A stretch of DNA of 64,000 bases, taken from IMG/VR virus record IMGVR_UViG_3300028840_008157; one strand, 5' to 3'. Within the stretch, counting starts at the first letter, position 1. Each line of letters begins with the position of its first letter. This DNA comes from a virus (taxonomy: Duplodnaviria; Heunggongvirae; Uroviricota; Caudoviricetes). The translations under genes were made by a program, and so were the position numbers. Below, one piece after another: positions 1 to 64,000 of this stretch. The notes under the pieces are model-generated. The model made no database searches. It saw only the letters and a program-made list of their open reading frames with translations, and had not been told where the DNA came from.

Positions 1-3000
1 ATCCCGTCCTAGAGCGATCATCCTGGAAAGAAACGTATCCAGCCCCGGAGGCGTCGACGAGGACGTCGCAATTCACGGACTCCCCGCGTCCCCTCGTAAC
101 GCGTTCCGCCGACGAGAAGATCGTCTCGTTCTGGTCGAGCCATGAGGAACAGATGCTCGAGGTCCCGAGGGCATCGTTCTGCCACGCCACCAATGCCTTT
201 TTCCCGTTGGTGGCGATGGATGGGAAGGAATTGTTTCCTCCGACGGCGTCGCTGATGGTCTGGATCGAGGAGACGGACATCGTCTCCTCGCCGGTGACGC
301 GGAAAGTCCTTATCTTCGTATACGAGCCAACCAAGTCTTGGTAGGCCACCAACATCGAGGGGGTCTGATTCGGGATGGCCGGATGCCGGATGACCCTCGG
401 GTTTCTGGCCTCGCTGGAATCGCCGGTGAAGGAACGTTGCGCGCTGACCTCGAGCAACGTGCCAGGGTCGATCACGCATCCGAATATCTCGCTCTTGGTC
501 TCGTCGTTCCTCGCGTCCGACCATGCCAGGAAGATGTTCCCGGATGCCGTTTCGGCCAAATCGGGCTCTTTGGAGTCGAACCTGGCGTTCGTGATTTGAA
601 CAGAATCCTCCGGGACTCCGTAGGCCGGCGAGTAGTTGATCCTTCGTAGGTGGATTTCCTTGTTGGCGGTCTCGTCGTTGTCGTAGGCGACGTACGCGAC
701 GTTCGAGGAGTGAAGCATGATCCTCGGGTTGTAGGAATCCAGCGATTGGGTCGAGATGACGAGCGGCGGCGTCCATTCCGTACGTCCGGTGAAGATGACG
801 AAGCTTAGCGTCCCCTCGTCGGGACCAGCCGATTCGACAGAACCGTCTATGAGCAGGTTGTTATCGTTGAGGACTTCCTTGACCTTGGTCCTCAGCGGGA
901 CAACCGTCTCCTTGTTCCCGTACAGGACGATGATGTCCCCGGCCTGCACGCCGGACGCGACGAATGTCGCGGCGGAAGAGGCAATAAGGTTGGGGCTTGA
1001 CGTAGAGAAAGTACCCGTGCCAGACGACTTGATGTCATCCAGGTCGGGCGCCGTCTTGCTGTACATGATCCTCCACGAACCGCCCTCAGAGTCCTGCCAT
1101 ACGGCGTGTGCGAATCCGGTCGAATCGACGGCTACGTCCGCCCTCTCCTGCTCTCCCGCTACCGACGCCCTAACGTAAAGGGCGTCTTCGGCGTACAGCA
1201 TGCGCCGGAACATCTGATCTCCGTCCGCCTTGGCGAAGACGGCGATGCTTCTGTCCTTCCCTACGATCCGAATGGTCTGGTATTGCTGGGACATGTTGAG
1301 CGGCGCGAAAACGTTCGCGTACTTCAGGCGAATGCCGCCGTTGAAGAACTGGACGATCTCCTGGTATACCCCGTCGTTAACGACGATCGCCGGAGCCTCG
1401 ATGTCATCATCTGGCTCGACGCCCGCTTGCTGGGCCTCAAAGTCGTCCGAGCCGTCCCCGGTGTCTATCCGGGAAACGACGCTCCCCCGCGGGCCGGTCC
1501 CGTCGAAGCTATAGTCGGGCGTGATCTCCTTCCAAAGGGCGAGCACCTCATTGTCGAGGTCGTTGTCCGTGGACGCGAACTTGGACGCTCCAGCGTTGTT
1601 CGACGCGATGTCCTCCAGCATCTCCTTCTTCGTCGGGGACTGGTTAAAGATGCTGGTCCCGATCCCCAGGCAAAATATCTGGGCGTTCGGTCCAGCCGCG
1701 TTTGCCGCCGTTACGATCGGTTCCACGGTGGCGGCGGACGTGTCGGTGCTTCCGTCGCTGACGAGGATGACGACCTTGTCCGATTGCTCGTAATCCTGCC
1801 CGAACGCCGCCGTGAACGCCCCGGTCAGGTTGGCTCCTTCCTGGGCGTAAAGAGCGTCGACGAACTCGCTCGCGGATGATATCTCGTATCTCGTTGAGTC
1901 GACGAGCCCTTCTGACCAGGGCGTATTGACCCCCGAGAAGGATATGACGTTGAACCGGTCGTTGGGCCCCATGTTCATGAGCATGAGGTCAAGGGCCCGC
2001 TTGGCCATCTCGGACTTGTCCGGCGTCATCGTTTCGCCGAAGTAGGACAGGAACACGTAATCCTTGCCCGTCCTGACGGGGGCGTCGATGCCGACCGACC
2101 CGTCGTCAACGACCTTCACGCGAGCCTCGACGGTCCATCCCCTCGCGTTGCTGGTTTGCGTTATCCACGCGTCGTCCCGGCGCCGCTGGACGTACTTGTG
2201 GAAACGACCTCCGGTTTCCCGCCGCGTATCTATGTTGAGCGCGTCGCCGAACATGGAAGCGCAACTAGAGGAACAGCTCGTTTCCAACTGCCATCCCTGG
2301 TCCTCTGGTGGCAGGTTGTTCTTCGTGACGACCTCGAACGGCGCGGCCTTGCTCCCGAGGATGTACTGTAATCCGCTGTCCGTCCCCACGAGCTTGCCCG
2401 TCGTTCCGAAAACGCTACCTTGCCGGTTGGGGTCCGCGAGGACGGACGTGGCCATGGACTTCGTGACGGCGAGGACGGCCCGCGTCTCTGGCGGATCGCT
2501 TTCCTCGTACTTGTAGACGGTCGAGGAATGGAGCGGGTCGGACGGGTCGTAGGACATGTAAAGCGCGTCGTCATACGCCCTCATCGTCCCTATCGAACCC
2601 GAGGGGAACATGGCGACTTCCTCGAACAACGACGTCGTGTCCGACGTCGGAGCGATCGCGCCCGCTATGCTATACCTGAACGAGTCCCACGTGGACCCGA
2701 TGGACTGCTCGCGGCCCGCTATGTCCCCAAACTCGACGATCCTCTCCGAGGTGGTCCTCGAGAACTTGCCTGTCCCGTCTATGGCCAGGACGCCGTCGAT
2801 GTACAGCTTTACGTCCTTCCCTCGTCCGGTAACCCTGTAGGTATGCGGCTTCGTGCCGTCAAACGGATCATCCGGCGTGCCTTCGTACTCGAGTGGCTCG
2901 TCGACCAGCAGCTCTACCTTGTCCTCGTGTACTCGGACGTAGCCATACGACGCGCCGTCGTAGAACCGGAAGCCCTGAAATTCATCCGAAGAACACGTCG

Positions 3001-3208
3001 TGATGGACGCCACGGCGGCTTCCCCGGCGGCCTCCCCGGCGGCCTCGGCGACGTCCTGGGCCTGACCGGTCGTCTGTTCCTGGGTTTCCTCCTCGGCTTG
3101 CGTGGCCTGCGTCGTTACCGTGGTCGACGCGGTCGTCCCCGACTGCCCGGTGTTGTAAACCCAGGAATCATCGCCTTGGCGGATCCATTCAGTGCTCGCG
3201 TTCGCCAT
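1..3208 (-). CDS. Partial (C-terminal >1069 aa) giant surface/fibre protein with VWA domain and beta-propeller (BNR/sialidase-like W-x-D-x-R-x-G..IY) repeats; N-terminus lies beyond window start
   Basis: Manual translation of minus frame from ATG at 3206-3208 (right after TGA of upstream gene) runs uninterrupted to position 1; VWA-like motifs (DRFNVISFSG...VILVSDGSTD); repeated VAYVAYDND/IFLAWSDARNDE propeller blades; not in ORF track because no in-window stop. Confidence 0.6.
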   Translation of the reverse strand, partial: MANASTEWIRQGDDSWVYNTGQSGTTASTTVTTQATQAEEETQEQTTGQAQDVAEAAGEAAGEAAVASITTCSSDEFQGFRFYDGASYGYVRVHEDKVELLVDEPLEYEGTPDDPFDGTKPHTYRVTGRGKDVKLYIDGVLAIDGTGKFSRTTSERIVEFGDIAGREQSIGSTWDSFRYSIAGAIAPTSDTTSLFEEVAMFPSGSIGTMRAYDDALYMSYDPSDPLHSSTVYKYEESDPPETRAVLAVTKSMATSVLADPNRQGSVFGTTGKLVGTDSGLQYILGSKAAPFEVVTKNNLPPEDQGWQLETSCSSSCASMFGDALNIDTRRETGGRFHKYVQRRRDDAWITQTSNARGWTVEARVKVVDDGSVGIDAPVRTGKDYVFLSYFGETMTPDKSEMAKRALDLMLMNMGPNDRFNVISFSGVNTPWSEGLVDSTRYEISSASEFVDALYAQEGANLTGAFTAAFGQDYEQSDKVVILVSDGSTDTSAATVEPIVTAANAAGPNAQIFCLGIGTSIFNQSPTKKEMLEDIASNNAGASKFASTDNDLDNEVLALWKEITPDYSFDGTGPRGSVVSRIDTGDGSDDFEAQQAGVEPDDDIEAPAIVVNDGVYQEIVQFFNGGIRLKYANVFAPLNMSQQYQTIRIVGKDRSIAVFAKADGDQMFRRMLYAEDALYVRASVAGEQERADVAVDSTGFAHAVWQDSEGGSWRIMYSKTAPDLDDIKSSGTGTFSTSSPNLIASSAATFVASGVQAGDIIVLYGNKETVVPLRTKVKEVLNDNNLLIDGSVESAGPDEGTLSFVIFTGRTEWTPPLVISTQSLDSYNPRIMLHSSNVAYVAYDNDETANKEIHLRRINYSPAYGVPEDSVQITNARFDSKEPDLAETASGNIFLAWSDARNDETKSEIFGCVIDPGTLLEVSAQRSFTGDSSEARNPRVIRHPAIPNQTPSMLVAYQDLVGSYTKIRTFRVTGEETMSVSSIQTISDAVGGNNSFPSIATNGKKALVAWQNDALGTSSICSSWLDQNETIFSSAERVTRGRGESVNCDVLVDASGAGYVSFQDDRSRTG

Positions 3209-3211
3209 GCG

Positions 3212-6200
3212 TCATTCCTTGACAAGCTGGAAGGTGGTCTCGATGGTCCACCCGTTTGCGTTTGATACCTTGGACGCCCACGCCGAGCCATCCATCGTGA
3301 AGCGAGTCGTGTACCAGTCGCTCCACGCCGCCCCGTCGTTCACCTTGACGGACGCGTAGTAGGTTCGCCCTTCCTCGAGCCGGGCTCCGTACGACAGCGT
3401 TTCCTTTGGGATGAAGACCAGCTTGGAGACGCGGGCCAGGGCTCCGCCTTGGGACGTCCCTGAAATCCTGACGACGTCGCCCCTGTTGATTTGTACGGAG
3501 CGAGCGATCCTGATCCTGCTCGCGGCCCCCTTCTCGTACGTGAAATTCATTATGGCCGCGTCATCGGCGTACAGAACGAGGCTCGGAGATCCGGTCATTT
3601 CGGTAACGTAATGCAACTCCACGTCGTAACTGGACGACGACGGGAACTGGAAGGCGTAGCTGGCCGTACCGGCCAGCCCGCTCAGGACAATGCTTCCGTC
3701 CGCTTGGCTGACGTAACCAGACAACTCGTCGAACTCGGAGCATCTCACCTCGAATCTCGTCTTTGGGGCAAGCGACAACTTGACGAACGAACCGCTCGCC
3801 TTCTCGTCGACGGGCGTCGCGGTCAAGGAGATCGTAGATCCCGAATCGAGGCGCGCGGACTTCAATAACTGAGTGGCCGCTCCGCTTGCGCGCGGGGATT
3901 GGAACTCGTCGATTTTGATGCCGTCAACGAACATGGCGTATCGGCAAGCCTTCTTGTCCATGTTGTAGGACAACTCGAAGGAGAATGTCCCCGATTCCCC
4001 TGAGTAGGAGAAGTTGATCTCGCCCCTGTTGGAACCGCTGACCAGGGTCATTTCCGAGCCGTCCGTCGATAGGACGTACCCCGTCGACGAGGACACGTCC
4101 GACGGGAGCAGGTTCATCATCGGCTTGTCGTCCTCGGTCAAGTACTTGTAGCTCGAGGCGGAGGACGCGACTGACCCGGAATCGAAGACGTCGTTGCCGG
4201 CCAGGACGGTTCCCGCTCCGGAAGCCGTCGACACGATCCCATTGACGAGGAATTGGCTGCTCGGAAGCAACGCGTTTTGAGCCCCCGATGTCCTGAGCGG
4301 CTCGGTCCCGATCGCCAGGTGATAACGGCTTTGATCGTCCTCATCCTCGTCGACGTATCGCCACTTGATCAGCGGGTTGGGGTTCGAGACGTCCTTAGGG
4401 GAGACGCTCCCTTCTACCAGCATGAGGTCAATGGAAGGAGGCGTGTTGAGCACCGTCACGCTGGACGATGTTTCGATCTCGCCGACAGAGTAGTCGTCAT
4501 ACGGCTGGACGGTGAAATGCCAGACGTCCCCCTTGGCCAGGTACGACGACGGGACGAGGGCGGAGTTCCGCAACGCGGGTTGCTCCACGCCAGACTTATA
4601 CCATTTCAGGATGGCGGTTACCGGGTCTCCATCGGGGTCGTCAAGCAGGAAGATGGCCCTTAGGTCATCGTCCTTTCTCGGGTTCTCCGGCAACAACCCG
4701 ATGATGGTCGCCGTCGGGACGCGGTTATAGATGGTCACCGAGGACGACGGGTAGGTAGACCCGTACTCGACGCCGTCGTGCGGCCTGACCGTGAAATACC
4801 ACGAGTCATTGGGGACCGTATACGCGCTGGAAATGGTCCTCTGGTTCCTGAGTCCTGATTGCTCGACGCCGTTTCTGTACCACCTGACCTCGGTCTTGTC
4901 GCTCTCGGTTCCTTCCTCGTCGACGAACGTGTAGTCGGCCGTCAAGTCGTCGCTGGTATAGGGCTCCGTCGGAAGAACCCTGACGTTGGTCGCCGTCGGA
5001 GGCGAGTTGAGCCTGAAGTACCCGGTGTTCCATTCGGAGGCCGACCCATAGACGTCGTATCCTCTGACCTGGAAGTAATACTTGACGCCGTCCTGAAGGG
5101 GTCCGTAAACGCATGCTTCCTCGCGATAGGTATATTGGTGCGCCTCAGGCGTGATTCTCGTACCCGTCGCGTCGACGTTCCCGATGAAGGAGTCCGTCCC
5201 GAGATCGGTCGAATGATCCGCGATCCTGACCTCGTAGCCCGCGAGTTGGTCGCCATCGACGTCGGAATGCTGCCACGTCAGGGTAGGTAGCGGGTCGTTC
5301 AGGTCAAGCGGGTTGCGCCTGGAGTCGACGAGCACGTTGCTCAGGACCGGTATGCCGGAGAAGAAGAACCACGACGTGCCGATCCCGGACATCTCCTCGT
5401 TATGGAAGGTGTCGTAAACCCTGACATGGACGTAAAGCATGACGTGTGGCGTCAGCGCCCTCCCCGTCCCGTCATAGTTGTAGACGATCGAAGTCGCCGA
5501 CGAGTGAACCTCTCCCGAGTCCCATAGGACGTCGGAGAACGAGGGATCGGCGGCAACCCGTACGTGGAATATCTCCTGCGGCTGCCCGTCGACGTCCGCA
5601 TACGTCCAGGAGATCGCCGGGGTCGCGACGGGGACGACGGAGCCGGGCGCCTGTCCGTTGACGAGGACGTTGGTACAGGTCGGGGACGTGTTGACCGTGG
5701 CCGACCCCGACGCCGTCACCATGGTCCTGGCCGGCTCGGGCGGGTAGTCTATGGCGAACGGGTCGACCTTCTGTCCGTCCGTTACCTCGATGGTCCAATG
5801 GAAGGTCGTACCCTCGGCGAGAGTGACGGGTATCCTGTAGCTGAAGTCAACCGGCCCAACGGGAGGAGAGCCGTCCATGTTCGCGTTGAGGACCGCGACG
5901 TCGGCGGCGTCGATGACGCCGTCCTTGTTCAGGTCGTACGCCTCGTCGAAGGACGGGTCGGTAGTGATGATTCCTGGGTATCCGGGCAACGACGTGATGA
6001 TCGAGACGTCGTCGCTGGTAACGACGCCATCCCCGTCCAGGTCGAGCCCCTGGGGAAGGAAAACATATTCGCTGTCGAACAAGTCCCCGAGTCCGGCCGC
6101 CGTGCCCAGCTTGACCCTGTACTTCCAGGGCTCGTCCTCGTCCGCGTCGACGAACTTCCAGGCGACGAGCGGGGACTCGTAACACAACCCATAGGCGTCC

Positions 6201-6514
6201 GAGACGACCCTCGCGGACTCGATGGTCGGCAGGTTGTTGGACAACGAGACGGGGTTGGAGAAAACACCGTCTATCTCGAAATCCACCTGTCCGTTCGAGT
6301 CGGCGGCGGTGAAATGGGCGTCGGCGGTATCGCTGGTGTTGACCTTGAGCATGGAGGCGTCGTCGGTCGATCCAGACTTGATGACGATGCCGTTCTTGCG
6401 CCAGTTAATCGTCTTCCCAGACGGCATGTAGGGAGGCGTCGGGACGTCGGTCGAGCGCGCCTCCAGGACTAGCTTGTGGTTGGGCGTCCCCGTCGGGACG
6501 ATGTAATAAGCCAT
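3212..6514 (-). CDS. Giant (1100 aa) fibrous/surface protein with tandem FN3-like domains and dockerin-like Ca-binding motif (DLNKDGVIDAADV)
   Basis: Long ORF, ATG verified at 6512-6514 directly after stop of upstream gene; repeated domain pattern P..T.V.V.P......DDL...Y...D.DGD. Confidence 0.75.
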   Translation of the reverse strand: MAYYIVPTGTPNHKLVLEARSTDVPTPPYMPSGKTINWRKNGIVIKSGSTDDASMLKVNTSDTADAHFTAADSNGQVDFEIDGVFSNPVSLSNNLPTIESARVVSDAYGLCYESPLVAWKFVDADEDEPWKYRVKLGTAAGLGDLFDSEYVFLPQGLDLDGDGVVTSDDVSIITSLPGYPGIITTDPSFDEAYDLNKDGVIDAADVAVLNANMDGSPPVGPVDFSYRIPVTLAEGTTFHWTIEVTDGQKVDPFAIDYPPEPARTMVTASGSATVNTSPTCTNVLVNGQAPGSVVPVATPAISWTYADVDGQPQEIFHVRVAADPSFSDVLWDSGEVHSSATSIVYNYDGTGRALTPHVMLYVHVRVYDTFHNEEMSGIGTSWFFFSGIPVLSNVLVDSRRNPLDLNDPLPTLTWQHSDVDGDQLAGYEVRIADHSTDLGTDSFIGNVDATGTRITPEAHQYTYREEACVYGPLQDGVKYYFQVRGYDVYGSASEWNTGYFRLNSPPTATNVRVLPTEPYTSDDLTADYTFVDEEGTESDKTEVRWYRNGVEQSGLRNQRTISSAYTVPNDSWYFTVRPHDGVEYGSTYPSSSVTIYNRVPTATIIGLLPENPRKDDDLRAIFLLDDPDGDPVTAILKWYKSGVEQPALRNSALVPSSYLAKGDVWHFTVQPYDDYSVGEIETSSSVTVLNTPPSIDLMLVEGSVSPKDVSNPNPLIKWRYVDEDEDDQSRYHLAIGTEPLRTSGAQNALLPSSQFLVNGIVSTASGAGTVLAGNDVFDSGSVASSASSYKYLTEDDKPMMNLLPSDVSSSTGYVLSTDGSEMTLVSGSNRGEINFSYSGESGTFSFELSYNMDKKACRYAMFVDGIKIDEFQSPRASGAATQLLKSARLDSGSTISLTATPVDEKASGSFVKLSLAPKTRFEVRCSEFDELSGYVSQADGSIVLSGLAGTASYAFQFPSSSSYDVELHYVTEMTGSPSLVLYADDAAIMNFTYEKGAASRIRIARSVQINRGDVVRISGTSQGGALARVSKLVFIPKETLSYGARLEEGRTYYASVKVNDGAAWSDWYTTRFTMDGSAWASKVSNANGWTIETTFQLVKE

Positions 6515-6517
6515 TCC

Positions 6518-8950
6518 TTAGTCCTTGGTCTGCCGCAGTATGAACGTCGACCCGGTCTTCGGCGCGATGTACATCTTGCCGTCCTTGACCGTCACCGACG
6601 GATTTCCCTCGGAGAAGGCCTCAAACTCCGTCGGAGGCCCATACGTCCATGGTTGCTCCAGGGTCCAGTTCCTCCCCACTATCTTGCGAAGTCTTCCGTC
6701 TATGGTCGAGACGTATCGAATGCCGTTGAGCGTCTCGAAGTCCGTGGCCGCCGCCGAGTTGTCGAGTTGGAACTCGTCCGAGTACTTGTACGAACCGGTC
6801 GAGCCGTTCTGGTCGATGGCCTGCATCCTTAGCTGTACGGTTCCATTGTCGTAGTCCCCGGCCTCTATGACCGCCCTCGTGTTTCCCGCCGGAACGGTAT
6901 CCACGATCGTCCAGCTAGATCCCCCGTCGAGCGTTATCCAAATCCTGTATAGTACGGCGTCCCCGTCCACGTCGACTGGATCCGCCTCCTGCCATTCGGC
7001 GACGATGCGATGAGCCGAGGTGCTTCCTGACGCGGGCGCGACGAATGTCGGCGTCGTGGGCGCGTGATCCTCGACCCCGAATCTGGGCGACGTTCCTCCG
7101 TTGGAGGGGTCGGACGTGGCGATGCCGTCCGTCGCGATGATCCGGATCGCGTAATCGTCCCCGGAGGGCCGTTGCGCGAGGCTGATCTCCCAGCTCGTCG
7201 TGCCCTCCGGTATGGGGCCGGCTACCTGCGTCCAGCCTTTGTCCTCGCTGAAGTTGTCGGTCATCTCGATGACGTAGCTGACCTCGTCGGAATCGTCGTC
7301 TGGCGGGACGGCCTCTGTCCAAGTAACGGTCAGCGTCCCGGCATACGTCCCCGAGCTCGGCGACGATAGGGTCGGGTCTCCGGGGGGATTATTGACGTAG
7401 AACGAGCCGTAGCCATCCACGTCGAAGCTGGACCACGAGACTCCATCGTAGACCTGAACGCGGAAGTAATACTTCTGGTGCGTCAGCGCCACGGGTGCCA
7501 CGATGGGGCTCGGGACCGCCGTCCCGTAAACGACGTTATCGGTCGCCCCGGTGACCTGTCCGGTATCCCAGACGAGGTTCTGGAAGGAAGAGTCCGTGGC
7601 GACTTGGATCCTGTATTTCTGTTGCGTATCGTCAGCGTCGTCGTCCCGGAACGTCCACTTGATCGTGGGAGTTGCGGTCGTGACATCCGACGGGTTGACC
7701 TCGTCCTCGACCTTCAGGCTCGTCGCTCTCGGCCTGGCGTTGGAGATGATCCTGCCCGTCGAAACGATCCCGTACTCGATGTCGTCCTTGACGGAAAACG
7801 TTACCGTGTAACTCCCCGGTGGGATGAGGGGAATCGTAAAGGAGGACGCCGCCGTACTGTTCTCGTACGTTATGGGCGACCCGGAGGACGGCGTCAGGAC
7901 GAGCCGGTAGGCCGTCTGCGCGGCTCCCTCCGGATCGACGTAGTTCCATTCCACCAGGACGTCCTGGCTTCCTATCGTCTGCTCGATGCCCGTCAACAAC
8001 TCCTCGCCGCCCATCTCCAGCGAGTTGACATGCGCCAAGGCGTTGAACCGGAAGTAATTGAGGGGGCTCCACGACGTGACGCCGTCCCCGTAGGGGTATT
8101 CGTCGTCCGCCCGAACGCGCCACGCGTACTGGACGTTGGAGGTCTTGCTGCCGTCGTACGTAATGGAGAAGTCCCTGCCGCCGACGATCCTCCCGAGCTC
8201 GGCGCTGAACTCCTTCTCTAGCATGAACCCTGACGGCGTCATGATCCCGGACTCGATCCAGTAGTTCAAGGCCGGCCCGTCGTCATCGTCGACGCGGAAC
8301 ATGAACAGGGCCGTCCCTTCGTGTACGAGCTTGGGGCTGGCCTCCCCGTTGGTGGAGACGTCGGAGACGACTGGTATCTCGTTGACGACGCCGTCGAGCG
8401 TTGCCCATCCGCTAGAAGACGAATTCGCCACGTACTGGGGGCATTGGTAATGGTCCCAGCGACCCGTCTGCTGCTGCCAATACTCCCACCTATGATTGGA
8501 CGTTATCGTCACGCGCAGGGAGAACGTGTACTCCTTCTCGGACTCCAGCACGGACGTAGGCAAGTCGATGAACAGCTCGGTCCCGACGGCCGCGTTGTAC
8601 GCGTCCCAGTCGGCGTAGCTGCTGATCGCGGACGACGAGTAGACGAGCGCCATGCCCTCGTAGATCATGAGCTCGGCCAGCGCCTCGGTGCCGTCGTGGA
8701 AGTAATAGACGCGCTTGCCGTCGACGGTACAAGAATACACGAGCGTCCCGCCGCTAGGCGACGATGTGCCGTCGATGATGGTACAGGAAGCGGGCCATGC
8801 CGGCGTCCCGCTTCCAGGATATACGCAGTCCGTAGACGATATGACCGGGAATGGCGTATCGGTATCGGAAAGGACGGGCAACGTGTAGCCTATCCTGGCC
8901 GAATACGTCGGCGAGTACTGCCGCGTCAGGGTTAGGGTCGGGTCAGCCAT
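6518..8950 (-). CDS. Large (810 aa) fibre/surface protein with FN3-like repeats
   Basis: Long ORF, ATG at 8948-8950 abutting upstream stop; repeated beta-sandwich-like segments. Confidence 0.75.
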   Translation of the reverse strand: MADPTLTLTRQYSPTYSARIGYTLPVLSDTDTPFPVISSTDCVYPGSGTPAWPASCTIIDGTSSPSGGTLVYSCTVDGKRVYYFHDGTEALAELMIYEGMALVYSSSAISSYADWDAYNAAVGTELFIDLPTSVLESEKEYTFSLRVTITSNHRWEYWQQQTGRWDHYQCPQYVANSSSSGWATLDGVVNEIPVVSDVSTNGEASPKLVHEGTALFMFRVDDDDGPALNYWIESGIMTPSGFMLEKEFSAELGRIVGGRDFSITYDGSKTSNVQYAWRVRADDEYPYGDGVTSWSPLNYFRFNALAHVNSLEMGGEELLTGIEQTIGSQDVLVEWNYVDPEGAAQTAYRLVLTPSSGSPITYENSTAASSFTIPLIPPGSYTVTFSVKDDIEYGIVSTGRIISNARPRATSLKVEDEVNPSDVTTATPTIKWTFRDDDADDTQQKYRIQVATDSSFQNLVWDTGQVTGATDNVVYGTAVPSPIVAPVALTHQKYYFRVQVYDGVSWSSFDVDGYGSFYVNNPPGDPTLSSPSSGTYAGTLTVTWTEAVPPDDDSDEVSYVIEMTDNFSEDKGWTQVAGPIPEGTTSWEISLAQRPSGDDYAIRIIATDGIATSDPSNGGTSPRFGVEDHAPTTPTFVAPASGSTSAHRIVAEWQEADPVDVDGDAVLYRIWITLDGGSSWTIVDTVPAGNTRAVIEAGDYDNGTVQLRMQAIDQNGSTGSYKYSDEFQLDNSAAATDFETLNGIRYVSTIDGRLRKIVGRNWTLEQPWTYGPPTEFEAFSEGNPSVTVKDGKMYIAPKTGSTFILRQTKD

Positions 8951-10597
8951 TTATAGCGCCGTCCTGGTCCAAGTGGTCCCGTTGAACACGTAATAAGCGC
9001 CCCCCGCAGACAAGGCCGCGTACAACAACGTCCCATCGTTCCTGATCCTCGTCACGGGATATCCGGTCGAGAGGACCACCGTCGTCGAGGTCCCGTTGAG
9101 AGAGATGATCCTCCCGTCTCGCAACCCCATGTATATCAAGCCATTATACGTCGCCATGGCCATCACTTCCCCATTGACCGTGGCGACTTCCTGGACGTTC
9201 CCGTCGTACCGGTAGACAATGCTGCTCGGTGCGTCGTAAGCGGCCACGTACAGGAAGCTATTCAAGGCCGTCATGGCGAGTAGCCTGTCCTCGTCGAAAT
9301 CATGCGCCTGCCTGACGAGCGCCTTGTATTCCATGAGGTTCCCGTTCGCGTCGAACGAGGCGTAGAGCTTGTCGCCGTAAACCTCAATGTCGGTGACGTC
9401 CCCTTCCTCGCAGAGTACGCGACTGATGATCTCGCAGTCGCAGGCTTCGGTCACGTTTCCGGCGTAATCCCGGAACTGGACGAGGACGCGCTTGATGCCG
9501 TCCCCGGCGGACAAGTCCCAGAACTTCTGCGGAACGTACGTATCCCAATCCGACCAACATTCCTCTCCGTGGTTCTTGAACCTCATGTCCTTGATGCCGC
9601 TGGTCGCGTCCGTCGCGTTCATCCGGATGCGGACGCGCCTCTCCGTCGTGAAGGCGTCTCCCTCGTTGATCTCTATCGAACCGACCGGCGCGAGCGTGTC
9701 GATGACGAAGGTGCCCTGGTGCTCGATCCTCAGGCGCCCGACCTCGGCCGGCGTCCCGTACTCGCCCAGCTCGTCATAAGGCGTCACCCGAACGCCGTAA
9801 TCATCGCCCTCCGGGAAGTTCGTCACGTCGATGACGTGGGAAACCGTTCCTTCGGAGAGGCTCGTGGCGTTCGGGATGTTGGCCCATCCCTGGTCGGACG
9901 TGTAGAGGGGCGTTATCTGGACCAGGTAGCTGACCCGATGGCCGTCGACGTCCCTCGGCGTGGCCTCGCGCCAGACCACCGTCAACGTGTTGTCAAACAA
10001 CTCGCCGGACAAGGGAGCGATGAGCCGTACCTGCGATGGAGCGTGGTTGGCCACCACGAATGGCGTTTTGTTCGACGACCATTCGCTGAACAAGTTCCTC
10101 TGGTCACGCGCCCTGAGCCTGATGCCGCCATCCTCGGTCATGGGCACCGTGGAGAAATCGAAGTCGTACGACGTGGTCCCCTGCGGTATGCCGGAGGCGA
10201 TGGTCCTCCATCCTCGATCGTCGGAGAAGCTGTCCGTGAACTGTATCTCGTAGGTTACCGTCCCCCAGCAAGCCTGGTCCCTGGGAAGAGATTCCCTCCA
10301 AATGACCGTGACGACGCCGGACAACGAGGTCGAGGTCGTCGGGTACGTTAGCGTCGGCCTGAAGGGAAGGAATGTTGGCTCCTGTAGGTTGCAGGAGAAC
10401 CCCGAGAACCCCGAGAACCCCGAGAACCCGGAGAAGGCGCTTATGCCGGAGAAACCCATGATTTCGATGCCGACGTCGCCAGCCCTGCTGGAGAAGCCGG
10501 AGTAGTCGTAATAACCCCAGCCGTTATCGTCGAACACGTTACGGGGGGTCACGGCCCCGAACGGCGACGCTAGGTTCTTTTCCCCGAAGGCTGCCAT
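8951..10597 (-). CDS. 548 aa structural protein with N-terminal (Gly-Phe-Ser)n tract
   Basis: Long ORF; N-term MGFSGISAFSGFSGFSGFSGFS encoded by 9-bp tandem repeat; ATG at 10595-10597. Confidence 0.7.
   Translation of the reverse strand: MAAFGEKNLASPFGAVTPRNVFDDNGWGYYDYSGFSSRAGDVGIEIMGFSGISAFSGFSGFSGFSGFSCNLQEPTFLPFRPTLTYPTTSTSLSGVVTVIWRESLPRDQACWGTVTYEIQFTDSFSDDRGWRTIASGIPQGTTSYDFDFSTVPMTEDGGIRLRARDQRNLFSEWSSNKTPFVVANHAPSQVRLIAPLSGELFDNTLTVVWREATPRDVDGHRVSYLVQITPLYTSDQGWANIPNATSLSEGTVSHVIDVTNFPEGDDYGVRVTPYDELGEYGTPAEVGRLRIEHQGTFVIDTLAPVGSIEINEGDAFTTERRVRIRMNATDATSGIKDMRFKNHGEECWSDWDTYVPQKFWDLSAGDGIKRVLVQFRDYAGNVTEACDCEIISRVLCEEGDVTDIEVYGDKLYASFDANGNLMEYKALVRQAHDFDEDRLLAMTALNSFLYVAAYDAPSSIVYRYDGNVQEVATVNGEVMAMATYNGLIYMGLRDGRIISLNGTSTTVVLSTGYPVTRIRNDGTLLYAALSAGGAYYVFNGTTWTRTAL
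10395..10434 (-). repeat. 9-bp tandem repeat (GAGAACCCC x3-4) encoding (Phe-Ser-Gly)n inside 8951..10597
   Basis: Read directly: gagaaccccgagaaccccgagaaccccgagaacccg. Confidence 0.8.
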
Positions 10598-10598
10598 C

Positions 10599-11558
10599 TC
10601 AAACCTCGTAGGCTGACGACACGCTGACGTCGTCGAAGTTGGGCGTTACCGTCAGGCAATATCCAACCGAGTAGTAATCGTTTACCTGCTCTATCGCGCC
10701 GGAGAAGCCGCCGGCCTCGACGAGAAGATTCGACCCGTGCCCGACCATGAACTGTCTGAAGCCAGAGAACCCGGAAAACGCGGGGTCTCCGCCCTTGGCC
10801 CAGGCGTAACTCGACAGCATGAGAGACGCCCTGCCCGGGACGAGGATCGCTACTTCGCCCGACGCCAAGTCCTGGGCGGTCGTCCCGTCTGCGCCTCTCG
10901 TGCATGACTCGAACGAGTCCTCCGTTCGATAGTCGTACCAGATGAACTCCTGGTTCGTAACGTGGCCGACGGGCGATCCTCCCAACGACGCGTCGACGAA
11001 AGGCTCGTAATCCTTGTATAGCTCGCCGCTCGAGCACGACCCGCTGAACGACTGCACGTTCGTCGTGCAATGGTCCGTCGTATTGACGGCGTTGAATTTA
11101 GTCATGTACCCGCGCTTCGGGAACAGGCTCGCCAGCGGGCACGAGATGCTCGAGTCGGACGCCCCCACGGGGCCCGTGATTTCGGCGCTGGCCACGCCGG
11201 CGGGTATTGGTATGCGGCCCCCCTCGATGACGTATCCAGCGACCGACGTGAGCAACCCGTCGTCGGCGATCCTCGCCAGGAGGTTCTCCACCTCCGAGAT
11301 GACACCAACGAGACCGCTCGTCGCGAGGCTCTCCCCTGACCATCCGGAGAAGGAGGAGAAGCCCGAACCGTCAAAATACCCGCTGAAGCCGCTAGCCTCG
11401 GAGCCGGCCGTGCCGACCAGGAATCTTTCGATGGCCCTGATTTCGCGATGATGCCTGTTGTATTCCGTAGCGTTGTAAATCAGCGGGCTGCCGTCCACCT
11501 CTGCGGACGTCTCGCGAGCGAGGTCTTTAGGCATGACTCGTTCCGGGAAGTACGCCAT
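10599..11558 (-). CDS. MAYFP-family paralog 1 (319 aa), GFSG-rich fibre-like protein
   Basis: N-term MAYFPERVMP...NATEYNRHHREIRAIERFL shared with the two next genes. Confidence 0.7.
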   Translation of the reverse strand: MAYFPERVMPKDLARETSAEVDGSPLIYNATEYNRHHREIRAIERFLVGTAGSEASGFSGYFDGSGFSSFSGWSGESLATSGLVGVISEVENLLARIADDGLLTSVAGYVIEGGRIPIPAGVASAEITGPVGASDSSISCPLASLFPKRGYMTKFNAVNTTDHCTTNVQSFSGSCSSGELYKDYEPFVDASLGGSPVGHVTNQEFIWYDYRTEDSFESCTRGADGTTAQDLASGEVAILVPGRASLMLSSYAWAKGGDPAFSGFSGFRQFMVGHGSNLLVEAGGFSGAIEQVNDYYSVGYCLTVTPNFDDVSVSSAYEV

Positions 11559-12808
11559 CAGGTGGTACCTCCATCGGGTTCTTCCATGCCCTTCGAGTTG
11601 GGTTGCATGTCCATCTCGGGCTGCTGCATCTGAGAGCCCACGAGGGTCGCGTGATAATTAACGTCGCCATAGGTCGGGACAAACGTGCCGTAATTGAACA
11701 CGTAAACGTCTCCCGTGGCGGCTTGCCGGAGCCTCATTCCATCCATCGGATCGAAGGCGTCCCTGGTCGTCCCGGCGATGGAAAGCGTCAGCGAGAGCCT
11801 GCCGTAGAAGACGGGGATGACGTACGCGGGCCAGTATTGTCCGTTGACGCCCCTGGTCGTATCGTACAATCCGTCGACAACCGCGTTGGCCTCTTCCCAC
11901 GTCAAGACGCCTTGCAAAGCGTAGGACACGTCGTTTGACTCGAGATAGTAGGACCCATCATCCCTCTGTCGAAGCAGCCCAAGGCCGCCCGTTAGGTCGG
12001 CGAAGCCAGTGAAGTCGGCGTCCGTCTGGAGAACCCTGAATAGGGCGGCGCGCCGTTGAACCTTCCACGCCAAGTCGGTCATGGTCCCGTACAGGCCGAG
12101 TATCTTGATCTCGTAAACGTCCATCCTCCTCCAGGCGGCGAAGTGCCTCGTGAAGAAGGCCCCGTCCTCGGCGTAGGCCGTCGTTATCGCGCGATGCACG
12201 GAGGTGTCATGCTCGACGTCCCCCGGATAGTCGAGCAGGTTGTTCTTGGTGGTCATGGCGGCGGCCGGCGACAACGCGTGCGATCCGGCGTACGTTCCTC
12301 CGTATCCCCTCTCGCATCCCTCGAAGGACTGCGTTGTCTTGGAGGAATACCTTATCCATTCCACGTTCGTGAAGCCGACCCTTTGCGCGTCGCGCTCGTC
12401 CATCTCGTTCAGGATGGATATGACGCCCTGATCCGGGAATCCAGCCGTCGAGGAGACCGTGATGCTAGAGTCATTCGATCCGGGGACCGTCAAGAGGAAC
12501 GTCCCCATGCATGGCTCCGGGAATATCACCCTGTTGCCAGAACGAACCATTCCCGAGGATACCGAGATGCCTCCGGCGGGATCGACCAGCGCGTTCAACT
12601 TGCTGATGACTGCGTTGGCCCTTTCCAGAATTCCTGCGGCGACGCCGGTCCCGGCGGCGTACAGGTCGCTGGCCCCGACGAACTCCTCGATCGCCCTGAT
12701 CTCCTCGTCGTGCGTGTTGTACCTAGGGGCGGTCATGGTCCCGCGACCCGCCAACGGGGACTGTTCTTTGGGCGTTAATGGCATTATCGCTCGCGGGAAG
12801 TAAGCCAT
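11558..12808 (-). CDS. MAYFP-family paralog 2 (416 aa)
   Basis: Track ORF 11558..12940 trimmed to internal MAYFPRAIMP start (44 aa in), which forms ATGA overlap with stop of upstream gene; conserved HDEEIRAIEEF. Confidence 0.7.
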   Translation of the reverse strand: MAYFPRAIMPLTPKEQSPLAGRGTMTAPRYNTHDEEIRAIEEFVGASDLYAAGTGVAAGILERANAVISKLNALVDPAGGISVSSGMVRSGNRVIFPEPCMGTFLLTVPGSNDSSITVSSTAGFPDQGVISILNEMDERDAQRVGFTNVEWIRYSSKTTQSFEGCERGYGGTYAGSHALSPAAAMTTKNNLLDYPGDVEHDTSVHRAITTAYAEDGAFFTRHFAAWRRMDVYEIKILGLYGTMTDLAWKVQRRAALFRVLQTDADFTGFADLTGGLGLLRQRDDGSYYLESNDVSYALQGVLTWEEANAVVDGLYDTTRGVNGQYWPAYVIPVFYGRLSLTLSIAGTTRDAFDPMDGMRLRQAATGDVYVFNYGTFVPTYGDVNYHATLVGSQMQQPEMDMQPNSKGMEEPDGGTT

Positions 12809-13983
12809 CAGCAGGATTCCTCCCCGGGCCTTAGCGGCGCGACCTCGTCCATGGTCTTCACCAGGACGGCCTGGTATTGCGCGTACGCCACGTGCCCGTC
12901 CTCGTTCCACGTGCCGGAGAACCCGCTCGGCGCGGTCCACCCGCGGAACTTGACGCTTCCGTCAGACCTGAGATAGCATTCGGCCTGCGCGATGTCCTCT
13001 CCTATGCAGCGGAGCAGCGTCGGCGAAACCTGAATGGACAGGCGTCCCTTGAAGACGAGATCCTGTGGCGCGTGCTGCGTTGGCGTCGATCCGAGCTGGG
13101 CGCGCCGAACGTTGAGGATTCGATTGTTGCCCGCGTCGAGTCCGGCGTAGAAGAGTATTTCCACGTTCTGGGCCTGCGCCGACGCCATCCTCTCGGCAAG
13201 CCTGTCTAGGACGTACTCCGGAACGATCGAGGTCGTCCCGGAGGCGACCGCGATGTCGTCCAGGTAGTACAGCCCGCTGAACCCGACGTACCCGCTGAAC
13301 CCGGAGAACCCAGAATAACCAGGAGGCGTGTCTTCCTGGGCGATGCTCGTCGGTCCAATCACGTTCGTGGGGTCGGGTATTCCGGAAGAGTCCGGCACGT
13401 CATGGAAAATCATGTTGGCCGAGTCGTTGATGATGGTCACGTATCCTATTTCCGGCATCCCAGAGACGTCCGCCAGCGTGACGTAATCCAGGTCGGCGGA
13501 CGGCATCTCCTCGGGGAACGTATGGGGGATGTAATCCCCAAGCGTCGTGATGGGCCAGCTTGTCGGGAAGACGATCTGTCCCGTCGATCCGCCCAGGACG
13601 TCGTTGCGGCAAGAGACGGTCCCGCTCGTCACGAGGACGAGCCCTTCTCGTATCGCGGATAGACGCGCGAAGATGTCCTGCAACGCGTCCATCAGGTTGT
13701 TGGTCGCCCCGGCGCATCCTGACGGCGCGGGGTAGCACCCGGCGGCGGCGGAAAATCCCTCCACCGACGAGAATCCCGTCGCCGTCGAGAACCCGCTTGA
13801 GGCCGCGCTGTAGCACAACCCGGGGAACATGGGCCGTCGGACGCCCAACGTCCGTTCGATCGCCCTGATCTCCTCGTCGTGCTTGTTGACGTCGGAGGCG
13901 TTGAGGATGTACTTGTTGCCGTTCACGTCGGCGGACTCGTCGGCGAGGCGAGAGGGCATGATGGATTCGGGGAAGTAGCTCAT
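12808..13983 (-). CDS. MAYFP-family paralog 3 (391 aa, MSYFPESIMP)
   Basis: Conserved N-terminus NKHDEEIRAIERTLG; GFSGFSGYVGFSG tract. Confidence 0.7.
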   Translation of the reverse strand: MSYFPESIMPSRLADESADVNGNKYILNASDVNKHDEEIRAIERTLGVRRPMFPGLCYSAASSGFSTATGFSSVEGFSAAAGCYPAPSGCAGATNNLMDALQDIFARLSAIREGLVLVTSGTVSCRNDVLGGSTGQIVFPTSWPITTLGDYIPHTFPEEMPSADLDYVTLADVSGMPEIGYVTIINDSANMIFHDVPDSSGIPDPTNVIGPTSIAQEDTPPGYSGFSGFSGYVGFSGLYYLDDIAVASGTTSIVPEYVLDRLAERMASAQAQNVEILFYAGLDAGNNRILNVRRAQLGSTPTQHAPQDLVFKGRLSIQVSPTLLRCIGEDIAQAECYLRSDGSVKFRGWTAPSGFSGTWNEDGHVAYAQYQAVLVKTMDEVAPLRPGEESC

Positions 13984-13992
13984 GCTCCGTCC

Positions 13993-16900
13993 TTATGGGG
14001 GCGTCTCGTTACCGCCGGTTTCCTCGGCCGACTTGTTCTTGTTCGCGTCGCATGGGTTCCCGCCATGCACGACGACCCTTGATAGCCCGTCGGCGTGGAA
14101 TACGCCGTCGTCCCTGTAAACGTGGAATCGACCCTTGAACGACCTGTACGCGTCGGCCTCGAATCCGGTCACGCCCTGTTGCTCGACGATGGCGCCGGCC
14201 TCGGTATCCGTCTCGTTGACCCCGATGGCCTTGTCCTCGGACTCCCCTACGGCGATCATCTCCTGATTGAAGACGCTATGGGAACCCCTGGTTATGACGT
14301 CGAAGGTCGGCGGGTGAACCTGGGGTTCGTCCGTGGTGATCCTGATGTAGACGTCCCCGGCCGTCGTGATCGGCCACGATTTATATTTCGGCAACGGCTC
14401 CGTCAAAGCCTCGTCCTTGAAGAAGTCGATCTTGAACCGTGATTCCGGCGCGACGAGGACGACGTTGTCGCATATCGGATACGACACGTTGAACTCGTCC
14501 TGAACCTGGACGCATACCGTCTTGAGGCCGTTGCCGCAGGTCAGCGACCAAGGGACGATCATCGTCTCGAGGTCTGGACCCGGCTTGAACGCCTGCCATG
14601 GGCTCAAGATGCCGTCCTCGTTGTAGGCGCGCCAGAACATGGTGCCAGGGGCCGTTATCCTCAGGCATACGTCGGGGACGTTGGTGTACTCTATGTCCGT
14701 TCCCGTCTCGCAATCCTGTATCGACATCGAAGCCCATGACTCGGTATAGGTCGGGGGGTCCAATGCCTGGAAGTGGGGCCTGCCGATCGACTCGCCCTCC
14801 CTCAGGCAGTAGATGCCGTATACTTCCTCGTGATAGTCCGGATTCTCCAGGGCGTGGCGATCGTCGTACCAAACGATGCCTATGCCGCCCGCCAAGTCGA
14901 CGTCGATGTCCGGATGAAGGGACGCGGATGGACCATGGGAGACTAGCATGTCCTTCCCGCCCTGGGCGCTACTGTACCATTCCAGCGCGGAGGTGACGTA
15001 GGAGGACATGAAGATGGCGGGCTTCGCCTGTCCTAGCCTGTAGTCGTGGTATACGACGCGTAGGTTCTGGTTCTTGTCCGCGACTATCCTGGGGAAGAGA
15101 CTATCGCCAGAGGCCGCTGTCAGCCGCAAGTCTCCGCCCCGTTGCCCGCTGCTTCGCCACGTCGCGCCCGTCTTGGACGCGCTCATGATCTCGAAATCCC
15201 CGAAGCGGTTGTCGTGCCATACCACCGTGATACGTTCCGCGTTCCCAACGTAGTTCACGGCCAGGTCCGGCATCAACGCCTCGACGGGGCTGTCGGTGAC
15301 CTTGATCGGGTTCAGGAAGCGTTGGCCGCCCCCGGTCGAGAAGGTATAGAACACGTCCGCCTTGCGGTCGCTCGTCTCGGTCGATTGCCAGACGAGATGA
15401 GCCTCCCCCTCGGCGTCGACCTTCACGTTGGGGAATTTGCCGGACGCCCCCCTTAGGCCGTGGTTGGTGACGCGCGTTTCTGCGCCGCCCATCGTCGGGA
15501 CGCTCCACGTGGCGCAATCCCCGTCATAGCGGGCGACGTATACCTCGTCAGAACCGGTCCTGTTCGAGTGCCACGTCAGCCAGATGTTGTCGAAGTCGTC
15601 GATGTCCATTCTCGGGTTGACGTTGTCCCCCTCGGTAGTCAACTGGAACGGGAGCGTCGCCCTGTATTGGTTATTGCACTCTATCTCCGTGACGGTGGCC
15701 CCGAGGTCTGGGGCGAACAACAGGTCCTCGGCCTTGATGGCCTCGTCCTGCGTCGGCACGCTCCCGATCTCGGTAACGACAGGACCATCGTCGGACCAGG
15801 TGACGAGCCATATCTGGCCATTGGCCGACGTCCCTATGATCTCGCCGACGATGTCCGTGAAGTTCTCTGGCGCCGCGACGAACAGGGCGTCGTTACCGCT
15901 GTCCAGCAGGTACAGGTTGCGGTTGGCCTTCACGATCTCGAAGGCCCTCATCATCGTTCCAACCTCGTACCTCTCGTAGCTCTCGGCCTCGACATCGAAT
16001 ATGTAGATCGTCCCGGTGGGATCGCTCGAGATGACGCCAGATGATATGATCTTGCCGGCGAACCCGCCATAGCGGTCCTCGTTCGGAACCACCATCGCGC
16101 CCCACAGGCCGACGGGGGCCCTAATCACCTTCGTGGCGGAGCCGTCTGAGGCTATCCTCCATAGGTTTCCCGTGCTCGTCACGGCGAAGAGGTCCCCGTC
16201 AAGATGATCAATGCCGGTAACGGTACCCGGGTCCTCAAGCGTGACCCATGGCTCCGTAACGACGGTGCCCTCGGAGGAGACGCTGACGATCTGGCCCGGG
16301 AGGTGCGATCCCACGTAGCTCTCGCCCTTTACGAACCCGTTCGCGCTCTCCTGGATCACGCAGAGCGGCACGTTCCCTTGCAGCTTCTCCAGATCGGAGA
16401 ACGGCGACTTCTCCCCGGCGCCGTCCAGTAATTCCAGGTTGTTCCTTGAGACGCCACCGGAATCGAAGTCGTAGCTGGCCGAGTATATGCCTTGGGCCGA
16501 CACCTTCAGCGTCGGCGTCGCTGGGACGATCTTGTTCAGGACGTATATCGCGCTGGAATATCCCAGCTCCCCTGGCGTTCCCCTCGTCTGTTTTGGCGCG
16601 TCGGCTATCGGTATCCAGCAACACGTCCCCCTAGGGGGCTCCTCGTAGGTGGCTCGAGCGGCCAGGAAGTCGTTGATGATGGGTATCTCGCTGGGGTCAT
16701 CGGTATGATATATCCACCTGCCATAGGATGGGATTTTGGGCCACTCGAAGAACTCTACGATGGACGTCAGGCCGTAGGGGTTAGCTGCTCCGGTCCGATA
16801 TATTGTCTTGCCCTTGGGGATCGCCTGTCCAGCCGAATAACCTCCCCCGAAGGTATATCCCCCGTGCCAAAACTTGTCAGCCGGCCTATTCCTTGGTGGT

Positions 16901-19896
16901 ATGTACGGCTTCGAGAGCATGATCCTGTTCTCGAGCTCGTAGTAGTCCATCTGGAGGGAATCCCCGATGTCGAACAGTTTGGACATCTCGAACACGGAGA
17001 CGGCGCCCCCTCCGTTGCCCTCCGTGATGCTTCCCAGATAACCGTCGTAAAAGATGGGCGCAAACAATCCCCTGAATGGAGGCAGCGTCCAGGGGACGAA
17101 ATACTGCTCGAACAGCCCCTCCTCGGTCGTCGACCAGATCACGTTTCCGGGCGCCGCTCCCTGGTAGATGATCTGGAAGTTAGGCGCGGGTTCCACGGTC
17201 GCGAAGTACATGTGGCCGGCGGCGAGCGTGAGCTTGTCCTTGGCGAACGAGTATATCGTTACGTTCTCGCCGGGCTCGAACCGGAACGTCTCCTCGTATA
17301 TTTTCTCGGAGGTGACCTGTGCCGACGTGACCTGTTCGGGGTCGAGCCTGTAGTCCGGACCCCTCCATATCTTCAGCACGAAGTCGTACGTCCTGGATGA
17401 CGCCTCCGTCGCGCCGGACTTGGGGACGAGAAGCGCGCAAGGATCGTCGTCGCACCTGAGCCTGCCAAGGATGAACTTGTAGTCGCCCTCGAGGTCTTCC
17501 TTCTTGAACACGAGCCTCAACCATTCTCCGGACGGGTCGTTTACGAAGACGTTCGTGTATATAGTCCCCGTCGCGTCCCCCTCGAGAGTAAACCTCGTGG
17601 GGCCATCCTCGTACTTGACCTGGGACTCTGATACGACCCGGCTGATGTCGACGGGATCGATGAAACTCGGCGGCAACGGCTTCTTCGGCGCCGGGACGAG
17701 CAACTGGTTGGACGCCTGCGGCTCCGGAAAGACGCGAGGAGCGAACTTGGGATAGATCGGCATCATGAGATGCCTCATCCTGACCGACTTGTCTGGAGGG
17801 GACATGAACATGACGCCGACGTTCTCGAAGTCGTAACGCTGGCCGAAGTCGCCCGCGCCGACGATGGAATTCGTGGACGTGGCCACGTAGGATGGGTCCG
17901 AAGTGATCCCCAGCTCTGACGCCTGGGCGTCCCACGCCTCCCTGTCGGACGACCTGCTGACCCCGGTCCACAAGCCGGACATGCTCGTCACGGTAGTCGT
18001 TCCCGTCGTTACGACGGGCGTCGTCGACGGGGCACCGGGCGGCAACTGATCGGGCTGTTCTTCGTCGACGCCGTCCTCGTAATAGAGCGCGGATTGCGGG
18101 ACGACCTGCCGGGGGGTTGATGGGCTGCTCCATTCCAACATCGCGACTCCCCGGCCGCCGATGTCGTAGTAATCGACGCGGATGTCGTACTTCTGGCCCG
18201 CGACCATGGGGATGTCGACGGTCGATTTCTCCATGCGCTCGTGATCGAACCACATGTCGACGTAGAGCGTCCCGTTGACCCAGAGGCGCCCCCCGTCGTC
18301 CGTCGTCAGGTAAAACTTGTAGTTCTCCGTGTATTGAGCCTCGACCTGGCCGCTCCATCGGGCGGAAAACGATCCGCGTGCCCCGGGGAACGGCATCGAT
18401 CCGTTCCAAGTGAAGTTGACGACCGAATCGACCCTTGAAAGGCGCAGGTCATCGAAGACGGTCGACGGGGCTCCCGTCGACGGGGCTCGCGTCGGGCCGT
18501 CGTAGAAGTATTGCCCCAACAGGCCGTTGCCCGTCGTCAAGGCCGGATCGGGTTCCGATCCCGTTACCGAAGCCGGGTCTTCGTAATCGTAGGTGATGAC
18601 CTCCTCGGTCTCCGTCGCGCCGAGATCGAGGAACAACGAATGAGTCCCCGTGCGGGTCAGCAACGTCCCGGACGACTGCGACGTCGGGAGGGTCATCTTC
18701 GAGTCGCCGTAGGAGAAGTAGTCCCCCACGTCGCCCGTCGAGACGTAGTTGGTGATGCTTCCGTCCGATAGCACGACCCTGACCGCGCCGGGAGTCGTGC
18801 TGGGAATCTCGGCGAACCCCCCTTGGGCGTGCGCTCGCCTGTTGCGACAGCCCAGGCGCGGCCCGACGCTTTCGGGATATACCTGCGAATACCACAACTG
18901 GAAACGGGTCTCGTCACCGTAGGGCTTGCTCTGCCATACGACGTGGAAGCGACCCTGGCTGTCCGCGACGACGTCGGGGAACATGGACGTCTCGAGGTCG
19001 CAGGACAATCTGAACTCGCAGGCCATCGCCTCGCATTGGTCCTCGGCGGCGAGGACGGAGAAGACGAAGGCGACGTCGCTCTGCGCGGTTGGCTTGTAAC
19101 CGAGGTCGAGAACGTTCACGGCCAGGACGGACTGAACGGTGAACTCCTGCTCGGAGTTGGCCCCAGTCTCGATCCTGATCCTGGTACCGCTCTGTACGCC
19201 GAGACGATAGAAGTCCACGTCCGCGTCCGTGCTTAGGACCACGGTCTGGGAAGTGGCGTTGACGTCCAGGATGCCCTGCGCGAGCCTCGCCACGAGGTCC
19301 GATTCGACGGTCTCGGCGGCGTTGTCGTCGCTGGAGCATCTCTGGCTCAGGTCGATGATCCCGCTGGGCGAGGTTGGTCCTCCGGACGCCCCCGAGAACC
19401 CGGAACATTCAGAGACCACTGGCCGAAAGCTGACATCGGAAATCTCGTAAGCCTCTCGCACGGCGCGGGCGCTCATTTGCGACGGCAAGATGCGCCCGTA
19501 TATCTCCCACGTGCCGTCCCTGTTGTCGTGCCAGAAGACGCCACGACGACCTGCCGGCTCGAACGCGACGGCAGGATGCAACGAATTACAGGCATGGGTA
19601 CTGATGCGTTGTTCGTTCTGGCAGAAACCCGCAGCCGCGACCTCCGCTACCTGTTGCCCGACGGCTTCCTCGACGAGGTCGTCGGCCTCGGCCTGCGCGT
19701 CGGCGGCCGCCTCCTCATCCGGGGTGGACTCCTCCTGCGTCGTCGCGGGAAGCTCTCCGGAGAGCTCGAGCGTTTGGAGCGCCTGTATCGCGGACTCGGC
19801 CTCGCTGACGGCGTTCTCGAAGAGCGCGTCGTCTATGTCCGAGGCCCCCGCGAGGAAGCGGTCTATCGCGGCAATGTATTCGTCGAAGCTCGCCAT
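13993..19896 (-). CDS. Giant (1967 aa) multidomain protein: PA14 domain (approx nt 17950-18450), many beta-propeller W-x-D-x-R-x-G..IY blades, C-terminal lectin/fibre-like regions
   Basis: PA14 signature region SARWSGQVEAQYTENYKFYLTTDDGGRLWVNGTLYVDMW...QKYDIRVDYYD; repeated VVWHDNRFGDFEI, VVYHDYRLGQ, IVWYDDRHA, LTWHSNRTGSDEVY; ATG at 19894-19896. Confidence 0.8.
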   Translation of the reverse strand: MASFDEYIAAIDRFLAGASDIDDALFENAVSEAESAIQALQTLELSGELPATTQEESTPDEEAAADAQAEADDLVEEAVGQQVAEVAAAGFCQNEQRISTHACNSLHPAVAFEPAGRRGVFWHDNRDGTWEIYGRILPSQMSARAVREAYEISDVSFRPVVSECSGFSGASGGPTSPSGIIDLSQRCSSDDNAAETVESDLVARLAQGILDVNATSQTVVLSTDADVDFYRLGVQSGTRIRIETGANSEQEFTVQSVLAVNVLDLGYKPTAQSDVAFVFSVLAAEDQCEAMACEFRLSCDLETSMFPDVVADSQGRFHVVWQSKPYGDETRFQLWYSQVYPESVGPRLGCRNRRAHAQGGFAEIPSTTPGAVRVVLSDGSITNYVSTGDVGDYFSYGDSKMTLPTSQSSGTLLTRTGTHSLFLDLGATETEEVITYDYEDPASVTGSEPDPALTTGNGLLGQYFYDGPTRAPSTGAPSTVFDDLRLSRVDSVVNFTWNGSMPFPGARGSFSARWSGQVEAQYTENYKFYLTTDDGGRLWVNGTLYVDMWFDHERMEKSTVDIPMVAGQKYDIRVDYYDIGGRGVAMLEWSSPSTPRQVVPQSALYYEDGVDEEQPDQLPPGAPSTTPVVTTGTTTVTSMSGLWTGVSRSSDREAWDAQASELGITSDPSYVATSTNSIVGAGDFGQRYDFENVGVMFMSPPDKSVRMRHLMMPIYPKFAPRVFPEPQASNQLLVPAPKKPLPPSFIDPVDISRVVSESQVKYEDGPTRFTLEGDATGTIYTNVFVNDPSGEWLRLVFKKEDLEGDYKFILGRLRCDDDPCALLVPKSGATEASSRTYDFVLKIWRGPDYRLDPEQVTSAQVTSEKIYEETFRFEPGENVTIYSFAKDKLTLAAGHMYFATVEPAPNFQIIYQGAAPGNVIWSTTEEGLFEQYFVPWTLPPFRGLFAPIFYDGYLGSITEGNGGGAVSVFEMSKLFDIGDSLQMDYYELENRIMLSKPYIPPRNRPADKFWHGGYTFGGGYSAGQAIPKGKTIYRTGAANPYGLTSIVEFFEWPKIPSYGRWIYHTDDPSEIPIINDFLAARATYEEPPRGTCCWIPIADAPKQTRGTPGELGYSSAIYVLNKIVPATPTLKVSAQGIYSASYDFDSGGVSRNNLELLDGAGEKSPFSDLEKLQGNVPLCVIQESANGFVKGESYVGSHLPGQIVSVSSEGTVVTEPWVTLEDPGTVTGIDHLDGDLFAVTSTGNLWRIASDGSATKVIRAPVGLWGAMVVPNEDRYGGFAGKIISSGVISSDPTGTIYIFDVEAESYERYEVGTMMRAFEIVKANRNLYLLDSGNDALFVAAPENFTDIVGEIIGTSANGQIWLVTWSDDGPVVTEIGSVPTQDEAIKAEDLLFAPDLGATVTEIECNNQYRATLPFQLTTEGDNVNPRMDIDDFDNIWLTWHSNRTGSDEVYVARYDGDCATWSVPTMGGAETRVTNHGLRGASGKFPNVKVDAEGEAHLVWQSTETSDRKADVFYTFSTGGGQRFLNPIKVTDSPVEALMPDLAVNYVGNAERITVVWHDNRFGDFEIMSASKTGATWRSSGQRGGDLRLTAASGDSLFPRIVADKNQNLRVVYHDYRLGQAKPAIFMSSYVTSALEWYSSAQGGKDMLVSHGPSASLHPDIDVDLAGGIGIVWYDDRHALENPDYHEEVYGIYCLREGESIGRPHFQALDPPTYTESWASMSIQDCETGTDIEYTNVPDVCLRITAPGTMFWRAYNEDGILSPWQAFKPGPDLETMIVPWSLTCGNGLKTVCVQVQDEFNVSYPICDNVVLVAPESRFKIDFFKDEALTEPLPKYKSWPITTAGDVYIRITTDEPQVHPPTFDVITRGSHSVFNQEMIAVGESEDKAIGVNETDTEAGAIVEQQGVTGFEADAYRSFKGRFHVYRDDGVFHADGLSRVVVHGGNPCDANKNKSAEETGGNETPP

Positions 19897-19897
19897 G

Positions 19898-20656
19898 TTA
19901 GCTCTCTAACGGGTTCGTTGCCTCCGGCTGGGTCTTCTTCTCGGAAGGGTTTTTCGCGTAACAGAACAACAACTCGTTTCGCTTGGCCGAGGCCTTTAGG
20001 TATTTCGTGAACGTATCGTCCCTAAGCCCATTGGCTTCCGCCCGGGCTTGCGACTCGGCCTGCAAGGCCGCATCCCTGGCGGCTTTTGAATCGGCGATCT
20101 TTTGCCTGGCGAACGTTGCCCGTTGTTCTTCTATCTTGATGAGTTTTTGAATCTCCTGAATCGCCTCGTTGATTTTTTCGTATCGGTTTCCCCTCAACCA
20201 TTGAGAGACGTTGATCTTCGACCTTTCCCCTTCGAGCCTGTCTTTTCTGGAATTAAGAGCGTTGATCTTCGAGGTCGCGTTGTCGACCTCGTTGCCCCAA
20301 TGAATCTCGTTCCGCGAATGTAGCACGTTGAGTCGTATCGCCTCCTGGGCAATGGGCTTGTATTTCTCGTAGGATTGTATGAATTCGGCGTACTTTTGGT
20401 TCATTGCCTTCAACGCGGTGTCGAACTCCTGTTCCAAGACCGAGCAATTGCCCGTTCCGGTGGCGACGAACGTCTTCGTGTTTGGATCGGAAATGATACC
20501 GGAATCCTCGGCCAACGCCGCGACTTGTTGGTCGTAGTACTCGGCCGCCGATATGACCCCCTCCTCCGTGGCGATGAAAACCTTCTTGGTGCTGGTAGTC
20601 TCGCCGCCCTCGTATCCATCGGAACCGCCTGACATGTTGGACATCGTGATGCTCAT
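19898..20656 (-). CDS. Coiled-coil protein of unknown function (lower GC than neighbours)
   Basis: Track start 20671 is TTG; first ATG at 20656 (MSITMSNMSGG); heptad-rich ...QEIQKLIKIEEQRATFARQKIADSKAARDAALQAE. Confidence 0.5.
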   Translation of the reverse strand: MSITMSNMSGGSDGYEGGETTSTKKVFIATEEGVISAAEYYDQQVAALAEDSGIISDPNTKTFVATGTGNCSVLEQEFDTALKAMNQKYAEFIQSYEKYKPIAQEAIRLNVLHSRNEIHWGNEVDNATSKINALNSRKDRLEGERSKINVSQWLRGNRYEKINEAIQEIQKLIKIEEQRATFARQKIADSKAARDAALQAESQARAEANGLRDDTFTKYLKASAKRNELLFCYAKNPSEKKTQPEATNPLES

Positions 20657-20795
20657 GGAGATTGCTCGCAATAGGGACTCAAGACGGCCGGGCCCAGCCT
20701 ATTCATTTCATTCTATGTACGACGGCCGTCTTCCTTGAAATAGAGACGGGCGGCCGGGATCGCCGGCCGCCCGCTGGATCAACGACCGGCCTCGC

Positions 20796-21296
20796 TCACT
20801 TCAGCCAGACCGGCTTGATGATGTTCCTCGCGCCGAGGAACGCGTCGCATCCCTCGGATACGCCCTCCAGGAACGCCTTGATGTAGCTGACCTGGTCCTC
20901 AGTCAGGTACGTGTTGGCGCCCGGGATGGGGAGGATCGCGTCCAGGGCCATCGAGGCCAGGACGATGGCCTGCTTGACCTCGGGCTTGACGTTGGTGAAC
21001 AGGCTGCTGCTCAGGAAAGCCTGAACCTGGTCGCTGGACGGGAGGTTCCCGCCGTTCAGGTACGGCAACAGCTTCTCCTTGATGTTCTTCGTCAGGGCGG
21101 TCGCGCATTCTTTAGCGGACGGCTCGTCCTTCTTGGCCCACTCCTTCAGGCCGTAGTAGGCGCCATTCTCGCCCGCGCCCTTCAGCATCTTGCGGATGGA
21201 TTCGGGGCTGGGCTTCTCGCATCCCGACAACCCGGTCAGTACGGCCCCGCCGGCTCCGACGGCGACAAGGGCCCCCAATGCTTCTCTGCGTTCCAT
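20796..21296 (-). CDS. Lipoprotein (lipobox LTGLSGC)
   Basis: Internal start MERREALGALVAVGAGGAVLTGLSGC (26 aa into track ORF); signal peptide + Cys. Confidence 0.5.
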   Translation of the reverse strand: MERREALGALVAVGAGGAVLTGLSGCEKPSPESIRKMLKGAGENGAYYGLKEWAKKDEPSAKECATALTKNIKEKLLPYLNGGNLPSSDQVQAFLSSSLFTNVKPEVKQAIVLASMALDAILPIPGANTYLTEDQVSYIKAFLEGVSEGCDAFLGARNIIKPVWLK

Positions 21297-21315
21297 CTCT
21301 CTCTCCTTTCGCGGG

Positions 21316-21498
21316 TCATCTCCCGCAACATTTCTTGTACTTCTTGCCGCTCCCGCACGGGCAGCGATCATTGGGGAGGACCTTCTTCCCCTGCCACTTG
21401 ATCTTCATCCCGGGGTATACCTTGACCCCGTGAAACTCCTTCTTCTTTCCCTTGTTATGCTCGCAATCCTTCCCGCATTCGTGTTCTTCCATGGTCAT
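21316..21498 (-). CDS. SEC-C motif (SecA C-terminal zinc-binding-like) mini-protein, 60 aa
   Basis: C-terminus RCPCGSGKKYKKCCG matches SEC-C metal-binding motif; Lys-rich. Confidence 0.55.
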   Translation of the reverse strand: MTMEEHECGKDCEHNKGKKKEFHGVKVYPGMKIKWQGKKVLPNDRCPCGSGKKYKKCCGR

Positions 21499-21637
21499 CG
21501 CCTCGCAGCTTCATCATACGGCACAGATTCGTTCCTTCGGCGAACACGTCCTTTGGGATTGAAGACCGGAATTATGACGGGCAACCTGGCGCTCATTGAG
21601 GTATCATCCTCTCCAAGGGGAGATCATACAAGGATTC
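21499..21637. promoter_or_regulatory. Divergent intergenic region between minus-strand SEC-C gene and plus-strand SLOG operon; presumed divergent promoters
   Basis: Only sizable non-coding gap here; genes diverge on both sides; no motif confirmed. Confidence 0.3.
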
Positions 21638-22177
21638 ATGGATGAGCGGATCGAGGTTTGTTGCAGCAAATGCGGGTTCGTCACCATCGTCGACCCGGAC
21701 GCCTGCTCGTGCTACGGGTGGCCCAAATGCTGTGGTGAAACGATGATACCGAGGATTGGACCGATGAGGATCGTCATCGCCGGCTCAAGGTCGATCACGG
21801 ATTACGAGCTCGTGAGGAAGGCCATCGAGGATTCCGGGTTCCTGATCGACGTCGTCATATCCGGGGGCGCCCGCGGAGTGGACAGGATTGGCGAGGAGTG
21901 GGCGCAGAAGAACGGCAAGCCGATCAATAGATTCCTCCCGGACTGGGAGAGGTACGGTAAATCCGCCGGATTCATCCGCAACGACCTGATGATTCGCAAC
22001 GCGGACGGGGCGATATTCGTTTACGACGGGACGTCGAGGGGGACCGCCCATACGATATCGTTGGCCAAGAGGAAGGGCATCCCCACCTACATTCTCGACA
22101 CGTCGAAGGAGACGCCGGATGGGAAAGAAGAAAAAGAAGATCGACCCGATCAAGAAGCAACTGGTCCGGGCGTCTAG
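21638..22177 (+). CDS. SLOG-superfamily protein (DprA/DUF2493-like Rossmann nucleotide-binding domain) with N-terminal Cys-rich zinc-ribbon-like segment
   Basis: IVIAGSRS...VISGGARGVDRIGEEWA resembles DprA/DUF2493 GxARGxD motif; track start 21596 appears to be TTG, first ATG approx 21638. Confidence 0.65.
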   Translation: MDERIEVCCSKCGFVTIVDPDACSCYGWPKCCGETMIPRIGPMRIVIAGSRSITDYELVRKAIEDSGFLIDVVISGGARGVDRIGEEWAQKNGKPINRFLPDWERYGKSAGFIRNDLMIRNADGAIFVYDGTSRGTAHTISLAKRKGIPTYILDTSKETPDGKEEKEDRPDQEATGPGV

Positions 22178-22376
22178 CTCGGAGGATCAAGTCCTGAGCG
22201 ACATGAGCACTAACTTCCCGCTGGACGAGATCACCCAGGCGTACGAGAAGGGCATCGTGGCCGTCGACGACCACCTCACGAAGAACGAGGCCATCATCGC
22301 GAGGTCGCTCCTCGCGATGGGGATGGGGCAATACCTGAGGTGCGTGGCGGCCAAGCTCAAGGAGGAGAAGAAATGA
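22119..22376 (+). CDS. Small Lys-rich protein (85 aa), translationally coupled to downstream gene
   Basis: Stop overlaps ATG of next gene (ATGA) with GGAGGAG upstream; non-junk composition. Confidence 0.4.
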   Translation: MGKKKKKIDPIKKQLVRASSSEDQVLSDMSTNFPLDEITQAYEKGIVAVDDHLTKNEAIIARSLLAMGMGQYLRCVAAKLKEEKK

Positions 22377-23281
22377 GCATGATACCGGTCATCTTCGAGA
22401 TGGAGACGTCCGACCCCGACGACTTCATGACGCTCCTGTGGCTCGCAGACAACCCCAAGATCGACCTGAAGGCCGTCGTCGTGACGCCCGGGTCGAAGGA
22501 CCAATGCCAGCTCGTCAGGTGGGGCCTCGACCATTGCGGGCAGCGCGAGATTCCCATCGGGGCGCTTCACGGCCCCGAATGGTGGGACACGCAGGACGGC
22601 AAGAAGCTCAGAGTCTCGGGGTTCCATTATCCCACCTACGGGGAGGAGATCAAGAAACACGACGTGGGATGGGTTTGCGACGGGCCGGAGCTGATCGACG
22701 AGCTGGCCGAGTACAATATGACGGTCCTCGTCGGGTCACCGCCCAAGAACCTCGGGGCGGCGTTCCGCAGGTCGGACAGGGTTTACGTCAGCAGGTGGGT
22801 CCAGCAGGGCGGCTTCGCGGGGGACAACATGGTTGAGAAGCCCCTCGAGAAGTTCAAGGGGCGCCTGACGTGCCCCAGTTTCAACCCCGGAGGGGCCCCT
22901 AACCAGGTCATGGATCTCTTGCAGAACAAACGCATCAGCGTTCGGTTGTTCGTCTCGAAGAACGTCTGCCACGGGGTGACCTGGACCCACAAGATGCAGT
23001 CCGAACTCAAGTCCCGGATCAAGAACCGAAGGACCGGCCTCGAGACGATGATCAAGGGGCTAGATACCTACCTGGAGAAGAAGGGCGTCGCGAAGGCCAT
23101 GCATGACATCGTGGCGGCGTGTTGCGTCGTCGACGACTCGGTCTGCGAGTTCAAGAAGGCCGAGATATACCGCGAGAAGGGCGAGTGGGGGGCTCGCCCG
23201 TACTCCCCGACGGCGTTTACGGTAACGAAGATATCGGTGGGATTCGACGAGGAGAAGTTCTTGTCGGTCTTGTCGTCCTGA
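22373..23281 (+). CDS. Nucleoside hydrolase-like protein (inosine-uridine preferring NH fold, divergent)
   Basis: N-terminal acidic cluster IIFEMETSDPDDFMTLLWL aligns to IUNH DxDxxxDD Ca-binding motif; start trimmed to ATG 11 codons into GTG-initiated track ORF. Confidence 0.55.
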   Translation: MSMIPVIFEMETSDPDDFMTLLWLADNPKIDLKAVVVTPGSKDQCQLVRWGLDHCGQREIPIGALHGPEWWDTQDGKKLRVSGFHYPTYGEEIKKHDVGWVCDGPELIDELAEYNMTVLVGSPPKNLGAAFRRSDRVYVSRWVQQGGFAGDNMVEKPLEKFKGRLTCPSFNPGGAPNQVMDLLQNKRISVRLFVSKNVCHGVTWTHKMQSELKSRIKNRRTGLETMIKGLDTYLEKKGVAKAMHDIVAACCVVDDSVCEFKKAEIYREKGEWGARPYSPTAFTVTKISVGFDEEKFLSVLSS

Positions 23282-23494
23282 TCACGTCAACCCGGCGATG
23301 ATCATCTCGAACAGCTCGTTCTGCTCGTCGTCGTCGAACTCGTCGTCGCTTCCCTCGTCAGGAAGCAGCCTGATATAGATCCAGTCCGCCGCGTCCCACG
23401 CGTCCTCCCCGTTGGGGTCCTCGAACGCCTCGCGGGCTTCCTGGAACAACTCGTCGCATTTCTTGGACTGGTACAGCTTTTCGACCCTACTCAT
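23282..23494 (-). CDS. Small acidic protein (70 aa)
   Basis: MSRVEKLYQSKK...DEGSDDEFDDDEQNELFEMIIAGLT; internal ATG of long junk-headed ORF. Confidence 0.4.
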   Translation of the reverse strand: MSRVEKLYQSKKCDELFQEAREAFEDPNGEDAWDAADWIYIRLLPDEGSDDEFDDDEQNELFEMIIAGLT

Positions 23495-23505
23495 CGTCCC
23501 TCCTC

Positions 23506-23877
23506 CTACCTTGTGATCGTTATCCGTTTCGCCTTCTTGAGCCGTAGCAGGCTCTTCCTGGACAGCGTCTCGGGGAACTTGAACTTTCCGGGGGCGAGCT
23601 CGTGCTCGTACTCCTCCCCGAACATGAACATGTGATCCATCAATTCCTGCAACTCGCAGCAAAGGAACTCGCGGATCGAAACGCGCTCCCCTCCATGGCG
23701 CCTGTGTGGTTTGGCGGGCCAGCAACAATACAGGACGAACGCCTCTTCCAGGTCGCCGCCCTCGAGGAGGTCGATGAACTTGAGCATCTCCCTCTTCTCG
23801 TACTTGTAATAACCGACCTTCTGGATGCGTTTGCGCTCGGCCTTGAGGTCGATCTCGACGGTCTTCTTCAGGATCAT
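23506..23877 (-). CDS. Hypothetical protein (123 aa)
   Basis: Clean ORF, RBS-like AAGGGAGA upstream. Confidence 0.5.
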   Translation of the reverse strand: MILKKTVEIDLKAERKRIQKVGYYKYEKREMLKFIDLLEGGDLEEAFVLYCCWPAKPHRRHGGERVSIREFLCCELQELMDHMFMFGEEYEHELAPGKFKFPETLSRKSLLRLKKAKRITITR

Positions 23878-23904
23878 CGCGTTCTCCCTTCGCGAATCTT
23901 CGTT

Positions 23905-24102
23905 TCACTCGCAGAACCTCCTGAGAACCTCATCCTGGACGTCCTCGACGGCGAGCCTGATGGCCATGCGGGTATCATGGTGCCTTTCCCTGACCCAGGT
24001 CGGGATTTCCCCGTCGGGCCACGTCCATTCCTCCTTGAAGTAGAGGACGATCTTCGCCCTTTCGCGGAGCTCGGCGTCGGGCATCTTGGTCAATTCGCTC
24101 AT
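23905..24102 (-). CDS. Small hypothetical protein (65 aa)
   Basis: Internal ATG (MSELTKMPDAELRERAK...) of longer alt-start ORF. Confidence 0.4.
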   Translation of the reverse strand: MSELTKMPDAELRERAKIVLYFKEEWTWPDGEIPTWVRERHHDTRMAIRLAVEDVQDEVLRRFCE

Positions 24103-24106
24103 GTGA

Positions 24107-24487
24107 TCACCTGGCGAGGCGCATGGATATCTGGAGCGCCTCCAGCCTGTTGACGCGCCGGTACGTCTTGCGCCTTCGTCCGCTGTTCGGCTTGATCCAG
24201 TACACGGCGTGCCAGAGTTGGTCCCATGCCACCTTCTTAACCTCGACATACTCGCGATCATCCTCGAAGATCCTGCTGCCCGGGTCGCAGGCCGCACGAC
24301 TCTCGAACAGGCTCCCCTCGACGATCTTCTCGTAGCAGCGCACGGCCGTCATGCCGTTGCACGGCTTGAGCTTCATGATGCGCTCGATGTCGCGCCATGA
24401 CGTCCCGCAGTCCCGAAGATTGACTACCTTCGCGCACGTCTCCGGGTCGGCCTCGCTGGCCGTGGGTTTTCTCCTCGGCATCTTCAT
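24107..24487 (-). CDS. Hypothetical protein (126 aa), Cys-containing, basic
   Basis: Clean ORF MKMPRRKPTASEADPETCAKVVNLRDCGTSW... Confidence 0.5.
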   Translation of the reverse strand: MKMPRRKPTASEADPETCAKVVNLRDCGTSWRDIERIMKLKPCNGMTAVRCYEKIVEGSLFESRAACDPGSRIFEDDREYVEVKKVAWDQLWHAVYWIKPNSGRRRKTYRRVNRLEALQISMRLAR

Positions 24488-24526
24488 CCTCCTTACACGA
24501 TAATTGTACCTCGTGCAAGGAGGATG

Positions 24527-24727
24527 TCAACCTCGCGATGATCCCAAATGTTTGCCGTGCTTGTGAGCCACGCTGAACACGTTCTCGAGGGGATACTTGA
24601 TGATCAGGCCGTCCTTGAGCTGGACGCAGAGCAGGGCGCCCTTGGTATAGACCGCCTCGACCTTCCTGACGACCTTTGGCGTCGAGCTCGATTTGAATAT
24701 TATCTCGATCTTCATGAGGGGGATCAT
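24527..24727 (-). CDS. Small hypothetical protein (66 aa)
   Basis: ORF directly downstream of terminator hairpin on minus strand. Confidence 0.4.
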   Translation of the reverse strand: MIPLMKIEIIFKSSSTPKVVRKVEAVYTKGALLCVQLKDGLIIKYPLENVFSVAHKHGKHLGSSRG

Positions 24728-24776
24728 ACAAAAAAGGAGCCCCCGGGGCTTCCCCGCCCCGGGGGCCGATGTTTTT
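24728..24776 (-). terminator. Intrinsic terminator: 11-bp GC stem (GCCCCCGGGGC/GCCCCGGGGGC) followed by T6 on minus strand (weaker T-tract on plus)
   Basis: Perfect inverted repeat read directly; minus-strand reading gives hairpin then CTCCTTTTTTG. Confidence 0.55.
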
Positions 24777-24828
24777 CAGAAGTATCAGTTCTGAGAGCGA
24801 TCCTCGCCCGCCATGCCGCCCCTTCTGA

Positions 24829-24935
24829 ATTTTAGGGCCGTACTCTGTCCCCTGAGTTACCCCCGCTCGAAACCTCCTCTCGCGGAGGGGGCTTCGAGCG
24901 GGGGACGGGATTCGAACCCGCGACCCGGCCTAATG
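24829..24935 (-). tRNA. tRNA-like gene in permuted order: 3' half (anticodon-stem 3' strand GGCCG, T-arm GCGGG-TTCGAAT-CCCGT, acceptor CCCCCGC) lies UPSTREAM of matching 5' half (acceptor GCGGGGG, D-arm ACTC-AGGGGACA-GAGT, anticodon-stem CGGCC, loop CTAAAAT) with 30-nt hairpin linker
   Basis: Hand-folded on minus strand: acceptor 7/7, anticodon stem 5/5, D-stem 4/4 complementarity between the two pieces; no co-linear full tRNA can be formed. Confidence 0.45.
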
Positions 24936-25055
24936 TCAGGAGCGCTGGCTTCTGCGGCGAGGAATAACCTCGTTTGCCTGAACTTGCCAGCTACAACCTA
25001 AGACTCAGCCAGAACTTTAGGGCGCCTGATGACCGTTGCCTCTGCCATTGGGCTA

Positions 25056-25098
25056 CCCCTATGTCAAGTATAGGGGGAGGGAATCGAACCCCCACTGT
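25056..25098 (-). other. Second tRNA 3'-end-like element: T-arm (GGGGG-TTCGATT-CCCTC) + acceptor-like CCCCTAT hairpinned to adjacent ATAGGGG; no co-linear 5' half or D/anticodon arms found
   Basis: Canonical GTTCGATTC T-loop on minus strand; 7-bp stem with 7-nt loop immediately 3' of it. Confidence 0.3.
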
Positions 25099-25172
25099 GG
25101 CGGCCGGACGCGTGAGCCTGAACCTGGCTGGTTATCCACGAACGAACCTGTCCAATCATCTATTCGTCGGGT

Positions 25173-25952
25173 TTAGCTCCGCCCGTGGATGTAGTCGAAT
25201 ATCTCCTTTCCGATCTGCTGGTCGCCGACCTCGACCTCGTTGGCCTGCATCCTGGCCCTCTTGGTCGCGGCGATGAGCCGGTCAATCTTTGCGATCCACT
25301 CGGCCTTGTCCTTCGGATGAGCCGAGCCCGAGAAGTTCGTATGGAGGAACTTGCCGATCTGGACGTCCTGCGTCTCCGCCTTGACCTGGGCGGGATGCTC
25401 CTTGGTCTCCGGCCTTAGGACGACGGGGATCGTCTTCTTGGCCGTCCTGTACTGCTCGACGGGGCCATGCTTGCGGTGTCCAGGCTTCCCCCCATCCTCC
25501 CAGTTCTTGGACATGTCGATCGTCGGGATCGCGTCGTAGTAGGCGCGAATCTCCCGCAGGCGCTTCTCCAGGGCCAGCAGGTACGTCGCGGGGACGTCCT
25601 TGGCCAGGGCGCGCTCGCCGACCACGAGGTCGGCCTTGGCCGACATGTTGCCCGCGTCCTTGACGAGCTCGAAGTCGAGCAGCTCGGCGATCTTTTTCTC
25701 TGTCCAGGCGAGTCGCTCCTCGACCGTGGTCACAACTTCCTTCGCCTCCGTCGGGAGCTGGTCTCCCGCGGCGTCCTTGGGCTGGTACTCGCGGTAGAAG
25801 CCCTCGAGAAGGTCGCGACTCTTGAAGACCTTCATGGTCTCCTTGGTAATCTTGTCGGCGGCCCCCTTGACCTCGTTCTCGGTGATGATGTGTTGGTAGA
25901 GTTTCCTGGCCATTTTTCCTTCCTCCTTTTTGTCTCCTGGATGCGAGATCAT
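25173..25952 (-). CDS. Hypothetical protein (259 aa), Lys/Glu-rich
   Basis: Clean ORF upstream (same strand) of tRNA-like elements and terminator. Confidence 0.6.
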   Translation of the reverse strand: MISHPGDKKEEGKMARKLYQHIITENEVKGAADKITKETMKVFKSRDLLEGFYREYQPKDAAGDQLPTEAKEVVTTVEERLAWTEKKIAELLDFELVKDAGNMSAKADLVVGERALAKDVPATYLLALEKRLREIRAYYDAIPTIDMSKNWEDGGKPGHRKHGPVEQYRTAKKTIPVVLRPETKEHPAQVKAETQDVQIGKFLHTNFSGSAHPKDKAEWIAKIDRLIAATKRARMQANEVEVGDQQIGKEIFDYIHGRS

Positions 25953-26030
25953 ACGTGCCGCCCACCGCTCGTCAAGAAAAAAATTCGATCCGATTTCTCT
26001 CGTATAACCGAGCCATCTTCGGGGCGGCGG

Positions 26031-26663
26031 TCAAGCCCACGACTTGGCCCAATGATGGGCGCAATACGTCTCCGGGGAATAAGCCAGCGGCGGCGATTCC
26101 CACCACAAATACGGGCAGAACCGGTACTTCGGGTGAACCGTGAGCGGCAACTCCGGATGATCCAGATGGACCGACGTCACGAAGTCGTTGGCCGTCTGGG
26201 CCACGATGTTCCCGTTGATCTCCCTCGTGGGAAGGAGCTCCATCGTCTTGGCGAAGAACGCCGATCCGGGCGTGGCCCCCATGGGCGTCGTGGATAGGTA
26301 TCTTTTTTCCTCGTGTTGCAGGCCGGCGAAAGCCTCCGCGTCGAGCAATGGGTCGAACGGCCTGAGTACCTCCGTGTCCGCGTCGATGTATATCCCGCCG
26401 TGGCGATGGAGAATCTCGAGCCTCATGATGTCGGCCTTCTGGGCGGGTTTCCGGGCGGCGTCGATCATGGGGGCCATGACGAACCTCCCGACGTCGTGGT
26501 TGGTCCACAACCTGAAGCGCCATCCGGGGTGGAGTTCCCGGCATCGGGCCATCCATCCCTGGAACTCCCTCGGCATCTCCTCGGTCCCGACCCATATGTA
26601 ATGCATGTTTTTTGGTATCAATTTTGTATGATCCTCGTCTGTATGATACCTCAAAAGGGCCAT
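26031..26663 (-). CDS. GT32-like glycosyltransferase (Och1/Gly_transf_sug family, DXD)
   Basis: HYIWVG and QKADIMRLEILHRHGGIYIDADTE motifs. Confidence 0.8.
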   Translation of the reverse strand: MALLRYHTDEDHTKLIPKNMHYIWVGTEEMPREFQGWMARCRELHPGWRFRLWTNHDVGRFVMAPMIDAARKPAQKADIMRLEILHRHGGIYIDADTEVLRPFDPLLDAEAFAGLQHEEKRYLSTTPMGATPGSAFFAKTMELLPTREINGNIVAQTANDFVTSVHLDHPELPLTVHPKYRFCPYLWWESPPLAYSPETYCAHHWAKSWA

Positions 26664-26680
26664 GAGGCGCGGATTGAAAC

Positions 26681-27577
26681 ATGGACTTGATCATACCGGT
26701 CTTCAACAAGCCGGAATATACCCAGGCCTGCCTCGATTCACTGTTGGTAACCGACCCGGGAACGAACTTGCGACCCATCATCGTCGACAACGGATCGCGA
26801 ACGAAGACGCGCCGCCTTCTTGAACGATGGATCAAGGATGCCCGAGAACGACCCTTCTTGTCGGATCCCAGGATCGTCGCCAACAAGGAGAACTTCGGCT
26901 TCGCCGGCGCCCTGAATAGGGCCATCAACGAGTCTCGCGACGGCGAGCTGGCGATGATCATGCATAACGACTGCATCCCCTTCAAGGGATGGGCCAGGGA
27001 AATGCTCGATTGCCTCGAGCTCCACGAGGATGACGACGTCATCGCGGTCGCGCCTCGGACGAATTACGCGAACGAGATGCGTCCGTGCCTCCCCGGCGTC
27101 AGGGAACGATTCGAGGGGCTCAAGTTCCCCAACAAGGACAGGGTCGCCGTCGATCAGATCGACGGGCTCATGCGGGAGTTGTATCCGGAGGACCAGGACG
27201 CTTTCCTGACGAGGCTCCGTGATGACCCTCGAACGTCGTACCTCCCAGAGATATGCTCCTTTTGTCTTCTCGTTCGCAAGCAAGCCCTCCGCGACGTCCC
27301 GTTCGACGAGGACTTTTGGCCGAGGTTCTTCGAGGACAAGCTCTGGTTCCTCCACCACGAGAGGCAGGGCTGCGCTTGCATGCTGTCGAATTGGTCTTAT
27401 GTGCATCACTTCGGGAACATTACCAGCGATGGCCCGGGGTTCTCGATGCCGGACTTGTTCGCGATGAACGAGAAGAAATTCAAGGAGAAGGTTCGCGTCC
27501 TCAACGAGCGTCCCTTCGGCCAAAAGGAGACGAAGCCCGATGTTGCGGTTCATAACGACATGCATGGGGCGCCTTGA
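26681..27577 (+). CDS. GT2-family glycosyltransferase (GT-A fold)
   Basis: LIIPVFNKPEYTQACLDS...IVDNGS signature; 17-bp divergent gap from GT32 gene. Confidence 0.8.
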   Translation: MDLIIPVFNKPEYTQACLDSLLVTDPGTNLRPIIVDNGSRTKTRRLLERWIKDARERPFLSDPRIVANKENFGFAGALNRAINESRDGELAMIMHNDCIPFKGWAREMLDCLELHEDDDVIAVAPRTNYANEMRPCLPGVRERFEGLKFPNKDRVAVDQIDGLMRELYPEDQDAFLTRLRDDPRTSYLPEICSFCLLVRKQALRDVPFDEDFWPRFFEDKLWFLHHERQGCACMLSNWSYVHHFGNITSDGPGFSMPDLFAMNEKKFKEKVRVLNERPFGQKETKPDVAVHNDMHGAP

Positions 27578-30500
27578 ACACGCCAAGAAGGCCGTCCGGA
27601 GCCTGCTCCCCCAACCCGACAGCGGGATCGTGTTCGTGGACTGGGGTTGTCCGGATAATTCCGGAAATTGGATGATCAACCTCCAGCGCGAACAACCCGA
27701 CAAGTCGATCATCGTGCTCCAGGCTCCGTGGGCCAAGAATTTCAACCTCTCCGGAGCCCGCAACCTGGGGGCGCGAAGCGGGGCCCTCGCCAAGGACGAC
27801 GTCCTTTGCTTCGTCGATTGCGACATCGTCGCGTCCGCCAGCTTGTCGGCGGAAATATCGAGGAGGATCGAGCCGGGGGTTTTCCTGACCTTCCAGCCAC
27901 GCGGACTTCCGACGGACGGTACATGCGTCGTCCGCCGAGGGGACTTCGAGCGCGTCGGGGGGTACGACGAGAACTTCAGGAGCTATGGGCACGAGGACGC
28001 CGATTTCTACGACGCGCTTCGTTTCGCCGGCCTCAAGGAGAGGCACTTGCCCGTTTCCCTGGTCGAGCACGTCGATCACGAGCCCGACAAGGAACGCTAC
28101 GAGATGAGGCTTAACTCCTGCGAGAACCAGATGTACCGCAGGACCAAGTGGGAACTCGCCCGAAGGCTTGGCAAGCCGCTGTCCGGCGAGGAGCGAACGT
28201 CCCTGTATGGCTCGCTCGTCCAGCGTTATCAACGGCTAGATCGACCAGAACCGGACGTCCCCCCGGCGTCGCCCAAGGTTTCTTTCTGCACCGCCTGCAA
28301 GGGAAGGGAATGGCAGTTACGGGCCACGTACAAGAAGAACATCGAGGACAATCTCTGCTACGGCAACGTCGAGTTCGTCCTGCTTAATTATGACTCCCCA
28401 GGCGACATCGATGAACTCGTCAGGGACGAGCTCAAGGAGTACATTGACCGAGGCGTCCTCAAGTACTACGCGCTCAAGACTCCCGACAACGCCACCCCGT
28501 GGCATTGCTCCGTGGCGAAAAACGTCACCCACAGGCTAGCCATGGGCGACATCGTATGTAACCTGGACGCGGACAACATGACGAAGCCGAACTTCGCCAC
28601 GCTGCTCGCCAAGACATGCAGGCCGGGCGTGGCCCTCCGGGCGCAGGGGCAGAAGGGCGCCGGCGGCATGATCGCCATGTGGCGCAAGGACTTCCTGTCC
28701 GTCGGCGGATACGACGAGAGCTTCCTGGCCGTGGGACACCAGGACAACGACATGGAGGATCGCCTATGGGCTGCCGGGCTGGAAGTCGCCCTTTTCCGGT
28801 CGATGCCCAACACGGTGATACCCAACACCAATGTAGACCGGATGAGGTTCGCCGGGGGCGGTCAGTACTTCGCGATGTCCGAGGAGAACAGGCGTCGCAA
28901 GGAAAAGAACAAGCAACTCGGACGCGTCGCGGTCAACGAGTTCGGATTCAAGCCCGTCGAGCTCCTCTTGAACTTCGACAAGGAGGTGACGCTGGACGCC
29001 TCCAATCCGGACCTCGTTACGACGATCTCCGACGTGAACCCCCTCTACAAGAGCTTCGCGTGGTCCAAACCATTCGACGAGGAACCGTCGGGGTGCTGGT
29101 ACGTGGTACACAAGGATTGGCGCGATCCGCTCTTCCTGAAGCCCGACGGAGATTTCTACCGGCCCTCCAAGGACGACGGGAAGTGGAGCCACGTCGGCAA
29201 CCGCCTGCACGTGTTATGGGACAACTGGGCCCCCGAGACGCTCGGCGTGAGCGGTGACGACGTCATCAGGGGTCGCAACATGCGCGCCATGCGCCTCGGA
29301 AACTGGAAGCCGGGGGGCTCCCCTCGGCGGCTGCTTGGTCCAGAGGCCTGGAAGGACGTGTTCGAGCCATGGCGCGGCAAGAAGGCCGCCTACTTGCAGA
29401 TGTACGGGAACGTCGGGGACCAGATGATCTATGACGCCACGTTGCAACTGATGTCCCATTACGGCATCAGCTACGAGCGCTGGCACGACGACTGCGACGT
29501 CGACGTCCTGATGATCACCGGGGGAGGCAACCTCGGCGAGGAGGGCCAGGCCAAGAGGCGCAAGAAGGTCATCGACTGGGCGATCAAGAAGGGCGTCAAG
29601 TGCGTGATCCTGCCGCAAACGATGATCCGGAAGGGCAACGAGACGTTCGCCAAGGAAGTCGACGTCTACGCCAGGGAGGACGCCACGCGCGCCATCGTCG
29701 ACGGATCGCGCTTCGCCCCGGACATGGCGCTCGGGTACCGGGCCGACCTGGAGCTCCCGGAACCGGTGTTCGACAAGGGCTACTTCTGCTCGAGGAGAAC
29801 CCATCGGTTCGTCCACGCCTGCGACCCGACGAGGCTATGCGATACGCCCCAGGGGTACGTCGCCCTGGCGGCGCTCTTCAAGGAGATCGTGACGAACCGC
29901 CTCCACTTCGCCATCGCCGGCCTCATCGCGGGACGCAAGGTCACGCTGTTCCCGAACGAGTACCACAAGAACAAGGCGGTCTGGGAGGCTTCCCTGAGGC
30001 ATCTCGGCTGCGAATGGCGCGACGACATGGTCCCGGAGGAGGAGATCCCGGAAGACGACGTCGTGGCCCAGCTATCTTTCTTCATCTGCTACGGCAAGAG
30101 GACGCCCCTCGCCAATCTGACCGACCCTATCGACGTCTACGTATTCGGGACCCAACGAAGCGGAAACCACGGAATCATCAAGTGGCTCCTCGGTCAATTC
30201 AAGCACCTGAACCCGGACGACAACCTGCGCAAGGAGGGCATTTTCAGGAACGACTGGAACAACGGCGGCCACAACGAGAACTTCGTCCCGGACGACAGCC
30301 GTATCCCCAGGAAGGACAACGTCAGGCTCATCAGCTACGAGAACGACTGGAACGTCCTCGATCCGGAGAGGCGCGACATGCTCCTGCGGGACGACCCGCA
30401 TGTCCGGAAGAGGTGCTTCGTGGTCCTGAGAAGCCCCCTCAACTGGTTCGCGTCGACGACGCGCTGGTCCAAGCGAACCCCTAAGGACAAGATCGTCGAG

Positions 30501-30824
30501 CTGATGATCCGGTACTTCGAGGACTTCTACCTGGAGCCGAAAGATCCTCGGGTGATCCCGATCCTGTTCGATCGATGGTTCGTGGACAAGGAATACAGGA
30601 TGAAGATCGCCAGGGAGATCGTCGACGATCCCAATGACAGGGCCTTCGGTACGATGGACGCCTTCAGCACGCCCAGCTCTTTCGACGGGTGGGGTCATCG
30701 ATTCGACGCGAAAGCGCTCAAGGTCCTCGAGCGGTACAAGCAACTCTCCAAGGAGGACATGGAAGCCCTCCTCGCCAACCCGCGGATCATGAGGATACTC
30801 GAGGCGCTGGGGGATGTCCCGTAG
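27540..30824 (+). CDS. Giant multidomain glycan-modifying enzyme (1094 aa): two GT-A modules (DCD/DAD, GGYDE..GHED.D), polysaccharide pyruvyltransferase-like domain (NRLHFAIAGLIAGRKV), C-terminal sulfotransferase-like P-loop region
   Basis: Motifs FITTCMGRLEH..VDWGCP..CFVDCDIVAS..VGGYDENFRSYGHEDADF; ISFCTACKGREWQL..NLDADN; pyruvyl-transferase C-motif; GTQRSGNHG. Confidence 0.8.
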   Translation: MLRFITTCMGRLEHAKKAVRSLLPQPDSGIVFVDWGCPDNSGNWMINLQREQPDKSIIVLQAPWAKNFNLSGARNLGARSGALAKDDVLCFVDCDIVASASLSAEISRRIEPGVFLTFQPRGLPTDGTCVVRRGDFERVGGYDENFRSYGHEDADFYDALRFAGLKERHLPVSLVEHVDHEPDKERYEMRLNSCENQMYRRTKWELARRLGKPLSGEERTSLYGSLVQRYQRLDRPEPDVPPASPKVSFCTACKGREWQLRATYKKNIEDNLCYGNVEFVLLNYDSPGDIDELVRDELKEYIDRGVLKYYALKTPDNATPWHCSVAKNVTHRLAMGDIVCNLDADNMTKPNFATLLAKTCRPGVALRAQGQKGAGGMIAMWRKDFLSVGGYDESFLAVGHQDNDMEDRLWAAGLEVALFRSMPNTVIPNTNVDRMRFAGGGQYFAMSEENRRRKEKNKQLGRVAVNEFGFKPVELLLNFDKEVTLDASNPDLVTTISDVNPLYKSFAWSKPFDEEPSGCWYVVHKDWRDPLFLKPDGDFYRPSKDDGKWSHVGNRLHVLWDNWAPETLGVSGDDVIRGRNMRAMRLGNWKPGGSPRRLLGPEAWKDVFEPWRGKKAAYLQMYGNVGDQMIYDATLQLMSHYGISYERWHDDCDVDVLMITGGGNLGEEGQAKRRKKVIDWAIKKGVKCVILPQTMIRKGNETFAKEVDVYAREDATRAIVDGSRFAPDMALGYRADLELPEPVFDKGYFCSRRTHRFVHACDPTRLCDTPQGYVALAALFKEIVTNRLHFAIAGLIAGRKVTLFPNEYHKNKAVWEASLRHLGCEWRDDMVPEEEIPEDDVVAQLSFFICYGKRTPLANLTDPIDVYVFGTQRSGNHGIIKWLLGQFKHLNPDDNLRKEGIFRNDWNNGGHNENFVPDDSRIPRKDNVRLISYENDWNVLDPERRDMLLRDDPHVRKRCFVVLRSPLNWFASTTRWSKRTPKDKIVELMIRYFEDFYLEPKDPRVIPILFDRWFVDKEYRMKIAREIVDDPNDRAFGTMDAFSTPSSFDGWGHRFDAKALKVLERYKQLSKEDMEALLANPRIMRILEALGDVP

Positions 30825-31470
30825 GATATCGTTCTGCACGACCTGCAAGGGGAGGCTCTGGCAGCTACGCCAGACGTACCTGCTCAACGTCGAGACGGCG
30901 ATCGAGGAGCATGACGACGTCGAGTTCGTCCTGGTGAACTACATGTCCCCTGACGAGTTGGACGACTGGGTATCGACGAGGCTCTCCCGCGTCGAGGGGC
31001 TCGTCTACGTCCGCCTCCGGGAACCCCTCCCCTGGCACGTCTGCAAGGCCAAGAACATGGGTCACCGGGCGACGACCGGCGACGTCATCGTCAACCTCGA
31101 CGCCGACAACTTCCTCGGCGAGGGGTACGTCTCCAGGGTCGTCGCGGAGGTCGGACCCGGGAACGCCTCGCGCCTGGTCGGGCACCCGTCCGTGGGCGGC
31201 CGGATCGCCGTCCATAGGGACGACTTCTTCGCCGTCGGCGGCTACGACGAGTCGCTGGCCCCCATGGGCCACGAGGACAACGACCTGGAGGCGAGGCTCG
31301 TCCTTAACGGGGTCAAGGTGGCCCATTGGCCACGCGGCCCGTTGCCGGTCGACAACACGGACGAGCAGCGCGCCGAGTTCTGCGACGCGAATTTCCCCGA
31401 ATGCGCCAGGCGAAGCGAGGAGATCAGCGCCGGGAACCTGAGGGCCGGGAGGATCGTCGCCAACTCATGA
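30814..31470 (+). CDS. GT-A glycosyltransferase (type-II module, CTTCKGRLWQL / DADN / GGYDESLAPMGHED)
   Basis: Near-identical module architecture to second module of 32788..36339. Confidence 0.75.
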   Translation: MSRRISFCTTCKGRLWQLRQTYLLNVETAIEEHDDVEFVLVNYMSPDELDDWVSTRLSRVEGLVYVRLREPLPWHVCKAKNMGHRATTGDVIVNLDADNFLGEGYVSRVVAEVGPGNASRLVGHPSVGGRIAVHRDDFFAVGGYDESLAPMGHEDNDLEARLVLNGVKVAHWPRGPLPVDNTDEQRAEFCDANFPECARRSEEISAGNLRAGRIVANS

Positions 31471-32060
31471 GGTTCGTCTTCGTCCACATCCAGAAGACCG
31501 GCGGAGACAGCGTTCGCTCGGCCCTGGGGCTTCCCGTCACCGGGAGGACCAAGCACTTCTCGGCCAGCGAGCACCTCGGAAGGATCGGGGTCGAGGCTTG
31601 GGGGAGCTCCTTCAGCTTCTCGTTCGTCAGGAACCCGTGGGACCGCCTCGTCTCATGGTGGGCGATGATGAGGAGAATCCGGCGTGAGAACCCGGAGGGC
31701 CGCGGACTCAACCCGTTCGCCAAGTACATCCTCGACAACTCCGATACGTTCGAGGAGTTCCTGTCCTGCGACGAGGTCATGGACTTGCCGGACGGCGCCC
31801 GATCGCTCTGGAGGAACCAATACGATTACCTGACCGGTCCCGACGGATCCATGATCGTGAGCTTCGTCGGGCGGTTCGAGCGCATCGAGTCGGACTTCGA
31901 AAAGGTCGCCAGGATCATCGGCCGCGACGCGAAGGTTCCCCACGTCAACAAGTCCCATCACGATCATTACTCCTCGTATTACACGCCCACGCTGGCGAGG
32001 ATCGTCGGCGAGCGCTTCGCGAGGGACGTCGAGGCGTTCGGGTACGGCTTCGAGGGTTAG
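31467..32060 (+). CDS. Sulfotransferase-family protein
   Basis: 5'-PSB-like motif FVFVHIQKTGGDS; start set at internal ATG forming ATGA overlap with upstream stop (track ORF begins earlier with Arg-rich junk). Confidence 0.65.
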   Translation: MRFVFVHIQKTGGDSVRSALGLPVTGRTKHFSASEHLGRIGVEAWGSSFSFSFVRNPWDRLVSWWAMMRRIRRENPEGRGLNPFAKYILDNSDTFEEFLSCDEVMDLPDGARSLWRNQYDYLTGPDGSMIVSFVGRFERIESDFEKVARIIGRDAKVPHVNKSHHDHYSSYYTPTLARIVGERFARDVEAFGYGFEG

Positions 32061-32064
32061 GGAA

Positions 32065-32784
32065 TTGTACACGATGGAGGAGAACTGGGCGCTGGTCGAG
32101 GAAGCCAGGCGCAGGGTTTCCGGGCGCCGACCGCGCGAGCTCGGGATCCTGTTCCTCTATCACAAGACGTGCGACGTAACCGAGAGGAACCTGGAGTCGC
32201 TCGAGCGATCGGGTCATCTCGTGATCCCGATCTCGATGGAGAGGGGCGCGTACTTCTCTTCCGGTTACTGGCTCGAGCAGACCCCGTTCTGGGGCGACCT
32301 CACGGGGTACGACCCGCGGAGGTGCTGGTATAATATGGACGCCTGCTATTACGAGTACTATCGCAGGCGCAACGAGAACTGCAAGCGATGGCTCCTCGCG
32401 GAATGGGACGTCCTGTGCAAGGGACGCGTCGAGGACTTCTACGGGAACCTCTGGGACGAGGACTTCGTCGCCGCCACGATCCATCCCCCTGAGGGTAGCC
32501 GCTGGCATTGGTTCAAGGAGGTCGAATCGCTGCCTTACTACATGCGCGGACGCGCCTTCGGGGCGTCGCCCCTCGCCGGCGTCCTGTTGTCGGACGACTG
32601 CATGGAACGGATCGTCCGCGAGTCGTGGCGCATCGACGCCTTCTGCGAGCTGAGGATCGCCACGCTCGCCAGGTTCGCGGGGCTCCTGCCGATTCGCAAT
32701 CCCAGGGCGCGGGGAAAGCTGAAATGGAGGCCGAGCCCGGTGGTCGACGGCGACGGCCTCTGGCATCCGGTCAAGGAAATGTGA
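32065..32784 (+). CDS. Hypothetical protein (239 aa) within glycan cluster
   Basis: Clean ORF, Trp/Tyr-rich; no motif recognised. Confidence 0.5.
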   Translation: MYTMEENWALVEEARRRVSGRRPRELGILFLYHKTCDVTERNLESLERSGHLVIPISMERGAYFSSGYWLEQTPFWGDLTGYDPRRCWYNMDACYYEYYRRRNENCKRWLLAEWDVLCKGRVEDFYGNLWDEDFVAATIHPPEGSRWHWFKEVESLPYYMRGRAFGASPLAGVLLSDDCMERIVRESWRIDAFCELRIATLARFAGLLPIRNPRARGKLKWRPSPVVDGDGLWHPVKEM

Positions 32785-32787
32785 CCC

Positions 32788-35700
32788 ATGTTCCTCGTCG
32801 CCAAGCGTGAGATCACGGAGCACAAGGGCGACCCGGAGGAGATGAAGAAGCTCCTTCTCCGGGACGACTACCTTTACGCCTGCTTCCTGTACTCCGACCC
32901 GCTCAGCCCCTTGTTCGTCCACGTCAAGCCCGGGAAGGCCAGGCTGATGGCCGACTGGGAGAGCAACGACTTCTGGTTCATGGAAGTCCCGACGTCCTTC
33001 CTGTACCCGTCCGAGACGAGCCTGAGGATGGGCCATGGGGCTTCCATGGCCCACTTCTCCAGGCTTGGATGGATCGCCGAGGATGACGCCTGGATCGAGA
33101 ACCGGATGCCCGTCCGTCAATACGAGCAGAGGATCCAAGGGCTCCTCGGTCATTTCGAAGAGAAAAGGTTGTTGTTCTTCGGCTCCCTGGACGGACACGA
33201 CGAGAGGGGCGAGACGAGGAGGTCCCAAGTCAAGCTCCTCGAGACGGCCGGATTCACCATCGTGACGAAGTCCTTCTTCCCCGAACCCACGAGGAAGTTG
33301 ATCGACGTCCTCGAGGACGAGAGGTGCTGCGCCGTCCTGGGGATGGACGGACTGAGCGTGGGCTGCATGAGGGACCATGAGGTCGCGTTGTCGGCCGTCC
33401 CCTACCTGAGGGTCACGAGGACGATCCAGAACGTTCCCTTCGTCAACCCGACTGGCCGCGCCTGGGTCGCGACGGCGCAGGGAGCGGACGTCGGTCGCGC
33501 CTTCGCGGAGATGAAGGCGTCGGCCTCGTGCGGGACAATGTCCGAGCGACTTCTCGACGCCAGGGACGTGTCCTTGGCGATGAGGGACAATTGGCGCTTC
33601 TTCCAATGCCTCGACGCCTGCTGCTTCGATTCCGATTCGGCCCTCCGGGCGGCCGAGGAGATCGCGATTCGAGACGCGTCGATTCCCGAGGCGATCGAGG
33701 GGGCGCTTCCCGGGAAAGTCCTGGAAGCCGAGAAGGTGGATACCTTCATGGTGTTCGATTCCGACGGGTCTCTCCTGCCGGGGAGATTCAAGATCGGGGA
33801 AGTCCATGGCGCCTCGGAGGGGCGGCCGGCCCTCCTCCAATCGCTGGTGGGCGAGAAGGGCCTCCCCAAAAACCCCTTGATATCGTTCGTGGTGCCTTGC
33901 ATGGGAAGGCTCGAGCATCTGCAACGGGCGCTCCCGAGGTTGTCCCAGCAGCCCAATTCAGAGGTCGTCATCGTCGACTGGTCGTGCCCGGAGTATTGCG
34001 GAGACTGGGCCGACAAGTTCCCCCGGACGCGCGTCGTCAGGGTCCCGGGCCAACGGACGTTCAACCTGTCCAAGGCGAGGAACGCCGGCGCGGGGGAGGC
34101 TCGCGGGGAGTGGCTTTGCTTCCTTGACTGCGACATGATCGTGTCGCCCAAGTTCGCGACGGAGCTATCGAAGGGATTCAAGGACAAGTCCTACGTCAGC
34201 TTCGGAACGCTCGGGTCGGCCGGCCATTCGGGGATGACGACGTGTCGCAAGGCCGATTGGGAGGCCGTCGGGGGCTATGACGGTCGCATGGAGGGCTGGG
34301 GGTACGAGGACACCGACTTCAAGCATCGCCTCAGGCTCAGGGGGCTCTCGGGCGTCGTGGTCGACATGTCGCTCGCCAAGCACATAGATCACGACAACGA
34401 GGCGAGGACCAGGTTTTACGACGATGACCAGGCGACGAGCCACGGCAGGAACGAAGCCCTTTCCCAACGGAAGATCAAGGATCGCAAGAAGATCGTCGGC
34501 CTATGGAAGGCCACGCATTCCTCGTGGAAGGGCTTCCTGTTCTTCGACGAGGACGGCTCGTTCTCCCGTCAGGCGCACGGAGATCACGGAAGCTGGCTGC
34601 TCGAGGATGGCGAGCTGGTCCTCAGGTGGGCCAAGTGGCCCCCCGAAAGGTTGAAGGAGAAGGAACCGGGCCAATACGCCGGGACGTTCATGACCCTGTC
34701 AAAGGAGGAGCCTCTCAAAAGGAAGGACGACGAGAGCCTCCAATACGTCGGCGATTGGACCGTTAGGCATGACGACTGGAAGGACACGATTAGCCTCCTT
34801 CGGGACGGAACATTCCATAGGTCGAGCGTCAAGTGGGAAGGGGGCACGTGGGAGTCGCTGGGGGGCCGCGTCCTGTTGAAGTGGGACCGATGGGGGACGG
34901 AAACGGCCAACTACGAGGACGGAAGCCTCGTCGGCGACCGGTTCGTCGCCGTCAGGCCGTGGCGCCTGGAACACCCCAAGATATCCCTTTGCACGACCTG
35001 CAAGGGGAGGCTGTGGCAATTATCACGGACGTTCCTTGGAAACGTAAGGAGAGCCCTGGAGGAGTACGACAACGTCGAGTTCGTCCTGATGGACTACGGC
35101 TCCCAGGACGGGCTCGAGGATTGGGCGCGGACGAAGCTCCGGAAGTACGTCGACGAGGGGATCGTGAAGTACTGCAAGCTCGTCGACGATCTTCCGTGGC
35201 ATGCGTCCAAGTCCAGGAATCTGGCCCATCGGATGGCGAGCGGGGTCATCCTTTGCAACGTGGACGCCGACAACTTCCTCGGCGAGGGATTCGTCAAGAA
35301 ACTATCCTTCGAAGTCGGACCTAAGAAGGCCGTCAGGCTGGCTGGCGACGCGTCCGTGGGGGGACGCATCGCCGTCCACAAGGACGACTTCTTCGCCGTC
35401 GGCGGTTACCTCGAGTCGTTGGCCCCCATGGGCCACCTCGACAACGAGTTCGAGCGCAGGCTCGGGAGCAACGGCGTCCGCGTGATCCACTGGCCGAGCG
35501 GGCCGTTGCCGGTCGAGAACACGGACGCCCAGCGGGCCGAGTTCTGCGACAGGTCGTACGCCGAGTGCATGGCCCACAGCAAAAAGGTCATGGACCGGAA
35601 CCCCGTGGTCAACGAGCGGTTCCAGCGCGCCACGGTCCGCGTGAACTGGTCTAGAACCGTCGAGCTGGGGCCGGAACGCGGGGACGTTAGAAAGAAACTG

Positions 35701-36339
35701 GGGATCGCCCCGGCGCCTGCGAAGGTCAGGATCGTCTCCTTCTTCAAGGACAACATCCCGGAGGAGGCGAGGTCGGCGCAGCGGGCGGTCATGAGGAAGT
35801 TCGGGCAACGGATCGAGCAGTTCCGGTTCGCGGCCACGCACCAGCAGGCCATCGACGGGTTCATGAGCGAAATGGATTGGAGCCGCCACGACTTCCTCGT
35901 CATCCTCGACATCGACGCCGTGCCCACGAGCGACGAGGGAATCCCGTACATGGTCGAGGAGATGAGGAGAGGGCGCCTCGTCGGCTGCGCGCAGGCCGCG
36001 AACCACGGCCATATGAACCGCGACCACGTCTACGTCGGGCCGTTCTGCGTCGGCCTGACGAGGGACGTCTTCGAGGCGCTCGGGAGGCCCTCCTTCCTGG
36101 AGACCGCCAGGTCCGACGTCGGGCAGGAGCTCACGTGGCTGGCGCAGGAGAAAAACGTGCCCGTCTCCATGATGCTGCCGACGAGCGTCGAGGAGCCCCG
36201 CTGGGCGCTCGGCCCGACGGGCAAATTCGGGCTGGGGACGGGATACGGGGTCGCCGGCGTCGAGTTGTTCTGGCACGCCTTCGAGTCCCGGTACCGGACC
36301 GAGCGGTTCGTCAGGAAGTGCAAGGAGCTGCTGGCATGA
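32788..36339 (+). CDS. Giant multidomain glycosyltransferase (1183 aa): N-terminal unknown region, type-I GT-A module, Trp-rich repeat domain, type-II GT-A module, C-terminal unknown domain
   Basis: VVPCMGRLEHL..IVDWSCPEY..CFLDCDMIVS..GGYDGRMEGWGYEDTDF and ISLCTTCKGRLWQL..NVDADNFLGEGF..GGYLESLAPMGHLDNE. Confidence 0.8.
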   Translation: MFLVAKREITEHKGDPEEMKKLLLRDDYLYACFLYSDPLSPLFVHVKPGKARLMADWESNDFWFMEVPTSFLYPSETSLRMGHGASMAHFSRLGWIAEDDAWIENRMPVRQYEQRIQGLLGHFEEKRLLFFGSLDGHDERGETRRSQVKLLETAGFTIVTKSFFPEPTRKLIDVLEDERCCAVLGMDGLSVGCMRDHEVALSAVPYLRVTRTIQNVPFVNPTGRAWVATAQGADVGRAFAEMKASASCGTMSERLLDARDVSLAMRDNWRFFQCLDACCFDSDSALRAAEEIAIRDASIPEAIEGALPGKVLEAEKVDTFMVFDSDGSLLPGRFKIGEVHGASEGRPALLQSLVGEKGLPKNPLISFVVPCMGRLEHLQRALPRLSQQPNSEVVIVDWSCPEYCGDWADKFPRTRVVRVPGQRTFNLSKARNAGAGEARGEWLCFLDCDMIVSPKFATELSKGFKDKSYVSFGTLGSAGHSGMTTCRKADWEAVGGYDGRMEGWGYEDTDFKHRLRLRGLSGVVVDMSLAKHIDHDNEARTRFYDDDQATSHGRNEALSQRKIKDRKKIVGLWKATHSSWKGFLFFDEDGSFSRQAHGDHGSWLLEDGELVLRWAKWPPERLKEKEPGQYAGTFMTLSKEEPLKRKDDESLQYVGDWTVRHDDWKDTISLLRDGTFHRSSVKWEGGTWESLGGRVLLKWDRWGTETANYEDGSLVGDRFVAVRPWRLEHPKISLCTTCKGRLWQLSRTFLGNVRRALEEYDNVEFVLMDYGSQDGLEDWARTKLRKYVDEGIVKYCKLVDDLPWHASKSRNLAHRMASGVILCNVDADNFLGEGFVKKLSFEVGPKKAVRLAGDASVGGRIAVHKDDFFAVGGYLESLAPMGHLDNEFERRLGSNGVRVIHWPSGPLPVENTDAQRAEFCDRSYAECMAHSKKVMDRNPVVNERFQRATVRVNWSRTVELGPERGDVRKKLGIAPAPAKVRIVSFFKDNIPEEARSAQRAVMRKFGQRIEQFRFAATHQQAIDGFMSEMDWSRHDFLVILDIDAVPTSDEGIPYMVEEMRRGRLVGCAQAANHGHMNRDHVYVGPFCVGLTRDVFEALGRPSFLETARSDVGQELTWLAQEKNVPVSMMLPTSVEEPRWALGPTGKFGLGTGYGVAGVELFWHAFESRYRTERFVRKCKELLA

Positions 36340-37532
36340 GACGACGCGCGAGACCAAAACTCTTCTGCGTCAAGCCTCGGCTTCCCGTCGAGGAGCCGAA
36401 GCAGATTGTCGTCCAAGACGAGCACAAGGAGCCGGAATCATTCCTCGAAAGGGTCGCCAATCAGAGGATTCTCGTCGTGGGAAACGGGCCAAGCGCGCTT
36501 CGATGCGCCAAGATGATGGAGGAGTTCGACGTCGTCGTCAGGTTCAACAAGTTCGCCATCAGGGAGGGGACCGGCGCAAGGACGGACGTATGGGCGTGCT
36601 GCCTACTTCCCGACGTCATAGACCATATTGTTTCCAATGTCGAGAACATCAAACCCAAAGTCGTATTTCTTGTGCAACACGATAAATCTGATGATTGGTT
36701 GTCAAAATGCATTGACCGAGTTAAAAAAACAGGCATTCGCCTTTGTATATCTTGCCGAGACGAGTGGGAACGTATGGTACAAGAGTTAGACGGGGGTCCT
36801 CCAACAACGGGAGCCATGGTCGTAAACAAATTAATAGAAACGGGGGCCAAACCTACATTGATAGGGTTTGACCAGGTTTGCGGAAATCTAAAAAGTTATT
36901 TTAGACAAGAGGATATGTACTGGAGACACGTTCCATTTATCGAAAGTACATGGCTTATAAAACAAAGAAACCATGGATATCTCAACATTGAAGGCTTAAT
37001 TACTGAAAAAGAAGAAGATGAAAAATATTCGAGTTGTTATGCCCATGGATACGGTCATGGTCCTATTTTTGAATTATTTTCGTTCGGCAAAAAAATAAAC
37101 GCTTTTGATCATGTTCGAACCATATTTGACGCCGGATGCGGTACTGGCGAAGCCATGTTAATGCTCCGGAGCAATGGTTTTTATGTATCAGGAATAGATA
37201 TATCGTCTTTGGCAGTCGACAAGGCTTCGTCTTCGGGACTAGAAGTGATTCATGGGTCGCTAACACAAATCCCCTCCTGTCATTTTGACCTCGTATGGTG
37301 TTGTGATGTACTTGAACATTTGCCAATGATTTGGTTAAACGAAGCTTTGATAAAAATCAAAGGGGTTTCTAAAAGATGCTTATTCAGCATATCTACACGT
37401 AAAAGTATGTTTCGTAAAAATTTGCATTTAACGGTTCGCTCTCCAGGTTGGTGGTCTGAATTGTTGTCTTCCTATTTTTCTATACGACAGTACGAAACTA
37501 CCAAAGATTCCATCAAGATTTTTACGGCCTAA
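36336..37532 (+). CDS. Fusion protein: CstII/GT42-like sialyltransferase-type N-domain + class I SAM-dependent methyltransferase C-domain
   Basis: ILVVGNGPSALRCAKMMEEFDVVVRFNKF (cf. CstII IIAGNGPSL..DFDVFRCNQF); FDAGCGTGEAMLML...FDLVWCCDVLEHL MTase motifs I and post-I; ATGA overlap with upstream stop; 3' two-thirds AT-rich. Confidence 0.75.
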   Translation: MRRRARPKLFCVKPRLPVEEPKQIVVQDEHKEPESFLERVANQRILVVGNGPSALRCAKMMEEFDVVVRFNKFAIREGTGARTDVWACCLLPDVIDHIVSNVENIKPKVVFLVQHDKSDDWLSKCIDRVKKTGIRLCISCRDEWERMVQELDGGPPTTGAMVVNKLIETGAKPTLIGFDQVCGNLKSYFRQEDMYWRHVPFIESTWLIKQRNHGYLNIEGLITEKEEDEKYSSCYAHGYGHGPIFELFSFGKKINAFDHVRTIFDAGCGTGEAMLMLRSNGFYVSGIDISSLAVDKASSSGLEVIHGSLTQIPSCHFDLVWCCDVLEHLPMIWLNEALIKIKGVSKRCLFSISTRKSMFRKNLHLTVRSPGWWSELLSSYFSIRQYETTKDSIKIFTA

Positions 37533-38910
37533 CAGCAATTACAAAGAACGTGTTGTTCGGCAATCGTAATTCCGTCGTCGTTCCAACATATACATCGTAT
37601 GGATGTATTGTTTGGCCTACTTTAATTCCAACTCGTTCTCCTGTTTTATTGAGTCCCTTCGGAATACGAACATTACGTGTAGAATCTTTGGCGAAGAATA
37701 CCGTCATAGGCATATAGACATCTACATCAAAAGGCGAAGACGCTATGCCTTGAAGAAGAGTCCATCCTTCGTATTTTTTGGGTACATCGATCAGAGTATA
37801 ATCCCTATTAGTATATAGTCTTTGACCATCCTTGAGTGGTATTTGGTTGCATGATGTCTTGAATCTGAATCTAATCAATCGCGTCTGTCCTCTTCGTGGC
37901 GTATCGGAGAATAGAATAGTTTTTTGTTGGTTTTCTATTCTCTTGTTTTGGTCACAAAAACCTAACTTTGCCAAGCTCAATATTCGAGTTTCTTCTGTAA
38001 TGCATACAGTACATGGGGCCATGGCTCTTTGCCCTTCTTTGTCAATTAAAGGCTTCCCATCCGCAAAAACCATCCAGCCGTCCCCCATCTCGGCGGACGT
38101 CGTCACCTCCACGTCGAACTTCGGTTTCTCCAGCTTGACCACGTCGGTCTTCACGATGGCGTCCCCCGCGACGGCCTCCACCGTCGCGTCCTCGTACTTG
38201 TCCTTCCGCAGGACCAGCTTGGCAGGCCCCTTGGGCAACCGGACCAAACCCGGGGTCCGAAGCCCCGTGTCGCGCAGCTCGCCGCCCTGCCTGACCAGGA
38301 TGGTGGCCCCTCGCGGGTCGCTCTGGACGTACACCTTGCCGTCGCCGCGCTCGGCACTGCCGACCACGTCGGTCTTGGGCTTGGCGGATACCATCTTCAT
38401 CAGCTTGAGGGACTGGTCGAGCGCGGTGAACCCCTCCGGCGTCCCCTTGAAGCGGTCCGCGACCTCGAAGTAGCGGACGGCCTTCAGGAGAGGGTCGGTG
38501 GTGTTCCGGGCGTACTCGTTGGCCCTGACCAGCCAGACCTTGGCGTCCTTGGGATCGACCTTCTTCTCGACGACCTCCTGGACGACTTTGGCGACCTTGG
38601 CGTCGCCGGCCAGCGCGTTGGCCTGGGCCAGCGTCATCCTCTTCTTGGCCCAGTAGAGCAGGGAGTTGGCCTCGGCGGCCCTCTCCTCGTTCCCGGACGC
38701 CTGGAACGCCTCGCTCGCCTTGGCGAGGACCTTGACGGCCTCGACGAGCTTCTCCTCCTTCAGGAGGGTCACGCCCTCCTTGAGCAGCTCCTGGGGTGTG
38801 GGGTTGGACGCCGTCACGACCACCTCGTGGTCCTTGGTTGGGCGTTCAACGCCGAAAAGCGGCATGACGAAGACCAGGACCAGCGGCAGCGCTCTCGTTA
38901 GGAATCTCAT
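37522..38910 (-). CDS. Secreted protein (462 aa) with signal peptide and helical/TPR-like N-domain; C-terminal third AT-rich
   Basis: MRFLTRALPLVLVFVMPLFG signal; convergent 10-nt overlap with 36336..37532. Confidence 0.65.
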   Translation of the reverse strand: MRFLTRALPLVLVFVMPLFGVERPTKDHEVVVTASNPTPQELLKEGVTLLKEEKLVEAVKVLAKASEAFQASGNEERAAEANSLLYWAKKRMTLAQANALAGDAKVAKVVQEVVEKKVDPKDAKVWLVRANEYARNTTDPLLKAVRYFEVADRFKGTPEGFTALDQSLKLMKMVSAKPKTDVVGSAERGDGKVYVQSDPRGATILVRQGGELRDTGLRTPGLVRLPKGPAKLVLRKDKYEDATVEAVAGDAIVKTDVVKLEKPKFDVEVTTSAEMGDGWMVFADGKPLIDKEGQRAMAPCTVCITEETRILSLAKLGFCDQNKRIENQQKTILFSDTPRRGQTRLIRFRFKTSCNQIPLKDGQRLYTNRDYTLIDVPKKYEGWTLLQGIASSPFDVDVYMPMTVFFAKDSTRNVRIPKGLNKTGERVGIKVGQTIHPYDVYVGTTTELRLPNNTFFVIAVRP

Positions 38911-39023
38911 TTCTTCTTTCCTCCTGACCGCTTGCGCCGGGCCTTCTTTTCACCCTTGGCCTTCAGGCTCCGTATCTTGTTACAAGCCCATCCGGGGACG
39001 AACGCGTCGCGCAGACCGGGCCC

Positions 39024-39329
39024 TTATCTGTAGTTCGGCGGGTATCCAGGGTATCGCCGGGCCTTGTTGTACTCGTCCTCGTTATGCGCCCTGCGCATCT
39101 CCTCCTCGTGCTCGCGCATGTCCATCTCATGTCGAAGCATCTCGATCTCGTGCTTGCGGCTGGATCGCTCGATGGAGGCCCGCTTGATCCCATCCGCCGA
39201 CAGCAGCAGGATGACGATGATCGCCCCAGCGATCCCGACGCCAGCCCCGGGGCCCTTCCCGTCACGCTCCTCGGCCTCCTCGACGCTGTCCGTGGCCGTC
39301 CTGAAGCCCTGATGTCGCTGAACGTCCAT
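39024..39329 (-). CDS. Small single-TM membrane protein
   Basis: Internal ATG preceded by GGAGGAGGA; TM GIAGAIIVILLL; His/Glu-rich tail. Confidence 0.5.
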   Translation of the reverse strand: MDVQRHQGFRTATDSVEEAEERDGKGPGAGVGIAGAIIVILLLSADGIKRASIERSSRKHEIEMLRHEMDMREHEEEMRRAHNEDEYNKARRYPGYPPNYR

Positions 39330-39373
39330 TCGTCCTCCTCCTTTGGCTCCCCTGCCGGGCCTTCTTTTCACAC

Positions 39374-39616
39374 TCAGGACGGCTTCAACTTCTTGACGAG
39401 CGCGTCGATGAACGCGCACCCCTCGCAGGAACACCCCTCGGGGCCACGCGGTTCAGGACAGCGGTATTTCTCGTCGTCCAGGACGGCGATCAGGAATTCC
39501 ACCTCCTTCTTGGACAAGGACACGTCGGCCTGACCGGCACGATGACGAAGTTCTTCTCCTCCTCCTACGAAAACCTGCTTGGACTTCTTAGACTTCGGCA
39601 TGTCAGCTCTCCTCAT
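39374..39616 (-). CDS. Small Cys-containing protein (80 aa)
   Basis: CPEPRGPEGCSCEGC motif. Confidence 0.4.
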   Translation of the reverse strand: MRRADMPKSKKSKQVFVGGGEELRHRAGQADVSLSKKEVEFLIAVLDDEKYRCPEPRGPEGCSCEGCAFIDALVKKLKPS

Positions 39617-39635
39617 CCCCTATCGATCATCAGGA

Positions 39636-40148
39636 TCAACATGAGGGTTCCCTTCTTCTCTGCCTGCTCCCGGCGATCTCCCCGTCGTCCTTGACGGCCT
39701 TGGTGAACATCCCGAACGGGAAGAGATGACCCGGCTCGGAGAGGCACCAGAGATGGAACTGGTTGGCGGAGTCAACGAGCCTCGACTCGGCCGGATAGAG
39801 CTCGACCGCCTCGTTCTCCGGTCCGACGATGGCGTTCTTGATCTCCTGGAGCTCGCGCCAGTCGTGGATGACGTCCTTGTCGCGGCGCTTGATGCTGAGG
39901 TGGATGATGTCGGGCCATCCCTCGGGGCCGTCGTTCCGCTGGACGATCACCTGGTACTTGTCGTTCAGGTAGACTTCCCCCTTGAAGCCGCGCTCGGCGG
40001 CCTTCCTGGCGTCCTTCATGAATTGCTCGCGGCTCGGGAGCGGCCCGTCGGGGATGACGCTCCTGGGATCGGCGTCGAACGCCTCGACCGTCTCCCTGAC
40101 GACGCGCTCGACCTCCTCCGGCGGTATCGTCGCCCTCTCGAACTTCAT
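39636..40148 (-). CDS. Hypothetical protein (170 aa)
   Basis: Clean ORF. Confidence 0.55.
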   Translation of the reverse strand: MKFERATIPPEEVERVVRETVEAFDADPRSVIPDGPLPSREQFMKDARKAAERGFKGEVYLNDKYQVIVQRNDGPEGWPDIIHLSIKRRDKDVIHDWRELQEIKNAIVGPENEAVELYPAESRLVDSANQFHLWCLSEPGHLFPFGMFTKAVKDDGEIAGSRQRRREPSC

Positions 40149-40546
40149 TCGTCATCCTCCTCGTCCGGGTCATCGCCGGGGAAGTACTCGTCGGGACGCT
40201 TGGCGTAGCGAACCTCGACGCCGGAATCCTCGAAGAACCCCACGCAGAATAGATCCTCGAGCGGACGTCGGGCCAGCCGACGCCTCTCGATCTTGCGAAT
40301 CTCCTTCATCGCCGCCTTCCAGGCGTCGTAGGATGAACAGTCGTAGCCCTTGCAATCGAGCATGTACGTCGGGATGCCCTTGGCGGGCGAAAGGGAAACG
40401 TAGTTCAGGCGGCTTGCGCTGCCGTCCTCCGGCTCGTAGTCGGTCTCGACGACGGAGAAGAGGCGCTTCCCGGTGCTGAGCTTGACCAGGCAGGACTCCT
40501 GGCCCCCGTTGCATTCCCTGACCCGAACATGGACGAACTCGGTCAT
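40145..40546 (-). CDS. Hypothetical acidic protein (133 aa)
   Basis: Internal ATG MTEFVHV forms ATGA overlap with stop of exonuclease gene. Confidence 0.5.
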   Translation of the reverse strand: MTEFVHVRVRECNGGQESCLVKLSTGKRLFSVVETDYEPEDGSASRLNYVSLSPAKGIPTYMLDCKGYDCSSYDAWKAAMKEIRKIERRRLARRPLEDLFCVGFFEDSGVEVRYAKRPDEYFPGDDPDEEDDE

Positions 40547-41256
40547 TTCAAGCCTCCCCTCTCGTAAAGCGCCGCCTTGACGAGCCACGCGACGGCGGTC
40601 GCGTCGTCCATGGCCCTGTGTTGTTTCATCCCGGGCATCTCCGGCCACTTCTCCCGGAGGCGCTCCAGGCAATTCTCCGTCGACGGAGTCTTCTCGTCCC
40701 CGTCCCTGTAATAAAGGACCGCCGGGTCGATGACCCTGGGACGGAACAGCCCGTCGAACTGCGGGTCAAGCCGTCTCAGGAACCTGGCGTCGAAACCGGC
40801 GAAGTTCTTCCCGGCCACGTTGGCCATGCCGTCGTCTGACCAGACCCTCTTGAACCACCCCCTGAAGATCGGGTAAGCCTTCTCCCTCCTGACCACGTAG
40901 AAGGACTCGTCCAGCTTGATGACCTCCTTCTGGCGCATGGCCTCGCGGTAGGTGTCCAGCTCGACCCAGAGATCGGAGTGCATGGCCAAGACTTCCAGCC
41001 GGGCCGTGATCTCCTTGTCGGGCATGACGAGGATGCGGATGGGGTTCTCGAGCGGGGCGTATACGTAGTCGCTGATGGCCTTGCGCAACTCGTCGCCCGC
41101 CGGAAGCAACTTCAGGCGCTCCGTGGCTTTACGGTCCATGTCCCCCTTGAAGAACGAGAGCGGCCTGACCTGCGATACCCCGGCGGCGATCTCGACGACG
41201 AGGTCTCGGTCCGAGTCGAGACCCGTGGTCTCGAGATCCATGGAAATGAACTTCAT
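40543..41256 (-). CDS. DnaQ-like 3'-5' exonuclease (DEDDh, DNA pol III epsilon family)
   Basis: Exo I motif MDLETTGLD, Exo III motif HRAMDDATAVAWL. Confidence 0.8.
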   Translation of the reverse strand: MKFISMDLETTGLDSDRDLVVEIAAGVSQVRPLSFFKGDMDRKATERLKLLPAGDELRKAISDYVYAPLENPIRILVMPDKEITARLEVLAMHSDLWVELDTYREAMRQKEVIKLDESFYVVRREKAYPIFRGWFKRVWSDDGMANVAGKNFAGFDARFLRRLDPQFDGLFRPRVIDPAVLYYRDGDEKTPSTENCLERLREKWPEMPGMKQHRAMDDATAVAWLVKAALYERGGLK

Positions 41257-41723
41257 TTTTTGGCCCCTTTCCGGCGCGAACGGCCGGGCCTTCGTTTCAC
41301 TTTCTTCTTGGAGAGGGCCTTCGCTCCGGGCGAAACCCCGTCCATGGCCTTCCTCATGCGCATCGCCATGTCGAAGGCCATTTCCGCGTCTTTCTTGTTC
41401 AGCATCTTGAAGCTCCCGAAGATGGGCATTCCATTGACGCTTCGGGGGAGCGCTTCGCTGAGGTTCTCGTAGAGCAGCCCGAGGCTTTTTAGGTCGACGT
41501 CGTTCATGGCGCCGAGGGCGATCGGCATGAAGATCATCGGCAGGTTGTTTCGCTCGTGCTCAGGGACGTGCCTGTCAGTAAATACCTGTCCCGTCGCGAT
41601 CCCCCTAGCGACTTCCTTGATGGTCTCCGAGGGGACGCTCTTGATCTTGTGGGGCTTGACCTTCGGACTGGGCATCATGTCTCTCCTCGGAACGAAGGAT
41701 ACGACACGACACGGGGAAGTCAA
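41253..41723 (-). CDS. Hypothetical basic protein (156 aa)
   Basis: Lys/Arg-rich C-terminus. Confidence 0.45.
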   Translation of the reverse strand: MTSPCRVVSFVPRRDMMPSPKVKPHKIKSVPSETIKEVARGIATGQVFTDRHVPEHERNNLPMIFMPIALGAMNDVDLKSLGLLYENLSEALPRSVNGMPIFGSFKMLNKKDAEMAFDMAMRMRKAMDGVSPGAKALSKKKVKRRPGRSRRKGAKK

Positions 41724-41950
41724 GGCGAATTCGTGTAAATATCGTCGTCGAGCATGTCGAGGAGGTGCATCTCGTCCCTAAGGACGTTGAACGCGGGCAA
41801 TTCCGAAAACGAGTTGACGGTGAACGTCCTTCGCGTGGCCGCCAAGGGGCTCGGGTACTCGACGAAATGATTCACCACCTCCGGCAGGTACACGTCGGGC
41901 AATTCCGAGGCCAGGAGAATGACCACGTCTTGCCATCTAAACTCTTCCAT
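41720..41950 (-). CDS. Small protein, cassette member A
   Basis: Pairs with downstream gene as duplicated two-gene unit. Confidence 0.4.
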   Translation of the reverse strand: MEEFRWQDVVILLASELPDVYLPEVVNHFVEYPSPLAATRRTFTVNSFSELPAFNVLRDEMHLLDMLDDDIYTNSP

Positions 41951-42197
41951 TTTGTTGCCTCGGCGCGAAAGCCCGGTCTCTGGCCGACAGGGGGATGTCC
42001 TGTACCGCGTGTTCTTGGATGACGCCCCAGTTCGGTCCGGTCATGACGAATACGCCGGTCGAGTTCTCGCCGCTGGCCTCCTCGGGAAGCTCCTCCGCGT
42101 ACCGCGCCTCGATCTCGGCCAGGTTCGGGCAGGCGTCGCACATGGCGCAATACCCGACGTTCTCAAGCTCGACGACGACCTCGGCGACGGCTCTCAT
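41937..42197 (-). CDS. Small protein, TGPNW-family paralog B
   Basis: VVVELENVGY...MTGPNWGVIQEHAVQDI shared with 42393..42623. Confidence 0.5.
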   Translation of the reverse strand: MRAVAEVVVELENVGYCAMCDACPNLAEIEARYAEELPEEASGENSTGVFVMTGPNWGVIQEHAVQDIPLSARDRAFAPRQQNGRV

Positions 42198-42396
42198 TGT
42201 TCCTCGTCCTCATGTTGAAGATGACCCCCCTCAGGAGGGCGGGGTCTTTGAATCGGGCTTGAACCTCGGACAAGAAGGACGCCCAAGGCTCGTCGTCAGG
42301 TCGAGCGATGCCGGCCCGGAAACAGTAGGCGGCCATGGCGTCCACGAGATCGTATTCATGCTTCCTGACGAGGAACAGCACGTTTGTCCCGGTCAT
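42163..42396 (-). CDS. Small protein, cassette member A'
   Basis: Internal ATG MTGTNVLFLVRKHEYDLVD; ATGA overlap with upstream stop. Confidence 0.4.
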   Translation of the reverse strand: MTGTNVLFLVRKHEYDLVDAMAAYCFRAGIARPDDEPWASFLSEVQARFKDPALLRGVIFNMRTRNNESRRRGRRRA

Positions 42397-42623
42397 ATGA
42401 CGTCCTCCACGTGCGGCTCTATGGCCGTCCAGTTGGGGCCGGTCAGGAGCGTCGATCTCGATCCCCCTGCGACTGCGTACGCCTCGTCGCTCAGGAACAA
42501 CGCCCTGCCGTATCGATCCTCCGCCTCCATGAACGTCAGGGTCGCGCAACGGCTCCTGAGAACCTTCCAGACGTGGTTCTCGAGCTCGGAGACTATCTCC
42601 GTCGTCAGGTCAAGTCGTTTCAT
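42393..42623 (-). CDS. Small protein, TGPNW-family paralog B'
   Basis: IVSELENHVW...LTGPNWTAIEPHVEDVI. Confidence 0.5.
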   Translation of the reverse strand: MKRLDLTTEIVSELENHVWKVLRSRCATLTFMEAEDRYGRALFLSDEAYAVAGGSRSTLLTGPNWTAIEPHVEDVI

Positions 42624-42990
42624 CGGGTTTCGGGACCGACATGATCTGCGTCAGTTGCTTGAGTCTTTGGTTCTTGGAGACGCATCTCTTCTCGACGTCC
42701 TCCTGGAGGATCTTCAGGAACTCATCGGCGAGCTCGTCCCCGAACTGGGCCCGGATGTCGTTCGATATCTTGTCCACGAGGTGATGGATGTTGATCACCG
42801 ACGACCCGATCATCCTCCCGAGATCGGCGGGGTCCTTCGCCACGAGCTTCATGATGACCTTGCAGCCGCTCTCGCCGTCCTCGTCGACGTAGGACAGCAT
42901 GGAGAGCATCGACTGGCATTTCTTCCCGGTCATCTTCTCGAGGAGCCTCTCGGCGTCCCTCTGGACCTCATCCGTGTCGTACTCGAACAT
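42610..42990 (-). CDS. Hypothetical acidic protein (126 aa)
   Basis: Clean ORF. Confidence 0.5.
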   Translation of the reverse strand: MFEYDTDEVQRDAERLLEKMTGKKCQSMLSMLSYVDEDGESGCKVIMKLVAKDPADLGRMIGSSVINIHHLVDKISNDIRAQFGDELADEFLKILQEDVEKRCVSKNQRLKQLTQIMSVPKPDETT

Positions 42991-43192
42991 TTCCTTCCCT
43001 CCTCCATTGGATCGCGTCGAGAATCTCGTCCTCGAGAATCCTCCAATTCGGGTAGCCGATGTCGATTCTCGATCCTATGCTGGCCCGAATATAACGCCGG
43101 AACGGCAATGACGAAAAGACGTTCCGAAATGCCCGGAACGAATGGAACCTCCTGAACGCGACGCCGGCCCGTTCGCTGGAGAACTCGCACAT
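42968..43192 (-). CDS. Possible small basic protein (74 aa) immediately downstream of ARH gene
   Basis: ATG sharing one nt with ARH stop (TAATG); GGGGAACGAATA upstream; tail of a junk-headed track ORF. Confidence 0.3.
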   Translation of the reverse strand: MCEFSSERAGVAFRRFHSFRAFRNVFSSLPFRRYIRASIGSRIDIGYPNWRILEDEILDAIQWRREGNVRVRHG

Positions 43193-44157
43193 TATTCGTT
43201 CCCCTTCCTCAAGGCGTCCGCCAACCCGAGCAGCTTCTCCTCGTGCTCGACGCGTCCGAGCCATTCCTTGGGAATCGCGCCCATCCCCAAACGAGCCCCC
43301 ATCAACGCGCCGGTGATGCAGGCGATGGTGTCCGAGTCGCCGGGCGTGTTGGCCGCCATCAACACGGCCTTCCGGAAGTCGTCCGGGGAGGACATGCAAC
43401 AGTAGAGGGCGCAGGCGACGGCCTCGTGACCCTGCCACCCGTCTCCGAGCTGGCCGCCCATCAGGGCCTCCTCGGGGGACAACAAGCCGACCGATGACGT
43501 GGCGGCGTTGATCGACGTGGAGAACTCGTCGCTTATCCCGCCGACGACGTCCATGAGCTCGTGGCCCCACGTCCCGACGGGCGCGCCCCTCATCGCCACC
43601 GAGCAGAGGAGGGCCGTCGCCACGGAGGCGCAACGGGCGACGTCGTCGGCGTGGGTGATCTGGGCCGTCGCGATCCCGTACTGGACGATGTTCGGGACGT
43701 CCTCGTGAAACCAAAGCCCGATGGGGGCGGAGCGCATGGCCGTCCCGCTCCCCCTCGACCCGGCGATCCCCGCGTTGCCCCAGTCCTTCCCGGACGCGAG
43801 CGCGCGGCAGGCCGCCATGCAGGTGTTGCCCGGATCCCTGGCCTGCGCCGGGTCCTGCTGGGACCTGAACCACTCGACGAACTCGGCCGAGAGCCTCGTC
43901 CCGTAGCGGGCCAGGACGGCGTCCCCCTCGACGACGCCGACGCGGGGCTTGGACGCGATCAGCGCTCTCGCCACGCGCATGGTCATTTGCGTGTCGTCGG
44001 AGACGATGGCGTTCTCGGGCAGAGACGTGACCCCGTCGGGGCCATGAATCTTCCTTATCTCGTCCATCGACCCCACGAACTCGACCTGGTAACCGAGGCA
44101 ATCGCCCAGGGCCAGCCCGATCATGCAACCCTTGTACTTGTCGTCGTCTCTCATCAT
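43192..44157 (-). CDS. ADP-ribosylglycohydrolase (ARH/DraG family)
   Basis: GLALGDCLGYQVEF, SDDTQMT, GNAGIAGSRGSGTAMR, GDSDTIACITGAL motifs. Confidence 0.85.
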   Translation of the reverse strand: MMRDDDKYKGCMIGLALGDCLGYQVEFVGSMDEIRKIHGPDGVTSLPENAIVSDDTQMTMRVARALIASKPRVGVVEGDAVLARYGTRLSAEFVEWFRSQQDPAQARDPGNTCMAACRALASGKDWGNAGIAGSRGSGTAMRSAPIGLWFHEDVPNIVQYGIATAQITHADDVARCASVATALLCSVAMRGAPVGTWGHELMDVVGGISDEFSTSINAATSSVGLLSPEEALMGGQLGDGWQGHEAVACALYCCMSSPDDFRKAVLMAANTPGDSDTIACITGALMGARLGMGAIPKEWLGRVEHEEKLLGLADALRKGNE

Positions 44158-45626
44158 TAGAACCCCTTGAACTTGTCCAAGATCTGCGCCTTCAGGTCGT
44201 CCGCGAAGTCGAGCGTATGCTTGTCGTCGGAGAAGGAGCTCGGCGCGATGACCCCTCCGACGGCGTCAATGTAGCAACTGAACTTGCCTTCCCCGAGGCG
44301 GTAAAGCTTCTCGGGGATCTCGTCGTAACCGGCCCAACCGTTCTTCTTCGACTCCTCCATGAGCGTCGTGTCGGCCGACAGCGTCCACGGGAAGTCCTTG
44401 CGCGTCGTGACCTTTCTGTTCGCCTTCTTGACGTCGATGATCCAGTCGGAATATTGCTTCGGAGAGTACTTCAGTCCTCGCCCGGCGCGCTTGAATCCAA
44501 GGGCGACGACGCCGAGGTCGAGCTTGATCGCGTCCTCGATGAAGTACGGGAACTCGTAGGACTCCATGATGCCCATCGGGACGTGTATCTTGACCTTGTT
44601 CCGGTCGAAGCCGTTGTCGTCGACCAGGGCCGCCAGGCGCGGGAGCATCGTCCTGTCCGTCGTCGAGATGGCGAACGCCCCGCAGTTCTCCTTGACCGAG
44701 TCCCTTATCTCTGGGTTCCGCATCCAGTCGAGCGAGCGCGTCGAGAAGTTCGGGACGACGTCGTTCTTCCTGAAGTTCCCCAGGAGCTCGGCGAACTTCG
44801 GGTGGAGGACCGGGTCGCCGCCCCCGATGGCGACCTCGAAGACGCCCATCTCCGAGAGGGCCCACGCGATCGAGTACAGGTCGTCATGAATCGCGTCGGT
44901 CCCGGCCGATGACGAGCTCTGGTAGCAATACTCGCAGGCGCAATGGCACCTCTCCGTGATCTTCAGGTCGACGAGCTCGGGGACGAGCGCCCGCTCGACC
45001 TTCTTGGCGGGGACGCCGTCCATCCGGCAACGAATCTTCGTCCCGGTCCCTTGGTTGAACAGGACCCATTCGTCGCTGTCCTTGCGGCAAATCCAATCTC
45101 GGCAATAATCCGGCCTCATCGAAACGCCATGGTCGTCCATGAACGCCCTGGCCGCGTCCTCCGGTAGTCCGGTGACGAATGGTAGCTCGACCTTTCCCTC
45201 GTCGACGAGATAATGATTGTGGTCGTCGTTGTCGTTTCCGCCCAGGATGGCGACCTCGGGACGCAGGACGTTCTCCATGAGCTCGTCGAACAGCTCCCTG
45301 CTCGGCATGATCTGCCCGTGGGTCCTCGGGATGACGAAACAACTCTGGTGATCGACGTAGCCGTGCTTGTCGAGGGGAACCCCGACCCATTCCTTGACGA
45401 TGATTTCGACCATGTCGTTCGGGAGGTTCTGGGAGAGCGTGGCCTTCAGGATTTGCGCCATGTAGCTCTGCTTGGCGCGCGCGCTCTTGGCCGTGAAGAA
45501 GTTCCAGCCGAACTCGCCGTCTTCCACGTCCTTGTCGTTCACCCCGGACGGGTCGCGGACGTGGACGATGGAATGCGTGGAGCTGCTGTTCGTGGCGAAC
45601 CCCAGCCTGACGTTGAATATCCGCAT
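44157..45626 (-). CDS. Radical SAM enzyme (489 aa) with ~200-aa N-terminal extension of unknown function
   Basis: CxxxCxxC cluster ITERCHCACEYCY plus GGGDP-like downstream motifs. Confidence 0.85.
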   Translation of the reverse strand: MRIFNVRLGFATNSSSTHSIVHVRDPSGVNDKDVEDGEFGWNFFTAKSARAKQSYMAQILKATLSQNLPNDMVEIIVKEWVGVPLDKHGYVDHQSCFVIPRTHGQIMPSRELFDELMENVLRPEVAILGGNDNDDHNHYLVDEGKVELPFVTGLPEDAARAFMDDHGVSMRPDYCRDWICRKDSDEWVLFNQGTGTKIRCRMDGVPAKKVERALVPELVDLKITERCHCACEYCYQSSSSAGTDAIHDDLYSIAWALSEMGVFEVAIGGGDPVLHPKFAELLGNFRKNDVVPNFSTRSLDWMRNPEIRDSVKENCGAFAISTTDRTMLPRLAALVDDNGFDRNKVKIHVPMGIMESYEFPYFIEDAIKLDLGVVALGFKRAGRGLKYSPKQYSDWIIDVKKANRKVTTRKDFPWTLSADTTLMEESKKNGWAGYDEIPEKLYRLGEGKFSCYIDAVGGVIAPSSFSDDKHTLDFADDLKAQILDKFKGF

Positions 45627-45658
45627 CTATCACCTCCCACGGCAAGCATACCACTAAT

Positions 45659-46381
45659 TCATGTCAGGTCAATCCACGTCCTCAACTCGTCGATGATCGC
45701 CATCACCATCGGGGGGATCATCGACTCCGACAGCATCCGATGGAGGCTCGCGTTGCCGCAGGTCTTGTAGTCCGGCGGGAACCCGTACAGCATCAGGCTC
45801 TCGGGCTTCGTCAGCCTCCTCGGGCCGTCCTTGCCTGGAACCTTGGGAAATGGCCCCTTGTGGTAGCGCGGCTTCCGGCACGGCTCGTCGACGCTCACCA
45901 GGTAGCCCTTTCGCTCGTCCCTCGGGAGGTCCTCCTTCAGGACGTGCCGGAGGACGGACGGGCTCCCGTCGGGGAACGGAAAGTCCCGGAAAAGAGTCTC
46001 GAGGTCCTCCCTGAGCATGACGTTCATGCGCCTCTTCCCGACGAGCGGCGCGCCGAACCGCCTCGGCTCGAGCTCGTCGACCCACGCCCTGTAGCCCGTC
46101 GGAGGATCGACGTCGCCCTCCGCGATGATGACGCGGGGGGAGAACACGGCCAGGACGGACCACGCGTCTCCGGGCCACCCCTTGCAGACCAGCATGTCGG
46201 CGTGCGGTATCCTGTCCGCAGGGAGCTTCGACGGCGACTCGAACTCGACGTCGGGGAAATTGCGACCCGCGACCCGACGCGCCAGGTGATCGTCGTCCCA
46301 GGCCAGCATCGGGAACCCGCTCCTCTTGCGGACGGCCAGGATGCCGGCCCCCATGCCGCAGGAAAGGATGATCGCCCTCAT
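45659..46381 (-). CDS. Short DNA (cytosine-5) methyltransferase-like protein (atypical/degenerate)
   Basis: N-terminal IILSCGMGAG (motif I-like) and C-terminal LMLYGFPPDYKTCGNASLHRMLSESMIPPMV (motif X-like); PC motif not clear. Confidence 0.45.
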   Translation of the reverse strand: MRAIILSCGMGAGILAVRKRSGFPMLAWDDDHLARRVAGRNFPDVEFESPSKLPADRIPHADMLVCKGWPGDAWSVLAVFSPRVIIAEGDVDPPTGYRAWVDELEPRRFGAPLVGKRRMNVMLREDLETLFRDFPFPDGSPSVLRHVLKEDLPRDERKGYLVSVDEPCRKPRYHKGPFPKVPGKDGPRRLTKPESLMLYGFPPDYKTCGNASLHRMLSESMIPPMVMAIIDELRTWIDLT

Positions 46382-46412
46382 GTCCTTTCATCATACGACG
46401 TATGATTCCAGA

Positions 46413-47525
46413 ATGAAAGAGCTTCGTTGGCTCGGTCCAATCCTCGATTGCTCCGGATACGCGTCGGCCGGTCGGGGGTACCTGCGGGCCGCCGAGTCCA
46501 CCGGCATCAGGATCAGGGCTTGCGAGCGCGGTAGATCGGCGGCGCTGGCATCTCGCGGGATGGACGACGAGGCCTACGCCCTTTACGACAGGCTGTCACG
46601 CGTCAAGGTTTCCCGCGACGCCCCTACCGTCCAGCACCAGACCGCCGACACGTTCTTTCGCGACAACAGGACGAGCTTCTCGATAGGCTATACGATATTC
46701 GAGATGTGTTCGGTTCCTAGTTGCTGGGTTCCTTATTGCGACATGATGGACGCGATCTGGACCGGCAGCGAGTATTCCAAGGACGCGCTGGTAAACGCGG
46801 GCGTCAAGAGCCCGACATGCGTCTTGCCTCACGCCCTTGACATGGAAGCCTATTCCCCAAATGGCGCGCGGTGGGGGATTTCAAACCGTCGCGGCTTTGC
46901 CTTCCTGAGCGTCTTCGACTTCACCGAGCGGAAGGCTTGGCGCGACCTCCTCAGGGCTTACTGGACGGCCTTTCGGCCGGACGAGGACGTCTGCCTCGTC
47001 CTGAAGATATACTTCGGGGACTTCGGGGACGCCGCCCGCAAGGACCTCATCCTGCGCATCCTGCGGTACAGGCGCGAGCTCGGGCTCACGAGCTCCCCGA
47101 AGATACTCATGTACGGGCATGACGTCCCGGCGAACATGATGCCGGCCCTATACCGGTCGTGCGACTGCTACGTGGGCGTTTCCAGGGAAGGGTTCGGGCT
47201 TCCCTACGCCGAGGCCATGGCTTGCGGGATCGGCTGCATCGGACCGGAGGTCGGCGGAACGAGGCAGTTCATGAGCGAGTCCAACTCCTTCCTCGTCAAG
47301 TACGTGGACGACGAGCCCGTCTCCCCGGAGATGACGTCCATGTTCCCGGCGTTCAAGGGGCTTCGATGGGCGCGCCACTCGTGGGAGCACTTGTCCGAGG
47401 TGATGCGGCGCGTGGTCGATGACCGCGAGGAGTTCAGGATGAGGGCCGCGCTGGGGACCAAGGAAGTGCGCTCGATGTTGTCCTATGAAGCCATAGGGGA
47501 ACGAATGAAGGAGCTGCTGCCGTGA
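46413..47525 (+). CDS. GT4 (GT-B fold, family 1-like) glycosyltransferase
   Basis: SREGFGLPYAEAMACGIGCIG E-x7-E motif; start at internal ATG MKELRW. Confidence 0.75.
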   Translation: MKELRWLGPILDCSGYASAGRGYLRAAESTGIRIRACERGRSAALASRGMDDEAYALYDRLSRVKVSRDAPTVQHQTADTFFRDNRTSFSIGYTIFEMCSVPSCWVPYCDMMDAIWTGSEYSKDALVNAGVKSPTCVLPHALDMEAYSPNGARWGISNRRGFAFLSVFDFTERKAWRDLLRAYWTAFRPDEDVCLVLKIYFGDFGDAARKDLILRILRYRRELGLTSSPKILMYGHDVPANMMPALYRSCDCYVGVSREGFGLPYAEAMACGIGCIGPEVGGTRQFMSESNSFLVKYVDDEPVSPEMTSMFPAFKGLRWARHSWEHLSEVMRRVVDDREEFRMRAALGTKEVRSMLSYEAIGERMKELLP

Positions 47526-47832
47526 GGGAGATCGTCAAGGAGACGTTTTGGATCGTCCTCTTCCTCCCGTTCATGGCCGTGGCGGCGTTGGTATCCATAC
47601 CGCCGGCCATGGCTGTCATGATCATGTGGCGCTTGCGTAATCGTCAATGACGCTTCGCCGCAGCCGATGTATCTCGTACTCGACGCGCATGAGCCGTACT
47701 GAAATCGAACGAGGAGGACGTGACAAAAATCCCTCGTGCGCAGGCCGTCCCCCACCGCCTTCCATGCGTTAAACAACGAACCCTGGAGGGTCAAATGGGA
47801 GGTGTCCCTGTTAGGTAAGCCAGGAAAACCCA

Positions 47833-48252
47833 TTAGGACGGCATCCTGAGCAACTGGTAAGCCCTTGATTTTGGCCCGACGGCGAGGAGGACGTGGCGGC
47901 TCTCGGGGCCAGGTGGATGCTCCGTGAAACACAACGGCATCCATCTGTCATGACGTCGTAGGGCCTTGTTCTTGCGCTTCGCGAATTCCCACAACTCGGC
48001 CCGCGCCTTGTCGAGGTCCTTGTATTTCAGCCATGGGATGAAAACCTCGTCTCCCTCGTTTATCTCCGTCGGGACGCCGCCTCGATGGCACGCCACGTAG
48101 ACGATCTCGCGGGGGTCGCGCTCGACGTACACGCCCACGGGCTTCTCTGGCTTCTTGACGACCTCCATCTTCTCGTCTTGAAGACGCCTCCCGCAAGCCG
48201 CCAGCGCCAAGGGAACTCCGGGCAGCGCGACAAGGGCTTCTCTTCTGTTCAT
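47833..48252 (-). CDS. Lipoprotein (lipobox LALAAC)
   Basis: Signal peptide + Cys. Confidence 0.5.
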   Translation of the reverse strand: MNRREALVALPGVPLALAACGRRLQDEKMEVVKKPEKPVGVYVERDPREIVYVACHRGGVPTEINEGDEVFIPWLKYKDLDKARAELWEFAKRKNKALRRHDRWMPLCFTEHPPGPESRHVLLAVGPKSRAYQLLRMPS

Positions 48253-48302
48253 GGATCGGCTCCTTTCGACGTCATCCTAGCAACGCGCCGTTCGATTTCC
48301 AA

Positions 48303-49526
48303 TCAAATCTCGACCATCCTGACCGATCCGCGAAGGTCATCCAGCCGGGGGGCCTCCTGCCTGACCAGCTCCTCGCTGAGCCGGGCGAACTCCATGTCTC
48401 CGGCGAGATCGCCCCATATCCTCGGGATCCGGGTCCTCATCGCGTCGACGAACTCCCCGAACACGTTCTTCATCGAGTAGCGGGAGGCCACCAGCGCCGC
48501 GGCCGTCGCGGACCGCTGCCTCCTGGCCCCCTCGTCCTCGAACATCTCCCGCATGACGCGCCGCAGGGCGACGCCGTCGGGCTCCGCCCACTGGATGCCA
48601 TCCAGGTCGGGGAACATGCTCGCCTCTCGCGGGGACGGCGAGGACCAGCCCCTCGGGGGTATCATCCACGCCGTGTCGTCCTTGGCGAAGTCGGTGACTC
48701 CCCCGTAGTCGGTGCATGCGACGGGAACCCCGAGCGCCATCGCGTACCAGGGGTTCATCCCGAAGCCCTCGCTCCGATGCGGGCTGAGCAACGCGTCGAA
48801 GGAGCGCATGAAGGACGGCAAGTCCTCGTCGTGCATCTGCCGGTCGATGATCGTGACGGGCGCCCGCGTCGTCCTCTTGACGCCAAGGCGCGACGCCTCC
48901 ATGGCGATGATCTCCTCGGCGCTCCTGTCGCGGTTGGTGTCCATGTACGTTTTCAGGACGAGCTCGACGGGGTCGTCGGCCGAGAACTCCTCCCACCACG
49001 ACTTGAGGAGGACGTCCCACCCCTTCCTCTCGTACCACGTGTTCATGAACAGGAAGCGGAACCTGCCGTTCGCGGGAAGCGACGGCTCGACCCCCGGGTT
49101 CCAGCGCGTCGAGTCGAGCGGGTACGGGACGAGGAACGTCTTCCTGCGCGGGTAGCCCGAGCGAAGGAACGTGGAGCGGCAGAACGTCGAGGGGGCCAGG
49201 ACGCAGTCCATGGAACGGACGCCCATCCGCTGGCGTTGGGACAGGACGTTCCCCTCGACGACGACCGACCCGACGAACGCCTCGCGATCGATCACGTCCT
49301 TCACGCTCCCGGGGATGCCGACGAGCATCTGGACCGGTTTTTTCGCCGGCCTCGAGGAGGCGGACTTCATCCTCCTCGCTAGGTCCCGTTCGACGAACGT
49401 CGTGTTGGGGCGGGATATGAACCTGGTGACGACGCGCAGACCATTATCCTCGAAAAGTCGATAGAACTCCTGGGCCGCCCTCGACAGGCCACTCGCATTC
49501 AAGAAACACGACATTACTATGTCCAT
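48303..49526 (-). CDS. GT4 (GT-B fold) glycosyltransferase
   Basis: HRSEGFGMNPWYAMALGVPVACTDYGG. Confidence 0.8.
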   Translation of the reverse strand: MDIVMSCFLNASGLSRAAQEFYRLFEDNGLRVVTRFISRPNTTFVERDLARRMKSASSRPAKKPVQMLVGIPGSVKDVIDREAFVGSVVVEGNVLSQRQRMGVRSMDCVLAPSTFCRSTFLRSGYPRRKTFLVPYPLDSTRWNPGVEPSLPANGRFRFLFMNTWYERKGWDVLLKSWWEEFSADDPVELVLKTYMDTNRDRSAEEIIAMEASRLGVKRTTRAPVTIIDRQMHDEDLPSFMRSFDALLSPHRSEGFGMNPWYAMALGVPVACTDYGGVTDFAKDDTAWMIPPRGWSSPSPREASMFPDLDGIQWAEPDGVALRRVMREMFEDEGARRQRSATAAALVASRYSMKNVFGEFVDAMRTRIPRIWGDLAGDMEFARLSEELVRQEAPRLDDLRGSVRMVEI

Positions 49527-49773
49527 GGGAGGATGATACGGAATCCCTCATGATGGCAAGCACGGGGATTGGTTGACGTTCTGAACCGTGGGAGAACCCA
49601 TTGACCCAATCCGCCGTCCAACCTCTCGAGCGCTCGCGGCATCCCCACCAGGCCGCGTTCTCCTGCAACCTCACGATCATCTCTTTCAGGTTCTTCATCG
49701 ATCACCCCGTAGGAAGTATAACACGCGGAACTCCGTGGTCAAGGAACCGGGCGCTTCCTCGTCGTAACTCCAA

Positions 49774-50997
49774 ATGAGGAGGCTATACATGCTGCAAGTC
49801 CTCTCGTGGATATGGTCCAACACGGTCATCGCCGGCAAGGATCGCTCCGGATACAAGCGGTTCTCCATCTCCGACCCGGCGTCCTTCGGCCTCCCGGATT
49901 CCCCCTATCTCATCATGCAGCCGGTCGAGAGGGTCGGGAACGCCTATGTCCTTCGCTACATCGACCCGATGACCATGGAGAAGGGCACCCAGATGTTCTA
50001 CGACGGCCCGAGCGTGTCAGCGTTCATGAGCGCCGGCTCCCCCTACGACGGGGAGCTCGTCGGCGCCGACCTCCAGGAGGAGCAGCAAGAGGCGCAAAAG
50101 ATCGAGCGCAAGAAGCGCTCTCAGGAGCTCAAGCTGATGCCCCTGACGCCGAGGGTCGTCTCGAGGGACGTCGCCGACGCCTCGGCGGACAACCCCGCGG
50201 ACGCGAGCGCCATCCGGAAGCTCACTCCGTTGGCCGGGGACGTCGTGATGGTAAAGGGGCTCCCTGACGGGACCTATGAGGTGGAAACCCCGTCCGGAGG
50301 GCTGGTGATAAGCGGGGACCTGTTCAAGCAGGTCATGCTCGCGCCCGAGATGGGCAGGGAAAGCGCGAACAAAATCCAGCGCGACTTCGAGAAGACGTAC
50401 GGTTCGACGGAGAAGATGAGGGAGATGCTCCCCGAACAGTACCCGAACCTCGCGGCTTACGTCCAAATGGGGCTCGCCAAGATCCTCGACTCGAGCAAGA
50501 TATTCGCGAACTACCGCGAGGGCGTCGGAGAAGAGGGCAACCCCATGGGGGAAGCCTACTTCAAGAACGACGTCAGGCTATACGGGGGCGTCCCGGACGA
50601 GTTCGTGCGCGAGTTCAACGTCGATTGGCGGACGCCGAACAAGAGGTTCAACGCCAAGACCGGCGACGAGGAGATGCTTCGCGGGTACTATTCCCCCCAA
50701 GTCGTTTTCCTGCCCGATCCCACCGCCCCGAAGGCCGACATCGAGACGGCCGGCGTCCCCGAGGAGGTTCTGGAGGAGGCCGAGCAGATCGCCAAGAAGA
50801 GCATGGGATACAAGCCTTATCCCGATGGCGGCGTCTATTACAACTCGACCGACTTGTTCAGGATCGTCCTTGGCCTCAGCGACGGCGTCGCGAGGACCCT
50901 GATGCATCCCTCGGTATTGCCGGGGGGTAGTTCCGAGAAACGCAAACGAAGGCGCGCCGCCGAGCGGTTCATCGATAAAATCTGCCGGTTCTGTTGA
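49774..50997 (+). CDS. Hypothetical protein (407 aa)
   Basis: Clean ORF; no motif recognised. Confidence 0.55.
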   Translation: MRRLYMLQVLSWIWSNTVIAGKDRSGYKRFSISDPASFGLPDSPYLIMQPVERVGNAYVLRYIDPMTMEKGTQMFYDGPSVSAFMSAGSPYDGELVGADLQEEQQEAQKIERKKRSQELKLMPLTPRVVSRDVADASADNPADASAIRKLTPLAGDVVMVKGLPDGTYEVETPSGGLVISGDLFKQVMLAPEMGRESANKIQRDFEKTYGSTEKMREMLPEQYPNLAAYVQMGLAKILDSSKIFANYREGVGEEGNPMGEAYFKNDVRLYGGVPDEFVREFNVDWRTPNKRFNAKTGDEEMLRGYYSPQVVFLPDPTAPKADIETAGVPEEVLEEAEQIAKKSMGYKPYPDGGVYYNSTDLFRIVLGLSDGVARTLMHPSVLPGGSSEKRKRRRAAERFIDKICRFC

Positions 50998-51000
50998 TGC

Positions 51001-51267
51001 CTAGACGTCGTCCTCGAGGCCGTCTGACCTCAGGGCTATCCGATAGGAGCCTGCGTATGGCGTCGCCTTGATGTCCTTCAACTTCCGCAGCTTCGCCTTG
51101 ACCTTGGCGGACGCCCGCTTGAGGGCGTTGGCGGTCTCCTCGAGCACTCCCTTCTCCATCGAGGCGCATTTGCGGCAAAACCATTTGCCCTCGATCTCGA
51201 CGACGGCCTTCGCGTCGCAGGTCATGAGGGCCGTTGGCATCGCGGAGCATCGCTCCGTGTTATTCAT
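51001..51267 (-). CDS. Small Cys-rich protein (88 aa), possible zinc ribbon
   Basis: CDAKAVVEIEGKWFCRKC. Confidence 0.4.
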   Translation of the reverse strand: MNNTERCSAMPTALMTCDAKAVVEIEGKWFCRKCASMEKGVLEETANALKRASAKVKAKLRKLKDIKATPYAGSYRIALRSDGLEDDV

Positions 51268-51290
51268 GTCGTGTCCTCCGCGTCGCCGAA

Positions 51291-51491
51291 TTATACGACG
51301 CGTGGGGCACGCTTACCTTTTTCCTGGGCCAAAAGTTCGAAATGCTCGGACAGGATCCTGCAAAAGTCGTATAGGTGCTCGCGCCTGCGCGCGAGTTCGA
51401 ACCACGTCACGCTGACGGAGCGACCACCGCAGGAGGGGAACTTCATCGGTAGCCCGCAAACGCAGTCGTGCCAGTCTACGACCTTACGCAC
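51291..51491 (-). CDS. Small Cys-containing protein (66 aa)
   Basis: ORF only. Confidence 0.3.
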   Translation of the reverse strand: MRKVVDWHDCVCGLPMKFPSCGGRSVSVTWFELARRREHLYDFCRILSEHFELLAQEKGKRAPRVV

Positions 51492-51765
51492 GGCGCGTCT
51501 CCCTGACGTACTCGTAGGTGGTTTCCAGGATCATCCGCTTGTTGGAGTCGTCGTCGTGACGGCGCGGGGGTCTGACGTGTAGGCGGATGAATCTCGTCAT
51601 CGACGTGTTGAACCTCCGGGTCGCGTCAAAAATGCATACGGGGGGGAATTCGGTGAACATGTTCCTGATTTCCCTGGTTACGGCCTGGTTGACCCTGTCC
51701 GACAACAGGCGGTAGTCGAAAACCTTCTTGAGCAGGATGGGAGGAGGGGCTCCCCGTACCTTCAT
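51484..51765 (-). CDS. Small hypothetical protein
   Basis: Internal ATG MKVRGAPPPILLKK. Confidence 0.3.
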   Translation of the reverse strand: MKVRGAPPPILLKKVFDYRLLSDRVNQAVTREIRNMFTEFPPVCIFDATRRFNTSMTRFIRLHVRPPRRHDDDSNKRMILETTYEYVRETRRA

Positions 51766-51769
51766 TTGC

Positions 51770-51985
51770 CTACCCGTCGCCCGGAGAGTCGCTATCAAAC
51801 TCCACGTTACTTGGTCGGAATGGCTTCTCGCATTTGCATTGTCCATTCTCGATCATCTTGTAGAGCTTGTTCCATTTCATCTCGTCCCGGAGCAGGACGA
51901 GAAGGAACATGATGGCCCCTAGGACGATGAGCACGATGGTCATGGCGGCCTCCTTGAATTCCTTCGGGATTATAGGGCGCGCCAC
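51770..51985 (-). CDS. Small membrane protein (71 aa)
   Basis: TM AAMTIVLIVLGAIMFLLVLL. Confidence 0.4.
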   Translation of the reverse strand: MARPIIPKEFKEAAMTIVLIVLGAIMFLLVLLRDEMKWNKLYKMIENGQCKCEKPFRPSNVEFDSDSPGDG

Positions 51986-51992
51986 TCGACGG

Positions 51993-52310
51993 TCAAGGCT
52001 TCTCTATCGGCTTCCTCTGCCCGCAAGCGGAGCAATAGGGGTTGCTCGACGGCTCGTGGGTAATCGCGAACGCGCTCGTGTAGCCATTGGTGCCCCTGCC
52101 TATCGAGGTGATATCCAGGATGCGCTTGTCCTTGTTCCCCTCCAGCCACGTCCTCAAGTCCTCGTAGTCGACGAACTCGACGGTCTGCCCGCTGTCGTTG
52201 GTTATCTTGATGGGGGTCGTCACGTGCCCGCGCTTCAGGCCGTTCTTGTCGGGCTCGGAGCATCCCGTGGACAGGAACAGGAGGGGGATCAGGATCAGGT
52301 ATCTCATCAT
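51993..52310 (-). CDS. Lipoprotein (lipobox LSTGC), starts 8-10 nt after tmRNA 3' end
   Basis: MMRYLILIPLLFLSTGC; track start is TTG, first ATG at 52310. Confidence 0.55.
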   Translation of the reverse strand: MMRYLILIPLLFLSTGCSEPDKNGLKRGHVTTPIKITNDSGQTVEFVDYEDLRTWLEGNKDKRILDITSIGRGTNGYTSAFAITHEPSSNPYCSACGQRKPIEKP

Positions 52311-52320
52311 GTTCAAAAAT

Positions 52321-52681
52321 TGGTGGAAGCGGCGGGAATCGAACCCGCGTCCCAGAGCGCTTCTTGCCGGGCTTCTACGCGCGTATCCACGTTCGGGGAC
52401 TTAGGGCTCCCCCGGTCCTGGCGACCAAACCCACGTTCTTTCCCGCCGTCACCCCGGTTTCCCGAGGGCTACCATCCCGGTTGTACTGCGTGCCTTGCCA
52501 CGAGTCGGGCCCCCGTAGCGGGTTGAAGCCCTGGTTCAGGCAGCCAGGGCGACCGCGGAGCGGTCAAGGCGAAGGATGTTCTTCGCATTTGCTACTGTGA
52601 TCGGCTTTTAACGAGGCCAACCGATCAACCTCGGCGCGCGGCCACGACCGTCCATCACCCGGTCGAAACCTTTTCGCTCCC
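52321..52681 (-). ncRNA. ssrA: tmRNA (ssrA), one-piece, ~361 nt
   Basis: 5' GGGAGCG pairs with 3' CGCTTCC-A-CCA (G3:U70, CCA encoded); T-arm GCGGGTTCGATTCCCGC; GGUUUCGACCGGG and CCGAGG..UUGGCCUCGUUAAAAGCC match conserved 5'/PK1 elements of E. coli tmRNA; tag frame GCA AAU GCG ... GUC GCC CUG GCU GCC UGA = ...SAVALAA-stop. Confidence 0.85.
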
Positions 52682-52711
52682 ACTTGTCAAAGAACCGCCG
52701 TCACCGGAATA

Positions 52712-53548
52712 CTACTCGAACAACGACGGCATCGCAAGGACTCTTTCTAGCGGCGCGGGCGCTTCTCCTGCATGCGACTCCGGGATGTGAGCCTTGACCT
52801 TGGGGTCCTTCTCCGAGTTGGCCCTCATCTTCTTGACCAGGAACGACATCGTGGTCTTGGTCGACGGGTGGATGTCGATCCTCGACGGCAACATCAGGCC
52901 GTCCTCGACGTGCCCGGAATGCTGGATCGCCGCCATCGGCTTGCCGCCCTCGAAGAAAACGACCTTCGAGACGACGAGCTCCTCGCGAATCTTGACCAGG
53001 ACGAAGCGCCTGTAAAGGAGGCCGTCCTTGAAGACGCTGACGATCGCGCCGTCGTCCGACTCTAGCACCTTCCTCTTGTCGGCCCCCTTCGCCCAGCAAT
53101 CGGGCGCGACGAGCCCCCTGGCGTCCTTGGCCATCCCGAGAACCCTGAGGTCGTTCGGCCTCTCCGACAGGAGGGCGCGTCGCCCCTTCGTATGGACGCC
53201 CTTGCGGGGCAGCCACATGACGATCTCGTCCCCCTTGGCGGCCATGTCCAGGACGCCGATGATGCCCCAGTCCATCTTGAAGCGGTAGTCGGATCCGGAC
53301 GCCGCGTACTCGCCGGAGAGAGACACGTCGTCCTTCCCGGTCCTGACGACGTTGATGTCCGCCTCGACGACGAGGTTCCTGAGCCGGGCGTTCCTGCGCT
53401 CCATGCGCAGGACGGCGTCAACGACGTCGAACTTGGGCGCCGACGGCGCCCTGCCGACGACGGATCTCGGCGCCATCGCGAGGGACGTGTTCTCCCCCGC
53501 CCATCCCGCGAGCGGCAGGAGGGCCAACAGCAGTATTCTGGCTATCAT
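52712..53548 (-). CDS. Secreted LolA/LolB-like (outer-membrane lipoprotein sorting fold) protein, tentative
   Basis: Signal peptide MIARILLLALLPLAGWA; size/composition; weak. Confidence 0.5.
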   Translation of the reverse strand: MIARILLLALLPLAGWAGENTSLAMAPRSVVGRAPSAPKFDVVDAVLRMERRNARLRNLVVEADINVVRTGKDDVSLSGEYAASGSDYRFKMDWGIIGVLDMAAKGDEIVMWLPRKGVHTKGRRALLSERPNDLRVLGMAKDARGLVAPDCWAKGADKRKVLESDDGAIVSVFKDGLLYRRFVLVKIREELVVSKVVFFEGGKPMAAIQHSGHVEDGLMLPSRIDIHPSTKTTMSFLVKKMRANSEKDPKVKAHIPESHAGEAPAPLERVLAMPSLFE

Positions 53549-53564
53549 TTTTTGGGAATCTCCC

Positions 53565-54431
53565 TTATTTCTTTTCCGGAGGAGGGAAATCGACGCCGAA
53601 CGAGGCGGCCTTGATCTCCTCCGCGTTGGGGAGCTTGTTCTTCAGGACGGCGGCCAGCTCGCGATGGCGTTCGTTGAGCGCGTTGAGTCGCTCCGAGAGC
53701 TGCGTGATCTTGACGTTGCCGTCGCCGACGGTCTTCTTGAGGACGTCAAGGTCGGCCTGCTTCTCCTTGATCGAGCGGAGCAGGCTGGCGACCTCGCCGT
53801 ATCGGGCGTCGAGCGTCTTGAACTCGCCATCGAACGTCTCGGTCATGTCCAGCATGGTCTCCGACCCCTTGGACATCCTGGGGATCAACCCCTGGTCCAT
53901 GCGGTCCATGACCTTCTGGAGGTCGCCCTGGATCAACCCCGGCATCTCGGCCATGCGGGACTCGATCTTGGCGATCTCGGAAGACAGCGCGTCGATCTTC
54001 TCCTGGATGTTGGCGTTGTTCTTCTCGTAACCCTTCGCGATCTCCAGCGCCGCCATGGCCGCGTACTGTCGCATGTCCTCCTTCGAGATGGACGGCGACT
54101 CCCGCACGACGACCTCGCGGGTACTGAAGCGATGCCCGCAGTAGAAGGCCGTTATCAACGACGCGAAGCCGAGGCACGCGAACGCCATGACCCATCCGAA
54201 CGGCATGCCCGGCAAATGAACGACTTGAGGCTCAACGACCCTGGTAGGGGTCGCGGCTCGCGCTACAGCCTCTCTACCCGTGTCCTTGGTCTCCATCTTT
54301 ATTTCCTCTCCTGTGGTTTTCCCCTCCCTCGACGACTCCATGCGCTTCTGCGCCGACGTCGGCGCCCTCTCGTCGGGGTTTTGGGATGATGAATCCCCAT
54401 TCTGCTTTTTCCATCCTAATTCCTTCCACAT
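53565..54431 (-). CDS. Membrane-anchored coiled-coil protein
   Basis: TM WVMAFACLGFASLITAFY followed by heptad-rich region. Confidence 0.55.
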   Translation of the reverse strand: MWKELGWKKQNGDSSSQNPDERAPTSAQKRMESSREGKTTGEEIKMETKDTGREAVARAATPTRVVEPQVVHLPGMPFGWVMAFACLGFASLITAFYCGHRFSTREVVVRESPSISKEDMRQYAAMAALEIAKGYEKNNANIQEKIDALSSEIAKIESRMAEMPGLIQGDLQKVMDRMDQGLIPRMSKGSETMLDMTETFDGEFKTLDARYGEVASLLRSIKEKQADLDVLKKTVGDGNVKITQLSERLNALNERHRELAAVLKNKLPNAEEIKAASFGVDFPPPEKK

Positions 54432-54504
54432 GACCTATGATGCTACAAGCGGCCGTTGCCAAGTCAATCCGAAAAAACACGGCCTTACACGGGGGTTATC
54501 GTAA

Positions 54505-55014
54505 ATGTACCGCAGGATATGCCTTTATGCTGGACCCGGATCGGGAAAAAGTACGATGGCGGCGTGGATTTACTCGGCGATGAAGGTCAAGGGCAAGGAC
54601 ATCGAGCTCGTGCGGGAGCACGTCAAGAACTGGGTCTACGAGGATCGCGCTCCCCAGTCCTTCGACCAGGTTTTCCTGTTCGCGACCCAGATGAGGGCGG
54701 AGGATATAATCCTGAGGGCCGGCGTCGAGATGCTCGTGACGGACAGCCCGTTGTTCCTGTCCCTTTGCTACGCGGAGATGTATGAGACGCCCGGTTGGAA
54801 GCATCTCCTGCCGCTATGCGAGGAGTTCGAGGAGACCTATCCCTCCATCAACATCTTCCTGGAGCGCAGGACGCCGTACGATCCCAAGGGAAGATTTCAG
54901 GACGAGAAGGGCGCCTTGGCGATGGACGAGCTGGTCCAAAGGAGGCTTGGCGGCAGGGGCAAGCCGTTTCACGTCGCTAGGGACGAGGACGAAGTGATGC
55001 GAATTCTGAGATGA
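54505..55014 (+). CDS. P-loop NTPase, small kinase-like (AAA_33-like)
   Basis: Walker A LYAGPGSGKST near N-terminus; 169 aa. Confidence 0.6.
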   Translation: MYRRICLYAGPGSGKSTMAAWIYSAMKVKGKDIELVREHVKNWVYEDRAPQSFDQVFLFATQMRAEDIILRAGVEMLVTDSPLFLSLCYAEMYETPGWKHLLPLCEEFEETYPSINIFLERRTPYDPKGRFQDEKGALAMDELVQRRLGGRGKPFHVARDEDEVMRILR

Positions 55015-55157
55015 TCGTTTCCGAGATGATCGTTTGCATTTGCCGACTCCGGTTCGTCCAGAGGTGCCATCTCATGTAGATCACGTCGAGCTTGTATTTC
55101 GAGTAAGCCCCGGGGCAAGGTCCCAGTATTCGTTTCCCGGGCATTTGCCTCAGCCTC

Positions 55158-55622
55158 TCAAGGATTAACCTGTCCATTCTCGTCTATCTCCCGTACGGGG
55201 AAGGACTTCCCGGTGTCGATGTCGCAGAAATGCGTGAAATTGACCTCTTGCTTATCCGTCGCCCTGACGAATTTGGGGCATAGCGGTCCGCAGACGGTCG
55301 TGGATCGTTGGTGGGAGCATGGCGCGTCGGGCATGTCGCCCTTGTTCTCCTTCTGGAACGCCTGCTGCTCGCGCATGAGCGTCAGGCAGGAGTTCTGAAG
55401 CTCGCTCTCCATCAGCTCGGCCTCGTAGACGAGCCAATAGGCCCTCGCGAACTCCCGGTATTCCTCCTCCTCGACCCCCATCTCCCTGAGCTTGGCCCTC
55501 TTCTTCTCGGAGAGCTTCTCGAACGGCCTGAGCGCCTTGGGGTCTATCCCGACCTGGCGCAGCCTCTTCAGGTTGTGCTCGTTCCTGAACAGTTTCCGCA
55601 TGATATCGGTCTTCTGGCTCAT
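55158..55622 (-). CDS. Hypothetical protein
   Basis: Internal ATG MSQKTDIMRKLF. Confidence 0.45.
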   Translation of the reverse strand: MSQKTDIMRKLFRNEHNLKRLRQVGIDPKALRPFEKLSEKKRAKLREMGVEEEEYREFARAYWLVYEAELMESELQNSCLTLMREQQAFQKENKGDMPDAPCSHQRSTTVCGPLCPKFVRATDKQEVNFTHFCDIDTGKSFPVREIDENGQVNP

Positions 55623-55683
55623 CTTAACCTCGCTTGCAGGAAGTCCCGTCGTGGATGGCGAAATCGATGGAGGAGGAAAAACC

Positions 55684-56019
55684 ATGGCCCAGTTCATAAA
55701 CCCCTTCCCGGGACTGACCCCCGACAAGAAGCTCGACGAGCGGGAACTCGCCAGGGCCGTGCGACAAGCCCTCGCGGCGGAGGAGGAGGCCGTCCATTTC
55801 TACGAGGCGGTCGCCGACGCCACGGATAACGAGCTCGTCAAGGAGGTCATGCAGGAGGTCGCCGACGAGGAGAAGGTTCACGTCGGGGAGTTCCAGCGCG
55901 TCCTCGAGATCATGGAGAAGGACGAGAAGAAGTTCATGGAGGAGGGTTTCGCCGAGGTCGACGACAAGGTCGCCGGATGGGTCGGCCACAACTGTCGCTT
56001 CGCCGGCAAGAAGCGGTGA
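55684..56019 (+). CDS. Ferritin-like (rubrerythrin/half-ferritin type) mini-protein, 111 aa, very acidic
   Basis: Two ExxH diiron-site motifs (EEEAVHFY, EEKVHVGEF) about 30 aa apart. Confidence 0.6.
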   Translation: MAQFINPFPGLTPDKKLDERELARAVRQALAAEEEAVHFYEAVADATDNELVKEVMQEVADEEKVHVGEFQRVLEIMEKDEKKFMEEGFAEVDDKVAGWVGHNCRFAGKKR

Positions 56020-56080
56020 TTTTATCGCGCTCACTCGTTCCTCCCGTCGAAGGATATCACGAGAAACGCAGGTCGTCAAT

Positions 56081-56308
56081 TCAGGGCAACACGTATCCTA
56101 GGTTGCTCAGAATCCCGTTGATCCGGTTCTCGTCCCCCGGAGACGTAGCGAATCCGAACTTCTCGTCCCGTTTTTGAATCGCCACGAGGTCCGCCAGCTC
56201 CCTCAATAACTCGTCGTCGCTCTTCTTCCGCGACTCCTTTTGCTCGACAATGGGGTCCTCGAACATGTTCGTTGCTCCTTTCGGCGTTTGATGCCCTCGA
56301 CGGATCAT
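56081..56308 (-). CDS. Small hypothetical protein
   Basis: ORF only. Confidence 0.3.
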   Translation of the reverse strand: MIRRGHQTPKGATNMFEDPIVEQKESRKKSDDELLRELADLVAIQKRDEKFGFATSPGDENRINGILSNLGYVLP

Positions 56309-56392
56309 ATACCTCGCCAGGATCGTTTTCCCTTTCCACGTCCCGACAAATCGCGCAACTTGTTTGGAAGCAACGGGGAACGATTTCGTTTT

Positions 56393-56734
56393 TTATTCGT
56401 TTCCGGAACCCGGTGCGATGACCTGCTCGAAGATGTATCGGCCGTTGATGAAGCGCTTGATATCGACGCCCGTAAAACACGCCATGGACGGGACGGATAC
56501 CGAGTACCACATGGTCTTCTCCGGGTGAAAATCACGAAGGCGTTTCAGGAATTCTGCGCCTCCATACGAGTCCTGGATGATCTTCTCGACGAGCCACTCG
56601 TTGTAGAAGACGCGCATGTTCCAGCCGACCCCCCGTCGACCAAGAACCTCGCGGACCAGGATGACGGCGCTGGCCGGCGCGTTTTGAAGCGGGCGGAAAG
56701 CCCGGCAAGCTAGGTTGTGGTCGTCCTCTTTCAT
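56393..56734 (-). CDS. Hypothetical protein (113 aa)
   Basis: Clean ORF. Confidence 0.45.
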   Translation of the reverse strand: MKEDDHNLACRAFRPLQNAPASAVILVREVLGRRGVGWNMRVFYNEWLVEKIIQDSYGGAEFLKRLRDFHPEKTMWYSVSVPSMACFTGVDIKRFINGRYIFEQVIAPGSGNE

Positions 56735-56785
56735 GCCCGCATCATACTCGTCCTCGGCGTATAATCAAGGCGGAGGAAGTATCGA

Positions 56786-57094
56786 ATGGGACCCACCATC
56801 GTCAGGACCATCGCGGCGGCGAGCCCGTCCCGCAAGGCGGCCCACCGCGTCATAGCGTGTCTTTGCATCGGGGCGGCCGACGGCATCGAGAACGGCATCC
56901 TGTCCCCTCGGGACGCCTGCAAGGACTTGTTCACCGACGAGAACTACCAGGAGGTCAAGCGTCACCGCATGAACAAGTCCCTCAAGACCTGCTTCGAGCT
57001 AGGCTTGAAGCTGGAGTCCCTTGAAAAGGACGACGTCGCCAACCACGTCTCGAGGATGAGGGACATGGCCCGGCAAGTCCTGAAGTCGTCGTGA
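56786..57094 (+). CDS. Hypothetical protein (102 aa)
   Basis: ORF only. Confidence 0.4.
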   Translation: MGPTIVRTIAAASPSRKAAHRVIACLCIGAADGIENGILSPRDACKDLFTDENYQEVKRHRMNKSLKTCFELGLKLESLEKDDVANHVSRMRDMARQVLKSS

Positions 57095-57239
57095 CAATCC
57101 GTTTGTAATGTAAAACACGAGTTACACAAACGTGATTCACGATTGGACATTGCGTCCTTCCAGAAGGAATCTCCTCGTTATCGATGGATACAAAATCATG
57201 GGCGGGAAGGGCCCGCCGTCATCCTAGGAGGGGCATCAA

Positions 57240-58325
57240 ATGGGAGTATTGGCTGACCAAGTCGCGGTCCTGGAGACCAAGGTCGCGACCCTGGAATCGC
57301 AAATGGCCGCCGTCCAGGGCCAGGTCGCGAATCTGGAGAACATCCACGGCAAGGGTGGCTGGCATGACCAGCAAGTCAGGAAGGGGATTCATCGCCGCCC
57401 GTCCGACTTGCTCGTCTATTACGGGTGGCCGAGCGGGTTCAACAGCGCGGTCAACCAGTGGAACCTCGACAAGGTGGCGCAGGACATGGCCAAGTACGGG
57501 CTCGTCGTCCTCGGCGCCGGGCTCGAGGACTCCGGCCATGGCGACCACTCCAACACGGTACAGGTCATCACGAAGGTCAAGGCGCTGAACCCCACCGCGT
57601 TGATCTTCGGCTACGTGAGCACGAACCAGGACTTGAGCGTATTCCAGTCCAAGGCGAACCTCTGGAACGACATGGGCGTCCATGGCATCTTCATGGACGA
57701 GTCCGGATACGACTATGGAAAGACGAGGGGGGATTTCAACGATCGCGTCGATCACGTCCACGGCTTGTCGTCAGCGAAGATCGCCTTCGCCAACGCCTGG
57801 AACACGGACCACGTCCTCGGGACGGCCGACGACCCGTCGTTCCCCAACTCGACCTTCAACGCCAGCTCGACGGAGTCGTTGCTGGGGCCGCAGGACTGGG
57901 TCATGTTGGAGAGCTTCGGGGTCAACACCTCCTCGTATGGAAACTTGATCGAGCCGAAGGCCCAGTGGGCGGCCCGAGGATGCAAGATGCTGGGCTTGAG
58001 GGCGACCTACAACGTGAACTTCGCCGGCGTCGGCGTGATCCAGAACGGGCACGCGAGCGCGTCGTCGTTGTTCGCCTTCGGCGTGACGTCGGCCCTGATG
58101 TGGAGCCTCGAGGCTTTCGGCACGTCGGACGCGTCGTACGCCTCCGGGTCGGCCGCGGTGGACTTCCACGCGCGACCGGCGGTGGCGGAAATCAACCCCG
58201 TCTGGAGCCTCAACCCGAGCGTCCAGGCGGACGCCACGAACGGCGACCGTTACTTCCGGTACGTGGAGAAGGGGCGCATGATGGTCAACTTCGCGGACGG
58301 ATCGAGCGAGATCGTCTGCTGGTGA
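57240..58325 (+). CDS. N-terminal coiled coil + putative polysaccharide hydrolase domain (Spherulin-4/GH114-like TIM barrel, tentative)
   Basis: Heptads LETKVATLESQMAAVQGQVANLENI then YYGWPSG...IFMDESGYD pattern. Confidence 0.5.
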   Translation: MGVLADQVAVLETKVATLESQMAAVQGQVANLENIHGKGGWHDQQVRKGIHRRPSDLLVYYGWPSGFNSAVNQWNLDKVAQDMAKYGLVVLGAGLEDSGHGDHSNTVQVITKVKALNPTALIFGYVSTNQDLSVFQSKANLWNDMGVHGIFMDESGYDYGKTRGDFNDRVDHVHGLSSAKIAFANAWNTDHVLGTADDPSFPNSTFNASSTESLLGPQDWVMLESFGVNTSSYGNLIEPKAQWAARGCKMLGLRATYNVNFAGVGVIQNGHASASSLFAFGVTSALMWSLEAFGTSDASYASGSAAVDFHARPAVAEINPVWSLNPSVQADATNGDRYFRYVEKGRMMVNFADGSSEIVCW

Positions 58326-58344
58326 TGCCCGGATGGCGGGGGCT

Positions 58345-58638
58345 TCAGGCCCCCGCCATCTTCGTCTTTGCGTGGATGTCGATCAGGATTTCCTGGATCA
58401 TCTGCTTGTCGTCCAGGCGCTCGGCCATGCTGGCGATGGACTTCCAGTCCTTTTCGTTCGACAATATGACGATGTAGACCCAGTCGGGGTCTTCGGAGGG
58501 GTAACACAGATAGGGAATCCCGCCCTTGGTCAGGAACGAGCAGAGCCTCGACGCCAGGTTCCCGTTCAACGAGCATAGGTAGGTGTTCTCGCCCTTCGCG
58601 TGCTCGAGAACGAGGTCTGCCAACTCGTGAGCCCTCAT
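58345..58638 (-). CDS. Hypothetical protein (97 aa)
   Basis: Internal ATG MRAHELADL; ATGA overlap with DUF4326 gene. Confidence 0.45.
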   Translation of the reverse strand: MRAHELADLVLEHAKGENTYLCSLNGNLASRLCSFLTKGGIPYLCYPSEDPDWVYIVILSNEKDWKSIASMAERLDDKQMIQEILIDIHAKTKMAGA

Positions 58639-59108
58639 CTCTCCTCCCACGTCGTCCATTCCTTGACGAACTCCTCGGCGTCCTCGCGTCCCGTCGCGGC
58701 CCACGCGTCGCGCTGGATCGACGCGACCTCCGATCTCCTTTCCGGCTCGGGGACGTCCTCCAGCCCGGGTCCGTCGTACGGGACGCGGAGGGCCATCTGG
58801 CCCTCCGTCCCTGGGCATACGGGCGGATATTCCATCATCCTGGCCATGACGTCGCCGTGACAATCCAGCGGCTTGCAAAAGCAGACCAGCGTCTTCCCCC
58901 GGAGCGTTCGGAGCTCGCGCCATAGCCAGATGTCGGACGCCAGCCGTCCTCGGAACCAGACGGTAAACTCTAGGATGGCCTTGGCCCTCCCCAAGTCCTT
59001 GCTGCGGAAGGGGTTGCCCCATTGGGAGGGACGCCCGATATATACGTACGAGGGGTCGTCCCGCCATCCCCTCGGGGCGTTTTTGATGTTGATGACCTTG
59101 GTTTTCAA
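58635..59108 (-). CDS. DUF4326-family protein
   Basis: YIGRPSQWGNPF ... LRGKTLVCFCKPLDCHGDV pattern characteristic of DUF4326 as I recall it. Confidence 0.6.
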   Translation of the reverse strand: MKTKVINIKNAPRGWRDDPSYVYIGRPSQWGNPFRSKDLGRAKAILEFTVWFRGRLASDIWLWRELRTLRGKTLVCFCKPLDCHGDVMARMMEYPPVCPGTEGQMALRVPYDGPGLEDVPEPERRSEVASIQRDAWAATGREDAEEFVKEWTTWEER

Positions 59109-59454
<346 letters not shown>

Positions 59455-59468
<14 letters not shown>

Positions 59469-60123
59469 GTATGTAGCCGAAATGCTGGCGAAGGTCTTCG
59501 GTCCCGACGTCGTAGTATACCTTCTTGAACTTGCGCCGCATCTGCTTCTCGAGCAACTCCTTCAGGCGCCGTTGTACCTCGGTCGAGTACAGGCCCGCCT
59601 CGCGCAGGAACTTCTCCTCGTTATCGGGATCCCGCATCAGGAGCGCGCTCGGTTCCAGGACCGATATGTCGTAGGGACGCATGGCGAGCTCGTTGGTTCG
59701 TGGAAAGTAGAACCCGCGAATCCAAAACCCGTAGTTATGCGGGGGGGCGTTGAAGTTCCGCTTCTTTCCGCGACGCTTGAGCGCATCCTCGAAGCCCTTG
59801 AGGATCAAGGCGTGTTCCGTCGTCCTTCCGGCCTTCGAGATCATCTCCCCGGTCTGGGGGTTCCACATCCAACGGATGACCTCTGGGGGCTTCCATTCCA
59901 TTCGCTCGTCCCGCATGAAGGGATGCGTCTTCCTGAGCTTGCGGAGCGCCTTCGGGTCGTCCTCGACGTCCTCCTCCTCGGTGAACCCGGCGGAATGGAC
60001 GTGCTCGACCTCCTTCGAGATGGGGGGCGCCTCGAACCGATACTCGAAAGCCTTCTTCTCTCGTTTTTTCCGCCTCGGGATGATGACCATGATTAAGCCT
60101 TTCGTTGAGTTGGTGGTCGCCAC
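59455..60123 (-). CDS. Hypothetical basic protein (222 aa)
   Basis: Clean ORF. Confidence 0.5.
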
Positions 60124-60395
60124 ATGAGGATGTCGACGGCGCTCATGTTCATCTTGGGAGACTTGCGCCTAGAATCCTGCCGAGGTTGCGTCCTCAACTC
60201 ATGGCCGTTCCCGTTTCCGTTCGTCTTCTTTTTGGCCTTCTGGACGATCCGGTAGGCCGTCATGCCCCTCGTCGGCTTCAGGTCGAACGCCTTCTCGATC
60301 TGCTCGTAGCTCATGTCCCCGCCATTGCCTCGATAGGCGAGGAAGATCGACCTTATCTCCTTGGGGCAAACGACTTGAGAGGCTAACCTTCCCAT
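60093..60395 (-). CDS. Small protein with possible HTH (sigma region-4-like)
   Basis: MSYEQIEKAFDLKPTRGMTAYRIVQKA. Confidence 0.35.
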   Translation of the reverse strand: MGRLASQVVCPKEIRSIFLAYRGNGGDMSYEQIEKAFDLKPTRGMTAYRIVQKAKKKTNGNGNGHELRTQPRQDSRRKSPKMNMSAVDILMWRPPTQRKA

Positions 60396-60440
60396 CTCGA
60401 ATCCCTCCTTCGTCCCCCCATGACGGGCCTACTTTTCACA

Positions 60441-62078
60441 TTATTCGGTCTTCGGGGCGGCTTCCTCCTTCGCCTTTTGGGCTTCTGGCAATCTCGAGAC
60501 CATCTCGGTCAACACCGGCGTCAACAGGGAATGATTGATGCCCCCGTTTCCGCCGCCCCCGATAATAAGGATATTCGGCAGCTTGACGTCGGGGATCGAG
60601 GCCGTGATCTTCTCGACCATGAACGCCTTCAGGTACTCGTTCACGCCGCCGAACGCGTTGATCTTCTCCAGGTAGGCGGCCGCCTCGCCGATGGCCAGCT
60701 CCTTCTTGGCCTGCGCATCGGACTTGGCGATGTCGACCTTGGCCTTGGCCTCGGCCTTCATCTTCTCCTGGCGGGCGTCCTCCTCGGCCTTGACCATGCT
60801 GGCTCGCTGGATTTCGGCCTTCTCCTGCTCCTTGAACGTCTCCTGTTGCTGGACGGCCAGCTCCTTGTCCGTCTGCGTTTTCATCAGCTCCTTTCCTTCC
60901 GGGGTGTCTCCAAGGCCGATCTGGGCGACGTAAACGCGGTCGACGTCGATCTTGAACTCCTTCATGTCCTCGGCGAACTGCTTCGTCGCGTCCTCCTCTA
61001 TGATGGACCGGGAGTTCAGGTATTCGAGCGCGCTCTTGGCCTCCGCCGTGTTCCTGAAGATCGACCGGATGGACGGGAGGATGGCCTTCTCCTCCAACAT
61101 GTCGAACCCGTTCTTGTTGGGGTCGCTGTCGGGGTCCGCCAGCATGGCCACGACGTACGGGGCGTCCTCCGCGCTTATCTTGACGGATACCCGGACGTCC
61201 ACGGGGAACTCGAACGCGTCCTTCGTCTTGACGGAGACGGCGTTATTCCCGGCGCCCTCGGCGGACGTGTAGCTATAGACTCGCTTCGTGGTCTGGACGA
61301 GACGTACCACGTACGCCTGTGGATGCATGTAGTACGCGTTCGGCTGAAGGGCGTCCCGCCAAATGCCCCTGAACCCATTGGGGACGATCGGGACGCCGTT
61401 GACCTCCTCGACAACCTGGCCGTCCTTGGGCTGGTAGAACTCGCCCGCGTTGGACTTGATGACGGCTACGGAGCCGACCGGGACTTCCAAGGCCGGCTGC
61501 GGGGTTATCTCGAACAGCCTGGGGTTATAGCGGTACTGGCCAGGGGGGAGCACCGTTAGCTGCGGCCCCTTGTGCCCGTTGCCGGTAAGGAACTTGAGTC
61601 CGTCTATCATCTCATGCGGGTCCTTCCACGCCGGGGCGAACACCTCCCCGTCGGGCAACGGCTTCCCGTCCTTGGCCACGATGACGCCGATCCTGCCCTG
61701 CGGGATGTCCATGTTGTCGTGGGCGGTCAGGTCGTACAACCAGGGCCAGTAGAAGAAGTGCCAGCCAGGCGGTAACACGTACGCCTGTGGCCCCTTTTCC
61801 CCTTGGGTCGCGATGATCGCGCCCTCGTGGAGGTCATCTCCGAACTTGCGAATGATGATGCCACCTTGAGTATCCTTGACGAATATGGCCGTCGAGGCGA
61901 TGATCAGGATGAAGCCGAGCAATACGGCGGCCGACCCGGACAGCCTGCGCACCATCTTGCTCGGCCATTCCCTCCCGCCGGAGCTGGTCATTCTCACGAA
62001 CGCAAAGACCAAACCCCCCAACATCAACAACGATCCCAAAACGAAAAGTATCATGGCTTCCTCCTTTTCATGACTCAA
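60441..62078 (-). CDS. SPFH/Band-7 (flotillin/YqiK-like) membrane protein
   Basis: N-terminal TMs, SPFH core, long Ala/Glu/Lys coiled coil (KAEIQRASMVKAEEDARQEKMKAEAKAK). Confidence 0.8.
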   Translation of the reverse strand: MSHEKEEAMILFVLGSLLMLGGLVFAFVRMTSSGGREWPSKMVRRLSGSAAVLLGFILIIASTAIFVKDTQGGIIIRKFGDDLHEGAIIATQGEKGPQAYVLPPGWHFFYWPWLYDLTAHDNMDIPQGRIGVIVAKDGKPLPDGEVFAPAWKDPHEMIDGLKFLTGNGHKGPQLTVLPPGQYRYNPRLFEITPQPALEVPVGSVAVIKSNAGEFYQPKDGQVVEEVNGVPIVPNGFRGIWRDALQPNAYYMHPQAYVVRLVQTTKRVYSYTSAEGAGNNAVSVKTKDAFEFPVDVRVSVKISAEDAPYVVAMLADPDSDPNKNGFDMLEEKAILPSIRSIFRNTAEAKSALEYLNSRSIIEEDATKQFAEDMKEFKIDVDRVYVAQIGLGDTPEGKELMKTQTDKELAVQQQETFKEQEKAEIQRASMVKAEEDARQEKMKAEAKAKVDIAKSDAQAKKELAIGEAAAYLEKINAFGGVNEYLKAFMVEKITASIPDVKLPNILIIGGGGNGGINHSLLTPVLTEMVSRLPEAQKAKEEAAPKTE

Positions 62079-62389
62079 TTGAGAGCCGTCTTCTCCCTTA
62101 TCCTCTTGGCGACCTCCCAGACGTGGTCGTCCATGGAGAGCGGCACGCCGACCGCCTCGGACAGCTCGTCGATGTCGTCGAAGGCGCCGTCAAAGTCGCC
62201 GATGGTCGACTCGTCGGTCACCAGGGCGCTGCTTATGCCCATGGCATGCAACAGGACGCCGACCTCCTCGGAGTACTCGTCGGACTTGTCCCTGGAGGCG
62301 ACTTTGATCTTGACCTTGCCCTCCCGGAGCCTTTTTTTAAGGTCCGGGGGCAAATCCTTTCGTTCCCTTCTGCGCTTCCTGTTCTTCAT
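62075..62389 (-). CDS. Small acidic protein
   Basis: Internal ATG MKNRKRRRERK. Confidence 0.4.
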   Translation of the reverse strand: MKNRKRRRERKDLPPDLKKRLREGKVKIKVASRDKSDEYSEEVGVLLHAMGISSALVTDESTIGDFDGAFDDIDELSEAVGVPLSMDDHVWEVAKRIREKTALN

Positions 62390-62772
62390 TTTCTCGCAAG
62401 GTGACCCTTGCAGGGGTGGATGTACGTCGCCTTTCGCTTCCCGTTGCAGTCGTTGATGACGACTTCCACGTAGCCAGGCGGGACGGCCCCGTGGACGGAC
62501 ACTTGACGCTCGATCATTTCCGGCTCCCAGGAGGGCCATTCGCCCCGGAGCATGGCCTCCGCGACGTTCAGGTCGAGCGTCGCGTTCGCGAGGTCGCTCC
62601 TGAGATCATGGACGAGGGCTTTTTGCCCCGGCGTCATTCCCCTGGACAACCTCTTGACGCGCCTGCTTAGCTCGCACGACTCGCATTTGCACATGCCACG
62701 GGACATCATATACCGTTTTTCCCACGCTGTCAACAAGGAAGGGGATTGGCGGCGATTGTCAGAATTCGTCAT
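62386..62772 (-). CDS. Small Cys-containing protein (128 aa)
   Basis: CKCESCELS...CNGKRKATYIHPC. Confidence 0.4.
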   Translation of the reverse strand: MTNSDNRRQSPSLLTAWEKRYMMSRGMCKCESCELSRRVKRLSRGMTPGQKALVHDLRSDLANATLDLNVAEAMLRGEWPSWEPEMIERQVSVHGAVPPGYVEVVINDCNGKRKATYIHPCKGHLARK

Positions 62773-62788
62773 TTAGGAGGAAATAGGA

Positions 62789-63511
62789 ATGCTCTGGTAC
62801 GCGGCGGACGTCATGGAGTTCGCCGAGGACGCCATCCTCGCGGTGGGCGAGCTGGCCGTCCAGAACGGATATCATCACGTCGCCACGTCAAACATCAGCG
62901 ACTCGATGTACTACGCCAAGGGGCCGCGAACCCGCGAGAGGCCGTCCCCCCATCTCACCCTGCGCGTTTCCGATCACGAGCCGGCCTACGACATCTCCAA
63001 GAAGGGCGTCAACATCGTCCTCTTGGCCCCTGGCAACCTCGAGTTCTTCATAACCAAGGAACAACCGGGCCTTTACTACGCCGAGAGGGGGGATGACGCG
63101 TCCGTCCAGGAGGCGTTCCTGAAGGCCGACGCCGAGATAGAACGAAGGATCGAGCGCATGAATCAGTCGCGTGGGAAGGCCGTCGCGTCGTGGATACGCG
63201 GCAACTGCCGCTTCGCGGCCATCGAGAACGTCCTCGAAAAGCCGCCGCTGAGTCCGATGCCAGGCTCCAAGACGAGGAAGGACATCCGTTCCGGGACGGG
63301 GTTGCCGCCGGGCGCCGACAAGTGGCCCCCCGAGCGCGTCGAGCGCGAGGAGTCCATCACGCGATCCAAGATCGACGTCCTCCAGGACTGGATCATCGAG
63401 AACCTCGACGCGCTTCGGCCGGACCCGGCGCAATACAAGGCGTTCCAGGACTTGCTCGCCAGGTACCAACGCAGGCTGAAGGCCCTCGGGAAGATCAAAG
63501 AAGCCGCTTGA
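62789..63511 (+). CDS. Hypothetical protein (240 aa)
   Basis: Clean ORF with AGGAGGAAATAGGA RBS-like upstream. Confidence 0.5.
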   Translation: MLWYAADVMEFAEDAILAVGELAVQNGYHHVATSNISDSMYYAKGPRTRERPSPHLTLRVSDHEPAYDISKKGVNIVLLAPGNLEFFITKEQPGLYYAERGDDASVQEAFLKADAEIERRIERMNQSRGKAVASWIRGNCRFAAIENVLEKPPLSPMPGSKTRKDIRSGTGLPPGADKWPPERVEREESITRSKIDVLQDWIIENLDALRPDPAQYKAFQDLLARYQRRLKALGKIKEAA

Positions 63512-63556
63512 CACGAAGTCCCATCGCGCCCAGAATTAAGGGCGGAGGGACTGATC

Positions 63557-64000
63557 ATGTCCAAGAAACCCAAGAAGATCGAGAAGGACGCCGTCAGGAC
63601 GACCATCGTCGGGGGACGACCTCCCGGAAGCGGCAAGGACCTCGGGCCGGTCCCGCGCGGCATCGAGGACGTCGTCCGGAAGGCCGCCATGGATCCTTCC
63701 TTCAGGAACGACTTGTTGCTGGCGGAAAGGCAAAACAGGTCGCGGGTCGCCTCCAGGGCCGCAATCAAGCTCAGCGCCGTCGAGTCGTTGATGCTCCAGT
63801 CCCTCGACAAGGATCAGCTCTCCAAGATCATCAACGCCATCCGGTCCGACATGGTTCCTGGTGCGAGGCCGCTGGCTTCGACGAGGGGGCGCCCAAGGCC
63901 GACGCCCGAGCCGAGGGATTGGGTTCCTCCGTCCGACGTCCGTACCAAGGGCATACGGCCAGACCGGCCCGGCCCGACGCTGGGTCATTCACCGAGATGA
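63557..64000 (+). CDS. Hypothetical protein (147 aa), stop at window end
   Basis: GGAGGGACTGATC upstream of ATG. Confidence 0.5.
   Translation: MSKKPKKIEKDAVRTTIVGGRPPGSGKDLGPVPRGIEDVVRKAAMDPSFRNDLLLAERQNRSRVASRAAIKLSAVESLMLQSLDKDQLSKIINAIRSDMVPGARPLASTRGRPRPTPEPRDWVPPSDVRTKGIRPDRPGPTLGHSPR

Follow-up and report, generated by a model that had tools for sequence, protein, structure and literature searches.

Among the genes of large phages that still lack an explanation, those for SLOG proteins are some of the commonest. Computational work predicts that viral YAcAr/YpsA-like SLOG genes cluster with Macro, NADAR, Nudix and DUF4326, and places these proteins in nucleotide- or ADP-ribose-centred conflict systems, with a proposed role in the sensing or degradation of ADP-ribose-type immune signals (Iyer, Burroughs, Anantharaman and Aravind, Viruses 2021, 2022; PMC7824862, PMC9503650). 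In the ShosTA defence system, purine metabolism is disrupted by ShosT, a phosphoribosyltransferase/pyrophosphatase, and the antitoxin, ShosA, binds DNA (PMC11961720).

Here we describe a locus in a phage-like genome of ~547 kb (host probably related to Myxococcota), where three overlapping plus-strand genes (positions 21638-23281 of the window, i.e. of the whole 64,000-nt stretch analysed) encode a YAcAr SLOG protein, a Lys-rich mini-protein and a divergent protein of the nucleoside hydrolase (IUNH) fold. Linkage of SLOG proteins with ADP-ribose enzymes had been predicted already, and the new element would be the IUNH-fold partner. As a compact test case, the cassette combines a SLOG protein with an obligatory small partner and with a hydrolase that changes from one sister phage to another.

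A three-gene accessory cassette

The layout of the locus is given in Table 1. The mini-gene overlaps the 3' end of the SLOG gene by 59 nt in another frame, its stop codon shares the 4-nt ATGA with the start of the IUNH-like gene, and a strong ribosome-binding site, AAGGAGGAG, sits 6-14 nt 5' of that ATG. These overlaps and the ribosome-binding site argue for a joint function of the three products; arguing against it, overlapping starts are frequent between phage genes without functional relation. The GC content at third codon positions (GC3) of 0.75 for the SLOG gene, 0.88 for the mini-gene and 0.86 for the IUNH-like gene is typical for genes of this genome. Together the three form a single accessory cassette, co-transcribed and translationally coupled, at a rearrangement breakpoint. 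From the gene layout, the intergenic region upstream is presumed to hold its promoter; a scan for sigma-70 promoters and terminators gave nothing exceeding shuffled expectation, and this region contains no convincing sigma-70 consensus. In a Megablast search with 15 kb of sequence surrounding the locus, no deposited phage matched.

Table 1. Features of the locus in window coordinates
Feature	Coordinates	Strand	Basis or remark
SEC-C mini-gene	21316-21498	-	PF02810, E 3.5e-10
Intergenic region, 139 nt	21499..21637	.	between divergent SEC-C mini-gene and SLOG gene
SLOG gene	21638-22177	+	ATG start; upstream TTG at 21596 possible
Zinc-ribbon-like Cys-rich N-terminal segment of SLOG protein	21638..21763	+	residues 1-42
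YAcAr (DUF2493) SLOG Rossmannoid domain and acidic tail	21764..22177	+	Pfam PF10686, phrog_289
Lys-rich orphan mini-protein gene, 85 aa	22119-22376	+	GC3, copies in relatives
Divergent IUNH-fold N-ribohydrolase-like protein, 302 aa	22373-23281	+	AlphaFold, Foldseek, profile match
Small convergent ORFs	23282-24727	-	ORF calls
tRNA-like pieces	24813-25094

The small ORF is a real gene. Its 85-aa product has only two relatives among 1.84 billion representative proteins (60% identity in the sister genome L035 and 38% in L037), and a third copy was found in the genome L009 (35%, E 1e-9); all four copies of the gene lie directly 3' of a close SLOG homologue. The mini-protein has no match in Pfam, PHROG, NCBIfam or PADLOC, and a hidden Markov model built from the four copies found none in 243 other loci. 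A programmed frameshift fusing the SLOG protein to the mini-protein was considered and rejected, because the overlap varies from 4 to 59 nt across the four relatives, each of whose mini-genes begins at a start codon of its own.

Much of this had been proposed in the first-pass annotation, made from the sequence alone. Its three plus-strand genes, their coupling through a Lys-rich mini-protein, the GGARGVD-bearing SLOG domain, the Cys-rich N terminus and the divergent IUNH fold were all borne out by the gene calls, gene overlaps, homologues, profile matches and structural models reported here, and its description of an accessory-looking region beside small convergent ORFs and a tRNA-fragment locus agrees with Table 1 and with the variable third gene discussed below.

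The SLOG protein and its relatives

With 58.2 bits (E 7.1e-16) the SLOG protein clears the 28.2-bit family threshold of Pfam YAcAr (PF10686), and it matches phrog_289 at E 1.9e-28. It carries the motifs GGARGVD and SRGT, in keeping with a Rossmannoid SLOG domain, in which strand 2 is followed by a Gly-rich GGxxGxD loop and, further downstream, by an S/T-x-G-T motif. Across 61 sequences, residues G76, G77, A78, R79, G80, D82, S133, G135 and T136 vary little or not at all. The domain is modelled with a pLDDT of 91, the acidic tail with low confidence. In front of it lies a putative zinc ribbon, CCSKCG...DPDAC.C..WPKCCGETM (CxxC...C...CC), which AlphaFold models as small beta-hairpins and a helix (pLDDT 87-95), and which is kept in the homologues P0122 and P0123 as well as upstream of the called start in L035, where the DNA encoding it is left untranslated. 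We found 351 homologues of the SLOG protein, and the family matches 1175 of the 50,697 deposited phage records.

The best PDB folds for the SLOG domain are DprA (3uqz, E 5.9e-4) and ShosA (8zva, E 8.2e-4), followed by LOG-like TT1465 (E 3e-3) and a type-II LOG (E 0.036). DprA and ShosA are both DNA-binding proteins, and phage YAcAr genes typically lie among genes for DNA replication and recombination, with SSB, ThyX, PolB, methylases, ligase and SbcCD-type proteins found immediately beside 80 other viral YAcAr genes. Both facts count against a joint module and agree with another explanation, possible if somewhat doubtful, in which the genes are unrelated cargo sharing a transcript, the SLOG protein and mini-protein serving DNA metabolism (DprA/ShosA-like DNA binding, recombination mediation) and the IUNH-like protein being a host-derived enzyme that salvages bases and ribose from nucleosides. 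PADLOC models point the same way, matching the Rossmann core only of the SLOG domain with ShosA (18.6 bits, E 2.3e-4) and PsyrA (14.9 bits, E 2.6e-3). Against this explanation, the YAcAr domain lacks the extra SAM and winged-helix domains of DprA. The NCBIfam dprA model TIGR00732 gave the SLOG protein 15 bits, its cutoff being 191 bits.

The same ShosA and PsyrA matches, the second rank of the ShosA structure among the folds, and the purine-disrupting toxin and DNA-binding antitoxin of ShosTA (PMC11961720) would also suit a toxin-antitoxin-like or exclusion module of the ShosTA or PsyrTA kind, where the IUNH-like protein would be a toxic effector whose action the DprA-like SLOG and mini-protein restrain or repair. 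We regard this as very unlikely: the PADLOC matches are weak and confined to the Rossmann core, and neither a phosphoribosyltransferase (PRTase) nor a 2-deoxyribosyltransferase partner lies beside the SLOG gene.

The IUNH-like protein and its family

The AlphaFold model of the 302-aa protein (pLDDT 96.6) certainly has the IUNH alpha/beta fold, since all of the top 50 Foldseek matches in the PDB are nucleoside hydrolases, at TM 0.6-0.72. Its Pfam PF01156 score of 24.5 bits lies below the gathering threshold of 34.2, and searches against NCBIfam and PADLOC models gave no match; many members of its family, however, do carry a precomputed PF01156 match, and the family profile reaches IU-NH (1MAS) at E 1.6e-5. 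In that alignment D16/D17, N171 and H244/D245 correspond to D14/D15, N168 and H241/D242 of 1MAS, and the D16-D17 pair, N171, H244 and D245 are invariant in the family. The N-terminal motif, [E/D]9-M-E11-T-x-D14-P-D16-D17, differs from DxDxxxDD by a one-residue insertion and by Glu at the first two acidic positions. Most Ca2+ and catalytic residues are retained, which counts towards a joint module, and we infer that the third gene probably encodes an active, Ca2+-dependent N-ribohydrolase from a bacterial stand-alone family.

N160 and E166 of 1MAS, which we take to be the residues holding the ribose 5'-OH, are replaced by R/K164 and S/T169, the alignment being of moderate confidence at 164. Such a replacement would suit a 5'-phosphorylated substrate and in this respect favours a joint module. 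The altered 5'-OH pocket hints at something other than a plain nucleoside as substrate, and the loss of the canonical Asn and Glu would likewise argue against the nucleoside salvage envisaged for unrelated cargo.

The family has more than 1000 homologues, the best labelled ones in Myxococcota at 60-64% identity. It is present in at least 152 bacterial species, otherwise as a stand-alone gene of Myxococcota, actinomycetes and cyanobacteria, and in at least 22 huge-phage contigs; none of the 50,697 deposited phage records contains it, which counts against a joint module. The viral copies are scattered across the family tree and therefore point to repeated independent capture by huge phages. By inference, the window phage acquired its copy too; in a base-composition test for recent transfer the GC of this gene (0.611) matched that of the window (0.608), so it is fully ameliorated.

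No YAcAr gene lies near the family at 80 bacterial, 22 IMG/VR and 2 other long phage-like contig loci, and conversely the family is absent from the surroundings of the SLOG gene at all 163 other YAcAr loci. Among the loci searched, the adjacency is confined to the window phage, the 104 other IUNH loci being without YAcAr, and neither BLAST clustering nor a count of Pfam domains over 113 viral neighbours and 80 bacterial loci gave a recurrent partner, which again counts against a joint module. The stand-alone habit in bacteria, the miscellaneous neighbours in 20 huge-phage loci and the repeated viral capture all suit unrelated cargo. Against a toxic effector, the stand-alone gene looks harmless in more than 150 bacterial species, has no SLOG neighbour there, and its pairing with SLOG is not conserved.

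One locus departs from this pattern in favour of a joint module: in L005 a 40%-identical homologue is flanked by a PARP and an ADP-ribosylglycohydrolase, a neighbourhood that does not recur at other loci. At another locus, L020, the gene upstream of the IUNH-like gene had a macro-like appearance that Pfam did not confirm.

A further alternative looks to the glycosyltransferase and polysaccharide-modification cluster 3 kb downstream, which the IUNH-like enzyme might serve, e.g. by recycling nucleoside from nucleotide-sugars, with the SLOG gene unconnected. At least 8 glycosyl- or sulfotransferase genes are located at 25.9-36.3 kb and 46-49.5 kb of the window, and sugar-nucleotide enzymes (Polysacc_synt_2, GT2, epimerase) accompany the IUNH gene at a few viral loci elsewhere. 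Such neighbours are present in only ~3-4 of 20 viral loci, however, the bacterial copies are without this context, and between the gene and the cluster lie five small convergent genes and a change of strand, so that we consider this explanation very improbable.

The third position and likeness to known systems

Four related genomes keep the core of the cassette, the zinc-ribbon YAcAr SLOG protein paired with the 85-aa protein, and this conservation speaks for a joint module. What follows the pair is variable. In the sister genome L035 a Nudix hydrolase takes the IUNH position with the same ATGA overlap, and the next-closest SLOG relatives (L199, L200 and L201) adjoin a different Nudix family, with DUF4326 also present in L199 and L201, L200 being too short to tell. 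The Nudix background, scored by motif, is low (1 of 83 and 1 of 26 control loci). This context fits the published prediction that viral SLOGs act with ADP-ribose-processing enzymes, and it speaks for a joint module and against unrelated cargo. The window genome itself encodes ADP_ribosyl_GH, DUF4326 (36 kb from the SLOG gene) and AAA_28 elsewhere in the window, which also counts for a joint module. Across the wider family, a SLOG gene beside Macro, NADAR, Nudix or DUF4326 is rare (~7 of 163 and ~6 of 163 loci), and the window SLOG gene itself adjoins the IUNH-like gene and none of these four.

In the syntenic relative L009 the third position is held by an unrelated gene, conserved in the same phage group and with no Pfam or PDB match, whose counterpart lies ~55 kb away in the window genome. 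This places a rearrangement breakpoint directly 3' of the mini-gene, and the variable third gene may reflect that breakpoint only, a point against a joint module and in favour of unrelated cargo.

The claims of the first-pass annotation that went beyond gene identities fared unevenly. Its placement of SLOG domains in nucleotide-centred conflict systems corresponds to published computational prediction (PMC7824862, PMC9503650). Its proposal that SLOG and a ribosyl hydrolase process a nucleotide together gains from the Nudix and DUF4326 genes beside the nearest SLOG relatives and loses from the restriction of the IUNH pairing to the window phage, while conservation of the trio, which it had asked for as a check, holds for SLOG and mini-protein in four genomes and, taken strictly, fails for the SLOG-IUNH pair (0 of 104 other IUNH loci, 0 of 163 other YAcAr loci).

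We tentatively favour, as quite possible, a cassette in nucleotide/ADP-ribose handling whose third gene is a hydrolase in an exchangeable position. The SLOG/mini-protein pair would bind, or itself cleave, a small ribosyl-nucleotide molecule produced within the infected cell, and the downstream hydrolase would then attack this molecule or its product at one more bond, either base-ribose (IUNH) or diphosphate (Nudix). The cassette would join a phage NAD+/ADP-ribose/nucleotide-handling set (with ADP-ribosylglycohydrolase, DUF4326 and a NadR-type kinase, each encoded at another place in the window) that might dispose of or recycle host-made nucleotide-derived signals or toxins, and a joint SLOG-IUNH role in destroying nucleotide signals is plausible. 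It is unlikely that the IUNH-fold family is a new N-glycosidase class for 5'-phosphorylated or ADP-ribose-type ribosides, captured repeatedly from Myxococcota-like hosts, and that the cassette is a three-part counter-defence module of zinc-ribbon SLOG sensor, mini-protein and exchangeable hydrolase (Nudix in the sister phage) destroying a host immune signal or toxin. The IUNH-like family is in any case a well-conserved, uncharacterised enzyme recurring in huge phages, and identifying its substrate would give a function to a recurrent gene of these viruses; were it an ordinary salvage hydrolase, the finding would be routine accessory cargo.

Among known systems, LOG and PpnN nucleotide N-glycosidases form a catalytic clade of the same superfamily as the SLOG protein and cleave the base-ribose bond of 5'-phosphorylated ribosides, which is the chemistry proposed for the cassette; unlike them, the window SLOG is assigned by Pfam to YAcAr and not to the LOG family, and LOG-type structures rank lower among its fold matches. 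With the IUNH enzymes (PF01156; C. fasciculata IU-NH 1MAS, E. coli RihA/RihB) the third protein shares the fold, the DD pair, Asn168, the His-Asp pair and acidic residues at the first two motif positions, but its identity to them is 14-19%, Glu stands for Asp in the motif, and R/K and S/T take the places of N160 and E166. DprA, ShosA and the window SLOG have the GGxRGxD nucleotide/DNA-binding loop in common, and ShosA, too, has an enzyme of nucleotide metabolism as its partner (PMC11961720); the similarity, however, is limited to E 6e-4 to 8e-4 and a TM of ~0.5 over the core, and the window SLOG has no accessory domains and its locus no ShosT-like PRTase.

There are likenesses, too, to the neighbourhoods of Iyer et al. 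Unlike those, the window SLOG carries a zinc ribbon at its N terminus and is accompanied by an obligatory orphan protein of 85 aa and, in this one genome, by an IUNH-fold N-ribohydrolase, a fold mentioned nowhere in the two papers (PMC7824862, PMC9503650). Like those, it belongs to the same SLOG clade (Pfam YAcAr), lies in an accessory region of a large phage genome, is linked to a small-molecule hydrolase, has relatives that adjoin Nudix and DUF4326, and shares its genome with DUF4326 and an ADP-ribosylglycohydrolase.

Layout of the cassette and its genomic setting

A first-pass annotation had described a SLOG gene, a mini-gene and an IUNH-like (nucleoside hydrolase-like) gene as a coupled trio at 21638-23281, and our analysis bears out its domains, overlaps and coordinates, as listed in the table. 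The three ORFs have no intergenic space among them, AAGGAGGAG lies immediately upstream of the IUNH-like ATG, and an alternative SLOG start, a TTG at 21596, would lengthen the protein by 14 residues. Third-position GC is 0.75, 0.88 and 0.86 in the SLOG, mini- and IUNH-like genes, respectively, and 0.8-0.9 in other genes of the genome; ORFs antisense to the cassette were dismissed as the usual high-GC shadows. On the left the cassette is bounded by a divergent SEC-C mini-gene (60 aa), and on the right by the small convergent ORFs also claimed earlier, of which there are five, the first at 23282 immediately past the IUNH stop. The tRNA-fragment locus reported near the trio corresponds to two tRNA-like pieces, neither called by ARAGORN. 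In the first, a T-arm (GGGTTCGAATCCC) comes first (5'), followed after a 32-nt hairpin by an acceptor/D-arm-like segment; the arrangement resembles either a permuted tRNA or the part of the Y-RNA-like YrlA that is tRNA-like (Rfam RF02553, 27.6 bits, under the 69-bit gathering score, E 0.0015).

Features of the window and of compared loci (positions are those of the sequence named; window unless stated)
Feature	Position	Strand	Remarks
Large gene run	3212-19896	-	headed by the PA14 gene
PA14-domain protein	13993-19896	-	1967 aa
SLOG gene	21638-22177	+	179 aa counted from ATG
Mini-gene	22119-22376	+	85 aa; overlaps SLOG gene by 59 nt in a different frame
IUNH-like gene	22373-23281	+	302 aa; ATG shares ATGA with mini-gene stop
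tRNA-like piece 1	24813-24945	-	
tRNA-like piece 2	25038-25094	-	
ORF with methyltransferase motif	35877-37532		C-terminal class I SAM-methyltransferase motif DAGCGTGE
Low-GC island	36000-38000		GC 0.47 versus 0.61-0.63 flanking
ADP-ribosylglycohydrolase and radical SAM genes	43192-45626	-	PF03747, E 1.3e-64; 489-aa radical SAM protein; one base in common (44157)
tmRNA gene	52321-52681	-	full-length; Rfam 110 bits; ARAGORN tag peptide ANAKNILRLDRSAVALAA
NadR-type AAA_28 kinase-like protein	54505-55014	+	E 1.3e-7
DUF4326 protein	58635-59108	-	E 1.1e-20
244/250-aa gene pair, L009	8776-10264		after the SLOG/mini pair
L278, distant part of the window's genome	127101-137841		of the 546.6-kb contig; 244/250-aa pair beside 735-aa and 2767-aa genes
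DUF4326 - Nudix - (small gene) - YAcAr SLOG, L199	413-2587		metagenomic relative
DUF4326 - Nudix - (small gene) - YAcAr SLOG, L201	13-1869		metagenomic relative
PARP/IUNH-like region, L005	5929-12088		ENA ERZ23495181 scaffold_1, 478 kb

The same three cassette proteins are also encoded on two contigs, one of 546,627 bp in ENA and one of 31 kb in Logan, the latter from another sample. Most simply, the window's genome is that of a huge phage: the window has PHROG matches to virion-structural families and carries DUF7873 (present in 75 phage records), many of its genes encode glycosyltransferases, and a Pfam inventory of 39 further window ORFs returned no core bacterial families, ribosomal included. 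The genome is absent from the deposited phage set and from IMG/VR. The large minus-strand genes probably encode tail or host-recognition proteins, and the syntenic relative L009 has a 1972-aa PA14 protein at the corresponding position. The window also holds a tmRNA gene, and a low-GC island that covers the 3' part of a methyltransferase-motif ORF and looks like a recent insertion. Elsewhere, the radical SAM protein beside the ADP-ribosylglycohydrolase has prokaryotic viperin (pVip) as its top PADLOC match (E 1.3e-7), and the literature ties both DUF4326 and NadR-type AAA_28 proteins to the NAD+/ADP-ribose metabolism of large viruses (PMC7824862, PMC9503650).

The SLOG protein and its mini-protein

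Pfam assigns the SLOG protein to the YAcAr/DUF2493 subfamily (residues 43-106, E 7.1e-16, over threshold), with weaker matches to further SLOG families, among them DprA and cpYpsA; the match to PHROG 289 ('GTP-binding domain') has E 1.9e-28. The GGARGVD loop and an SRGT motif are invariant or nearly so in 61 homologues. Residues 1-42, for which a Cys-rich, zinc-ribbon-like segment had been proposed, carry a CxxC...C...CC pattern that is kept in the three closest homologues, in one of which (L035) it sits in the DNA upstream of the called SLOG start. Since this pattern is conserved and the segment is confidently modelled by AlphaFold, the longer protein with its zinc-ribbon-like head is real. 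Among solved structures, the SLOG core is closest in fold to DprA (3uqz, E 5.9e-4), the antitoxin ShosA (8zva, E 8.2e-4) and LOG-like TT1465; PADLOC gave weak matches only, to ShosA and PsyrA.

The Lys-rich mini-protein matched nothing in Pfam, PHROG, NCBIfam or PADLOC. HMMER, run exhaustively over 1.84 billion representative proteins, detected only two relatives, and tblastn added a third further copy, in L009. All three mini-genes sit directly 3' of a close SLOG homologue (SLOG and mini-protein identities of 76% and 60% in L035, 69% and 38% in L037, and 68% and 35% in L009), which makes SLOG plus mini-protein the conserved unit of the locus. Their overlap ranges from 4 to 59 nt among relatives, a variability that argues against a frameshift fusion and favours simple coupled genes.

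The IUNH-like enzyme and its carriers

Against Pfam IU_nuc_hydro the IUNH-like protein is sub-threshold (24.5 bits, threshold 34.2), and the majority of its more than 1000 homologues have a precomputed PF01156 match. The divergent IUNH fold proposed for it is upheld by a model built from 32 family members (pLDDT 96.6), whose top 50 PDB matches are all nucleoside hydrolases (TM 0.6-0.72, identity 14-19%). The family profile matches Crithidia fasciculata IU-NH (1MAS) at E 1.6e-5, and D14/D15, N168 and H241/D242 of that enzyme correspond to the family-invariant D16/D17, N171 and H244/D245. Unlike 1MAS, the family has Glu at the first two acidic motif positions together with a one-residue insertion, and N160 and E166, which we take to be the residues holding the ribose 5'-OH, are replaced by R/K164 and S/T169. 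Judged from these residues, the protein is probably an active enzyme, a predicted Ca2+-dependent N-ribohydrolase, and a phosphorylated riboside may be what its 5' pocket accommodates.

At least 152 species genomes carry the family, chiefly those of Myxococcota (Sorangium, Enhygromyxa and Nannocystaceae, with 60-64% identity), and also those of Streptomyces, Kitasatospora, Dactylosporangium and filamentous cyanobacteria. It was found on 22 IMG/VR contigs, mostly of 150-536 kb, and two other long phage-like contigs. By tblastn, 1175 of 50,697 deposited phage records contain a SLOG domain and none the IUNH family; in a viral structure library the IUNH fold is confined to eukaryotic giant viruses. 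In a rough NJ tree the window protein is sister to the Myxococcota clade and the viral copies are scattered, which indicates repeated exchange, and as the gene's GC equals that of the genome any transfer was not recent.

Pairing with SLOG proved not to recur. None of 80 fetched bacterial IUNH loci has a YAcAr gene or mini-gene within 5 kb, nor do they keep a neighbour of another kind across taxa; the 24 phage-like contigs have no YAcAr gene within 8 kb, and a Pfam census of 113 neighbours gave no recurrent family around viral IUNH genes. Conversely, neither the IUNH family nor the mini-gene appeared at 83 IMG/VR and 80 metagenomic YAcAr loci. The pair is thus absent from the bacterial and viral IUNH loci and from the 163 other YAcAr loci searched.

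The third position and a possible nucleotide-signal module

What follows the mini-gene varies. L035 has a Nudix gene at the IUNH position, joined by the identical ATGA overlap. L009 encodes a 244-aa protein without assigned function, whose 67%-identical homologue in the window's genome lies at 132.1 kb of the contig, with about 55 kb, including the structural genes, between it and the cassette; the displaced 244/250-aa pair implies a large rearrangement between otherwise syntenic phages, with the mini-gene end as a breakpoint. The next-closest SLOG relatives, L199 at 61% identity and the pair L200 and L201 at about 44% (N-terminal zinc ribbon covered), have a Nudix of a different family one or two genes away, and DUF4326 is also present in L199 and L201 (L200 is too short to tell). 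The DUF4326 - Nudix - SLOG cluster is conserved between L199 and L201, with tRNA-like sequence between genes. In L199 the SLOG protein bears its Cys-rich segment at the C-terminus and not the N-terminus, and the next gene is a conserved Cys-rich one of 160-176 aa that the compared loci L036 and L198 share.

Nudix genes are rare in control loci (1/83 and 1/26, by motif), and, among four or five SLOG lineages of this subclade, two independent Nudix associations plus one IUNH are unlikely to be chance, in a comparison made post hoc. The earlier proposal of a joint nucleotide-signal module, possibly anti-defence, survives in part: Nudix genes in the context of L035 and L199-L201 speak for it, whereas the unconserved SLOG-IUNH pair and the unrelated third gene of L009 speak against it. 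The reading we tentatively prefer is a co-expressed accessory cassette in which the SLOG/mini-protein pair would handle a ribosyl-nucleotide small molecule and an exchangeable hydrolase at the third position would complete its processing, as part of the phage's NAD+/ADP-ribose/nucleotide-handling repertoire. Almost as likely, the genes are independent cargo, namely a DNA-metabolism SLOG pair and a host-derived riboside hydrolase. The varying third gene could be a by-product of the breakpoint. Neighbours in the wider YAcAr family serve replication, recombination and nucleotide synthesis (SSB, PolB, ThyX, methylases, SbcCD-like), and together with the DprA/ShosA fold matches they keep a DNA-metabolism role viable.

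One locus, L005, was the sole one found with the IUNH family in an ADP-ribose context: a eukaryote-type WGR-PARP_reg-PARP gene, two small genes and a 40%-identical IUNH-like gene, with an ADP-ribosylglycohydrolase two genes further on and a patatin gene close by. This locus, too, counts in favour of a functional link; a search for recurrence of its PARP/IUNH/ADP-ribosylglycohydrolase layout found none.

Viral YpsA-like SLOG domains, with Macro, NADAR, Nudix and DUF4326, have been predicted to act on ADP-ribose-derived signals (PMC7824862, PMC9503650), surveys in which an IUNH-fold partner goes unmentioned. The associations seen in the SLOG subclade match that prediction, and the cassette is of a kind already predicted, not of a new kind; it offers a compact test system, and points to an uncharacterised IUNH-like family repeatedly captured by huge phages.

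What the first reader, a model, noticed from the sequence alone, without database searches (positions are those of the whole stretch)
24829..24935. tRNA gene whose halves are in permuted (3'-half-first) order
On the minus strand, a perfect T-arm (GCGGG-TTCGAAT-CCCGT), acceptor 3' strand CCCCCGC and anticodon-stem 3' strand GGCCG come first. Thirty nucleotides later lie the matching acceptor 5' strand GCGGGGG, a well-formed D-arm (ACTC/AGGGGACA/GAGT), anticodon-stem 5' strand CGGCC and a C-T-NNN-A-N loop (CTAAAAT). All three inter-half helices match: 7/7, 5/5, plus the intra-half D-stem. No co-linear tRNA can be assembled. The acceptor strands plus linker also fold as a 12-bp hairpin (CCCCCGCTCGAA/TTCGAGCGGGGG). 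Circularly permuted tRNA genes are known only from red/green algae and a few archaea, where the BHB splicing endonuclease resolves them. They are not known in bacteria or phages. Alternatives are a recombination scar at an integration hot spot, or a structured regulatory RNA upstream of the terminator at 24728-24776.
Basis: seen in the sequence. Interest (0 to 1): 0.75.

Follow-up and report, generated by a model that had tools for sequence, protein, structure and literature searches.

The report
Two-headed tRNA-mimic RNA beside DUF7873
The "scrambled tRNA gene" is real, but it is one of two tRNA-shaped heads of a ~400-nt non-coding RNA that follows one uncharacterised protein gene (DUF7873) in hundreds of bacteria and phages; it resembles bacterial Y RNAs but lacks their usual protein partner.

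Summary
The sequence features are as described: on the minus strand, closing-stem strand, T-arm, acceptor 3' strand, 31-nt hairpin, acceptor 5' strand, D-arm, closing-stem strand. It is not a permuted tRNA gene. There is no BHB junction and no closable anticodon arm. A second module of the same kind lies 100 nt upstream (25105-25031). Both lie between a DUF7873 gene (PF25283) and a strong terminator.

A covariance model built only from other loci hits exactly these two sites in the window (E about 5e-17 and 5e-9). Of 160 independent DUF7873 loci (80 reference genomes, 80 viral contigs), 149 carry at least one such module within 700 nt 3' of the stop codon on the same strand, and at least 90 carry two. 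All four cultured phages examined have modules in the same position. Helices covary strongly. tRNA tertiary signatures are kept (U8, A14, 15:48 Levitt pair in 230/239). One third of modules encode N-CCA directly after the acceptor strand.

The architecture matches YrlA, but the Rfam score is below threshold, the Ro60-binding motif is absent, and no Ro60/TROVE gene is nearby. DUF7873 has no informative structural or family relative, and I found no paper on it.

Best reading: a Y-RNA-like ribonucleoprotein cassette with a different protein partner. New variant of a known kind.

The parts
25173..25952 (-). DUF7873 (PF25283) protein gene. The probable true start is the second ATG at 25913, giving 246 aa. 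It is the constant partner of the RNA.
   Evidence: Pfam E = 2.2e-71. An identical 246-aa protein, P0001, sits on a 547-kb contig. It is the only coding element conserved across 160 loci.
25948..25975 (-). Sigma-70-like promoter candidate upstream of the DUF7873 gene (TTGACG-16-TATGAT). No promoter-like site lies between the gene and the RNA.
   Evidence: Consensus scan, 10 of 12 matches. Inference only.
25106..25172 (-). Leader between the stop codon and module 1. It contains CCAGCCAGGTTCAGGCTCA (25131-25113), the 5' strand of a long-range helix that encloses module 1.
   Evidence: RNAalifold consensus pairs leader with linker. Motif CCAGCCAAGYTCAAGCT is conserved in relatives. The exact partner in the window is ambiguous.
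25031..25105 (-). Module 1, a tRNA-like head, type 1:
- closing stem GGCCG (25105-25101) with CGGTC (25035-25031)
- T-arm 25093-25077
- acceptor 3' strand CCCCTAT, 25076-25070
- 7-nt loop ACTTGAC, 25069-25063
- acceptor 5' strand ATAGGGG, 25062-25056
- U8-A9
- D-arm GCCC/AATGGCA/GAGGC, 25053-25038
   Evidence: Model R1, 66.8 bits, E about 5e-17. Weak YrlA hit, 18 bits. Type-1 features (bulged D-arm GCCC..GAGGC, discriminator A) are shared by 57 and 70 of 84 first modules.
24963..25030 (-). Linker between the modules. It contains the 3' strand(s) of the helix enclosing module 1 (CTGGCTGA 25012-25005 and/or AGCTGG 24992-24987) and the repeated motif CTGGCAAGTTCAGGC.
   Evidence: The motif is conserved in L006, L008, L009, L010 and L013.
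24931..24962 (-). 5' strand of the stalk under module 2: basal helix CCTCGCCGC...GCGCTCC, then the A/U-rich internal loop TGACATTA.
   Evidence: MFE folds. The basal helix changes sequence but stays paired in relatives (L008 CACGAGC/GCTCGTG, L009 CAGGGA/TCCCTG).
24836..24930 (-).
- closing stem GGCCG (24930-24926) with CGGCC (24840-24836)
- variable region GGTC
- T-arm 24921-24905
- acceptor 3' strand 24904-24898
- 31-nt extension hairpin 24897-24867
- acceptor 5' strand 24866-24860
- U8-A9
- D-arm 24857-24842
- A26
   Evidence: R1 38 bits, E about 5e-9. Rfam YrlA 27.6 bits, E = 0.0019, full-length match. G15:C48 Levitt pair present.
24802..24835 (-). 3' strand of the module-2 stalk: internal-loop side CTAAAATTCAGAA, then GGGGCGGC...GGCGGGCGAGG.
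24777..24793 (-). Small hairpin CAGAA-CTGATAC-TTCTG between the stalk and the terminator. Also present in L006.
24730..24767 (-). Rho-independent terminator: a 12-bp G+C-rich stem, a 6-nt loop and a T-tract. It ends the gene-plus-RNA unit.
   Evidence: Equivalent terminators follow the RNA in L006, L008, L009 and L010.

Best explanation
The flagged element is the second of two tRNA-shaped modules in a ~400-nt non-coding RNA (about 25172-24730, minus strand). The RNA is transcribed with, or just after, the DUF7873 gene and ends at a strong terminator.

Each module keeps the tRNA 'upper body' and elbow: a T-arm, a 7-bp acceptor helix, a D-arm, U8, A14 and the 15:48 Levitt pair. Its acceptor helix is closed by a loop or hairpin. 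Its 'anticodon stem' is the entry and exit point, and it continues into an internal loop and a long basal helix. This is the Y-RNA/YrlA design.

Proposed mechanism (inferred): the RNA is a stable tRNA mimic that forms a ribonucleoprotein with its co-encoded DUF7873 protein. The stalks or internal loops hold the protein. The two non-equivalent tRNA-like heads engage tRNA-recognising factors such as RNase P, 3'-end trimming and CCA-adding enzymes, TruB/Dus-type modifiers, or tRNA-targeting nucleases.

In the many relatives whose acceptor loop begins with N-CCA, the loop is probably cut by RNase P and trimmed to a CCA end, giving a nicked, two-piece tRNA-like head as shown experimentally for M. 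smegmatis YrlA. The window's own modules lack an encoded CCA, and module 2 has a long helical extension, so they may stay closed.

Shown here: the structure, its conservation, the linkage to DUF7873 and the tRNA tertiary signatures. Inferred: co-transcription, protein binding, processing and biological role.
For: 1. Specificity. Model R1, built without window sequences, finds only 25032-25105(-) and 24836-24921(-) in the window, plus the tmRNA T-arm.
2. Linkage.
   - 149 of 160 DUF7873 loci have at least one module within 700 nt 3' of the stop on the same strand (median gap 114 nt), and at least 90 have two.
   - In the genome loci, 130 of 132 hits are in that position.
   - The pattern holds from 69% down to about 35% protein identity, in metagenomic relatives, in Glycomyces salinus and in four cultured phages: Racecar, Ronaldo, RHph_TM30 and phiRSL1.
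3. No other conserved neighbour; no TROVE.
4. Covariation. 96.3% of cells are paired against 68.8% in shuffles and 41-53% in slid controls. There are 521 double-sided changes against 151 expected. Unsupervised RNAalifold recovers both modules.
5. tRNA tertiary signature.
   - U8 in 237 of 239 modules and A14 in 237 of 239.
   - Levitt-compatible 15:48 in 230 of 239 (158 expected).
6. Closing stem of at least 4 bp in 67% against 11% in controls, with covarying basal helices.
7. N-CCA exactly after the 7-bp acceptor 3' strand in 78 of 239 modules, against 1-4 at any other offset.
8. The first and second modules are distinct, separately conserved types.
9. The best Rfam match everywhere is YrlA.
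10. [quoted passage not shown]
11. Stand-alone extra modules in phage tRNA islands argue that the RNA can act outside the DUF7873 3' region.
Against: - There is no expression, processing or binding data.
- The invariant position directly 3' of one gene is equally what a cis-acting 3'-UTR element would show.
- DUF7873 has no recognisable RNA-binding or enzymatic fold, so protein-RNA contact is pure inference.
- The covariation alignment was fitted to the model, which inflates pairing percentages somewhat.
- The window modules lack an encoded CCA, so the processing part of the model may not apply to this locus.
- A Ro60 gene could lie elsewhere on the 547-kb replicon or in the host.
Confidence: 0.6

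Rival explanations
1. Cis-acting 3'-UTR element. The tRNA-like modules are processing and stability signals for the DUF7873 mRNA. They would be cut by RNase P or tRNase Z, as with MALAT1/mascRNA or tRNA punctuation, leaving the mRNA with a protective structured 3' end. The released RNA would have no function of its own.
For: - Invariant position and strand, immediately 3' of the gene, with a median gap of 114 nt.
- No promoter-like site between gene and RNA, and a single terminator after the RNA.
- 7-bp acceptor stems and encoded N-CCA suggest tRNA-type cleavage.
Against: - Two different module types, each with a long covarying stalk, are conserved across phyla. That is far more structure than a cleavage signal needs.
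- Full tRNA tertiary core is retained.
- Strong extra modules exist away from any DUF7873 gene in L100 and L139 and as a single module in L004.
- Many modules, including window module 2, have long helical acceptor extensions that should be poor RNase P substrates.
Confidence: 0.2
2. Genuine Ro60-dependent YrlA. The RNA is an ordinary Y RNA that binds a Ro60/Rsr protein encoded elsewhere on the replicon or by the host, and DUF7873 is merely a neighbour.
For: - YrlA is the top Rfam hit in every locus.
- The architecture is the same as the solved YrlA tRNA-like domain (10.1101/312249).
- YrlA-like RNAs occur in phages (PMC4201824).
Against: - Scores are 18-39 bits against a gathering threshold of 69.
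- The Ro60-binding motif GNCGAAN0-1G is absent from the window RNA and not enriched in the family: 10.5% against 5.9% in controls.
- No TROVE gene was found in the window ORFs scanned or as a conserved neighbour within about 5 kb in 160 loci. Published YrlAs lie within 4 kb of Ro60 on the same strand (PMC4201824).
- The one constant neighbour is DUF7873.
Confidence: 0.1
3. True circularly permuted tRNA gene. Leader and trailer are removed at a BHB motif, the ends are ligated into a circle, and RNase P and tRNase Z open the acceptor loop to give a functional tRNA, possibly tRNA-Phe with anticodon AAA.
For: - The order is correct and all stems are complementary.
- In the window and its closest relatives the six nucleotides after the closing stem (CUAAAA, UUGAAA, AUAAAA) look like positions 32-37 of an anticodon loop.
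- Encoded CCA is seen in relatives.
Against: - No BHB geometry: 2 of 193 modules, none in the window.
- Closing stem exactly 5 bp in only 20%.
- 'U33' is U in 33% (all).
- The strands continue into a long paired stalk.
- There are two tandem modules, always tied to one protein gene, in organisms with full tRNA sets.
- Bacteria and phages are not known to have the splicing endonuclease (established knowledge), and none was seen in the window.
Confidence: 0.02
4. Two-piece (permuted) tmRNA-like gene or its degenerate remnant.
For: - The T-arm-acceptor-(CCA)-spacer-acceptor order is that of permuted ssrA genes.
- Weak hits to beta_tmRNA and cyano_tmRNA models, 16-22 bits.
Against: - ARAGORN, which detects permuted tmRNAs, reports none here.
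- Rfam scores are far below the thresholds of 70-84.
- A complete D-arm and closing stem are present, unlike tmRNA.
- No tag reading frame or pseudoknots were found.
- The window already has a standard tmRNA at 52321-52681.
Confidence: 0.02
5. Recombination scar: leftover tRNA halves at an integration hot spot.
For: tRNA 3' ends are common attachment sites. In phages the cassette sits within tRNA arrays.
Against: - Compensatory substitutions occur in every helix.
- The same bipartite design is conserved from Actinomycetota to huge-phage contigs.
- Junctions between adjacent ordinary tRNAs score 22 bits or less, against 38-67 here.
Confidence: 0.01

Closest known systems
YrlA (Y RNA-like A; Rfam RF02553), the tRNA-mimicking Y RNA bound by bacterial Ro60/Rsr (Chen et al. 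2014, PMC4201824; Wang et al. 2018, 10.1101/312249)
   Same: - A tRNA-like domain with a T-arm, a closed 'acceptor' stem-loop and a D-arm.
- U8/A9 linker and a covarying Levitt pair.
- Entered through the 'anticodon' stem, which continues into a stalk formed by the flanking 5' and 3' sequences.
- Often two RNAs in tandem.
- Encoded next to its protein partner on the same strand.
- Also present in phages.
   Different: - Below the Rfam threshold (18-39 bits against 69).
- No GNCGAAN0-1G Ro60-binding motif.
- No TROVE gene nearby; the constant partner gene is DUF7873.
- Both RNAs carry full tRNA-like heads of two distinct types within one transcript.
- 7-bp acceptor stems are the rule, and a third of modules encode N-CCA.
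Mycobacterium smegmatis YrlA (two-piece, RNase P-cleaved, CCA-tailed; PMC4201824)
   Same: A 7-bp acceptor stem closed by a loop. Cleavage by RNase P at the acceptor 5' end and a CCA tail on the upstream half would give exactly the nicked head predicted for the CCA-encoding modules of this family.
   Different: It is bound by Rsr and encoded upstream of rsr. Processing in the DUF7873 family is untested. The window modules lack an encoded CCA.
Circularly permuted tRNA genes of red and green algae and Thermofilum pendens (Soma 2014, PMC3978253)
   Same: The gene order is 3' half, intervening sequence, 5' half. The acceptor 'loop' is expected to be opened by RNase P and tRNase Z. Some encode CCA.
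   Different: Those have a BHB junction and a circular intermediate, and yield a complete aminoacylated tRNA. Here there is no BHB, no closable anticodon loop and no fixed 5-bp anticodon stem.
Two-piece tmRNA from permuted ssrA genes (alpha- and beta-proteobacteria, cyanobacteria; Rfam RF01849-RF01851)
   Same: Permuted order of the tRNA-like domain, with the acceptor 3' strand (CCA) upstream of the acceptor 5' strand. A processed intervening segment. The two pieces are held together by base pairing.
   Different: tmRNA has no D-stem and carries a tag reading frame, pseudoknots and an SmpB partner. None of these is present here.
tRNA-like 3'-end processing elements (MALAT1/MEN-beta mascRNA) and viral 3' tRNA-like structures (cited in 10.1101/312249)
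   Same: tRNA mimicry downstream of another transcript, recognised by RNase P and the CCA-adding enzyme.
   Different: Those are co-linear, with the 5' acceptor strand first. They are single, eukaryotic or from RNA viruses, and have no dedicated protein gene.
[quoted passage not shown]
   Same: A precedent for tRNA-like ncRNAs paired with a protein other than Ro60.
   Different: b7a-tRNA is said to resemble an authentic co-linear tRNA and to accompany RtcB. Here there is no RtcB linkage. The window's SPFH/Band-7 gene (60441-62078) is 35 kb away.

Membership tests
Circularly permuted tRNA gene | 3' half, intervening sequence, then 5' half, with complementary acceptor strands | tested here: met
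   CCCCCGC ... 31 nt ... GCGGGGG, paired 7 of 7. T-arm and D-arm are in permuted order.
Circularly permuted tRNA gene | Leader and trailer form a bulge-helix-bulge (3-4-3) motif at the junction (PMC3978253) | tested here: not met
   strict BHB geometry in 2 of 193 modules; none in either window module.
Circularly permuted tRNA gene | Joining the ends restores a canonical anticodon arm (5-bp stem, 7-nt loop with U33 and a purine at 37) | tested here: not met
   the stem is exactly 5 bp in 20%, and position 33 is U in 33%; the strands continue into an internal loop plus a long basal helix.
Circularly permuted tRNA gene | tRNA-splicing endonuclease and ligase available in the organism | tested here: inconclusive
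   No such Pfam domain in the 30 window ORFs scanned. The rest of the 547-kb replicon and the host were not seen.
Circularly permuted tRNA gene | Circular intermediate and mature aminoacylated tRNA | not testable with these tools
   Needs RT-PCR across the junction, or small-RNA and circular-RNA sequencing.
YrlA (Rfam RF02553; Ro60-bound Y RNA) | tRNA-like domain in the order T-arm, closed acceptor stem-loop, D-arm, on a stalk made by the 5' and 3' flanks | tested here: met
YrlA (Rfam RF02553; Ro60-bound Y RNA) | tRNA tertiary nucleotides, including a covarying Levitt pair | tested here: met
   230 of 239 compatible (158 expected). U8 in 237 and A14 in 237 of 239.
YrlA (Rfam RF02553; Ro60-bound Y RNA) | Reaches the Rfam gathering score (69 bits) | tested here: not met
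   Window 27.6 and 18 bits. Relatives 26-39 bits.
YrlA (Rfam RF02553; Ro60-bound Y RNA) | GNCGAAN0-1G Ro60-binding motif near the 5' end (PMC4201824) | tested here: not met
   none in the window RNA; 10.5% of modules against 5.9% of control segments.
YrlA (Rfam RF02553; Ro60-bound Y RNA) | Encoded within about 4 kb of a Ro60/TROVE gene on the same strand (PMC4201824) | tested here: not met
   No TROVE in the window ORFs scanned. No conserved neighbour other than DUF7873 in 160 loci with flanks of up to about 5 kb.
YrlA (Rfam RF02553; Ro60-bound Y RNA) | Physical binding by Ro60/Rsr | not testable with these tools
   Needs immunoprecipitation.
Two-piece (permuted) tmRNA | Tag reading frame with resume codon, pseudoknots, and detection by ARAGORN or the Rfam tmRNA models | tested here: not met
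   ARAGORN reports only the standard tmRNA at 52321-52681. beta_tmRNA and cyano_tmRNA hits are 16-17 bits against thresholds of 70-84.
DUF7873-associated bipartite tRNA-like RNA (family defined here) | Lies within a few hundred nt 3' of a DUF7873 gene on the same strand and matches model R1 | tested here: met
   Gene 25173-25952(-). Modules at 25105-25031 and 24930-24836. Family-wide, 149 of 160 loci.
DUF7873-associated bipartite tRNA-like RNA (family defined here) | A first module of type 1 (bulged D-arm GCCC..GAGGC, discriminator A) followed by a second module of type 2 (regular D-stem, discriminator U or G) | tested here: met
   for the family. for the window: M1 GCCC/GAGGC with loop ACTTGAC; M2 ACTC/GAGT followed by U.

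The most novel reading that the evidence does not exclude
DUF7873 and its bipartite tRNA-mimic RNA form a previously unrecognised ribonucleoprotein class that is independent of Ro60 and spread through many bacterial phyla and many phages, typically inside phage tRNA islands.

Its two non-equivalent tRNA-like heads would be matured by the tRNA-processing machinery into nicked, CCA-ended 'split tRNAs' lacking an anticodon. These could be charged, could act as decoys or sensors for tRNA-targeting nucleases and tRNA-modifying enzymes, or could recruit such enzymes to the protein.
Probability: 0.4. Interest if true: 0.8.

Novelty: new variant of a known kind. Interest (0 to 1): 0.65.

Why it matters

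What replaces it is arguably more useful. It is a very widespread gene-plus-RNA cassette:
- at least 589 reference-genome loci
- 314 viral contigs
- 75 cultured phage genomes
- 2,733 protein clusters at 50% identity

As far as the searchable literature, Rfam 15, Pfam, NCBIfam and PADLOC show, it has never been described.

It extends the Y-RNA/YrlA idea, a tRNA-shaped RNA tethered to a protein, to a second and unrelated protein partner. It also offers tractable systems for experiment: Gordonia, Arthrobacter, Rhizobium, Ralstonia and Klebsiella phages, and Streptomyces and Glycomyces strains.

It has a practical side too. These ~400-nt regions are currently left blank or annotated as tiny hypothetical ORFs, as in phage Ronaldo gp124/125. 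They will also confuse any search for split or permuted tRNAs.

Tried and rejected
- **tRNA and tmRNA finders, Rfam at gathering thresholds.** Nothing at the locus.
- **Nucleotide similarity to cultured phages.** No match.
- **Single-protein scan of viral contigs with DUF7873.** No confirmed hit; the profile was needed.
- **Exact-pattern scans for the T-arm plus acceptor.** These mostly returned ordinary phage tRNA-Gly and tRNA-Pro genes, with one true extra module in L004.
- **PHROGs, PADLOC and NCBIfam for DUF7873.** No hits.
- **Exhaustive profile search for domain fusions.** In the 150 best hits listed, nearly all are ~245-aa single-domain proteins, with no informative fusion.
- **Search for a Ro60/TROVE, RtcB or other conserved neighbour.** None.
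- **Literature.** There is no paper on DUF7873, and no description of this cassette. The Sim et al. 2020 review and Burroughs & Aravind 2016 could not be read, so prior mention there cannot be excluded.
- **Rejected readings.** Permuted tRNA gene, tmRNA-like gene, recombination scar, and chance juxtaposition of two tRNA fragments, since adjacent ordinary tRNAs score 22 bits or less.
Full report
**1. The observation**

On the minus strand the window reads, 5' to 3':
- GGCCG, 24930-24926
- GGTC
- T-arm GCGGG/TTCGAAT/CCCGT
- acceptor 3' strand CCCCCGC
- a 31-nt hairpin
- acceptor 5' strand GCGGGGG
- TA
- D-arm ACTC/AGGGGACA/GAGT
- A
- CGGCC, 24840-24836

The T-stem has one G-U pair. The spacer is 31 nt. 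CTAAAAT is not a loop.

ARAGORN finds no tRNA here; its only call in the window is a tmRNA at 52321-52681(-). Rfam at gathering thresholds also reports only that tmRNA. The MFE fold of 24800-24975(-) gives the T-arm, the closed and extended acceptor helix, the D-arm and a long stalk, with z = -4.9 against shuffles.

**2. A second module and the nearest Rfam family**

A permissive Rfam scan gives YrlA (RF02553) as the best hit. It is a full-length match at 24813-24945(-), 27.6 bits, E = 0.0019, against a gathering score of 69. A second weak YrlA hit lies at 25038-25094(-).

That second site is another module in the same permuted order:
- closing stem GGCCG/CGGTC
- T-arm GGGGG/TTCGATT/CCCTC
- acceptor CCCCTAT/ATAGGGG closed by the 7-nt loop ACTTGAC
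- D-arm GCCC/AATGGCA/GAGGC

**3. Context**

Both modules lie between a gene for a DUF7873 protein (PF25283, E = 2e-71) and a strong terminator at 24767-24730. The only promoter-like site is upstream of the gene.

The window is part of a very large replicon: an identical protein is on a 547-kb contig. The replicon encodes giant PA14/Ig/dockerin proteins, many glycosyltransferases and its own tmRNA. It gives no PHROG hits. No TROVE/Ro60, RtcB or splicing-endonuclease domain was found in the 30 ORFs scanned.

**4. Relatives**

Contigs encoding DUF7873 homologues of 69%, 56%, 52%, 48%, 45% and 39% identity all carry the tRNA-like module(s) followed by a stem-loop directly after the gene: two modules in most, one in the AT-rich L014. 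ARAGORN calls no tRNA at that position in those checked.

The same holds for the sequenced actinobacterium Glycomyces salinus at 35% identity.

Compensatory changes are visible by eye, for example acceptor stems CCCCTAT/ATAGGGG, CCCTCGC/GCGAGGG, CCTCCGC/GCGGAGG, CCCCCAC/GTGGGGG and CCCCGTCAC/GTGACGGGG.

A protein profile found at least 589 loci in reference genomes (Streptomyces, Glycomyces, Actinomadura, Nocardia, Acidobacteriota, Myxococcota, Chloroflexota, Bacteroidota, Planctomycetota and others) and 314 in viral contigs. It also found 75 cultured phage genomes.

**5. Statistical tests**

A covariance model (R1) was built from 37 modules of other loci.
- *In the window:* it hits only the two sites, at 66.8 bits (E about 5e-17) and 38 bits (E about 5e-9), plus the tmRNA T-arm.
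- *In 80 genome loci:* 130 of 132 hits lie just 3' of the gene on its strand.
- *Overall:* 149 of 160 loci have at least one module within 700 nt of the stop codon (median gap 114 nt), and at least 90 have two.
- *In cultured phages:* Racecar, Ronaldo and phiRSL1 have both modules and RHph_TM30 has one, in the unannotated gap or under tiny 'hypothetical' ORFs. Junctions of ordinary adjacent tRNAs score 22 bits or less.

Covariation:
- 96.3% of cells are paired, against 68.8% in shuffles and 41-53% in slid controls.
- There are 521 double-sided changes, against 151 expected.
- 15 of 16 pairs show compensatory change.
- Caveat: this alignment was fitted to the model. However, structure-blind RNAalifold on six full-length RNAs recovers both modules, a leader-linker helix around module 1 and the terminator.

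**6. It is tRNA-shaped**

In 239 unique parsed modules:
- U8 is present in 237, and A14 in 237.
- GG is present in the D-loop of 219.
- The 15:48 Levitt pair is G:C or A:U in 230, against 158 expected if independent. G15 goes with C48 in 45 of 46 cases, and A15 with U48 in 185 of 189.

A closing helix of at least 4 bp is present in 67%, against 11% in controls. Beyond it lie an A/U-rich internal loop and a basal helix whose sequence differs between relatives.

**7. It is not a tRNA gene**

- The closing helix is exactly 5 bp in only 20% of modules.
- 'U33' is U in 33%.
- Strict BHB geometry occurs in 2 of 193, and in neither window module (criteria from PMC3978253).
- The two strands continue into a paired stalk.
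- There are always two modules, of two distinct conserved types: the first has a bulged GCCC..GAGGC D-arm and discriminator A; the second has a regular D-stem and discriminator U or G.

**8. A hint of processing**

In 78 of 239 modules, CCA lies exactly one nucleotide after the 7-bp acceptor 3' strand. At any other offset the count is 1-4.

M. smegmatis YrlA has a 7-bp acceptor stem. Published work shows it is cut by RNase P and gains a CCA tail (PMC4201824). The window's own modules lack an encoded CCA.

**9. Relation to YrlA**

The design is that of YrlA, which is described as resembling circularly permuted tRNAs with closed acceptor stems (10.1101/312249). But the defining features tied to Ro60 fail:
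- The score is below the Rfam threshold.
- The GNCGAAN0-1G motif is absent from the window and not enriched in the family.
- No TROVE gene is near.

The only conserved neighbour is DUF7873.

**10. The protein**

**11. Conclusion**

The flagged element is module 2 of a bipartite, Y-RNA-like tRNA mimic coupled to DUF7873.

I propose an RNP in which the stalks bind the protein and the tRNA-like heads engage tRNA-recognising enzymes, with RNase P and CCA maturation in CCA-encoding members. This part is inferred.

The main rival is a cis-acting 3'-UTR processing element. Stand-alone modules elsewhere in phage tRNA islands and the elaborate, two-type architecture argue against it but do not exclude it.

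Novelty: a new variant of a known kind, subject to literature I could not read.

Noticed in passing
window 52321-52681 (-): A one-piece tmRNA with tag peptide ANAKNILRLDRSAVALAA (110 bits), on a replicon that otherwise looks like a huge phage or giant extrachromosomal element (547-kb contig, no PHROG hits among 10 proteins).
   Followed up: partly
window 3212-19896 (-): A run of giant minus-strand ORFs: 1967 aa with a PA14 domain, 1100 aa with Rha78A-type Ig and dockerin domains, and 810 aa with an Ig domain. They could be tail-fibre or adhesin-like proteins.
   Followed up: no
window 27540-36339, 46326-49526: An unusually dense set of glycosyltransferase genes (including 1094-aa and 1183-aa multi-domain GT2/GT7C/pyruvyl-transferase proteins) flanks the cassette. 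A sulfotransferase lies nearby on the matching Logan contig.
   Followed up: no
window 43192-45626 (-): An ADP-ribosylglycohydrolase gene (E = 1e-64) lies directly next to a radical-SAM protein gene.
   Followed up: no
window 60441-62078 (-): An SPFH/Band-7 protein. Band-7 proteins have been linked to tRNA-like ncRNAs ('b7a-tRNA') in RNA-repair loci, according to 10.1101/312249. No tRNA or strong R1 hit lies next to this one.
   Followed up: partly
window 25913-25952 (-): The DUF7873 ORF probably starts at the second ATG (25913). The identical database protein P0001 is 246 aa, and homologues align from there.
   Followed up: partly
window 24777-24793 (-): A small conserved hairpin, CAGAA-N7-TTCTG, lies between the module-2 stalk and the terminator. 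It is also present in L006. Its role is unknown.
   Followed up: no
window 24829-24835 (-) and relatives L006, L008, L009: The segment after the module-2 closing stem (CUAAAAU, UUGAAAC, AUAAAAA, AUAAAGU) mimics positions 32-38 of a tRNA-Phe-like anticodon loop, but only in the window's close clade. It could be a relic of a tRNA origin or a conserved internal-loop motif.
   Followed up: partly
window 25063-25069 (-) and relatives: The 7-nt loop closing the module-1 acceptor stem has the conserved consensus NYUUGAY in the window's clade (ACUUGAC, UUUUGAU, UCUUGAU). This suggests a specific contact site rather than a cleavage spacer.
   Followed up: no
L004 223-303 (IMG/VR UViG_3300005563_000031, 106-kb viral contig): A single module whose T-arm plus acceptor 3' strand is identical over 24 nt to window module 2, but with a 13-nt loop and a different D-arm. 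Only 1.4 kb is held, so the presence of DUF7873 upstream is unknown.
   Followed up: partly
L100 1174-1248, 1329-1413, 7131-7202, 7593-7667; L139 7678-7752: Additional strong modules (up to 62 bits) inside phage tRNA islands. They overlap no ARAGORN tRNA and are not preceded by a DUF7873 paralogue. The module also exists as a stand-alone unit.
   Followed up: partly
L177 (Gordonia phage Ronaldo NC_048028.1) 3247-3716: The annotated 'hypothetical proteins' gp124 and gp125 lie in the RNA region, and gp125 overlaps module 1 (3510-3587). These are probably spurious ORF calls.
   Followed up: partly
L139 3488-3885; L128, L143, L162, L172, L175: In viral contigs the DUF7873 cassette sits in arrays of 17-36 tRNA genes per 10 kb, and in L139 (6 tRNA genes) next to a phage tmRNA. 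It appears to belong to the phage 'translation island'.
   Followed up: partly
L055 (Ktedonobacterales MAG) 6203-7006: Four modules (two pairs) lie downstream of a single DUF7873 gene, starting about 900 nt after it. This looks like a duplicated RNA unit.
   Followed up: no

Follow-up and report, generated by a model that had tools for sequence, protein, structure and literature searches.

Multi-domain viral glycosyltransferases (GTs) are known in the chloroviruses and the Megavirinae (PMC7826918, PMC10117803). The A111/114R protein of PBCV-1 contains three GT domains (PMC7826918), as does Mg539 of Megavirus, which shares a six-gene cluster with the pyruvyltransferase Mg538, and the glycan cluster of Moumouvirus includes a sulfotransferase (PMC10117803). 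Glycosylation of virions has also been described in mycobacteriophages (Freeman et al., 2023, as cited in PMC12619734). Here, we describe a glycan cluster of 11.5 kb (26031-37532) in a 64-kb stretch of DNA, hereafter the window, which is part of a metagenomic contig of 546,627 bp. The contig is very likely a huge phage (~547 kb), as inferred from its size and from the presence of a tmRNA, genes typical of phages and a block encoding giant proteins of virion type, and it is this setting that makes virus-encoded glycosylation the frame of comparison.

The contig is rich in small open reading frames (ORFs), and genes for RF-1 and ClpS are located close to the cluster. Six contigs with an identical copy of the giant protein G of the cluster were examined, five of which are 0.2-1 Mb long. 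No capsid or terminase gene was identified within the window. The virion-type block (3212-20671, minus strand) encodes proteins of 1100, 810, 548, 319, ~416-460, 391, 1967 and 257 aa, and a 3426-aa gene runs beyond the left end of the window. PA14, Ig_Rha78A_N and Dockerin domains were identified in this block, as was a match to a PHROG virion structural protein (2.4e-14). These proteins had been described as rich in serine and threonine, which holds for short linkers, while the overall S+T content is a moderate 15-20%. The left-hand neighbor of the cluster is a DUF7873 protein (25173-25952, minus strand; Pfam 2.2e-71) with homologs in 75 phage records; a 67% identical homolog occupies the same position in L007. 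To the right, a convergent gene (37522-38910, minus strand) encodes a secreted PEGA-domain protein (1.5e-4) with a hydrophobic N-terminal signal, homologs of which border the island in the related loci L006, L007 and L008 and in contig ERZ1426827.

The cluster consists of gene A on the minus strand and a divergent, translationally coupled operon of seven genes, B-C-D-E-F-G-H, which covers 10.9 kb of the plus strand. The ORFs were recovered at the coordinates of the original prediction, and their reality is supported by a high GC3 (0.79-0.92), Pfam matches and an independent gene call for the same contig, in which gene A starts at 26606. Gene A (26031-26663) encodes a GT32-type glycosyltransferase with a DXD sugar-binding region (Gly_transf_sug 6.8e-12, Caps_synth 6.8e-7). 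The first gene of the operon, B (26681-27577), encodes a GT2 enzyme (Glycos_transf_2 1.3e-19) that is kept in all related islands, with homologs of 45-62% identity in L003, L006, L007 and L008. It is followed by the 1094-aa protein C, the free-standing type II GT-A protein D (30814-31470; 218 aa, Pfam 1.9e-10) and the PAPS-type sulfotransferase E (31467-32060; motif HIQKTGGDS), for which the predicted function was borne out by a Sulfotransfer_2 match (3.5e-12) and homologs of which are carried by jumbo and huge phages. Gene F (32065-32784) encodes a Trp/Cys-rich module of 239 aa with no match in Pfam or NCBIfam and no assigned family; a 55% identical homolog is present in L003, and an F-like domain is fused to a Trp-rich and a sulfotransferase-like domain in P0022. 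The operon ends with the 1183-aa protein G and the methyltransferase fusion H.

Protein C (27540-30824) combines five modules. The type I GT-A module at its N-terminus (27540-28244; CMGRLEH, DCD, GGYDE..GHED) matches Glycos_transf_2 and Glyco_tranf_2_2 (6.5e-15), and the type II module that follows (28260-28949; CTACKGREWQL, DADN, GGYDES..GHQD) matches Glyco_transf_7C (1.8e-18, aa 369-419) and is the only part of the protein modeled by AF2 at a pLDDT of 70-90. A Trp-rich beta unit of ~72 aa (29079-29294; HMM i-E 4.9e-25), here called the W domain, precedes a polysaccharide pyruvyltransferase (29409-29957; aa 624-806). The latter assignment is confirmed by a PS_pyruv_trans match (3.8e-8; score 34.0 bits, cut-off 25.3) and by similarity to the "WbbZ protein" in PDB 6x1l (5.4e-10). 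The C-terminal P-loop domain (30117-30824; GTQRSGNH ... LRSPLNWFAS) was likewise predicted to be a sulfotransferase, but direct searches of Pfam and NCBIfam gave no match. Remote support comes from its family of 757 proteins, mostly free-standing and 230-300 aa long, the profile of which matches the solved sulfotransferase 5x2b (E=0.0026) such that the R..P.N..AS stretch falls on the 3'-phosphate-binding region. A homolog of protein C of 826 aa, 55% identical, is devoid of this last domain.

Protein G (32788-36339), with two Glycos_transf_2 stretches (9.8e-24), begins with an N-domain of ~360 aa (32788-33867) that is the signature of the G family and is conserved in P0171-P0175 and L003. Sequence searches of PDB and Pfam gave no match for this domain, and it was found neither in IMG/VR nor in 185,579 bacterial and archaeal species genomes. 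Its AF2 model (pLDDT mostly 80-90) has two Rossmann-like halves and a helical bundle, and looks GT-B-like when judged by eye. Next come a type I GT-A module (33874-34422), two W domains (34486-34962; W1 34486-34704, i-E 6.7e-28; W2 34741-34962, i-E 6.6e-24) and a type II GT-A module (34975-35637; CTTCKGRLWQL, DADN), which corresponds to the second Glycos_transf_2 stretch. The C-terminal module (35722-36339; ILDIDAVP), which matches GT2 in Pfam at just E=0.067, is possibly a divergent GT-A; it is 62% identical to part of P0023 and has free-standing homologs in a marine virus (6e-19) and in Synechococcus phage S-SRM01 (gp340, 7e-9).

The two types of GT-A modules recognized in the original prediction are supported by Pfam, structure-database searches and paralog comparisons. 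Within types, the identity is 37% for type I (C1-181 vs. G364-536) and 38% for type II (C244-475 vs. G730-960), rising to 60% between D and G731-934, as compared to 25-28% between types, and the two types are real paralog classes. Their relatives are beta4-Gal(NAc)T and the domains of chondroitin synthases. The top solved matches include the bacterial two-GT-A polymerase K4CP (1.3e-11 for the type II profile), PmHS2 and TarP, and the best Foldseek matches are protein-O-GalNAc transferases. The fusion of many modules into the two giant proteins had been called unusual. This was an overstatement, since multi-domain GTs are known in other viruses, proteins of more than 1000 aa with a GT-A domain occur in uncultured Caudovirales and polymerases of the K4CP type combine two GT-A modules. 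The Trp-rich repeat, on the other hand, proved to be a genuine unit and a new domain, recovered in one copy in C and two in G with an HMM built from 14 copies (i-E 7e-28 to 5e-25, with W2 of G at 6.6e-24). It has eight beta strands in the AF2 model of W1 in G (pLDDT 76-90) and sits ahead of the downstream catalytic modules.

Gene H (36336-37532; 398 aa) has a GC content of 40-47%, as compared to 61% for the genome. Of the predicted fusion between a CstII(GT42)-like sialyltransferase and a methyltransferase, the class I SAM methyltransferase (37083-37532) is supported by Pfam (4.3e-10), but the GT42 call is motif-based and not established. The N-domain (36438-36980) has a sub-threshold GT29 match (E=0.036-0.039) and aligns with CstII (1ro7) in hhalign over 31 N-terminal columns at 63% probability. 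Taken together, the cluster contains at least eight GT modules (five GT-A, of which two are type I and three are type II, plus one GT32-like, one GT2 and one sialyltransferase-like module), and the N-domain and C-terminal module of G are two further candidates, for a total of ~10. Three kinds of tailoring modules accompany them: a PEP-dependent pyruvyltransferase, a SAM methyltransferase and one or two sulfotransferases that depend on PAPS.

A search for the same architecture in related genomes showed that the position of the island is conserved but that its modules are reshuffled. The order (DUF7873)–GT2–G-like protein–secreted PEGA protein recurs, the last three in L006, L007, L008 and ERZ1426827. 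The modules of the G-like proteins are of the GT11, GT_PLOD, Nucleotid_trans-like or type II kind, with a W domain preceding each of them, and P0020, P0022 and P0023 combine the same modules in different orders. The pyruvyltransferase, fused within C, is free-standing in L006 and L007; one phage has a fusion of pyruvyltransferase and methyltransferase, another encodes them separately, and the two parts of H correspond to separate genes in L006.

No transmembrane helix was predicted in any of the cluster enzymes, which therefore form a soluble, cytoplasmic set. In agreement with the original prediction, neither the cluster nor the rest of the 64 kb encodes a flippase or polymerase (Wzx, Wzy, Wzz), an ABC exporter or an initiating phosphoglycosyltransferase, and the 64 kb contains no polytopic membrane ORF in a credible frame. 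Polysaccharide loci encode GTs, pyruvyltransferases and sulfotransferases of these families, but because every defining gene for export and initiation is missing, and given the phage-like 547-kb contig with its many small ORFs, tmRNA and virion-type genes, an ordinary cellular O-antigen or capsule locus is contradicted and hardly credible.

We instead propose, with a probability of about 0.4, that a huge phage carries the cluster as an accessory island for glycan synthesis, a cytoplasmic glycan line for which the most likely acceptors are virion proteins. During infection, the enzymes would draw on nucleotide sugars, PAPS, PEP and SAM of the host, and the modules would stepwise assemble a complex anionic oligo- or polysaccharide with sulfated, pyruvylated and methylated sugars, with no encoded step for lipid-carrier initiation or export. 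The analysis shows which domains are present, that the enzymes are soluble, that the setting is phage-like, and that the island keeps its position while its modules are shuffled. By contrast, it is inferred which donors and acceptor are used, in what order the modules act and whether an oligomer or a polymer results, and the sequence itself does not single out an acceptor. Iterative glycosylation of the neighboring fibers or another protein, as suggested originally, is plausible, and the giant fiber- or baseplate-type proteins encoded 5 kb away would be candidates. Several observations hint at a virion protein: the structural block is located near the island, also in ERZ1426827; the homolog of the C-terminal module of G in S-SRM01 directly follows baseplate and tail-fiber genes, together with a sulfotransferase, a GT and an NDP-sugar epimerase; the best Foldseek matches act on proteins; and one relative has a GT_PLOD (collagen GT) module. 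Against this speak the ~10 small genes between the structural block and the island, and the moderate S/T content of the giant proteins.

The main rival, which we find somewhat less likely, is remodeling of the host surface. Enzymes at the inner membrane face would extend, cap, sulfate, pyruvylate or methylate lipid-linked intermediates of host O-antigen, capsule or S-layer glycans, which host exporters would deliver, so that superinfection is blocked or recognition changed. PS_pyruv_trans-family pyruvyltransferases and Sulfotransfer_2 enzymes are known to act on polysaccharides or lipid-linked units, which favors this reading, as do the soluble multi-GT polymerases among the top solved matches (K4CP and PmHS2, and with TarP all lipid- or polysaccharide-directed), the wide spread of type II GT-A relatives among cellular genomes (158 loci) and the fusion in H, which may recall chain-terminating caps. 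The secreted PEGA protein as a constant neighbor also points to the envelope. Furthermore, this is how GT clusters in jumbo phages are usually interpreted (PMC7824862, section 3.4.10; PMC12801897). However, the 64 kb lack a ligase and a Gtr-type membrane protein as well as any initiating transferase, flippase or ABC transporter, host exporters would need to accept a foreign, heavily substituted glycan, and 8-10 modules far exceed known seroconversion systems. The absence of the N-domain of G from the 185,579 genomes also argues against a recent origin from a cellular polysaccharide locus.

We also considered the possibility that the acceptor is the PEGA protein, another non-virion phage protein, a small molecule or an oligosaccharide freed at lysis. 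The PEGA gene is the sole non-enzyme gene that is always beside the island, and nothing else constrains the choice of acceptor. Yet its product has a signal peptide while the enzymes are cytoplasmic, the gene is convergent and thus outside the operon, and there are no transporter or natural-product genes nearby, all of which makes this unlikely. Still less probable, to the point of being very improbable, is that the transferases glycosylate modified bases in the phage DNA as a protection against restriction. Nearby are a radical SAM gene, a gene resembling those for nucleoside hydrolases and a fragment similar to a cytosine methylase, but neither the operon nor its immediate surroundings encode a hydroxymethylase or any other enzyme for base modification, and the closest relatives of solved structure act on proteins or polysaccharides. 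To our knowledge, there is no precedent on DNA for pyruvyl- and sulfotransferases or for 8-10 GT modules. Phage GTs that decorate DNA with diverse glycans do exist (Pyle et al., 2024, as cited in PMC12619734).

Returning to the virion proteins as acceptors, the island resembles the machinery that coats the particles of giant eukaryotic viruses with glycans. A difference from the clusters of the Megavirinae, which counts against this reading, is that neither the window nor the ~10 kb examined past its right end showed any genes for the synthesis of nucleotide sugars, PAPS or CMP-sugars. If virion proteins are indeed the acceptors, the process would parallel the glycosylation in chloroviruses, Megavirinae and mycobacteriophages.

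Eight genes fill positions 26031-37532 of the window. Gene A, a GT32-type transferase, lies on the minus strand (26031-26663), and genes B to H lie on the plus strand (26681-37532), where they overlap or abut at their junctions (27577/27540, 30824/30814, 31470/31467, 32784/32788 and 36339/36336) and thus form one translationally coupled operon. The GC3 values of the island genes (0.79-0.92) are typical of genuine genes in a sequence of 61% GC. In Pfam searches, B was identified as a GT2 enzyme and D as a free-standing GT-A enzyme, and the two largest proteins, C (1094 aa) and G (1183 aa), were found to contain two GT-A stretches each, along with a polysaccharide pyruvyltransferase domain in C. 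The GT-A assignments in B, C, D and G all exceed the Pfam gathering scores (GT-A; PF00535, PF10111, PF02709), and these GT2/GT7-like enzymes combine the DXD metal/nucleotide-sugar motif with the GT-A fold.

The original prediction of two paralogous GT-A classes was confirmed by BLAST within the cluster. The type I modules of C (residues 1-181) and G (364-536) are 37% identical and the type II modules (C 244-475, G 730-960) 38%, with D as a free type II module 60% identical to G, whereas the identity between the two types is 25-28%. C and G each have one module of either type per chain. The best match to the type II profile is the K4 chondroitin polymerase (E=1.3e-11), followed by polypeptide GalNAc-transferases and beta4-GalT1. 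Two of the predicted tailoring enzymes were likewise borne out by domain searches. The pyruvyltransferase domain of C (PF04230) scores 34.0 bits against a threshold of 25.3, covers profile positions 1-278 of 280, matches PDB entry 6x1l (5.4e-10) and has free-standing orthologs in the related loci L006 and L007, in which the methyltransferase is also a separate gene. The product of gene E matches Sulfotransfer_2 (47.4 bits against a threshold of 22), and its N-terminal HIQKTGGDS fits the 5'-phosphosulfate-binding K-T-G-G loop of PAPS-dependent sulfotransferases. The end of H is a class I SAM methyltransferase (Methyltransf_25, 4.3e-10; Methyltransf_11, 1.1e-9) with the SAM loop DAGCGTG. Gene F had no family match in Pfam or NCBIfam.

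Two further domain assignments are more remote. The C-terminal 255 residues of C, which were predicted to be sulfotransferase-like, gave no direct match in Pfam or NCBIfam, but an exhaustive HMMER search recovered 757 relatives, most of which stand alone as proteins of 230-300 aa, and a profile of 74 of these matched the solved sulfotransferase 5x2b (E=0.0026), with a conserved R-D-P-x-N-x-x-A-S stretch aligned over the 3'-phosphate-binding region. Weak matches to Sulfotransfer_1 or _3 were seen in two of the 74 family members and, by eye, GTQRSGNH and RSPLNWFAS in C fit the 5'-PSB and 3'-PB motifs. On this remote support, we consider the domain to be sulfotransferase-like. A free sulfotransferase homolog in Stenotrophomonas phage DLP6 sits in a replication module, a context that is uninformative. 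An AlphaFold2 model of the whole of C, made from a nine-sequence alignment (mean pLDDT 46), was confident in the type II module only and uninformative for the pyruvyl- and sulfotransferase-like parts.

The N-terminal half of H was predicted to be a sialyltransferase of the CstII (GT42) type, and it does begin with the same GNGPS...DVVVRFN stretch as CstII. However, the similarity does not extend across the catalytic domain: an hhalign comparison with the verified sequence of CstII (1ro7) aligned 31 N-terminal columns (GNGPS...DV.R.N) with a probability of 63%, Pfam scans that included the homologs gave no PF06002 (GT42) match, and a profile of four homologs found no solved structure in the PDB. 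A match to PF00777 (GT29) was below threshold (E=0.036, 13.9 bits against 23). By eye, VVGNGPS..DVVVRFN, PTTG..(17 aa)..GFD and H-x4-E occur in this order in all four homologs, and the latter two follow the order of the sialyl motifs S and VS. The N-terminal half of H thus appears sialyltransferase-like at the level of motifs, which falls short of placing it in GT42.

In total, at least eight glycosyltransferase modules are encoded in the island. With its single pyruvyltransferase, single methyltransferase and one or two sulfotransferases, this set points to a complex anionic glycan. Two more glycosyltransferase genes of the GT4 (GT-B) family are located about 10 kb outside the cluster (46326-47525, plus strand; 48303-49526, minus strand), so the glycan gene set of the phage is larger and dispersed.

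We also considered the possibility that the island is an ordinary cellular O-antigen or capsule locus. Membrane helices are absent from all eight proteins, and no polytopic membrane ORF (more than two transmembrane segments) in a credible frame was found in the 64 kb. The predicted absence of export, initiation and nucleotide-sugar genes from the cluster held across the 64-kb ORFs scanned with Pfam, none of which appeared to encode an initiating transferase, a flippase, a polymerase, an ABC exporter or an enzyme of nucleotide-sugar synthesis; specifically, no Wzx/Wzy, ABC or chain-length-regulator families were found on any large ORF, and UDP-glucose dehydrogenase was absent from the 64 kb. 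A polysaccharide locus of this kind is therefore hardly credible here. Without transmembrane helices and genes for export or initiation, the enzymes must act in the cytoplasm with donors supplied by the host, which would include NDP-sugars, PAPS, PEP and SAM, with a CMP-sugar as a further candidate. The pairs of type I and type II modules may either polymerize a repeat, as in K4CP, or add single residues, as in A111/114R of PBCV-1.

Relatives of C and G are rare, with a handful among 5.8 billion proteins, no close relative in IMG/VR and no match at the DNA level in cultured phages. The related contigs that were read share a gene order, in which a GT2 gene is followed by a G-like protein and, further on, by a convergent gene for a secreted PEGA protein. 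In all related contigs (L006, L007 and L008; 42-55% identity), the latter (here 37522-38910, minus strand) borders the island on the right, and a DUF7873 gene flanks the island on the left in L007, as it does here. In L006, the PEGA gene appears as two ORFs. Between these borders the content is shuffled. The G-like proteins (797-1641 aa) have an N-domain, a type I GT-A module and a Trp-rich domain (W) in common, and then differ in carrying GT11 fucosyltransferase-like, GT_PLOD, Nucleotid_trans-like, type II GT-A or "GGGLGD" modules. The "GGGLGD" modules look GT9-like but had no Pfam match, and we leave them unassigned. The homolog of C in locus L003 (55% identical) is without the sulfotransferase-like domain, and D and E are missing from this locus. 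Other relatives combine a pyruvyltransferase with a sulfotransferase-like domain, an F-like domain with W and a sulfotransferase-like domain, or a sulfotransferase-like domain with a module like the C-terminal one of G. At its right-hand edge, the island has a patch of low GC content (~36500-38000; 38-47% against 61% for the genome) that spans gene H together with ~160 codons at the 3' end of the PEGA gene, which suggests a cassette acquired by recombination or horizontal gene transfer; L006 has 46.6% GC overall, with 57% in the 5' part of its PEGA gene. Taken together, the patch and the composition of L006 argue for cassette exchange between phages of differing composition. A free-standing type II homolog was also seen in Acinetobacter boissieri (7998-8678 of the locus), adjacent to unannotated ORFs and a DarA_N/LPD3 "polyvalent protein," a setting that suggests a prophage or mobile element and not a polysaccharide locus.

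The W domain is a discrete unit of ~72 aa with the pattern GxWxxxHxxW...DGxF...GxW...LxLxWxxWxxE, modeled as eight beta strands, and is present in one copy in C and two in G. Wherever it occurs, it stands before the next catalytic module. The conserved N-domain of G (~360 aa) is modeled as two Rossmann-like halves and a helical bundle, and sequence and profile searches for it found nothing in the PDB, Pfam, IMG/VR or 185,579 species genomes and one locus in the JGI metagenomes. Neither the N-domain nor W was found in phage isolates. Fold searches with a good model of residues 1-640 of G were dominated by the GT-A module and hence uninformative for these two parts. Free-standing homologs of the C-terminal module of G come from a marine virus and from S-SRM01, a cultured jumbo cyanophage of Synechococcus. 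In the latter (NC_070963, 219068-235673), the homolog is gp340, in a cluster with a 2OG-Fe(II) oxygenase, a sulfotransferase, a beta-1,4-glycosyltransferase and an NDP-sugar epimerase, directly after baseplate and long-tail-fiber genes.

The window very likely belongs to the genome of a huge (>200 kb) tailed phage. A protein identical to G is encoded on a metagenomic contig of 546,627 bp (ENA ERZ27256783, k141_1799929), and five of the six G-carrying contigs that were read are 0.2-1 Mb long. The window itself contains many small unannotated ORFs, genes for SLOG, DUF4326 and DUF7694 proteins, the DUF7873 gene with homologs in 75 phage records, and a complete, one-piece tmRNA gene (52321-52681, minus strand; Rfam RF00023, 110 bits) with the tag peptide ANAKNILRLDRSAVALAA; RF-1/PCRF, ClpS, HPr and NADAR proteins are encoded on the same contig beyond its right end. 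Gene content of this kind is reportedly typical of huge phages (Al-Shayeb et al. 2020). A block of giant proteins lies on the minus strand, with members of 1967, 391, ~416-460, 319, 548, 810 and 1100 aa at 3212-20671, followed by one of 3426 aa. The domains found in the block are PA14, Ig-like, dockerin, VWA and BNR, and a PHROG "virion structural protein" matches one member (2.4e-14). We stop short of calling the phage identity proven because the window has no capsid or terminase gene. Positions 1-3211 (minus strand) start inside the 3426-aa gene (VWA, BNR/Sortilin-type repeats) and extend the block, and its 319- and 391-aa proteins look like paralogs with near-identical MxYFPExxMPxxLAxE N-termini. 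Between the block and the island are SLOG/YspA-family and nucleoside-hydrolase-like (sub-threshold in Pfam) proteins (21596-23281, plus strand). An ADP-ribosylglycohydrolase (1.3e-64) and a 489-aa radical SAM protein are encoded at 43192-45626 on the minus strand, and an ADP-ribosylglycohydrolase is also found near the island in L003.

We favor virion proteins of the phage as the acceptor, at a probability of about 0.4, because the giant structural block is situated 5 kb from the island (and likewise in contig ERZ1426827), S-SRM01 has its related mini-cluster, sulfotransferase included, right behind the tail-fiber genes, the best Foldseek matches are protein O-GalNAc transferases, one relative has a GT_PLOD module, and the enzymes of chloroviruses and Megavirinae (PMC7826918, PMC10117803) and of mycobacteriophages decorate particles. 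Polysaccharide polymerases match the same folds equally well, however, and the giant neighbors, put forward as S/T-rich substrates in the original prediction, are moderately but not strongly so. Together with the secreted protein that is the constant neighbor of the island, and with the reading of jumbo-phage glycosyltransferase clusters as host-surface modification (PMC7824862, PMC12801897), this makes remodeling of host-surface glycans the main, somewhat less probable alternative. Gtr-type seroconversion was also considered and placed low. Other acceptors are unlikely, and glycosylation of DNA very much so. With virion proteins as the acceptor, one rather speculative hypothesis is a "glycan megasynthase" private to a clade of huge phages, in which the N-domain and type I module would serve as an anchor for interchangeable modules (GT-A, GT11, GT_PLOD, pyruvyl- and sulfotransferase), with a W domain ahead of each downstream one, and which would coat the giant fibers with a sulfated, pyruvylated and methylated glycan. 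If true, this would be a bacterial-virus counterpart of the fibril glycosylation of giant viruses and the first case of a sulfated glycan on phage particles.

Virus-encoded glycosylation is established in the giant viruses of eukaryotes and in a small number of mycobacteriophages, and to our knowledge the glycosyltransferase clusters of large phages are usually assigned to host-surface modification without being tested for this role. The island is a compact and unusually rich case, in which some ten transferase modules, all soluble, would add three kinds of substituents besides sugars, and is well suited for asking what huge phages glycosylate, how multi-module glycosyltransferases hand a growing glycan between active sites, whether W is an adaptor or a glycan-binding unit, and whether anionic coats resembling glycosaminoglycans have arisen on phage particles. 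Glycoengineering could also draw on the modules for new soluble enzymes that transfer sugars, sulfate or pyruvate.

Several known systems resemble the island in part. Mycobacteriophages (Che8, Corndog, Myrna) reportedly glycosylate the capsid and tail proteins of their virions with cytoplasmic glycosyltransferases, in some cases accompanied by methyltransferases (Freeman et al. 2023, as cited in PMC12619734). Their enzymes have single domains and are encoded in small operons of actinobacterial phages of 50-165 kb, without the sulfo- and pyruvyltransferases and fused megaproteins of the island. The bacterial glycosaminoglycan synthases K4CP/KfoC of E. coli and PmHS2 of Pasteurella also have two GT-A modules per chain, but the identity is 17-22%, their capsule loci provide KpsMT-type export and UDP-GlcA, neither of which has genes among those found in the 64 kb, and the island proteins have additional tailoring domains fused to them. 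The jumbo cyanophages P-SSM2, S-SCSM2R and S-SRM01 resemble our phage in their large and hypervariable sets of glycosyltransferases (up to 13), with sulfotransferase and epimerase genes, and S-SRM01 and S-SCSM2R have homologs of single modules of G, but their clusters consist of single-domain genes and sugar-nucleotide enzymes, read as host-surface modification (PMC7824862, PMC12801897), as opposed to the fused architecture of the island. Large proteins with GT-A modules are also found in uncultured Caudovirales.

The giant viruses are similar in organization, with soluble, clade-variable, multi-domain glycosyltransferases clustered with pyruvyl- and sulfotransferases. Their enzymes, such as A064R and A111/114R of PBCV-1 and Mg539, the pyruvyltransferases L143/Mg538 and the sulfotransferase Ma461 of the Megavirinae fibril clusters, act in virion glycosylation independently of the glycosylation pathways of host membranes, and the glycosyltransferases have two to three GT domains, sometimes with a methyltransferase (PMC7826918, PMC10117803). 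Multi-GT proteins of giant viruses were among our structural matches, although the sequence relationship is that of the general GT-A fold only. In contrast to the tailed huge phage studied here, these are eukaryote-infecting Nucleocytoviricota, which usually have genes for nucleotide-sugar synthesis, none of which was seen in the window, and the proteins of the island are larger (4-6 modules), with W as a putative adaptor and a private N-domain. Virus-encoded glycan synthesis by fused GT domains with pyruvyl-, sulfo- and methyltransferases is thus known already, whereas the setting in a phage of ~547 kb, the fusion of 4-6 modules in one chain, a private N-domain, the W domain, and an island that is conserved in position but shuffled in content are new.
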